Below are positions 1 to 51,986 of a stretch of 51,986 bases of DNA, one piece after another. Every line of letters begins with the position of its first letter. Position 1 is the stretch's first letter. Under the pieces are notes generated by a model that was not told the DNA's origin, did no database searches, and saw only the letters and a program-made list of their open reading frames with translations. The stretch is from NCBI GenBank assembly GCA_026025075.1, contig JAPEUI010000111.1, positions 1 to 51,986 of the forward strand, read 5' to 3'. The stretch comes from Vezdaea acicularis. Lineage: Eukaryota. A program made the translations under genes and the position numbers.

Positions 1-92
1 GAATGCATGGGGAAGCCCTTACAAGCTTCCGCACCCTTCAACCAAATCATCCTAGTGTTCATTGATACAACTTGCTAATCATTGGCGTATAG

Positions 93-1651
93 AACACTTG
101 GATGATTTCAAGTAGTATGATCATCAATGGCCTGTCCTGGTGGCAGTCTTGGATCTGCGTCTGGATCGGGTATTTCATTTCGGGTGCATTCATTTGTCTG
201 ACCGGTCGAATCGGTGCGACATACCATATCAGTTTCCCCGTTGTGACAAGAGCTTCCTTCGGTATCTGGGGTGCTCTCTGGCCCGTCTTCAACCGCGCAG
301 CAATGGCCTGTATCTGGTACGGTGTACAGGCATGGATCGGAGGAGAGTGCGTCACGCTCATGCTCCGAGCCATCTGGCCACAATACAACGATTTGAAGAA
401 CACCATGCCTGCTGGCTCTGGCACGAATACTCGCGATTATCTTGGCTTCTTCCTCTTCTGGCTTTTCAGCTTGCCGGCAATCTGGTTCCCAGTTCACAAG
501 ATCAGGCATCTTTTCACAGTCAAGGCCTACGTAGTCCCAACTGCAGGCATTGCATTCTTCATTTGGGCCATCGTCAAAGCTCATGGAATCGGACCTATTG
601 TCCACCAGCCAAACAAGATTCACGGAAGTTTGCTTGCATGGGGGATGGTTAAGGGTATCATGAGCAGCATTGCTAATTTTGCTACTCTCATTGTATGTTC
701 ATCTCCCTACCTACCTGCTCCTGACTAACCATTCAATAGGTTAACGATCCTGATTTCGCGCGTTTCGCTAGGAAGCCGAGGGACGCATTGTGGTCACAGC
801 TGTTCACTATCCCGTGTGGCTTTGCATTCACTTCTTTCATTGGTATCATTGTATCTTCATCTTCTACCATCATCTACAAGGAGCCCATCTGGAATCCGCT
901 CACCATCCTCGGCAACTTCCTCAATAGTGGCAGCCACGGCAACCGCGCTGGTGTTTTCTTCATCGCCTTCGCTTTTGCGCTCGCTCAACTTGGCACTAAT
1001 ATCGCCGCCAACTCCGTCTCTGCGGGTACAGACATGACGGCACTCCTCCCCCGCTATCTCAACATCCGTCGTGGCGGCTATGTGTGCGCTGCCGTCGGCC
1101 TAGCCATGTGCCCTTGGAACCTGCTGTCGTCTAGCAACAACTTTACCACCTACCTCAGTGCCTACTCTGTCTTCCTCTCCTCCATCGCTGGCGTCATCCT
1201 CTCCGACTACTACATCGTACGCAAGGGCTACTACCAAATCCGCGACCTCTACTCCGCTAAATCCGATGGACCATACTTCTACTGGTTCGGCTTCCACTGG
1301 CGCGGCTACACCGCCTACATTGCCGGCATCCTCATCAATATCGTCGGCTTCGTCGGTGCCATTGGCCGCAAGGTCCCCGTCGGCGCCCAGTACGTCTATA
1401 ATCTCAATTTCTTCTGCGGCCTTATTGTTGCGGGTGGTACCTATATCTTGCTCTGCAAGTTCTTCCCCATACCAGCGACTAGCAAGGTTTGGATGGAGGT
1501 TGGCGATGAGATCACGGATGTCAGTGTTGCATATGGCGTGGGCGACAGCGGCTCGGATAACTACGACGAGGAAATCGCGACGGGCGCCGAGTATAAGGGC
1601 CAGGAGAAGATGGGTGTGCATGAGCGCAAGGGGCATGAAACGAATTTCTGA
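93..1651 (+). CDS. NCS1-family nucleobase:cation symporter (uracil/allantoin permease, Fur4/Dal4-like); 5' end lies outside the window
   Basis: The window starts inside an intron (branch GCTAAT at ~74, acceptor TAG at 90-92). Exons are 93..692 and 740..1651, with intron 693..739 (GTATGT...CTAAC...TAG). Motifs [49 protein letters not shown] and PRYLNIRRG are typical of Fur4/Dal4 permeases. Confidence 0.93.
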
Positions 1652-1966
1652 AGGCATACATAGAGGAGGGCTGGCGTTTGTTCATGATATCACGGTCTTG
1701 TGCGATGTAGTGCTTTTTGTTGGATAGCCAGTCATTCCATAGCGGTCCACGACACAATCTTTGATCATCGCTTCCATGGAGACTCTGCATGCTGTGCGAA
1801 GATGCGCCTAGGCGAAATGATCAGGTTCATGGGCGGACTGATCGTCGGTGTCGTAAGAACCTGCCTGTGTAATGGGAGGTCATTCACTTAACGAGACACA
1901 GCACGTAACGAGTGGCCACCAGTGCCATGAGCTGTTGTGCATGCAACAGGCTGCCATTCATATACT

Positions 1967-2805
1967 GAGCGGTATCCCATAAACTCAGCGAGCCACCATA
2001 CCTCAAACGTCCTCAGGCACATCACCAGCCCCTTATTCCCTCCGTCTGCCACCAATTGTTCCTGCTCGACGTGGTCTTCTCCGTTATCTTCGAGGATGGC
2101 TCATGCCGCCCCTCTCATGGTAGGGATGTAATCGAAGGACCGTTCCCAGACCGCGAGTGTGGAGCCACGTTTATGTGGATGAAGAAGGAAGGAGGAAGGG
2201 TTCTATCTACGAGTCGTGTATATAAATAGTGCCATCACGTGACTAGTTAAGGTTGTCCTAACCCGGTCTGAGCAGGCAAAGGTCGAGGTAATGGCGGACG
2301 CCTCATACTATGGGCGGCCGCTTACAACGGGTGATCGCTCAGGTAATGAGAGATATCCCATACAATCAGCGAGTCACTATACCTCAAACATCCTCAGGCG
2401 CACCACCAGCCTCTTCTTCCCTTCTTCTGCCGCCAATAGCTCTTGCTTGACAAGATCTTCTCCGTGGTCTTGTGGAATGGCTTGCGCCACTTCTTTCGAG
2501 GTCGTATTTGGTCGAATGCGCGGTTCCAGACCGCGGCATGGCTGTTCTCGACAGCGTTGGCTTTAACCGCTGGAAGGGGAGTCGAGCAAAGCAGCGTCTC
2601 CAAAGTCCACTTTGTGACCTAAGACTTCGGGTATGAAGCCAAGTTTATGTGATGAAGAAGGAAGGAGGAAATGATCTATCTACGAGTCGTATATATATAT
2701 ATATAATGAGCGTAGTCACGTGCCTGGTGAGGGTTGCCCGATGCCGTTCGGGCGCCCCGTACTATGAGCGGCTGTTTACAACGGGGGATCGCCCAGATAA
2801 TGAGA
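1967..2805. repeat. Diverged tandem duplication (copy 1 ~1967..2347, copy 2 ~2348..2805) carrying a promoter-like segment and a decayed small ORF on the minus strand
   Basis: Colinear similarity is visible by eye. Examples: TATCCCATAAACTCAGCGAGCCACCATACCTCAAAC vs TATCCCATACAATCAGCGAGTCACTATACCTCAAAC; GATGAAGAAGGAAGGAGGAA and CTATCTACGAGTCGT in both copies; TTACAACGGGTGATCGCTCAGGTAATGAG vs TTACAACGGGGGATCGCCCAGATAATGAG. Confidence 0.9.
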
Positions 2806-3682
2806 TGCCATTCAGAACATGGGAGACGGTCCGGATAGTGAGAGGTCGCGCGTGGAATACTATGGTGGGCGGCTCATGTATTGAGCAAGTCGTTCACGTG
2901 AGTGTAGGCCGAAAGACCGGAGGCGTGGTCAGCCATTTCCAGGCCGGACGCTGGTGATGTCCAAAGATGCCCTACGAGCGCTTGAAGAGCTCAAACACCG
3001 GATGCTCCTGTCACGCTATGACTATCCAATTCGATTTTCACAAGGAGACCTCAGTTCTGCCCGGCTGGGCTTCGAACTTCCTCACGGTATACGGGTGAAC
3101 TCTTACGGCGATGGTGCTCGATACTTTCAAGCCAACGAGGCCAAGACGCGCCAAGGCAGGCGCTGTGTTCTGCCTGAGGTGTCAGGCAAAGAACGGCTCA
3201 GCCGCAGAAACAGGCAGTGACTTGCATGATTGCAATATAAAAGACGCAGCGTTTCCCGTCCTGAGAGCAGGCTCTCGATCACGTACGTGGCCGCGATTGG
3301 CAAGAGAGTGCCAGCAGGAGGAGCGTCGAGGAGGTACTCAGTCACATTGTCAGGCCCGGAACGACATCGGTGCAGGCTGCGCCCGAAAAGCGCTGGCCGC
3401 AGTCGCGCCAGGGCACGGTGATGGCCGATGCGAGCCTCGCGCTGGGAGGAGTCGGACAGTCAATCCTGCAAGGCTGCCGTATAGGCAGCCGCCATGATGA
3501 GCGCCGACCGGAGCGCCGACCGATGTGGTTGGCGCAATGGCGAGGGCGGTGTGGCTTTCTGCCGGCCAGGGCATAGCCACACCCCTCGTCCGCCCCGATA
3601 AAGTGGAGTCTCGTTCAGCCTCATCATGGCCTGAGGCCTCCCCGGTTAGCACGATGCATGTCACTGCGCTGCTGTGCCGCCC

Positions 3683-3713
3683 GCACGCCCAGCACGCCCA
3701 GCACGCCCAGCAC
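3683..3713. repeat. Short tandem repeat (GCACGCCCA)x3+
   Basis: cgcacgcccagcacgcccagcacgcccagcac lies just upstream of the predicted C2H2 factor start. Confidence 0.85.
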
Positions 3714-3769
3714 TTCATAAACTCTCTGCCCCTCGCCGTGTAGATATTATTGAACCCTCTTTGGCCACC

Positions 3770-6164
3770 ATGGCCGCCTCAACGGAACACTGTTCTGCCA
3801 TGAGACCACCTTTGTTTCTCCGCGCCATCCGCTTGGTGTGCTTCATCACGAGTCTGAAGAAGTGCGCCAAGTCGAGACAGCAAGTCGAGAGTTCGCTCCT
3901 CAGCTCACGTGGTCGCATCTCCAAGGACGTCGTCTACTCCGCCATCGAGAGACGCGTTTCCAAGTCGTATGTGTACAATTCCAGTTCCTTGGCCGGAGCT
4001 TGCGCGTCCTGATGATGACCTCCGCCTCTAGACAGCTCCGACCCTCCCGAGACGCTCCGCTCAGCGACGCCCGCGACGCTCATGTCGCTCAGCATGTGAA
4101 TACGGGGATGTGGGTCAATCATATACTTCCGTTGCCCACCGAAGGTTCCACTAACGGGGTCTACTAGGCTCCTTCGAGATATTGATTCACACACGAGGAC
4201 TTCTCGCGGCCCCGCCACGTGCGTTGCTTCGAGCTCAGAGCTCCTCGTCGAAGCAAAGCCGTCTCTCGCGAGGATCTCGAGCGATGCGCATCGAGCGCGG
4301 GAGCTACAGGACACTAAGCTTCGCCTCGAGAGTCTCCGCAGACTGAAACAGGACGCGAAGACGTGGGAGACGAGTAATCAGGACGCAGGAGCAACCAAGG
4401 ACCTCCAGGACCCCACTTTCGTTGCAAATCTAGAGCACCTGCTCCTCCGACATCTCCAGGCCCTGCTGAATTTGATCACCATCACGATATGGACCTACCT
4501 ATCGCTCGTGGCGTGCGTCGCGCACCAGCTCTTCGGGGACCGCTGGTACTCTGAATGGGCCGATCGGCGGCGCCTGCTGTCGACGAAAATGCCATGGAAT
4601 ATCAAACCAAGCCTAGTGGTGCTTTGGGGGGTATGCTGGATGTTCGCAATGAATCGCGATAATATCAAAGTGCCCCGCACTGTTTTCTTCCCAGACATTC
4701 TGACAGTCTTTGACGACGATAACAATCAAGGTTTGTTCAACCGATTTAAATCATGTGACGCGACTTGCAGTAACATGCTGATTCTTTTAATAGGCAACGA
4801 TTTGACATACCCGTTGCTGGAGTTCGAGCACGAGCACCAGCCACACCAGACCGGTGTTCAGGCGGCGAATTCTTATTTTCCTAGCGTCGGTCAGCAGCAA
4901 CAAGCGAGCCGGCCGCGTCATGACTCACCTAACGCGAACCCCGGACCGGGGTTCGGGGCGACCTCAACTGCCTATGCCGATGCTTTCCCGGATCTAAATT
5001 TCAATTTGGCGCCTGACGCTGAAACGCCTTATGGCAATGACTTCTCGAATGCGTCGGGTACATATGGAAGTCATACCCCCCATGCGCATGCCCCCCAGAA
5101 CTTCTCGCCACGTGACGCGTCCTACTCTGACAATACAGGCCTCGACGCCACTTTCCAAGGCCACCTCCTCCCGAGGACTCATGCCAGGCCGCCGCTACAA
5201 TATAATAGCAACGTACCCAGGCTCGAGCTGCAGGTCCCATCCGTCCCCCAATTTACTTTACAAAGCCCTTCGGCGCACTCCGCCCGCCCCTTTACCTTTT
5301 CTCCTGATGATATAAGATTTTCTCTCCAGCAAAGCTTTCCGGAGAACCCTTACACCGAGTTTCCGATGCCTCCTACCGCACCGCAATATCCACTTAGCCC
5401 TGCATCGGATTACTCGAACAAAGGCACAGATATGTCGCCGTTCACTCATGGAGACTCGGCCGTCAGTCGTGCCCAAACAGGGACTCCCTCGGGAAAGTCA
5501 AGCGCTTCAGATCATACACCAGGATCGGGGGGGAGAACAGAGCAAACCCCGCCGAAAGACCAAGACGGCCATCTCTACTGCGACCATCATGAATGTCGAA
5601 ACCTCGCGTCCGTCCCTCAATTTAACCGGAAGTGTGAATGGAGGTTAGTAGTCCTTTCCTTCGCTTATTTTCTTATCTGAAGCTTATTAACATCCTTATC
5701 ACAGAAAACACATGGATAAGCATACACGTCCATACACGTGCAAAGAGCCTGAATGCGCCAAGTTGCAAGGCTTTACGTACAGCGGTGGTCTCCTCCGCCA
5801 CGAGCGAGAGGTCCACGGCAAGCAGGGTGGCCCGAAAGAAGAGCTGCACTGTCCACATAGCCGCTGCAAGCGCTCAACCGGCAAAGGGTTCACACGCCGC
5901 GAAAACCTGAACGAGCACCTCCGCCGAGTCCACACCGACGACCAGCCTGTGGTCGGCGAGTCCGGCGAGCCGGCCCTGAAGAAGGGGAAGAGGAAGCGCA
6001 CTTTGGAGGGTGAGGCCGATGATGGGGACGAGATCGGAAATGGCGATGTGAAGGCGGAGTTCAAGCGGTTGAGGTCGGAGAACGAGGCGCTGCGGCGCGA
6101 GATGGATGCGCTGAGGGCGATGTTCCAGGAGTCGGCCGCAGCGAGGAATTCATCCAGAGCTTAA
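3770..6164 (+). CDS. C2H2 zinc-finger transcription factor (3 fingers, basic NLS, C-terminal coiled coil) with a hydrophobic N-terminal extension
   Basis: Predicted exons are 3770..3966, 4032..4109, 4168..4730, 4794..5643 and 5705..6164. All introns are GT-AG, 58-65 nt long and phase-compatible. The fingers read YCDHHEC..RKCEWRKHMDKH, YTCKEPEC..GFTYSGGLLRHEREVH and HCPHSRC..GFTRRENLNEHLRRVH; KKGKRKR is a likely NLS. The 3' two exons are secure; the first three are less so. Confidence 0.85.
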
Positions 6165-9100
6165 AGAAGGAGGTTTAATTTGGGGAACATGGGTTTCTCT
6201 TTCTGTTCTGTCGTTACTACGGGAGGCTTTTTTTTTTTTGCGTCATTCCGGGATTCCACGGCAACTCCTCCAATTCCTCAGACTGGCATAGCGAGCGGCG
6301 TTTCTCTGGCGTCCCAGTTTTTTCAAGGGGATATCTGGGTTTTCTGGGTTTTGCTGGACTAAGTTGCACTTTCATGCATCATGGAATTGCCCCAGCTCTT
6401 GGATTTCTTACGCCCATTAGATAGATTGTCTCGATAGAGCGCACCTCTTCCTCTTCTCTTCTTTAGGATACCCCCCATCACACAATTTCACTCTCCTTAA
6501 CAAAACAAATACATCACCACCCTTCCTCTCATACTTGATCACTATCCTCACATCACCGCCACCATATCCAGCACGCCAGAGCCGCACTCCCCTCCCCCCC
6601 AAAATCCATGAAACCGTGACTCCATCTTCATACAGTAGGCAGCCTTGCCTCCACCCAAGGCCCCCACTATCTACTAACCGACCAATCATACGCATGACTC
6701 AGCTTCCAGCCGCAACACCTCCCCCTAGAGCTAGTAGGCAGGCTGCACCTCGAATGAGCCGCGCATACCCACTCATTCCTCCGTCCGGCGGAGTGTGCCC
6801 TACGGTATCCCCCGCCTTCAGCGACGCATGTATCTGGTTATGGGCTCTGCCGCGCAAGGAATCGAAACATGACTGTTGTGCTGGCGGGTACAGTGGCGTG
6901 AAATGTCCTATTCGTCTGGGACCACCGCTCACACCCTCTCTCAAGCACAAGAGAAACCACATCACCAAGCCGGAGCAAACCGACCGACCGGCCGACTCAG
7001 CTATACCGCAACCCGGGGACTACGAGACTGCACGACGAGCCCGGCCAGGGCTCAAACCCTGTCCTCCCGGCCAATCCCTCGCCGCTTTCATAGATATACA
7101 TAATCTATGACTCGCACACCCCAACTACACCCTCTCTCTATGCCCTCTCTTTCTCCTCGCCGTTCGTTCGGCCCCACCAGAAAAAACAAAGTATTCGCCG
7201 CAATCAGCCCACACACCGTCCGCGGCAACCACCGCATCTTGGCCCCAACGCGTCTCGGAACATCGGCGGATCGCGTCGAGTGCGCGCGGGCATGTGACTC
7301 GGAGCGGACTAACTCATGTACTCTAGCCGTTTTCAGGCGGCGCTAAGCGGGTTAGTGCAGCTCTGCTGGGTGGCGCGGCAGAGGAGTCGATGTCGAAGCG
7401 TCACTGATATGCGAAAAAGGATACTGGGTGAGTCAGTCGGTATGGATGGGCTAGGGTGATCGATGGATCGATGAGTGGATGGATGCATCGATGACTGGGA
7501 CCAAGCGGGAAAATACTCGTTCGGGGTTAGAGCCGCGCCCTGGCCTGGATGCGATCATTGCTCTCGGCTTTTGTTGGAGGAAGGAGGGTGTGGCGTCTGC
7601 AGGGGAGGATGTGGGTTCGGACTTGAGACCCTTGAAGGGTGTTGGGCTCGGCCTGGGTTGGTTCAGGCGGGTATGGGGGTTTATTTTGCATGTGTTTCAT
7701 GCGGCATGAGGTTGGATGGGTTTGGCGTATGGCTGGACTTGAGGGAGTGTGTACGATGGCTGGTTTAATGGGGGAGCTCCCGTTGCGCAGATGAAGGCCC
7801 CAAGAAATGGAATTTTTTTCGTGTTGTGGACTGCCTCGCATTCTATAGTTTGGGAATTGTCCGCCGTTCGCACTATTCCGTGCTGAAGGACAGTGAAGGG
7901 GCGGGAAAAAGGCAGTGGCTGTCCTACGGTTAACAACAAAAAGCCCATAAACGCCCTTCTCTAGGTTTACTACTTCGATGGTAACTGTGGTACATTTTCA
8001 AGTGCAGCTGATGGTAGTTTATATAGCCAAAATACGACCATGACAGTGATAAGGCCTTGTCAGAGGCTGATGGAGAAACTATCGTCCATAACAAGGACAA
8101 TAGCGAGGGATATCGAGTGATGACTGTCCAGAAGTCACAGAGACGAGCGGTGACTGACTCGCGATTGAAATGGGCGGTATTTGAAAGCAATTCACGGATA
8201 GAGGGATGGAGAATGGAGACACAGTCCCTCATATACAGTGGCTAACTATTGTAGAGCCAGATTCCCGATGCAGTATTGGCAATTCACGATACAGGGAGCC
8301 CTTCAACATATGGGCGACTTCTTATCTCATGGGTGAAGTCTAGTCGTTTCCTCTGGAGCAAAAATCACAGTGGAAGTCTGCTTGTTATCTCTTCTACGCT
8401 GATGTTGGTTGGAGCGATCCGGAAGACTAGCTTCAATTAATGGGCTTGAGGCTTTCTATATCATTTGATCCGGCCCAACGCACATGCTCTTATCCAGCCA
8501 CCTCCTGCACATCCACTCTATCGAAAGCTCAAGAGTTCCCCCAGTTCCCTTGTGGCCTCCGACCAGCAATCAGTCGATGTGGTGGACCTCACTGGCGATT
8601 TGATTGCCAGGTGTGCTATGATCCTCTAGATGGTACTCGACCTTGTCACCAACTTTCAACATGGTGTCTCCCGGACCACATGGCCAGTATACTCTAGAAA
8701 GACGTCAGTCAAGCCATCTACAAGACTAATAGACACTTACGTAGTGTAATCCTCTGCCATGATCTGTACACCCTCTTGCACTGGAGTTCTCATCAGTAAC
8801 AGTGCAAGGAGGCACTCAAATAGCCACTCAACAAGGGTAGAGTCATGTGCAGTAGCGAAGGATGCCATCAAAGATCATGATAATGCGAATTGGGGAGACA
8901 AGCTGCAGGCTCGGGGATCATACTATTCCTTGGGTCTGTCAGCGCTACCTATCAAGCGGATAGGGGGTTCACTACGGTTTATTGCTTGGGTTCTTGAACC
9001 CCTGAAAAAACTCGTACGTCAGCTTTTGCTATGGCAGAATCATCATTTCTACGTGAAATGGAAGCTCAATGGCGTACGGAGACTCGTCCAATAGGCATTT

Positions 9101-9613
9101 TGATTGCACGGGTTATCGTGAATTGTTGGAATGAGACTTGAAGGTCCGAGGGTGAATCGAGTGCTAAGGATTCGAAGCGCTCTACAGAGATAATCTGCAG
9201 CTTTGTGACTGGGAAACTCGTCAAATCTATAAGGTTTCACTGCTTGGTCTTTATCCCTGGATTTTAGTGCTTTTAGGCCGCTGAGGGGGACTACTATTGT
9301 CACAATAGTTCGAGACCCCGGTGTGAAACCCCGTAAATGCACCCCAAGCCAATCTTCGGCATCTCCACTGCCCCTCCACTTCTAAATTAGTTCAGGCAGG
9401 TTGAGGAAGTAGGCCGATCGGCTTTGTTCGAGACCTCAAATGCCGTTCGAGACGCAAGCCACCATATGCAGCTAACGAGTTAGACTCGGAATGGTGACCT
9501 GTCAGACTGAAGCCGAATCCCGCATGGCTTTCGGACCAATCCAACTTCGTACCTCTTGGTCTACACTTGATTGGACTTTGCGAGCATCTTTGGACAATTT
9601 TCACTCTTTCAAT

Positions 9614-10471
9614 TCACCTGGCATCGTACTTCCAGCGCTGATCTCGAGCGACCTTTGCTTGCAGAGTCCGCCGAATCCATCCATGTTTTCCATCTTCCTT
9701 TACTCCTCCCATGATTTCGTCTCCATCTGTTTGCTCGTCTTGTACTCCCAAGCAGATGATTTTAGCTTTGTCGTGGCATACCGTCCAAACTTCCAAATCG
9801 AACTCGCCCTCGCTTTCAGCTAACAGGAGCCCTCCATGCGACGAGAAAGCAAAGACGTGGATCGATGTGGCTTCATTCAACAAACGTAAGCCCTGAAGTT
9901 CTCTATAATCGCCTTGGCCATTGGCGGCGATAGCAGTGGCATTGAAAGTCATGGAAAGTGGGAGTGATGTAGAGAGAAGAGCGAGGATCGACGTTTGAAG
10001 AAGTGCTGGGAGAAGCTGGATGCCCTTCGGAAAGGTTTAGCTTTCAGACTTATTATATGTATACTCTTATATCTTACTGAGACTGGTAGTGGATATTCAT
10101 CCTCGTTCTCAGGCGTGGCCGCTATTTGTAGAGTGACTTGAATCAGCGTTCGAGGATGATTCTGTACGAGAATGATATGCCTGAGTGTAGAATGAATCAA
10201 GCCCTCTAGGTATCTTTCACAGACACCTATCCATGATTGTTAGCTTGATACAGATATGGGATTGTTCAAAAATACCTCCAATTCCGTTCGCAGGTCGTAC
10301 AAGGACTTCAATAGTAGCTTCGTCTGGGATTTCGTCTCTTCGCAGGACCTCTATCGGTCCATTCACAGAACCGATCACTCTGTAACCATATTCAGAGAAG
10401 ACCGCAGATCCATCCGCATTTGGTAATACTGAGAGATCAGCAAATGTCTCAAGCTCCTCGCCAAAGGACAT
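9614..10471 (-). CDS. RRP46: Exosome complex RNase PH-like subunit Rrp46
   Basis: Exons 10471..10276, 10226..10078 and 10024..9614 join in frame. Motifs include LSVLPNADGSA, SVNGPIEV..RDE.P..ATIEV.VRP, HPRTLIQVTLQI, S.HVFAFSS and LLLAESEG.F. Confidence 0.92.
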
Positions 10472-10670
10472 TCTGTCAAGTTGTATTTGGAATGTGGAGC
10501 TTCCTGAGTGAACGCGGTCGGCAAGGCTTTCCTACACGCGACGCGGAGAAACTAATCGCCGCACGGCTTATACATTCCTCCCGATGGCACCACAGGCCTC
10601 CAGGGACACCAGCTCAACTAGCAACTGACAGAAAACAAGCTCTTGTATTCTAACGACTTGAATAGATAAT
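10472..10670. promoter_or_regulatory. Compact bidirectional promoter between RRP46 and RRD2
   Basis: The divergent ATGs are only 199 bp apart, and the interval contains ACGCG cores (10512, 10536, 10541). Confidence 0.6.
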
Positions 10671-11951
10671 ATGGAGCACTACACAGCATCTCCGCAAATT
10701 CCGAACAACCCGTCAAACCCTTCTCATAAACTACCCCGCCTTACCCCTCGGCGCAGACAGCCTACTCCACAGAATCCTCTCCCAGTCCCCGAAACCCCCG
10801 AGCTTGCTCAACCTCCAGCTAGCAATAGTATCACCTTCTCACACCCTAGACGCCGTATATTATCACCAACAGACCATACACTATTCCTCGAATCCCCGAC
10901 TTATAAGCTCGTTCTGTCTTTCATCTTCACCCTTGCCGAATCTGTGACCGACACGCCGACTTCTGCAATCAAAGACTCTGATCTAAGTCCTACGGTACAA
11001 CAGATTCTCACAGTTCTTGAAGATTCCGAATGCCTCCTAGCAGAATACATACCGAAAGACCAAGGGGGCTCCCGCTTTGGCAACCCCCGTTTCCGTGATT
11101 ACCTGGACGGGCTTGGAACTAAGCATGCGGCCTGGCACAAGTCTCTTGGTGTCTCGGATCCCGCCGCTATTGAAGAGCTCTCGACTTATTTTATGCAGTC
11201 CTTTGGTAACCGCACACGCATAGATTATGGCTCTGGACATGAGCTCAACTTCATGCTGTGGCTTCTCTGTCTATATCAGCTCTCAATCCTGAAGCGCGCT
11301 GATTTCCCTGCCCTTGTCCTCCGCATCTTCACACGCTACTTGAAGTTTATGCGCCTTATACAGTTAACATACTACCTCGAGCCTGCAGGTTCGCACGGTG
11401 TATGGGGCCTCGACGACTACCAATTCCTGCCCTTCCTGTTTGGATCGTCGCAGCTACTGCATCATCCATACCTCCGGCCTCGTGTAGTCAACCAACAGCT
11501 CGAACTTGATGAGTACGGGCGGGATTACATGTACCTAGATCAAGTAGCGTTTGTGAATAGCGTGAAGAACGTGGAGGGACTAAGGTGGCACAGTCCGATG
11601 TTGGACGATATTTCAGCGAGCAAGAGCTGGGAGAAGGTGTACCAAGGCATGAAGAGAATGTTTGTCAAGGAAGTGCTGGGGAAGCTACCAGTGATGCAAC
11701 ATTTCCTCTTCGGATCCTTGATAGCAGCAGAGGAGGGAATGGGTGAGGAGCAGGAGTCTGAAGGGCAGGACGGAGAGAGTCCAGAGGGAGAAGAAGTTAT
11801 AGTGATGAAGGACGGCATGAAGCATGTTCACACTGCAAGCAGCTGGGGCGACTGTTGTGGCATCAAAGTGCCGAGCAGCATCGGTGCAGCACAGGAGATG
11901 AAGAAAAGAATGGGTGGAGACGCTGGATTACGGCGCGTACCCTTCGATTAG
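10671..11951 (+). CDS. RRD2: Serine/threonine phosphatase 2A activator (PTPA), Rrd2/Ypa2 type
   Basis: Intronless 426-aa ORF with SRFGNP.FR, SFGN.TRIDYGSGHELNF, YYLEPAGSHGVWGLDDYQFLPFLFG, WHSPML.DIS and EVLGKLPVMQHF, plus the C-terminal WGDCCGIKVPS...PFD seen in Rrd2. Confidence 0.95.
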   Translation: MEHYTASPQIPNNPSNPSHKLPRLTPRRRQPTPQNPLPVPETPELAQPPASNSITFSHPRRRILSPTDHTLFLESPTYKLVLSFIFTLAESVTDTPTSAIKDSDLSPTVQQILTVLEDSECLLAEYIPKDQGGSRFGNPRFRDYLDGLGTKHAAWHKSLGVSDPAAIEELSTYFMQSFGNRTRIDYGSGHELNFMLWLLCLYQLSILKRADFPALVLRIFTRYLKFMRLIQLTYYLEPAGSHGVWGLDDYQFLPFLFGSSQLLHHPYLRPRVVNQQLELDEYGRDYMYLDQVAFVNSVKNVEGLRWHSPMLDDISASKSWEKVYQGMKRMFVKEVLGKLPVMQHFLFGSLIAAEEGMGEEQESEGQDGESPEGEEVIVMKDGMKHVHTASSWGDCCGIKVPSSIGAAQEMKKRMGGDAGLRRVPFD

Positions 11952-12160
11952 CACGTATCTAGAGCACCAAAAATAAAAGATATATGCCTGATTGAACCAA
12001 CACGCTTGCTCGCTCGCTCGCTCGCTCGTCCATGAGTTGTAAAAAGACCATATGCAAAAGCCCCTCGCATATACAACTTCCCTAACATTTCCCCCAAACA
12101 CACGAAGTAAAGGCCCACTACCACATATGCAACAACCCCCAACCCCTCCTCCCCACCTCT

Positions 12161-12664
12161 CTATCCCCCAATACTCTTAACCCCAAACTCCTCCTCACTC
12201 CACCTGCCCAACGCCTCCGCCGCCACCACATCCCCACTCCTCAAAAGGCCTCCAACCTCGACATTCAGCGGACTCTCCCACTCCGGATGGCCCAACAACC
12301 AATGGACCGCCTCCAAGGACGCCACAAGCGTGTACGCCGGGGTCCACGCCTCTTTCAGCAGATCGAGGCAGATCTCGCCCGTTTTGGGGTGCACGTTCGC
12401 GTGCGCTACGGGGACGCTGAAGGTGATGGTTGGTGCGTGTAGAGGGTAGTCGGAGGGTATTGTGAGGTGGAGGGGGAGGAGACCTAGGAAGGTGGGGTTA
12501 GTCAGTGCGTGGATAAACACATTCCAGGGGGGGTGGCTACCTCCGTAAGGCCCGAGTAGCAGGGCTTCCCAGTGGAAGAGGTTGTCGTTTATGAGGCGCA
12601 GAGAGGGGATTGTGGCGCTGGGTTGGTAGTCTTGGAGTTCCTTCTGGAGGCGCTTCACAGCCAT
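12161..12664 (-). CDS. PEX4: Ubiquitin-conjugating enzyme E2, peroxin-4-like
   Basis: The start is MAVKRLQKEL at 12664, with exons 12664..12541 and 12483..12161 (57-nt intron with CTAAC branch point). The UBC core is YPL.AP.ITF...HANVH.KTGEICLDLLK.AWTPAY, and SPLNV....LLR.GD is typical of fungal Pex4. Confidence 0.85.
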   Translation of the reverse strand: MAVKRLQKELQDYQPSATIPSLRLINDNLFHWEALLLGPYGGSHPPWNVFIHALTNPTFLGLLPLHLTIPSDYPLHAPTITFSVPVAHANVHPKTGEICLDLLKEAWTPAYTLVASLEAVHWLLGHPEWESPLNVEVGGLLRSGDVVAAEALGRWSEEEFGVKSIGG

Positions 12665-13011
12665 GGCGGGTAGCTTGGGGGGTTTACGGGGCAGAAAAGG
12701 GGCGCCGCAAAATGTCTGGCGGGGCGCTTGGTGGTGGGCGTTAGAGGAGCTTTTGGGTGAGGAGCTTGGGGCAGGTAAAATGTTGATGCGTTGGCGATGC
12801 CGAGGTTGGAGCGGGTTTTGTTTGTCTTCGTTTGCATTGATTTCATCGAGGCATTCATGATCGCTCCCTACGATGTGTATCACCATTTATTTGCATCAAA
12901 ACTGGATTACACAGCAATTAGCAGAACTATACCCTCATAGTATCATAGACGTAATCGTATCTAATACCGCTAATATTCAATAGCTAACCCAAACAAACCT
13001 CCTCATGCCCA

Positions 13012-15220
13012 TTACGGAGGCGGTCTCGGTCCGATAATCTGTCTTCTCGCGCCTCCCAACCCCAAGCCAGGCGCAACACGATTCTGGCTATCTCCTCCCG
13101 TCCATCCGTACTGATTGACGTCCCAACTACCTCCTTCTCCCACGGTAGCTTCCTTCTTCCCCGCGCCTACGCCCTTGCCGGCCGCATCTTTCGTGTGCTT
13201 CTGGCTCTCCTCCCACTCCTGTTGGCGCTGCCTTTCGAGCTCCATTTCACGCTCTAGGAGAGATTTGGATGCCCAGCCGCCGGCTTTGGTCTTGGTTTGA
13301 GCTGCTTCGCGACGGCGGTCTTCTGCGTCGCGCTCGGCCGTGGAGTCGAAGCTGAATTCGGTGGGTCGATAGGTCTGGGGCTTTTGAGGTGCAGGCGCAG
13401 GATTGCTGGAGAGGAAGCGATCCGTGCGGTTTGATGCTGAAGAATAGGTAGCAGGATCAGGAAGCGGGCGTGAAGGCGTGCCAGCGCTTTGCTCGCTTGT
13501 TCGGGTAGGTGAAGGAATGGGCCGCGACGATGTGCTCACGGTGTTTTCACTGGACCGAGTAGAGGAAGAGACAGGTTCAGGAAGTGGGCGAGGGGACGAT
13601 GTAGCAGGAGGCGTACTACCAAACGGCTTCTCGTGGTGAGTACTCCACTCACGACGAAGGTAGTCCCGCTCGCTTTCGCGCCAGCTATCTTTAGGAGATG
13701 GACGTGCTGGTATATTGCTCGTTTCCCGAAGATGTTGCCTCTCGTTTTCACGCCAAGCTTCCCGCCGTCTGTGATCCGGCTCGGGGCTTCTAGATTGAGA
13801 GCGGTTCTCACGGTCTCGGAGGTGGAGGGACATGTCGCGCTGTTCCAGTAGATAACGATCAGCTTTGTGTAGCCTCTCTTGTCGCTCGCGTTCATACTGC
13901 CGTTCCCGCTCTCTCGCCTGCTCTAGCTCTTTTTCGAGCTGCTGGACACGAGTGAGCTCTTCTGAGCCTAAGCCTTTTGGTGAACGCGCCTGATCGGCGC
14001 GATACTGGCTCAGGAACTGGCCTTGTAGTTTGATGTCGCTTTCAGATCTTTGGACGCCCCGGCTGGGTAGCGGTGGTCCTTGCTTCTCCCGCTCGTCCTT
14101 TAGTCTGCGCTCCTCTTCTGCCTTCCACCTGCGCTCCTCCTCTTCCCACTTTCGCCTCTCCTCCTCGGCATGCCTTCTTTCAAGCTCTCGTTGGTGCTTT
14201 GTCTCTTCCGCCCACCGTTGCTCTTCCTCTAAACGTTCTCTTTCTTCCGCAGCTTCTTTCTCGGCCTGCCGCTGCCGTTCGAGCTCTTCCTCCATTGATT
14301 GCTGTCTTTCCTTTTCCGCTTGCTCTTCTCTCCGTCTACGCTCCTTATCTGCCATATTTGGCACAGCTGGAGCCGGGCTTGTTATTTGCCTGCGTGCACC
14401 GAAAGCGATGCCTTGGTTTCCCTGGCTAGCGCCTCCCATGTAACCGTACTGGTGAATATTCCACGCAGGCGCTGTAGCTCCTTCATCAGCCTTCTTGCTC
14501 CAACTACTGACAGGTCCTTTGACTGTCGCCGTAGCTCCATCAAACCCCATGCCAGTTTTGGAAGAATTCGATCCGCCGGTAAGGCTCGGGCTCATGTTCG
14601 TGGGACGATTAAGGGGATTGAAAGTGGACGAGCTACTCTGACTAGCGTTCGAGGCTCCTCTATTGCGGCCAACAGAGCTATACGACGACGCGAAACCTCC
14701 ATTGCTATTCCCCGTTCCTTGTGGACTCAGTACGCTGTTTCTATTCTTCGGTCCAATGCTCTGCTTGAACACTGCTGGACGGGCGGCATTTGCAACGCGG
14801 CTAAAGGCACTGATACATTGTAGGACCTGGGCGGGATCTTTAGATTCGTAGAGGTCAACGGTCAAGAAGACGTCATGAGGCTGAAGATTAAGAGGCGGGA
14901 GCTGGCATGCTTTGAGGAAGTGCGAGATATTCTCCATCTGCACAAACGGCATGGACGAGGTTTTGTACTTGACGCCTGGTGGCCCAACCGCAAGATTGAC
15001 CAACCTACCCCGTGTTAGCAGAAATAAAACACATATGGATATGTGTCACAAACTTGCATAACGCGACACCATCCTTGAGATTCTCGAGCAGATCACCTGC
15101 CGGTAGTTTCTCCCCAAGTACCTCCTCTATCCAATCCCGAATCTCGTTGGCAGCTTTCGGCGTATACTTGGACAAGCGCATATTGCGCAGATCCTTATCT
15201 AGTGATGTGACGGAAGCCAT
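13012..15220 (-). CDS. Calponin-homology (transgelin/Scp1-like) actin-binding protein with a long coiled-coil and Pro/Ser-rich extension
   Basis: Exons are 15220..15054 and 15004..13012. MASVTSLDKDLR..R.SKY, LKDGVALCK and MPFVQMENISHFL form the CH domain, and QYGYMGGASQ..QGI.FG.RRQI is a calponin-like repeat. Confidence 0.9.
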
Positions 15221-15649
15221 GCTGGGTAGACACAAGTAGCAGAGTGAAAAGTCGAGTTAAGAACAGACCGATATAAGCTGACTCTCAAAGCCGCGCAAGC
15301 GTCCAGGCAGTCGTGGGGCTGATAAACTGCTATTATCCGAAGTTACACCAATGTGCGAACCCCCCGAAAGACGGATATAATAAGCGCAATAGTTTCAGTG
15401 AAAACGTAAAGAAGCACTATTTTCTTCAAATGAATGGAAATGTGTTCAGAACGAAGAAAAAAGCGCTTGTGTTTGTTGTGTGGAATGTTGTGACTTGAAT
15501 CAGGAAGCCGCTGCGCACTGACGTTTCTCGGAGCCGCCAACGGGGGCAGTGACGTCCCCCGCCATCCGCCGCGAGTTTTTAAAAAAAAAAACGAGGAGCA
15601 TCTCCATCAGTCCGACAAGACCACCACCCCATCATCAATCCCTCTCACA

Positions 15650-16279
15650 ATGTCCACACCAGCCCAAATCAGCCGCTTCCAGCAGCTCTGGCTGAAGTGG
15701 AAAAAACTCCGCCTCCCATGGCGCAAGCAATTCCTAGCCGGTCCAGCGCTCCCCCCCCCATATCCACCACCATCTTAGCTAACCCTTCGCCTAGGAATGG
15801 ACCTCAGCGGCAACACCTTCTGGGAATTCAAAGACGCAATCAACGCCCAACGGATGCGACGTATCGTACGCTACAACCCGCGCGCGCACTACTCCGACAT
15901 CAAGATAAGTCCGCAATGGCACCAATGGCTGCGGCAAGTCCGCGCCGACGCGCCATCCGTGCAGGAGCAGCAAGCAGACGTCCACCGACAAGCCAGTATG
16001 AAGCATTTAGCGAAAAGGGCCGATGAGAGGTGGGCGAATGTCCCGAGCTTTTTGGATAAACCGCGTGAGTCGGGGATCACGAAGCCCGCCTTGGAACAGC
16101 CGCCGGGCACGCTGGCGAGGCCGGAGACGGACTTGGGCGCCATGAGGGCGACGGAGAGGAACCAGGAAGTGTCACAGATGGCGGAAGGGAAGAAACATCC
16201 GTGGGAGAGAGCGAAAGCGCCGGGGGAAGCGTGGCAGCCTGAGGCGTGGAATCCGTCATCTGCGCCGGCGAGAAGGTGA
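15650..16279 (+). CDS. NDUFA12-family complex I assembly factor (NDUFAF2/N7BML-like)
   Basis: Exons are 15650..15740 and 15795..16279 (intron with GCTAAC branch point). Motifs include WK.LRLPWRKQFL.G.DL.GNTFWEF, RRIV.Y, PQWHQWLR..R..APS..EQ and a C-terminal WQPEAW.P. Confidence 0.9.
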
Positions 16280-16292
16280 ATAGGGGAATAGA

Positions 16293-16513
16293 GAGCCAGG
16301 TATCACGAAGCCCGCTTTGGAGCCGCCGCCGAGCAGGCTAGCGAGTCCAGAGGCGGATTTGGGCGCCACGAGAGCGACGAAGAGGGAGCAGGCGGTGGTG
16401 GAGAGGGTGAGAGGAAAGAGAGATCCGTGTGAGAGGGCGAAAGTGACAAGAGAAAGCTAGCAGCCCAAGGCATGGCCTCCGCAATCCGCGTCCGCGAGAA
16501 GGTGATAAGGGAA
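16293..16513 (+). pseudogene. Tandem duplicate of the 3' end (last ~70 codons plus stop) of the NDUFA12-family gene, with an internal TAG
   Basis: It aligns without indels to 16067..16288 at a constant offset of 226 bp. It translates ITKPALEPPPSRLASPEADLGATRAT...ES*QPKAWPPQSASARR*. Confidence 0.85.
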
Positions 16514-16671
16514 ACGAGATATCATTAGCACATATGAGGAGCCGGACACCAGCAGCATTTTGTCCAGCGCTTCGGTACGCCGTTGCCAGCGCCATGGATT
16601 TGAGGGGGCTTATGGGTATATACATATCCTCAACACGCCAGAACCCGCACGTCCGGCCCCCCCCCCCCCCT

Positions 16672-18834
16672 TTATCCGGCCCTCCTTCTGAAGAATTCAA
16701 TAACGGTGCCTAACCCCTCGCTCACTTCCACCGCTTTGGAGACTTGTTCCGCACTCAGTCCCGTCCCACTCCCGTGCCCATCCTCCCCGCTTGTCGTTTC
16801 ATCATCGGCTACGATGATATCCCCGTGAGACCCTACGTGGATGATAAAGTCGACAGGCTGAGCATGATTCGCGAACGTGACGCCGATTTTGGGCGTCGGC
16901 TGGGCGGTGAATGTGAGGTCCACCTTTAGCGTCTCGATGGATGGGGTTCGTGGCGGGTGAGTGGTGCCGGTGAGGATGAAGGCGGAGAGTTCGTCGGGGA
17001 GAGTCGTTTCGTCGTGGTCTTCCCGCTCTGGGGCATTTTTCGGTTCGGCCTGATGAGCGGCGGCGTTGACGAGGGTCTGGCGGAGGACGGTGACTGCGGC
17101 GACGTTTTGGCGTAGGATCTATGAGGAAGGGTTGTCAGCTGTTGTGGTTGTAGAGATGGATCGCTAGAGACAGGGACTTACGGGCAGGATCTCGACCAGC
17201 TGTCTAGGGTGCGAGAAGGGTATCTCATCGATGACCTTCCCGTAATCCCGTTTCTGCACACACAAGTTATATTGATGAAGCACCTTTATCAGCGCCCCGT
17301 CTTTCTCGTACGCAGAGACGACCCTTTCCGTTTTGATCTCGCGCACATCCCCCTCCAAACCCACGTCTTCAAAGTCTTTCCGTGGGAGGACCAGTTCGTC
17401 GAAGATGGGCACGTTCTCGTCCGAGCCGCTTGGGAAGCCAACGGCATTGAAGAGTTGGAGAGCCACGGGTAAGGGAACGACGACGGGGGGTTCCAGTCGA
17501 GCTACGAATCGGACGTTGGGTTGTTTCCCCAGTAAGGCCGCGTCACCTTGCATCCCTAGATCGCCTGAGGTGTCGGATATGAGGGTTGGTAAAGGCTCTT
17601 GCCAGTTGATAAGGGGGGTGTTCATGGTGGACAGCATGTCCGGCTCTTGCTCGATGTTGTCTGATAGCCATTGGTCCGAGACTCGTACCGGCGGGTAGAG
17701 TTCTGCTGGTGAGGCCTCGCACTCCACGACAAGCGACCATATAGTAGGGTGACCGGCAGCATGATCTGCATGGTTTGTAGCTTCTCCGTTCGAAGTCATT
17801 GTAGTATCGCCGTCTTGATCTTTCCTCGGGGTGCTGGGCACTAGTCTCCGCTCCATCCAGTATTCAAGCCTTAGGCCAACCGTCCGGTCGCCATGCATAA
17901 CCGGCCTGCCCGACTTCTTGCACAACACCTCCCTCTCCGCATATTCCTCGTCCGAGAATGCTTTGCCGCCGTGCCTCTCACCAGCCCATCCCTCCTGAAC
18001 CTTCCTCTTCTCATAGTCAAACAACCTCTTCAGACTAGTGTATATCCCCGCAATTGCCGCATAGCAATCAAGATCCGGCTGTACACTCAGCTTATCCAGC
18101 CTCGCCAGCCGTTCCAGATTCTCCCCGAACCGTGCCAACGAGGTATTGATACTCGCCACACCCGGGGGCGGCGTCAAATCCCTCTTCAAGATGCGCGCCG
18201 CGAGGGGTACCGTCGCCGTGACGGGCTCCGGCGATCTAGGAAACGAGAGGTTGACGGCCGTCACGACATTACTCTTGAAACACACCTAAAAAGCGCTTTG
18301 GTTTAGTCCGTGCTGCTTTCGCGTGTGAAAAAAGTCGCGAGCATGTATGAATACCTCAATAAGCAGCGAGCTCCCCGCAATATTCAGCGTCCTGGCCCCA
18401 CCCTCAGCATCATCCTCCCAGAAGAAATCCAACCCCGTCCTCTTCGCCAATGTGACCACGCCAGCCTCGCTGATCCGGACCTGACTCCTCGCCAGCCGCG
18501 CCAGGATCATCTCGATCCTCCTCCTCCGCTCCTCGTCATCCGGCCTTGACGCAAAATGCGGGATGCTCCCGACATTCTGGAGGTGCAGGTTCAGACCTAG
18601 GGCAGCGGCGCTCGGTGAATCGAAGTTCAAGGCGCTGTTGTTGGTGCTCCCGGTAAGGTGCTGCGTCGAAGTGGCGTTGGCGGGGGACTTTTTTGCGAGG
18701 TAGGCCGGTGATTGAGCGATTGATCGCGGACCCTGTGAGCCTTGGCCGGCGGGCGAGAAGGCGGCGAGGTGGTTCGCGAATGAGCTGGGAGTGGTTGCTT
18801 GGAAGGCTGATTTGGAGGGCGTGGGAGTAGCCAT
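16672..18834 (-). CDS. MED1: Mediator of RNA polymerase II transcription subunit 1
   Basis: Exons 18834..18355, 18285..17182 and 17118..16672 join in phase 0. Motifs typical of fungal Med1 include MATPTP, FDSPSAAALG, L.IAG..L.IE, NLERLARLDKLS, GRPVMH...VGL.L.YW and EIPFSHPRQLVEILP.LRQ. Confidence 0.9.
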
Positions 18835-19885
18835 GGTCGTTGATGAGAGCTACTGTAGAGAAAGTCGTGACCGCGAAGGTCGCGTGCACGCGTCTGAAAG
18901 TTCTAGGTCCATGGCTGAGATGGAAGTTCCACGATGGAGCGCGTCTCGCCTTTTTGTTCGTTTGCATATTCCACGGACTACTTGGCGAAACCCTGATGTT
19001 CCCAATACATAGCAAGCTTTTCACGCTTCAGTAATTTACTCTTCAGGCTTTCAAATCGTATATCCTTCAATTCAGTTCAAATACGCTAGATATTATGCCC
19101 CGTTTGGACCTGGTCCATAGATCCCAATCTCCTCCCATTATATGCATCCCCTCCCCCCTTCCCCCCCTTAATCCAATCCACCCAAATCCACCCACCCCTC
19201 ATAGCAAAGCGCACAAGCCCATCCATCACACTCCCACCTATACCTCAAAGAGGGAGGAGAGGGGGGGTAATCTCAACTAGCGAGTCCCCCACTAACCCAA
19301 GACGCGCGCGTGCATACGAAAGGTATCCAGGCGGAGGAGACGAGAGGAAGAAGTAACAAGGGGAGGAAGGAAGGATAGAAAGGGACCCATACCATTCGAT
19401 TCGCGCACAATGAAGTGGAAGGGGTACGGGAGCCACCACAAACCCTGGGGGACCGCCGAAAAAGGACGGGAGAACCCCGACAAGTGCGGTTTCCGGGTAT
19501 TGGAGGGATGGGTCCAAGAGGGCCCCGTCTAGGAGCTGGGTGGAAGACGAGCTAGGGTGTGAAGCCTGTGTGTCCTCACGGGTATGAGGGGCTTCTTAAA
19601 GGGGGGTGGGGCGGATAATAGACAAGAGCATGCAGGGCAAGGGAAGTGCAGTGGGCAGTAAAGAGCGCACCAAGGGGGGGTAGGTGTGTTGCGAGAAGGG
19701 GGGAACTGAATGTCCACTACGATTCCTCTACCAATTTGCAGGACCGAAGGAGATCGAGAAGAGTGAATTCAGAGGTATAGACGGCACAAGAAACCGATGC
19801 TGTACGCACGCATGTGATTTGTAGTGAAGCAATCTGTCTAGAGCAATGGTAGAGAAGAAGAGAGAGAGGAGGGTGTGAGGGGGGC

Positions 19886-21597
19886 CTAATGATCCTTCTC
19901 TATACCGCCAAAGATCTAGAACAGCAGCGAATATTAGCTCATTGCGCTTCAGTTGTGGTATGAAGGGAGGGAAGCAGGAACGTACCGTTTCCATCATGAT
20001 ACCGGTGATCTGGTAGGGATCCGCATTACTCGCCGGTCTGCGGTCCTCAAAGTACCCATACCCATCCTTGCCGACACTTCGCGGGATACGCACGCTCGCG
20101 CCACGGTTCGCAACGCCCCAGGAGAAGCTTTCGAGGGAGGAGGTTTCGTGAGCACCGGTCATGCGGAGGGTGTTGTCGGCGCCGTAGACTTCGACGTGCT
20201 CCTTGTGGCGTTTCTCGAGCCTCTTGATCGCCGCCTCGATGTGCTTCATGCCGCCCGGATTGCGCATCTCCTCGGACGAGACGTTCGTGTGGAGACCGGC
20301 GCCGTTCCAGTCGCCAGGGATGGGCTTGGGGTGGAAAGAAATCTTGGCGCCGAATTCCTCAGCGACGCGGTGGAGAAGGAAACGAGCCATCCAGAGATGG
20401 TCACCCACTGGAAAAGAAAAGTCAGCGAATGGAATGGCAATCGCAGTTTAGACTATCAAACTTACTGTCGATACCCTCGCATGGCCCGATCTGGAACTCC
20501 CACTGGGCTGGAAGCACCTCGGCGTTGATACCGGAGATAGTCACACCAGCATACAGGCAAGCCTTGTAGTGAGCCTCGATGATATCTCGGCAAAAGACCT
20601 TTCCAGTCCCGACGCCGCAGTAATACGGTCCCTGGGGAGCTGGGAAGCCACCCTTGGGCCAGCCATAGGGCTTGTCGTACTCATCAAAGAGGGTATATTC
20701 CTGTTCTAGACCGAACCAGGTCTTGTGCACCTTGTGCTCCTCCATCAGTCTGGCGCAGTCGTGGCGGTAGTTGAACTTGTTGGGGGTGCCATCCGAATCC
20801 CAGCACTCGGTCATGACGAGAATATTGTCGCCGCCACGGAAGGGATCGGGGAAAACGGCACATGGTCGAAGGTACACATCAGAGTTGTCGCCCGGCGCCT
20901 GGCCAGTGGACGAACCGTCAAAGTTCCATTCGGGGAGATCGTCGATACCAGCGGGCTTCTTGCTGAGAGTCTACGGATTTGAAAGACGTTAGTCTGGGTG
21001 CTCGATCAACAAATCTGGAGCTTGGTGTTGTCGCGTGATGGCTATGATGTAACGTGTAAACGTGAACACCGGGAGCTTATCGCCCTTCGAAATGAGGGGT
21101 GGCTACGATAAGCGCGCCGGATCGTCAATGGTGGGAAATGACCGAATCGCATAACCGCGAAGCGAATGTCGCTGGCGTGAGGCTCGGAGCAGCAGCAAAT
21201 TTCCCGCTGCGAGCTCTACAAGAGCGGGAAAAGCCTCGAGAGCTCTGGGAAGGCGTGAATAGAACAATAGAGAACAGTGACGTACCTTTGTCTTTGAACG
21301 CACGTTGTTGTGGCCGTCAATCCAGATGTACTCAGCCAGAACGGAACCCTTCTGGTCGAGGTTGATGTACTTCATGAGCTAGAAGAAAAAGAAAACATGA
21401 ATAACCGTCGGTGAGAAGGGGAGAAAGCGGCGCAAGCGCAAGGAGAGCTCACATTGGCCGTGTTCGACACGACTTTGGATTCTTGCCACGTCTGGAGAGC
21501 GGATGCGTCAGTCAGCGAACGTCCAGCGAAATCGCCATGGCGACAAGCTTGTTTGTCCCACTACCATAGCTTCACGCCAGGTGGAGTCACTGACCAT
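19886..21597 (-). CDS. GLN1: Glutamine synthetase (GSII)
   Basis: Exons are 21597..21595 (ATG only), 21491..21453, 21378..21286, 20970..20466, 20407..19986 and 19915..19886. Motifs include [41 protein letters not shown]...[33 protein letters not shown] and [13 protein letters not shown]. Confidence 0.97.
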
Positions 21598-24105
21598 GAT
21601 TGCGGTGCTGTTAGGTTATCGGACGTTGAATTAAAGAGAAAGAGGGAGAGAAGCAAGTGCAGTGAAATGGACGAAAGATGTAATACGCCGTTACGGAGTA
21701 TTGGGGGTGAGGATGACGAGGGAGCAAGGTGGGGGAGGTTGAGGAGGAAGGGAGCTTAAGTATCACGAGAGACACGCACAGAGAGAGCGAGAGAGAGCTG
21801 GCGACAAGGCCCGCGGCCAAGCAACGGCGGTGCAGGGATGCGGCGGTGGGATAAGAAAGCAGCGACGCACCAGATAATCGCGGTCGGTCCTGCGCACCGT
21901 CCACCTCCACCGTCCTCCAATTCACATTCCCCGTCCACTGAGCCGCCACATCCCATTTCTCTTCATGAAGAGGGTGTGCACGCGCATCCCCATAGGCCAA
22001 TTCAATCGTCTTCGCAGTTTGGTCGACGCTGTGGGTGCGAAGACGCCCTCATCCCTGTCCTGTATCTGTATTGTCGTCGTTGCTGTCCTTGCCCCTCCTC
22101 ACCCGGCGATTGCTTGCTTGCCCGCCCGCGCCCGCATCCACCTTGTCCGCCTCCCCATTCCCCGCCAGCTCCTATTGTCCTCCTCTAACCCGCAGGGAGC
22201 ATACAATAATCCCCTTCTTGGTCTCTCGGCTTGACCCGCTCTGTTCCGAGCAGCCTCGCAGGAGCATCTACAGTCGGAGAATGTGCAAGCGGGCAGCCCA
22301 CGGTCCCGCCAGGCAAATAAGAATAGAGCCCACAGAGCGGCGACGCGTCTCGCTCGGCGGGTCGTGCCCCACGCCCCTTCTGGACCCGAAAAAAGCAAAT
22401 GCACAGCCCTGGCGCAGAGCGGGCAGACGGACGGGGGAGCTGCTGCCCCTCGCCGCGATCCTTCAGCATTCAGCAGCACCCGGCCGGATGCTCCCTACGC
22501 CTGCGTGCGTGCGTTCGCCCGACAGTAAGCGTGCGGTGAATCATTTGCGATGGACACTCTTACAACGGGGCGTGAAGGAAGGGTTGGGGAGGATGTGCAC
22601 AGCCATCGTCATCTTCACGGTTCTCTGTCTAGAGCCAGGTTTGTCCGAAGTCATCGCGGCCACCGTCAGAGCGCCCGCAGCGTGGGACACCCCCCGAGCT
22701 TGGTTGGGGGGCAAATTCTGCGCTGCGAACGTAATAAGAAATAACAATGCAACATGCATCCCCTTTCGCCCTTTCGCCCTTCGCCTCCCCGTCGTCGGAG
22801 CCCGGGAGAAACTCTAAAAAAGCCTCTGCAAACCTTTCCATCTCCCGAAGAAAGGACGACGGCTGTTCTGTATGTGTGGCATGGCAAGGGGTGTGATGTG
22901 AGGGCACCAGCCCGGTCCTTCGTTGCTCAGGACGCTCAGGACGCTCAGGACTTTTTCGTCCTGTGGCTAAGCGCGGCCGTCCAACCTTTCCTCTGCGCGC
23001 AAGATACTGACAACGTACGACGATGATGAGGAACGATATACGAGATGCAGTTCATCCCCAGAGCAGCCGTCGCGCCCTCACGTAACGCGCAGAACATCTC
23101 ACCCACTAGAGGAGGCCGCCCGATGAGGCAGAAAATAATCGATCATCATGGGGCATCGCTCGATCAGATCGGCGCATTCGACTTTTTCAGTTTTTCCCCT
23201 CCACCCACGCGGTTTCGCTTTTCGTTCTTCTTTTCCCCACGATGACATCCCGCCCGCATCGGACTATCGCGTGTGCCCCACAGATGCAACCCACCCGCGC
23301 GGAAAAACTAAAATGCGGCGTCCGACACCTGATCCGAAAAGGGCATGCAGCCTGCGTGATGATGCAGCTGAGCGATTTGCGGCGCGTGCACCAGTCTGCT
23401 CTCCAATGCTGCATGGAGGTCTGATGCTTTGTCTACTGACCGATGGGATGTGCTGTCATTGAAAGCGCTGTGCGTGGAAAGAACTCAGAGATCTCCATCT
23501 CCGTTTCATATCGAGAAAGGCCCATTCCAGCATGCAAGTGCCGTTCGCTTGGACTCACTTTAGCGGCTCCCGGCCCCGTCTTATCGCGTGCTGGTGATTG
23601 GAGGCCGCCGCGACGCGTAAGAACATCGAGTAACAATTGGCCGACGGATGGGAAAGTCCGGACGACTCGATCAGAAGGTTGTTGGGGGTTTGGAGTTGCT
23701 ATGCCGACGTTGTCATGAGTGACTGGGGCGATTTTAATTTTTCGAGCTGGGTTGGTTTAAGCTCAAGCTGGCTTGGCGAGGAGTTCTTCCCACACATCGG
23801 CTGTGGGCCGGTCACGGTATGGGCCGAAACCCCCTGAAGCACTCTTGGCATCCCACCTTCCCCGATGCAGACCACACTTCATGCACAATCCAAGGGCAGA
23901 GCGCTAGAGAGGTGAGTCTCCCGTGGCGCCTCATCGACGGAAACGCCATGCAAGATAAAGTCTCAAGACTTCTGGGCTGGAAGAAAGCTAGGATAGCCAA
24001 CATCATCTTACAGAGAGGGCACCGCCTTGCCGTACACTTCCTTCTAGGACTCATCAGTCCGCACTGGAACGATAGGCTGCTCGCTGTATGAGCTTCTGCT
24101 CACCT

Positions 24106-24154
24106 CTGTAGAGAAGATGCCGAGGTATTCTGTAGAGAAGATGCCGAGGTATTC
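24106..24154. repeat. 24-bp direct tandem duplication CTGTAGAGAAGATGCCGAGGTATT x2
   Basis: Exact adjacent copies are seen in the sequence. Confidence 0.9.
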
Positions 24155-25657
24155 TCCCGTAAGAACCCCTCATACCTGTCTGCCGCGAGAGACTGCGTCC
24201 CCCATAGTAACCTTACTACCAGCTTGGCGATCCCTATTGATACCTCGAGCACCTTCCCTTGATTTGATGAGAGCTTTCCAACTTCTCCTCTAAAATGCTT
24301 ATGGATAGTGAGGTTTAAGCAATCTGCCGATTGCTTAGCTGGACCATCAGCTACCAAACAGACCTAGACTTCATGACCACGCTATTGCATCTATGTCGAC
24401 CTGCTCCAAAATGGCTGTTTGGCACTCCTTGGATATAGGGCATACTAAGGGTGAGAGTGGAAACCTCGTGACCTGCTCGTTAGGCGACTACCACCAAAAG
24501 CATTCTTGCCGTGATCCTGTTTGCAAGGTCAAAGCGGCCTGAAAGGCTTGTTATCAAGCTTTTTTTCGGCGAGTTTGTTTCGGATATTGAAGGCTCATGG
24601 CTGCACACTGATTCAGAGAGAAGACTCAGTCATCGCAGCAGCAATCCGTTTGCTGTTTGTCCACGCATGTATCATTCCAAATGTTGGCTCAACCCATAGC
24701 GTTGTTGACAGCATCGTATACTTAAAGATGAAGCTTTGCTGCAACAGCCTGATTCGGCAAAGGCGGTAGTGCTTCCGGTTTGCTCAGATCCAAAAGCTAT
24801 ATACCACGTATAAAGTCCTTGAGCCGCGAAGTTGCCTAGATGTGTATCCATTGGTCGTAGTTTGGAGTTTTTTCTTTCGTGGCCATTGTCGCACAAAGTG
24901 GTCATCTCAAGCTCATTCCGCCTCTTTTTGGACCAGACAAGGTGTGCGATGATCATTGACCAAAACCCTCTCGGTACGAGAAGCCCGAATGACATTTTAC
25001 GTCACGACAAACTTGAGGGTGACGAAGAGCGTGTCTGTATCGAAGCTGTAGATGACGAGAATTAGGATGACTGTCAAAAGACGACGCAAACAGAGTACCG
25101 CGCATAAATAGAAAGGGGAACTCATACTCTCGTTTCAACCCCGGGAGAGGGCCCGGCCCACAGGCTTTTTGATCGAGTCGACCTCCATCGGTAGCCCACG
25201 ACAAAATTGACCGAAACCTGTAATCATTCGCGCAAAATGTATAGCAGCCGAAGAAAGCATTCGAAGCCAAACCCATGCGATCCATAGCAGAGTTTTACCT
25301 CAGTCTCCCGTCCTATGTCCTAAGATACCCAAGGTGCTCGTCAGTGTGGAAGACGCCCTTGCCAGGCACTTTCCAGCTGTTGAGAACAGGGATCTCATCT
25401 CTTGACTCACTATTGCTGGTGAGCCGATTCAGAGGAGCTATACAAATGGTGACTGGGCAGCAGCATAGCGGAGCTACAAACGTATCACAAAATCGATGTT
25501 GAGTAATGTTGACCAAATCTGCAGATAAAGGCGAGCTACCTGCGCTCACTATGCTTGACGAAACAACCTGGAGCGCCGACCTTGAGCAGCTCTTAAACGA
25601 TCATTATCAACCCCAAGAAGCTAGAAAGGAACTGCTGCTAGCAGAGGCAGTCGAAGC

Positions 25658-25999
25658 ATGTGTTGGATCCAGCACACCGTCCATGGGACGTGCGGACACT
25701 GGGGAAGAGACCGAAATGCATCTCCGTGCCCACGTGCTTCCATCCCTGGCAACGCGAATGGATGTTGGGACTCGCAGAGCTATGGTACCGCTCGACTTCC
25801 AACGAGGTGCTCGAACTGCATAGCAAATGAGGCGGCAGGAAGCGGTCGTATTCCGTACGGCGCCATCAACTCCGCGAGAGAGCGTCGCCTTTATATTGCG
25901 ATGATGGAAGCAGCTTGGGCAAGCTATCGCCAGGCATGTATAAACGCTGCCCATCGCGAGCGGCGGAGACGCCGGAGACGAGCAATGTCAGCCAGTTGA
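25658..25999 (+). CDS. Putative small Cys/His-rich (zinc-binding-like) protein with an Arg-rich C-terminus, 113 aa
   Basis: The pattern MC-x9-CGHW-x8-C-x11-C-x14-CxxC resembles small fungal hypothetical proteins that begin MC...CGH. It ends in HRERRRRRRR. No expression evidence is available. Confidence 0.5.
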   Translation: MCWIQHTVHGTCGHWGRDRNASPCPRASIPGNANGCWDSQSYGTARLPTRCSNCIANEAAGSGRIPYGAINSARERRLYIAMMEAAWASYRQACINAAHRERRRRRRRAMSAS

Positions 26000-28900
26000 A
26001 CATAGCTTCCTTCCATAGTGATACCCTTTAGCAATACACTATTGAGTAAATGTCTGAAGCAAATTGATATCTGGAAGAAGCTCCACAGCAAGAAAAATGT
26101 TATTAGGTGGCATCAAAATTTCCTCCAAGCTTCTATTGTGTTGTTGAATGAACGGTACGCCGCTGTGTCGGTGATCGACGAAAGTCCGTGATAGTGATAT
26201 CTGTCGTTGTACTGATCGAATGATAGTTTGGCAATAGCGTCAAGTGATGAGACCCCATTCAATACACTTCGTCTCTTCTGATGCACCTTTTATCTACCAG
26301 AAACCTGTCGCAGGGCCGTCTAGGTTGATTGTGCACACTCTTCTAGCTTACCGACGTCACATGTTCCATTCCGTAGGTCGATAGCATATCTTTGCGCATT
26401 TGAAGTAGCGCACTCAGGTGTTTAGTGGCGCACTCAAATTTTTGTTACATATCGCGAGCTAAGCATAAATGTCTTAGCGTTTGATGGAGAGACCCGTGAC
26501 GTTGGTAAAGGGGCAAAACCTCACTAGGTCACTGCCTCAATTGCACACCAGTGGCCCTTCCAACATACCAAAATTTTTGCTATTCTGGGCCATGTCTTCA
26601 GCACAAGTTCGTACCCATATCCTCTATAATCTCAACATCTTTCTCAACTCTGTAGAAAGGGAGATGTTATGTACGGATGCGCTAGGAATATGTCCCGCTT
26701 AGGCCTTTCATAGGAACTTGGAGTAATTCAGAGCTGGGGAGAAAAGCATGCCGCGGCGGATTCTATCTCCTCAAGGCCTTTCAGGTATTTCAAATGGGCA
26801 CCCACCCTTTTAGATCTTGGAGCTTAATCATACTGATGAGGGTTAAGGAAGCCTTCTCTCAAAAGACGAGTGAAAGAAATAACGAAAATTTTTACCTCCT
26901 CAAACTCGACGGAATGCATTTCAAGGTAAGGACTTATTGACGATTTGAGAGAAAAGGAGGACTAGGCTGATAGTCACTGATCCAGTATGATCAGCTGACC
27001 CAAACGCAGAAAGCCGAGTAGAGTCGTACATGTAAGCTTGACGTGTTAGCAGGACTGAGGCCGACGTATCCTGCGGCCTACCGAGACATGGCTATGTCTG
27101 TATTTAAAAAGAGAGACTTATTCCTATGCTACAGCAGCATCAATGTCTATGAAGCGAACCGACGTGCATGCAGGTAGCCTTGGACAGCATTTTCATGACC
27201 ACCCCCGGGTATAGCTAAGATAACTGGTTGAAGATACATCGGGAAACGGTTGCCATCCAAGTGGAGACACTAGAAGAATCCAGAAAGATATTTTATCAAT
27301 GAACCTAATTGCGGATTTCAAGGCAGACGTAATGACACTTCGATAGCTGCGGTGATGAGTGTATGTGAAACATTCTTGCCCTTAGATTCGTTGATCAAGT
27401 GTAGGCATAGAGCAGACTCCAGGCGATGCTTCGGCATATACGCTTCTATCAAGAACAGTAATGTTCACCGGCGGCACCAGAGGAAGGCTATCAGTACTCC
27501 CAGATTCTCGTCCGGCAGATGGAAGCTGCAGGAAGCCGAGGGCGGTTATCCAGAGTCGTGATGAAACTCCTGGAAACCGGCTTTCGGCAAGATAGTCACG
27601 CAAGGAAAAGAAAAGAAAAAGATGGCGTTGGGGCTGACAGTTCAGACGAGCCAGATCGACGCTCAACCTCGAGGGTCGCTCGAACAGAGGTCTCCTTAGC
27701 TCTTCAGGGAAAGACCAGCTCGCGTCTAAGGCGTCGTCATTCATCCACGTTACTCTAGTCGGGCAAGCCTCGATCCTTGCCATAATTTCAAGCTCGGAGG
27801 ATCTCCGATTGCTCAGGCCCGGGAAACAATTGATGCCGAATATCCGGAAATTGACCTTTGTGATTGAACGTAATCACCCAGTTTGACGCCACCTTGGCAC
27901 GATTGGACTGCCGAATAAGCGAGCACTCAGGGGTAAGGGTCTCGGCGCCCTTGGTCGGGCTTGACCAGACGAGTGCCTCCACGACTCCACCGACTTTATT
28001 GGGCCAAGGCCCTGGAAAGTCACAACACAACATGCAGATCAAAGAGGCGACGATTATAATGATTATCATTGGCCTGCCTGACTTCCAGCTCGTGCCCGAG
28101 GCTTCTCGCTGACTTTGACTCAAAGCCGATTTGACGTTAGCGGGCGCCACTGTTATAGATCTCAGCTGTTTGTGCGAGCGCCAATCGCCGCCAGGGTCAC
28201 ATGCCTGAAGAATCCTGAAGCGTGTGCCTGACTATTACTGCGTACTTTGTCAAAGACGTTCATCATTCGAGATGCTGAATAGGTCCATTGCTCAAGGACG
28301 CTTGAACGCTACGTGTGCTTAGTCATCCTCATTGTGGTCTTCGTCGAGACGAAAATGCAAGAGACAGGGGGCATTTCCATGTCCTGAGGGCTTCCTAGAG
28401 CCCTTTCACTGCGGTGAAAGTCTTTGCTAGCAATTTATGGTCGTATCATTTGCCTCTTCATGTTTCTCAAATACTTCTGACGCCGTCCAGCCGCGGGATA
28501 CTCACTAGCCATGGAAGGTGGGCGGACTGAAGAATTGACCTTGCTTGGCTTGCCCGCCTATCGCGCTTTTGAAAAGCCGCCGGGACTATAGTCAATGACG
28601 CAAGATCGCACTCTCTCTCATTTCTCACCTTGATGTCCCGTCCCTTCGCAACGCTGTTAAGCTCGGCGTAGCGCATTTCAGAGGCGTCCATCCTCGACAT
28701 CCTCATAGCCAGATCACGTGCTAGAGAGCGCATGAGAGCCCGACAGGATAGCCAACAAGGAGGCCGGTGCTGGGGAAAGGAAGCGGGGAAAGAAAACGTC
28801 TATCTCCAACTACATTGCCCAATCAAGGCGACTTGCACGGTACGACGGTCGACGTTTGTCGTTAACGTTGCGGGTAAATGTCGATATGGCGCTTCAGCCG

Positions 28901-30566
28901 GGGTTGGTGCAAAGACCGCGCCAGGACCCGATGCCGATGAAACATTGCCCACGATCACATCTGCACGTCAGAATCGTGGTACCTCGATGTCTAAGATCGG
29001 GGGTGAGGGTGGAGAGGACGTGACAATGCGATACTCCGCCATTCGCCGTCAGACTGGGCTCATTGTGTCCATCGCTCTCGACTGCTTCTGCTCACGGTAG
29101 CCTTCTTCGGCAGCTCGTCCAGCCTCCGCAAACGCCTCCGCCCGATGAAGCGGCGGCATCGACGGCAGAAAGCTGCGCTAAAGGGCTCTCTCCGCGACCG
29201 GATAACCCGACAACCCCCCCCCCGCAAGGTGAGCGCGAGGGGAGCGCACGAGCTGGCTGGCCGCATCCTCCCGCATCCACGACCTTTTCTGGCACCTGCG
29301 TCCACCCGCTCGCGATGCACCAATCCGCCCCTATCGTCACCCTCCCTCCGTCGCGACGCGAGGAAGAAGAAAGGAAGACGTGAAGGTTGGAGGGTGTGGG
29401 AACGGTGAGGGACCAGGCCCGAGGCCAGCAAACAGGTCCATTAGAGGGCTCCCGTTGGCCCGTCGCCATCATCGCGCTGGCCCTGACATCCTAATCCAGA
29501 GCCCCAGCCAGCCCACTCCACGTCTGCGACCACCCTTTTTCCCCAGTCGGCCAATCGCATGACATTGCGCAACCCTCCATTTTCGACGTTTATGCTGCCT
29601 CAACCCATCCTTTGCCCTCTCATCAATCGGTGATCTGAGCGTGATGCCACCGCTCGGCCAGAGCTGATTGCCCAGCGCCCCCTTGCGCGTTGTCTCCCCT
29701 TTTTTGCTCCAGCACTGTAGCGCGCGCGCCGTGAATCTTCAGGTCCGAGATGATCTCGCGGCCGACCCGCACGCCCGCGGACGGATACAAGGAGACCGGG
29801 CTAGAGACGGAAGGGTGAGCAGCGTGGGAGCGCCGTCGAAAGAATACGGCTGATCGAATAGAACGCCCAGAGGCCGGAGAATGCTAAGTTGGGATTGGAT
29901 GCGCCCCGCCCCCCCTGCCATGATCGACCTGGGAAGCGCAATCAACTCTGTTCATCGCTTTGGCTGGTCCGTCCGTGACTAGTAGCGAACTTTTGCGAGG
30001 TCTCGTTCTAGCCTAAAGGAACGCCGAGCAACGCATCTCATACCCCAAAATCCTCTCCCGTGCCATCACCATCCGCCATTTCCTGCTCTTTCACCAGCTT
30101 CGTCCGCTCTGCATCACCATCGCGGTGCAAGAGCAGCCACATCGTCCCATTCAGCGCCCCTCGAGAACACCGAGTGCCCGTCATCAACACGATCTTGCTC
30201 GGTGGTGCGGCGCACTGCCTCCTCCGCGAGAATCCCACCGGCAAATCGCCGAGAGTGCGGCCCAATCCAAATTTTCCCTGCAGACGTGCGTTTGCTCTAT
30301 CATCGGTCTCACGGGCGTCAGTCTTCGAAGACTGGCAAGGCTTTTATCCGACCGGCCGCTAATTGGTGACATAGAGACCTGTTTTGTTCACTTTCACCTC
30401 ACAGTCTTCCCTTTTCCGCTCGTCGATAGTCCGAGCGCACGGCGAGTCGGTAAATTGCGTGTCCAACCACAAAATAATACCAATAGCTCCTTATTCGACT
30501 CGTCGAATGTCACCCTAATACGCAGCCTGACCAGCCAACTTCCTGGCGCTCCAAGCTACTCTTGCC

Positions 30567-33500
30567 ATGGCTACGGCTGAGGTGAAAAATAATTCACGAC
30601 CGGAAGGTCTTGAGATTGCTTCACCACCTTTGGCTCGAGGTCCAAGTTCCTCGAGCGATCGCCCGTCACTATCACGCTACCCATCCTTAATGTCACCGCC
30701 AGCAGCGACGAGTCCTGAGGCGGCCTACATCGCAGCTTCAGCAGCTTCTCAAATCGTGAGCAGCCATCATGATGCTACTGCCCAAGACTTGAACGAGCAC
30801 GACATTGAACCCTCCGGCGAGACGGCATACGTATCGCCGGGATCACTGAAACTAGTGAATTCTTTCCTAGATCAATTGCTATACAACTTTCTCTCGGTTG
30901 CAAGGTCTACGTCGCTCGCCTCACTACGACCAGCAGTGTCCGAAGTTCTGAAGCCAAAGTTAGGCAGGGAAGCGATTACGGGCGCGGATCAAGAGCTCCA
31001 TGAGTATCTAGGAGGTGGGGCGGATGAAGAACTTCTGACGTTCCATAATGGCCAGGAACCAACGGGTGACTGGGATCTGGAAGCCGTCTGGAAGCGTACG
31101 CGACTACGGTGCATGGTTTACTCGTCTCTTGGCGACCTAGAGGAGGAGGATGAAGACAGGTTTGCCGATGAAGAAAGCTTTGACGGTGGCAATGGCGCTC
31201 ATGGACATGTGAGAAATGCTCCGATTATCGTTTCTCCTGCGGTGGCCATCTTCTTGACTTCCATCCTCGAATTCATTGGAGAACAGGTCTTGACCGTTGC
31301 AGGAAAAGCTGCATATAACCGTGTTGCAGCTGCAAATTTGGCGAACGACCAACCAGCGCAGTCAGAATATCAAAGCGAGATTGCGGATCGTGTAGTTATC
31401 GAAGAGCTGGATACCGAGAAAGTTGCAATGAACCCCACCCTTGGCAGACTCTGGAGAACCTGGAGGAAACGTCTGCGGTCTCCGTCGTTATCCCATGCCC
31501 GACAAATCTCTACCGATTCTTATAAGCGTAATTACCAGCCGAGTTATGCTGGTTCGAGCCGAAGGAGTAGCATCGATAACGCTGAAAACACGACTGACGT
31601 TATTTCGCGCGGTTCACTTGCCGAAGTACCAGAAGAGGATTACGCCGCATATATCCCTCTTCCAGTATCACAAAATGACATCGAAGAGATCGAAGTACCT
31701 GGGCTCGTGAACATGGACGATACGGATGATGAGAGCGTACAGACTGAAGTAGCGCCACCTATGAGGCGTAAAAGCATGATTGTGTATCAGTCTAGAGATC
31801 TCGATTTGGCAACACCAACTACTTCTACTCGCGAAGAGCTTAGGGATTCACGGCAAACCTCTGCACCTGATAACGGACGTGCACGATCCAAGTCTACTCC
31901 TGCTCCTCAACGACTTCCGCTTGTTCTCGATAGTGAATCATCACAGGCGGAAAGCGCTGACCCAGAGGCCGTGGATGCCGAAGAGATTGACGAGGCTCAA
32001 TTTGTGACCCCTATGGAATCATCCGATCCTATGAATGCTGTAAAGATCGACCAACTTACTTCTCTTCCTAAGGACGGAGTTCCAGAAGACGCAGATGAAG
32101 CTTCTACCCCCACTGGACCACCCAAAGTCTTGGATGGTAGAGAAAAACCTTCCGAGACACATCACACTGAGGGTGACAAAGACGAGGCATCAACATTCAG
32201 CCCAAGTAAAGGCCTAATCGGCGGCATGATCACTGGTACAGCGGCCCTTGGCGCCGCAGCCGTAGCGGGTATTACTGGTCACAGAAAGCGAGAGAACTTG
32301 GGGTCTGAGACAAGGGAAGAACCCAAGCAAGAGGAACCCAGGGAGCTAGAAGTCGCCTCTAAGCCAGTGTTTGATCCTGAAAGGCATGACGACGATTTTG
32401 AAGAGGAGCCTGAAATAATGGAGTCGACCCGGATGTCTGTTGAAGCTCCCCGCACCCCTGAAATAGTTCAGACTCGTTCAAGAGCCGCTTCCGCTGCTGC
32501 AATGCATGCTCAGATGGTTGCGGATGACGAGGCCAATGCTCACCACGGAGCTCACGGGCTCGGCATCCATGACAACAATCTCGAGTTCGTGGACGAAGAT
32601 CCTTCAGCCATTGGTGTTGCCCGGACGTCTAATGTCTCTATGCCAGCCATCACACTACCACCTTCTCCACGTTCAAGCAGCGGAAGGCCATCACCTGAGC
32701 AAAAGAACGTTGAAGCTGTTCGCAATGGACACGATGGTTTGAACTCGGGTTCAATCATAGTTCATGAAGTCCGTGACGACTCTGTGGCCCAAGACACTCA
32801 AAAGCCCCGCTTTGTCCTGGCTGCTCCGCCCGCTTCTCGCAGAAGTCCAGGATCTACCTCTCCAAATCCGGATCAGTCATCGCTCGTGCCATCTGGCAAT
32901 TTAGCGCCAGTATCCAAGACCCCAGGCGCTGAATATGGCGTCCCGCCATTGACACCGCTTCGAGAGATGATGGAAGCAGCTCATGATACCTCCGATGAAG
33001 CAGACTCCATCACCCAAAGCCACGACGCTACCGCTTCCGAGCCTAGCTTGCATGCTGTGCCGACAAGTATTGGGCATATTCCACAAGACTCAATCGCGTC
33101 CTCGAATTATTCCCATGCACAGCAGTCCTCCAACGCTAGCAGCATGTTTCCAGAAATGCAGAACCAGATGCCTCCAATGCCTATAGGTACTGCTTCCGAA
33201 AGAGCTGGAGTTCAGCGAGTATACACACCACCAATCACTCCTCGAGATGCTCCAAATGGGACGGTCCGTAGATCGGACAGCCTCTCGAAAGAGAACAGGC
33301 AGATCTATACTTCTGGATCACAAGGGTCTCAAGTCTCAAACAAACTAAAGGGCCTTATTGGCCTTCCCCAAGATAATCCAGACAAGCCTTTGCCGCAGCT
33401 TCGAACGTCCGAGGACGATTCTGGCAGTGCAGGTAGCGCAAGACACGCACAGGTCGGCTCCAAAGCTGCCGATAAGGAAGAAAGCTTTGAGCAACTGATC

Positions 33501-43628: not shown

Positions 43629-45027
43629 TTGGGCCATTAAACGGAAGCAATTGTGGGAGCGTGTGCCGTGGTGGGATAGCTTTGAAGAACGCCATTGTTC
43701 GACGAAACGTGGGACGCTATTTAAGGTGCAACACCCAAGCGCACCGCTCAAAATAGCACGTCAAAAACTCAACTCCAGCTATGGTATGGATTGGTCCTTT
43801 CAAGGGTTATACGCTGGAAGTCAGGAGGCCTTCAGGGATGTTCAATTGCGGCTGTACATATGGGTGATATACTTTGGAGACGCAAGCACGTGCCTGAAGG
43901 TATTAACATAACATGGCAACAAAATCTAACGTATGCTATCGAACTTTTGAAGATTGTTGTCTCTTAACCTTCCTAGAGAGGTGGATCAGCCTCTTGTAGA
44001 TCTTCAGAGAAGAGTACTGCGTGAGGCGTCCGTTCTCAGTCTCGTTGTGAACGGCGACAGCGAAGCTCACGTGGATTGATATCTGTGATGACTGCGGAAA
44101 GTAGTCCACATGTCTGGCTCCTCTTCAAAGGGGTTAACCTCCCGGATGCCTCATTACCCAAACACGTGCAGCCTCAGAATTGATCCATCATATCTAATAA
44201 ACGCTCGTACACGTGGACAGAAACGCAGTAGCCGAAGAAGAGAAGACACGTCGATCATGGCAAGGCAGCGTGGGTGACAAGTTCAGGGCCTACTTACCAA
44301 TGACACGAGAGTAGACCAATTGGCCGGAAACCCACACTGTTGTATATGAGGGTAATGTCAATGCATGTGGGGGGGGTTATATGCACTGGGGTGAGGCCCA
44401 AGAGGACTTCAAGCGATTGTTTTCACGACGCGATATTCTATAGAGCCTTGGACAAAGATATGGGGCCTTCCAGTAGAAACTGACAGCCAAATAAAAGGAA
44501 AAGGGACACAACAGCAAAAACCAATCGAGCCCAATGAGTGTTACGTACCAGCTAATCACACAACCCGTTCCCTAGACATGATAATCGAAGCTCTAAATCA
44601 TGAGCCACGATTATTGGTCCATCCTTGTGGCTCGCCAAATGAAGGGGGCCGAAAATGGCAAAAAGTCCCCGGAGCAGCTCCATCTGCAAAGAAATAATGT
44701 GGCTAAATGTTGTTTCCAGGTGTTGGTCAAGGACTAAGGACGTGTCACGCTCAAATTGACCATGTCATCGAGAATTGACATCGCCGGTGACCGGCTTGGC
44801 ATATAGTGCCCCTCATTTGTACCCACCACGAACCCCTCATGACAAGCACATTTTCGCTGCCGCGTAGTTCGAAAAATAATGTTCTGACAGGCCAAACCTT
44901 ACGTCTATTTCGGCAGCACCTTTAACTTACATTCTTATTTGACCTTGAATCTCCGGTCAAGGAATCAAATTCCTGGATAATCTCCTATCTATTGTAGGAG
45001 TACGTTCAACCTGTACCACAGCTTGGA

Positions 45028-46486
<1,459 letters not shown>

Positions 46487-46499
46487 GTCGACGCTAGGT

Positions 46500-46531
46500 C
46501 AATGGGCAATGGGCAATGGGCAATGGGCAAT
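46500..46531. repeat. Heptamer tandem repeat (CAATGGG)x4+ immediately after the SFA1 stop
   Basis: caatgggcaatgggcaatgggcaatgggcaat. Confidence 0.9.
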
Positions 46532-48023
46532 CTGTATCTCACACCTCCATCCTCGTCTTCTTCGCGCATCGCATTTCAAAAGTGCGATCGGCACCTTCCG
46601 TCTTGGTAGCTACCAATAATGCACAGATAACGGGATCGACGATCTACGGCGTGCAGCCACCGCCTGCAGATTTGGTGTCTGTATACGGGAAGCCCACCAC
46701 TCTCGCGCCTTCCCTCTCGTCGCTTCCTCCAGCGGGCGCCCAAAGGGGATAGCTCATGCGACGACGAAAATTCTCCCGATCCCCAATGCAGCGGCCGGGT
46801 CAGCCTATGACGACGAGGTGTGGATGCGACGTGACCGAAGCGGGGGCGGTCTCTGGCCCTAAGGGCGACGTGCATGCGTTAGTGGACGATTTAGCGAGCC
46901 CCTCGCCCCATTACGGCCAAGGAGGATGCCATTTGGAGGGCTAGCGCCCTGCCGACGCCGATCCCGTCGTCCCTCTTCTGGCAAGGACAGCTGGACAGCA
47001 GCATGGACGAGGGATCGATTAGGTTACGGTCACACTGAGTCGGGAATGGCGACAGGATGCAACGGGCGAGCAGCGAGCAAGAGTGGGGTTGGGCGCCCCA
47101 TCGCTCCGGCGATCGCCCGCGTTCGGTGACTTTGCAACGCAGTGACCAGGGGCCTGATCGGTGTGCGTGCGCTAGACCGCCCGTAGGGAAAGAGCGAAGG
47201 CCATGTCACCGCGCACCGGCCCCGTGGAGCGGAGCGTGGGCGCCCTGCACGCCTTCCCGGATAAGAAACCATCCGGCGAACAGCAGGGAATCCTCCGCCG
47301 CGGCGGAACGAGCGCAGGAGGGGACCCGCAGACGTCGGAATAGGAGGAGTCCGCGATGGCGACGGAGAGGGCGAACGTGGAGAGGGGAGGAGATGCGACG
47401 GAGGACAGGCCAGAGACGTTATCGCCCGTTTCAGCTCGCCGCCGTGCCGCCCAAGCGAACTCCCACACGCTCCTCATAGATCGGCGGCACTTTCCTGTTC
47501 GCTCGGGACACTCGCGCCGGGCTGGACTCCACGGCCCAGAAGATCGCCGACGCTAGGCCGAGCTGCTATCCCGATCGGGCAGCGCGCTTGCCGAAGACGG
47601 TCGGCGACTGCTGTTTTGGCGCGCCGGTCGCCTGCACGCCTGCCGGATCCTGGTGCCAGATCCATGCCCCCAACCGCCCACTCACCACCATCCCCCGTCC
47701 CTCCCGAACGCTGCCCCCCCCTTCCGCGACCGCCTTTCACTGGCTTCCAACCGGCTGGGTCAGCACGCATCGCACGCTCGCCATTATTTGGTCCCGTTGG
47801 CTTGCTTTTTGGCGACCCGGCACCACCACCAGACCAAGGCTTGACGTCTTGCGCCAACGCTCAAAGGACGCGCGCTTTCTTCTCCCATCCTGCTTACACC
47901 ACCGTCGACCTTTTTCATCCTATATCCCTCGACTCGTGGCCCCCTAGCTCCTTCTCACCCAGACTCCTTCTTGCGTGGACTCCTCATGTGTGCGTCTTCG
48001 AATCCGGCCGTTTGCTCTCCATT

Positions 48024-49320
48024 ATGACAGTCACCTTCGCTCCTCAGGTCAGGATCGCCCCCACTACCGGCTACGCGGAGTTGAAGGGAGGGATGGAGGA
48101 AGAAGAGCCGCTCTTGAGCGCGGACATCACTTTCAACATTCGTGTGTTGCCTTTTAGACCGTTGTCTTCTTGCGTTCTCTGACTGACATGTTTCCGATTA
48201 GCCCCATGGATGCACGCGAGGACCGACAAGCATGGTCGAAAGATGCCCCAGGCGATCGCACATCGTGGCTACAAAGCCCAGTTTCCCGAAAACACGATGG
48301 GTGCATTCCAAGGCGCGGTCAACGTGGGTGCGCATGCGATCGAGACGGATATTCATCTTACGAAGGACGGCGTAGTTGTGCTCTCTCATGTGAGTTGGCA
48401 TCATGACTTGAGCCCTACGAAGATTGAGACTAATCCTCGCAGGATGCCACATTGAAGCGATGCTTTGGTCGCAACGAGAAAATCATTGAATGCACGTGGG
48501 ACGAAATCAAGGACCTGAAGACTCTCAAGGAGCCACATCAGAGTATGCCTCGATTAAGGGAACTTCTGGAGCTGCTGGCACGGCCTGGTAATGAGCACCT
48601 GTGGGTTTTGCTGGACATAAAGGTATGGTATTGCCAGGATGTCTTTGAACGTAGTAGATGCTAACGGAGCCGTTTAGCTTGATAACGATGCGAACGACGT
48701 CATGAGACTGATTGCAGAAACGATACGTAGTGTAGCTCCGAGTTCGTCCAGACCGTGGATGGACCGTGTTGTGTTAGGCTGCTGGGTGGTAGGCAGAACT
48801 GATTCATGATAAATTGCTATATTCAGGTGCTGACTATTCTTAGGCCAAGTTCTTTCCGCTGTGTGCCGAATATCTGCCCGGATTTCCCATCACGTATATC
48901 GGTTTCAGCACGATATACGCCCGCCAGTTTTTGAAAATACCCAACGTTTCCTTCAACATGTTGCAGAAGCCTCTCATGTGGCCATGTGGCCAGAAATTCA
49001 TCGAAGATGTCCAGAAAGCCGGTCGGCCGCTGTATGTATGGACGGTCAACACCGCCGATATGATGCGTTGGAGCATCAAGAAAGGCGTTGATGGCGTCAT
49101 AACGGACGACCCCAACAAATTCCTGAAGCTTTTAGACGCCTACGACGACAGCGACGAAATCAATATGACCTGGCTGACCATGATCGACATCCTCCGCATC
49201 AACTTCTTCGTAGCACTGTTCAGCGTGATGTTCCATTATCGGTACGGTTTTAAGGCCGACAAGGGGCGAGGTAGGGGGGGAATAGGATCATCGATGTCAA
49301 CGCTACGGCGGCACGCATGA
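48024..49320 (+). CDS. PGC1: Glycerophosphodiester phosphodiesterase (Pgc1-like phosphatidylglycerol phospholipase C) with a C-terminal hydrophobic anchor
   Basis: Exons are 48024..48141, 48202..48389, 48443..48622, 48678..48788 and 48844..49320. GDPD motifs are [39 protein letters not shown] and [10 protein letters not shown]. The start ATG could instead be 48093. Confidence 0.88.
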
Positions 49321-49620
49321 GGCGTGGGTATCTTTTCTGGGCGGAGATCTTTTTCTTGTATATTATGTTGTCGACATCAAAGGTGCATTGGATGGAGAGA
49401 GATTAGCATGTCATGCAGATATAGAGGAAATGAATAGATGACCGTTGTACATCGGATCTAGATAACCCTTGCATTCGTAGCTGCAGAAGTTCGAGATCCT
49501 TCAGATTGGGGGGGACCACGCGCGTGCGCGCCGCCTTAAGAAAACTGGCGAGGGCGCGTCGAATTTCGAGAGAATACAAACGGACCACCCCACCCCAATG
49601 CCGCATGAACCGCACCCATA

Positions 49621-51410
49621 ATGCCTAGGTAAGACGCTCATCATTCATGATATCTCCCCAGACCCTGACAAGTGCGTGCAAGGGAAATCATCACGTTACA
49701 AGCCGGCCAGTGCGGCAATAGCGGTGCGTTCGTCGCGGCACCATACCCCACCATGAATTGAAAATCATACTAACGTGGAACCTCAGTCGGGAGTTCATTC
49801 TGGCAGCAGCTCTGCCAGGAACACGGGATTAGTCAGGATGGTAATCTCGAGGACTTTGCGACGGAGGGCGGAGATCGGAAGGATGTTTTCTTTTATCAGG
49901 CAGGTCTCCTCGTCGTGTATGGGGTCTGTTGTGGCTTGGTAGCGAAGTCGCTGATGTGGGAATCGCAGTCAGATGATACTCGATATATACCAAGAGCTAT
50001 CTTGCTAGATCTGGAGCCTAGGGTGAGCATCTGTTCAATTATGGCGGGGTGGACGGAGTTGATAGCGTTTCTAGGTCATCCACGGCATACAAACCGGCGC
50101 GTACAAGAACATCTACAACCCAGAGAACTTCTACGTTGGCAAAGATGGGATCGGAGCGGGGAACAATTGGGCCGCGGGCTATGCGACGGGCGAGAGCGTG
50201 TATGAAGAAGTGATGGAGATGATTGATCGGGAGGCGGATGGCAGTGACTCGTTAGAGGTATGGAATGATCTACTCGGCGGATGTAAATAATGCTGACGAC
50301 TGTTGCTGATAGGGTTTCATGCTCCTACATTCAATTGCGGGCGGGACGGGCTCGGGACTGGGCTCGTTCTTGCTGGAGAGACTGAATGATCGGCATCCGA
50401 AGAAGCTCATACAGACGTATTCGGTCTTTCCAGATACACAGAATGCTGGCGATGTCGTTGTACAGCCGTATAACAGTTTATTGGCAATGAGGAGGTTGAC
50501 ACAGAATGCAGACTCTGTGGTAGGTTTCTTCCATTCACCTAAGTACCCATATGGTCTAACAGACACATCAGGTCGTCTTAGATAACGGAGCGCTCTCGAG
50601 GATCGCCGCAGATCGATTACACGTCCAGCAGCCCTCCTTTCAACAAACAAACCAACTGGTCTCCACCGTAATGTCGGCCAGTACTACAACCCTCCGATAC
50701 CCAGGATACATGCACAATGACCTTGTCGGGATCGTGGCATCGCTGATCCCCACCCCGCGATGCCATTTCCTGATGACTTCCTATACCCCCTTTACAGGCG
50801 ACAACCTCGAGCAGGCGAAGACAGTCCGCAAGACGACGGTCTTGGACGTAATGAGGCGACTCCTCCAGCCGAAGAACAGGATGGTCTCGACCGTCTCCAG
50901 CAAAAAGAGCTGCTACATCTCCATCCTCAACATCATCCAAGGCGAAGCCGACCCCACAGACGTGAGGGACCCCCCCCCCCCCTCCTTCTTCTGCCCCACC
51001 CAACCATCCCCCCCCACTGACATATCCCCGCACAGGTCCACAAATCCCTCCTCCGCATCCGCGAGCGCAGCCTCGCAACCTTCATCCCCTGGGGCCCCGC
51101 CAGCATCCAAGTGGCGCTGACCAAGAAATCGCCCTACATCCCCATGTCGCACCGCGTCAGCGGCCTCATGCTCGCCAACCACACCAGCATCTCCACCCTC
51201 TTCAAACGCGTCGTGCTCCAGTACGACCGCCTGCGCAAGCGTAATGCTTTTCTGGAACAGTATAAGAAGGAGGCGCCCTTTAGCGATGGTCTGGGGGAGT
51301 TTGATGAGGCGAAGGCCGTCGTTACGGATTTGATCGAGGAGTATGAGGCTGCGGAGGGCGCGGATTATCTTAGTCCTGGGGCGGGTAAGGAGGGGGAGGG
51401 TGTGGCGTGA
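49621..51410 (+). CDS. TUB4: Gamma-tubulin
   Basis: Exons are 49621..49628, 49683..49723, 49787..49899, 49969..50022, 50075..50257, 50313..50519, 50572..50961 and 51036..51410. Motifs include [63 protein letters not shown] and SGLMLANHT (Aspergillus mipA orthologue). Confidence 0.97.
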
Positions 51411-51910
51411 GAAGAAGGTGGGTGAGGCTGGAGGTGAGATGCAAGGGGTGGCTTTGGAGGGGCTGTTGGGTGGGCTGGGACTGGGTAGGCAGATGGGACT
51501 TTGGGAAGCACATGGCGTTTTTCCGCGATCGTGAAGGTTGAGCGTATCACATATCCCGAAGTACTCATTTACGTGCACCATATGCTTTATATCGGTACAT
51601 ATACCAGAGCATATCCCCCATGACTCTCCCACTTACGCACTCACCCCCCTCTCCCTTCTCGTGGACAAACCATCCACTGATTGCCCTCTCGACCCTGACA
51701 TCGGACATGACAGTGCTCTACCCGAACGAGACATACAGCGAGACATACATCTGCGTTCACGCGGATGTCTCAGTCTTATGAATGTGTCCGCTGCTGCACA
51801 AGAGTGAGGAGAGCCGGTGCGCTGGATGGGTGCGCTGGGTGTAGATATCGCGGAGGCATAAGGCACGCAGAGTTTGAATGGCGGCGGCGAGCTCTATAGC
51901 TATTGTATCA

Positions 51911-51985
51911 TCATCGCAATTTGTCCAGTACAATAGAGAGATTTTGCGGCGCTGGCAGCTCGAGCGGGAACCCGGCATACGACGA
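51911..51985 (-). CDS. Possible C-terminal fragment of a convergent gene extending beyond the window
   Basis: The minus-strand frame is open from the window edge and reads SSYAGFPLELPAPQNLSIVLDKLR*. It looks protein-like but is too short to identify. Confidence 0.3.
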   Translation of the reverse strand, partial: SSYAGFPLELPAPQNLSIVLDKLR

Positions 51986-51986
51986 C

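Follow-up and report, generated by a model that had tools for sequence, protein, structure and literature searches.

Transcription factors of the SREBP type combine an N-terminal bHLH-zip domain with two true membrane spans and a C-terminal regulatory domain. The fungal members Sre1, SrbA and SreA, the subject of PMC12926077 and PMC4336317, are held at membranes by hydrophobic segments and released by proteolysis. In Mga2, a single-helix anchor has a bulky Trp, W1042, that is critical for function, while a W1042L protein keeps partial activity; release of Mga2 and Spt23 proceeds through ubiquitylation by Rsp5 and proteasomal processing and not through an intramembrane protease (PMC7005026). 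Most of the Nrf1/NFE2L1 protein (Skn-1A, CncC) is at first located in the ER lumen, from which p97 retrieves it for cleavage by DDI1/2 or the proteasome (PMC12285602). Finally, the section of PMC6624018 on XBP1u describes a mildly hydrophobic helix (hydrophobic region 2) and an arrest peptide with critical Trp and Pro, both at work during translation, and plant CGS1 carries the internal arrest peptide MTO1 within its coding region (PMC3083191).

We analyzed a locus in a stretch of 51,986 nucleotides from Vezdaea acicularis (contig JAPEUI010000111.1), referred to here as the window. Positions 3770-6164 of the forward strand hold, as judged from sequence, an intact gene of five exons that encodes a C2H2 zinc-finger protein of 715 aa (Table 1), with splicing and transcript start predicted from splice signals and homology. 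The gene type, a fungal C2H2 transcription factor, is ordinary; its product has an unannotated N-terminal module whose last 19 residues show tighter conservation than the fingers. Spliced together, the five exons give a continuous open frame of 2148 nt (715 aa plus stop), and all four introns have GT..AG ends. The sequence-only reading had predicted introns 1 to 3 at these positions, and the prediction agrees with the splice-site ends and the uninterrupted 715-aa frame. The stop-to-stop frame 3650-4012 contains no in-frame ATG upstream of the exon 1 start, and a MAFFT alignment of the spliced model with 23 full-length orthologues backs exon 1, exon 3 and the start codon. By arithmetic on the model, a single 201-nt in-frame intron (3967-4167) would be an alternative to introns 1 and 2.

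Table 1. Features of the predicted zinc-finger gene and its product, in window coordinates.
Feature	Position	Strand	Remarks
Exon 1	3770..3966	+	Start codon in context CCACCATGGC and N-terminal basic helix; alignment with 23 orthologues covers both N-terminus and helix
Conserved basic N-terminal helix LFLRAIRLVCFITSLKKCAKSR	3812..3877	+	Alignable in orthologues
Intron 1	3967..4031	+	65 nt, GTATGT..TAG
Exon 2	4032..4109	+	78 nt; in variable, poorly aligned linker, beyond homology support
Intron 2	4110..4167	+	58 nt, GTGGGT..ACTAAC..TAG
Exon 3	4168..4730	+	Helical hairpin, W/P-rich loop and motif
Conserved start of second hairpin helix FVANLEHLLLRHLQAL	4418..4465	+	Mean pairwise identity 0.54
Hydrophobic pre-helix LLNLITITIWTYLSLVACVAHQLFG	4463..4537	+	First hydrophobic segment of the sequence-only reading (LLNLITITIW...); Kyte-Doolittle 19-residue mean 1.93
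Trp/Pro-rich loop DRWYSEWADRRRLLSTK	4538..4588	+	Family consensus WFxEWPxGRRPLSTT; identity 0.53
Near-invariant 19-mer MPWNIKPSLVVLWGVCWMF	4589..4645	+	Identity 0.88 across orthologues
Acidic stretch FFPDILTVFDDDNNQ / GNDLTYPLLEFEHEH	4685..4837	+	Spans intron 3
Intron 3	4731..4793	+	63 nt, GTTTGT..TAG, in frame, no stop
Exon 4	4794..5643	+	Pro/Ser-rich linker and first half of finger 1
Three C2H2-type fingers, CX4C...HX3-4H	5576..5933	+	5576-5723 (across intron 4), 5733-5816, 5844-5933
Intron 4	5644..5704	+	61 nt, GTTAGT..CAG, inside finger 1
Exon 5	5705..6164	+	Remaining finger sequence, basic cluster, C-terminal helix, stop codon
Basic cluster KKGKRKR	5979..5999	+	Resembles a nuclear localisation signal; similar K/R clusters in orthologues
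C-terminal helix	6048..6131	+	Leucine zipper/coiled coil-like, heptad-like; weak sub-cut-off Pfam matches

The assignment of the upstream exons to the zinc-finger gene, which had been proposed earlier, is upheld by the orthologue alignment and by the stop-to-stop frame 4100-5680. With 526 codons, this frame extends over ANLEHLL helix, motif and linker into finger 1, of which it contains the first half, so that motif and fingers share one reading frame even if unspliced. The five-exon model sets right what would otherwise pass for junk ahead of a shorter open reading frame for the zinc fingers. That the gene model is an artefact, with the upstream exons belonging to another gene or with transcription beginning past the motif, is extremely improbable: besides the shared frame, the deposited orthologue models of 640-880 aa contain both parts, and order, strand and spacing are kept in 47/47 loci. 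Of 38 distinct loci, 18 have a pattern resembling the basic helix at 746-868 nt upstream of the motif, compared to 0/38 for the minus strand; the distance in the window is 813 nt. The frame of the motif stops 33-443 codons past it in 49 of 58 distinct related loci, which implies introns in the post-motif linker. The intron in finger 1 has an identical position in all five loci, the window included, that reach finger 1 in frame, where GTxAGT starts 2 nt after the CEW codon. None of 53 flanking ORFs of the window matched any of 80 loci, and neighbour genes are common to closely related loci alone. The genes beside the zinc-finger gene are housekeeping genes and make up no biosynthetic cluster.

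The 19-mer has the family consensus (W/M/F)PWN(I/V)(K/R)PSLxVLWGVCWMF, and its identity of 0.88 compares with 0.67 for the fingers. An index-free search returned 489 cluster representatives at E<=1e-3, which like the other protein hits were found through the 19-mer itself, and 197 of 204 stored relatives contain it ungapped. These numbers confirm the statement in the sequence-only reading that the motif recurs in uncharacterised proteins of the Pezizomycotina, where a DNA-binding domain follows it. Residues L9, W13, G14, V15, C16 and W17 are invariant in 197/197 19-mers and F19 is near-invariant; the helix-perturbing Pro-Ser and Gly inside the motif are invariant as well. At position 1, 151 of the 197 have W, 33 have M and 13 have F; initiation at M4589, as once suggested, fails as a family feature with Met in just these 33. 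The named members of this large, uncharacterised family of Pezizomycotina come from Dothideomycetes, Lecanoromycetes, Geoglossomycetes and neighbouring classes, and include 'C2H2-type domain-containing' hypothetical proteins of Vezdaea, Xylographa, Glutinoglossum and Alternaria. Tight conservation of the motif extends over fungal classes to which major plant pathogens such as Alternaria and Plenodomus, black fungi living on rock and most of the sampled lichen-forming lineages belong. The closest match to the 86-aa module was P0081, a full-length Vezdaea orthologue (55% identity, E 3.6e-19), and a profile search with alignment A1 found no proteins of 1802-5000 aa.

Among 46 distinct DNA versions of the motif, mean pairwise differences per site were 0.149 at first, 0.115 at second and 0.502 at third codon positions, and all four Pro, Gly and Val codons were used; the 80 loci had been collected by the pattern WGVCWMF, and the invariance of the last seven residues in DNA-locus counts is partly ascertainment. 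Selection on the motif at the protein level is supported, because third codon positions vary freely, and conservation lies far beyond chance. The same free variation rules out an RNA- or DNA-level element beneath the motif, and Rfam gave no match at E<=0.1 within 3000-7000. We also rejected an NLR-type amyloid signalling motif, judging the composition to be unlike such motifs, with no paired gene seen. Literature searches on motif strings, PF26176/PF26177 and name variants found no paper, subscription journals possibly aside, and those on membrane-bound fungal zinc-finger factors had nothing on the motif-bearing C2H2 family among the papers listed. Loop and motif carry six to seven Trp in about 35 residues, and conservation breaks off sharply right after F19/Y+1, with a post-motif identity of 0.18.

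Such a pattern would be compatible with a regulatory nascent peptide, in which the loop and 19-mer, with their length of about one exit tunnel, would pause the ribosome or recruit SRP, in the manner of hydrophobic region and arrest peptide in XBP1u or of MTO1 in CGS1. Residue-level invariance with free synonymous variation and the abrupt end of conservation would suit this explanation. Trp and Pro are likewise critical in the arrest peptide of XBP1u in the account of PMC6624018, and the section of PMC3083191 on CGS1 MTO1 provides a precedent for a peptide internal to a coding region. However, nothing is conserved at a fixed downstream distance that would expose the helix during a pause, and a uniformly apolar helix is, by general knowledge, atypical of arrest peptides. 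We consider a nascent-peptide function very improbable.

The hallmark of the motif-bearing C2H2 family is an N-terminal module of ~250 aa, consisting of a basic helix close to the N-terminus, a long antiparallel helical hairpin with ANLEHLL at the start of its second helix, a Trp/Pro-rich loop and the 19-mer. Basic helix, ANLEHLL helix, WFxEWPxGRxPLSTT loop and 19-mer are all present in this order in the window's protein. Over 23 non-redundant full-length members the N-terminal 32-aa block has 7.4 K+R compared to 1.3 D+E, and inspection of the orthologue alignment revealed no N-terminus resembling a signal peptide. In alignment A1, the A, N and L that begin the ANLEHLL helix show a conservation of 90% or more. 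Searched at E<=1e-4 with a copy of Pfam lacking the PF26176/PF26177 models, 78 of 83 proteins had no match and the other five matched ankyrin repeats alone, and nothing above cut-offs was found on the four exon pieces of the window's gene. At E<=10, 76 members matched weak zinc-finger and coiled-coil models and nothing else. The module of about 250 residues is unannotated and deserves its own family definition.

In the five ankyrin-repeat proteins among the 83 scanned, the repeats lie N-terminal of the motif unit, and the match to the window comprises solely hydrophobic helix, loop and motif (70 aa at 50% identity, E 1e-18). Similarly, in the fragments P0157, P0190, P0194, P0165 and P0197, unrelated sequence is followed by a hydrophobic helix and the loop-motif. 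These forms speak for an autonomous unit. In our best reading, loop and 19-mer serve as an autonomous hydrophobic unit for anchoring or docking, probably located at a membrane, a reading that we regard as quite possible though somewhat short of probable.

AlphaFold2 was run on window positions 4169-4729 with 145 aligned sequences. Mean pLDDT was 80.5, with helices 39-66 and 82-122 and most blocks of residues 1-122 of this exon 3 piece above 90; the pre-helix forms the C-terminal half of helix 82-122. The loop scored 62-72 and the motif helix, from Pro-Ser onward, 66-73, and since exons 1-2 were left out of the input, the absent helix could explain this moderate confidence. In the model, a helical hairpin is predicted with confidence and behind it a separate helix with moderate confidence, and from the scores of loop and motif it follows that the latter is not confidently packed into the hairpin. 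The invariant residues of the 19-mer, together with F19, are spread over all helix faces; the motif helix has a hydrophobic moment of 0.03 and a mean hydrophobicity of 0.76. This invariance over every face fits protein contacts rather than lipid alone, and it is equally compatible with a soluble protein-protein interface.

In the latter case, the 19-mer would lie buried, as a helix, within an N-terminal domain that is soluble and serves regulation or oligomerisation, packed in cis on the hairpin and N-terminal helix or forming the core of a homo-oligomer, with no membrane involved. The invariance of all faces, Gly and Cys included, would be accounted for, as would the co-conservation of ANLEHLL helix and loop (0.54 and 0.53). 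Furthermore, the confidently predicted hairpin could supply a groove, the conserved exon 1 helix was absent from the folded piece, and the zipper-like helix at the C-terminus makes oligomerisation probable. On the other hand, the motif helix reached just 66-73 despite the depth of the alignment, full burial in a small bundle would be difficult for a helix of 13 residues with apolar side chains all around, and the ankyrin forms and other fragments keep helix, loop and motif without the ANLEHLL hairpin. Overall, we consider a purely soluble interface unlikely.

Transmembrane segments are usually recognized by a Kyte-Doolittle mean of at least 1.6 over about 19 residues. The two hydrophobic segments of the sequence-only reading, beginning at 4463 and 4589, are indeed present in the window with means of 1.93 and 1.19, but they do not stand as a family feature. 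The first, which passes the threshold here, is TM-like in 11 of 143 members, the window among them; with an identity of 0.19 it ranks among the least conserved parts of the module, and it is charged and amphipathic in most orthologues. The motif itself misses the threshold, with 0/143 members reaching 1.6 (range 0.62-1.57), and its uninterrupted apolar run comprises 13 residues in 70 and 14 in 34 of the 143. Octanol-scale sums are favourable in 143/143 members (-4.7 to -11.9 kcal/mol). Charge means are +0.54 before and -1.7 after the motif, and 131 of 181 members have the higher value before it; by the positive-inside rule, these weak charges would put the finger side outside the cytosol. Support for some kind of membrane role of the motif comes from its uniformly apolar, Trp-rich and non-amphipathic character and from the TM-like helix that precedes it in the window and in forms with other upstream contexts. 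Low hydrophobicity, a short apolar run, wrong-way charges and all-face invariance argue against a classical span.

These data bear on a classical membrane-tethered factor, the proposal of the sequence-only reading, in which the 19-mer, with or without the preceding helix, would span the ER or nuclear membrane and the finger part would be freed through regulated intramembrane proteolysis by a rhomboid, signal peptide peptidase or site-2 protease. The two segments of the window and the favourable octanol-scale sum speak for it, as do the invariant Pro-Ser and Gly within the motif and the aromatics at both of its ends (W3 and W17/F19/Y+1). The CorA/Mrs2/Alr1 fold (PF01544) has a GMN signature between two C-terminal spans. 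CorA chains were the top rows of a Foldseek search against the PDB, which gave no match at E<=1e-3 (E 0.75-1.4), and their topology, a stalk helix leading into TM1-loop-TM2, keeps both ends cytosolic. This likeness, however, lies within noise and has no sequence support: a second-look VIA search gave CorA 4ev6_A as its best match (Z 7.0, 93 residues aligned, rmsd 3.8), inside helical-fold noise, 0/76 members matched PF01544 at E<=10, and PDB sequence searches with the module returned chance-level matches and no CorA chain. The best match of a wide VIA search, PspA (Z 7.7, 85 aligned, rmsd 3.4), stood among generic helical hairpins within the stated noise, and a protein atlas search gave no usable match. 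Since all fold matches are inside the stated noise, we do not propose a relation to CorA, PspA or ESCRT-III. Moreover, with so few TM-like pre-helices most members would have a single span, leaving fingers and N-terminal domain on opposite sides, while the charges lend no support to a cytosolic C-terminal side and all-face invariance is, by general knowledge, rare in simple lipid-facing anchors. A classical tether is, in our view, distinctly unlikely.

The regions downstream of the motif listed by the sequence-only reading, namely acidic linker, Pro/Ser/Gln region, three C2H2 fingers, NLS-like cluster and coiled-coil-like helix, could all be located in the 715-aa translation. Net charge is -6 over the 50 aa after the motif, and the linker of 289 aa contains 12.8% P, 10.4% S and 6.9% Q. 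In 34 linker sequences (near-identical Alternaria entries included), PPxY was present in 0, LPxY in 2 and YPx(L/I) in 6, none of them conserved. The same C2H2 region follows the motif at 1.0-1.5 kb in 47/47 loci with more than 2.2 kb downstream, which does not support a linkage to different DNA-binding domains; ankyrin repeats are the only other architecture seen. The window matches the family pattern of three fingers 250-400 residues past the motif with an intron after the CEW codon. Model residues 556-650, from inside finger 1 to beyond finger 3, are 0.67 identical over 24 sequences. Weak PDB sequence matches of the fingers are C2H2 proteins, with REF6 as the best (E 8e-4). Precomputed Pfam annotation lists PF26176 in 15 and PF26177 in 7 of 36 orthologue hits, and through the identity to these orthologues the window's fingers presumably belong to the same families. 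KKGKRKR may act as a nuclear localisation signal. Matches of the C-terminal helix stayed below cut-off (HALZ, E 0.0096; ZapB in 7/76 members).

Returning to the anchoring or docking unit, loop and 19-mer would control where the transcription factor sits, as a short, uniformly apolar helix gripped on all sides by a conserved partner, most plausibly in or at an endomembrane. In this window, the 19-mer helix might pair with the preceding hydrophobic helix to form a hairpin, which would leave N-terminal domain and zinc fingers both cytosolic; the scarcity of TM-like pre-helices speaks against such a hairpin as a family rule. Release would occur by cleavage or extraction in the ~290-aa Pro/Ser-rich linker, not by intramembrane proteolysis. 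We infer the docking at membrane or partner, the topology and the release step of this model. In its full form, loop and 19-mer would be an undescribed membrane-embedded anchor (short helix or hairpin with a conserved membrane partner) that tethers the C2H2 family of Dothideomycetes, lichen-forming classes and relatives and frees the finger part by regulated linker cleavage or extraction, a proposal that we put forward tentatively and with some doubt. If true, it would represent a third class of fungal membrane-tethered transcription factor beside SREBP and Mga2/Spt23, with an anchor under stricter constraint than the DNA-binding domain. Such constraint on a short, hydrophobic, Trp-rich helix in a transcription factor implies a very conserved partner or environment. 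If this environment is a membrane, the motif may mark a new membrane-to-nucleus signalling route in filamentous ascomycetes; should it be the ribosome or a soluble partner, the motif would still offer a handle on a regulatory step.

Compared to the known systems, the window's protein resembles SREBP in its two hydrophobic segments between two soluble parts. In contrast to SREBP, its DNA-binding domain is of the C2H2 type and located C-terminal of the segments, the first of which is not conserved as hydrophobic in the family while the second remains below the TM threshold; no bHLH or SREBP-related Pfam model matched any exon piece at E<=1. A mechanism of the Rsp5/proteasome type as in Mga2 would, by analogy, suit a Trp-rich helix with a long linker. 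However, the anchor of Mga2 is at the extreme C-terminus with the active part N-terminal, whereas the segments of the window's protein are internal (residues 191-251 of 715), and W1042 tolerates some substitutions while six core positions of the 19-mer never vary. No sequence relation to Mga2/Spt23 was found, and the exon pieces had no IPT/TIG or ankyrin Pfam match. With Nrf1 the protein has in common a hydrophobic anchor N-terminal of the DNA-binding domain, and by this precedent a finger side initially outside the cytosol is not impossible. The anchor of Nrf1, a metazoan CNC-bZIP factor, is nevertheless at the extreme N-terminus, while ~230 residues precede the motif here. XBP1u likewise has a hydrophobic helix and a Trp/Pro peptide in a transcription-factor frame; its arrest peptide is placed ~52 residues past the hydrophobic region, whereas the post-motif stretch of the window is not conserved. 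The fungal three-finger proteins of PF26176/PF26177 have the same DNA-binding region as the window's protein (0.67 identity) and share with it the position of the finger 1 intron, but these models cover the fingers alone, and the N-terminal module and the 19-mer lie outside them.

The gene under study is a C2H2 factor, and its new part is an undescribed, exceptionally conserved N-terminal module that includes a Trp-rich 19-mer (the motif) and the Trp/Pro-rich loop preceding it (consensus WFxEWPxGRRPLSTT). The sequence-only reading had asked whether the motif is conserved. We found it ungapped in 197 of 204 stored relatives, a set that was likewise retrieved via the motif region, and its mean pairwise identity exceeds that of the fingers (see table). 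While P2, W3 and C16 were preset by the search pattern, L9 and V15 were left free and are invariant in all 197 sequences; W13, G14 and W17 are invariant too, though the pattern permitted alternatives. Variation is tolerated at positions 4 (N/S/T/A), 6 (K/R) and 10 (V/A/L), as well as at position 1 (W in 151, M in 33, F in 13) and position 18 (M in 186, Q in 6, K in 5). Upstream of the motif, the majority residues W-15, F-14, E-12, P-5, L-4 and T-1 each occur in 85-96% of sequences; Y directly follows F19 in 142, with variable polar sequence beyond.

At the DNA level, the 19 codons occur in 46 distinct versions across 78 loci and the window; because the pattern WGVCWMF served to retrieve the loci, the constancy of these seven residues is partly built into the locus and codon counts. 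The 46 versions use the full synonymous codon range for Pro, Gly, Val and Leu, and per-site differences at codon positions 1, 2 and 3 amount to 0.149, 0.115 and 0.502. Free third positions next to constrained first and second positions indicate selection on the motif peptide. Judged from these comparisons, the peptide-level constraint on the loop and the 19-mer is extreme. A function of the nascent peptide, for which CGS1 is reportedly a precedent (PMC3083191), is another reading of this constrained segment, albeit a very improbable one. XBP1u is a further precedent, according to PMC6624018.

With the 491-aa read-through of exons 3-4 as query, 36 proteins were returned at E<=1e-3; precomputed PF26176 lies on 15 of these, and PF26177 additionally on 7. 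An 86-aa module query, searched without word index against 1.84 billion cluster representatives, gave 489 matches at E<=1e-3 and 39 at E<=1e-10, the top one being a 743-aa protein of Vezdaea aestivalis (55% identity). Named members are always called 'hypothetical' or 'C2H2-type domain-containing'. The statement in the sequence-only reading that the motif recurs in uncharacterised Pezizomycotina proteins is borne out. We take the members to include Lecanoromycetes (Xylographa, Trapelia, Caloplaca and others), many Dothideomycetes (Alternaria, Plenodomus, Massarina, Cladosporium, Aureobasidium, Friedmanniomyces and others), Candelariomycetes, Coniocybomycetes, Geoglossomycetes, Xylobotryomycetes, Pyrenula (Eurotiomycetes), Vezdaeales and Thelocarpales, the class having been checked for eight member species. 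No Sordariomycete, Leotiomycete or member of the Eurotiales was among the named members (names for 30 of the best 150 of the 489). One relative, P0082 (1029 aa, POF08162.1), is deposited under cork oak, Quercus suber, and is probably a fungal sequence within a plant assembly. In P0182 from Thelocarpon superellum, the motif is degenerate (TWPWSDVKVSVMILYGVCWKF, with an insertion and Y for W13); the same fingers still follow.

The five exons join in frame to 2148 nt, i.e. 715 aa plus stop, and all four predicted introns start with GT and end with AG, among them the three 5' introns proposed earlier at 3967-4031, 4110-4167 and 4731-4793; intron 2 additionally contains an ACTAAC branch box. The context of the start codon is CCACCATGGC, and its stop-to-stop frame has no in-frame ATG further upstream. 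The window has a G+C of 0.54 and DNA of fungal type. In a MAFFT alignment with 23 full-length orthologues, the spliced model lines up at its N-terminus (MA...), along the basic helix in exon 1, where exon 3 begins (LLRDIDSHT...VASSSELL), and again through the ANLEHLL helix, the loop and the motif; predicted exon 2 falls inside a variable linker. Of 38 distinct related metagenome loci, 18 have an N-helix-like pattern 746-868 nt before the motif (0/38 on the opposite strand), the distance in the window being 813 nt. The finger-1 intron starts 2 nt past the CEW codon in all five loci, window included, in which the frame reaches there. These features suggest that the gene is spliced as predicted. 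A stop-free frame covers the ANLEHLL helix, the motif and the linker and reaches into finger 1; motif and fingers therefore form one coding sequence, irrespective of events further 5'. That the arrangement is an artefact of the gene model seems hardly credible to us.

Features of the zinc-finger gene and its neighbourhood (window coordinates; identity, mean pairwise identity among 24 full-length sequences)
Feature	Coordinates	Strand	Identity
9-nt tandem repeat	3678-3713		
Exon 1	3770-3966	+	
N-terminal helix	3812-3877	+	0.32
Exon 2	4032-4109	+	
Stop-free frame	4100-5680	+	
Exon 3	4168-4730	+	
86-aa module query	4418-4675	+	
ANLEHLL helix		+	0.54
First hydrophobic segment	4463-4537	+	0.19
Loop	4538-4588	+	0.53
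Motif	4589-4645	+	0.88
Stretch after motif		+	0.18
Intron 3	4731-4793	+	
Exon 4	4794-5643	+	
Fingers	5576-5933	+	0.67
Finger-1 intron	5644-5704	+	
Exon 5	5705-6164	+	
Purine/cytosine permease (two frames, intron-split)	93-1651		
PTPA	10662-11951		
Mediator subunit Med1	17164-18285		
1498-codon stop-to-stop frame	30531-35027	+	
Snf1-type kinase	36865-39147		

The 63-nt intron 3 is in frame and has no stop (translation LFNRFKSCDATCSNMLILLIG), and its retention would add 21 residues with no truncation; of 58 related loci, 49 do have a stop after the motif in the equivalent frame. The N-terminal helix is strongly basic (7.4 K+R vs 1.3 D+E per 32 aa in 23 members), with an RRRxKPR cluster in this region in many Dothideomycete members; it might serve as a second nuclear signal, bind a membrane or target the protein to an organelle. 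The presumed 5' leader or promoter contains 4.1 tandem copies of the 9-nt unit CGCCCAGCA, about 60 nt ahead of the start codon.

A link of the motif to different DNA-binding domains, about which the sequence-only reading had asked, was not supported. Among 80 loci retrieved with the motif peptide, 47 have more than 2.2 kb downstream of it (the other 33 lack the room), and in all 47 tblastn placed the finger region known from the window on the same strand, 1.0-1.5 kb beyond the motif. The motif is therefore the mark of one transcription-factor family and is not shuffled among DNA-binding domains. On its N-terminal side, ankyrin repeats replace the helical hairpin in 5 of 83 longer proteins scanned, and these forms share only the hydrophobic helix, loop and motif with the window (50% identity over 70 aa, E 1e-18); they and the other fragments are environmental gene calls ending ~20-60 residues past the motif. 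The five ankyrin forms (P0026, P0028, P0029, P0112, P0202) end in a hydrophobic helix, FFFEWPDGxRLLSTT and MPWNIPPSLLVLWGVCWMF, P0202 having R where G is otherwise invariant; their gene calls run for about 40 residues past the motif. Five short environmental fragments (P0157, P0190, P0194, P0165, P0197) combine a strongly hydrophobic helix with the loop-motif, and their upstream sequence is unrelated to the ANLEHLL hairpin.

We tentatively favour the view that the loop and the 19-mer form an autonomous anchoring or docking unit, most likely membrane-embedded and touching a conserved partner, which in the window pairs with the preceding helix. Consistent with a membrane role, the motif helix is uniformly apolar (hydrophobic moment 0.03, mean hydrophobicity 0.76), and the octanol scale gives sums of -4.7 to -11.9 kcal/mol in 143/143 members. 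Moreover, ~35 residues hold six or seven Trp, and aromatic residues flank both ends. A classical span with intramembrane cleavage appears distinctly unlikely, however: the best 19-residue Kyte-Doolittle mean of the motif is 0.62-1.57 and reaches 1.6 in 0/143 members, its apolar run extends over 13 residues in 70 and 14 in 34 of them, and the helix before it is TM-like in 11/143, window included (1.93). Of the two hydrophobic segments described in the sequence-only reading, the first thus stands in the window and not family-wide, where its identity is low as well. In favour of a membrane role, the window, the Vezdaea orthologue (1.56, slightly below threshold) and the forms with other upstream contexts have a strongly hydrophobic helix ahead of the unit. 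Against a classical span, no signal-peptide look was seen at the N-terminus, and flank charges are weak (means of +0.54 on the N-terminal and -1.7 on the C-terminal side of the motif, the former exceeding the latter in 131/181 members); under the positive-inside rule, such charges would have the fingers facing away from the cytosol. Invariant residues lie on all faces of the motif helix, which argues that it is surrounded by protein and not by lipid alone. Such surroundings would also fit a helix buried within a soluble domain or an oligomer, a reading that we consider unlikely.

AlphaFold2, given the exon 3 piece and 145 aligned sequences, returned a mean pLDDT of 80.5 and a pTM of 0.64. Within residues 1-122 lie some small N-terminal elements and a long hairpin of two antiparallel helices, 39-66 and 82-122 (block means of pLDDT 80-96, mostly >90); the first hydrophobic segment makes up the C-terminal half of the second of these helices. 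The loop follows at pLDDT 62-72, and the motif is helical from Pro-Ser onward (residues 147-165, pLDDT 66-73). Foldseek gave no match at E<=1e-3, its top rows being CorA chains (E 0.75-1.4), and the best VIA scores (Z 7.7 for PspA, Z 7.0 for CorA) are inside the tools' stated noise; the fold-search matches are generic helical hairpins and nothing else. CorA runs from a long stalk helix through TM1 and an outer loop to TM2, and the superposition is usable as a picture only; we found no sequence support for a relation to it. A CorA-like course would be the sole simple topology keeping both N-domain and fingers cytosolic.

The genes neighbouring the zinc-finger gene are housekeeping genes, the Snf1-type kinase having UBA and adenylate-sensor domains. 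No match to any of 53 flanking ORFs (window 1-3700 and 6200-13000) was present in the 80 related loci. The 1498-codon frame has no Pfam match at E<=1e-5.

No model in the Pfam copy used covers the N-terminal module; searches for the motif strings or PF26176/PF26177 found no literature, and keyword searches brought up nothing on this family among the papers listed. When tested on the window's protein, the defining features of SREBP were absent, as were those of Mga2. In Mga2, the anchor helix carries a sensory Trp and ubiquitin-dependent proteasomal processing releases the factor (PMC7005026). In Nrf1, the anchor is N-terminal of the DNA-binding domain, and retrotranslocation is followed by a DDI1/2 cut (PMC12285602). 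Neither is related in sequence to the window's protein; by analogy, both show that an anchored arrangement such as the one proposed here would be workable.
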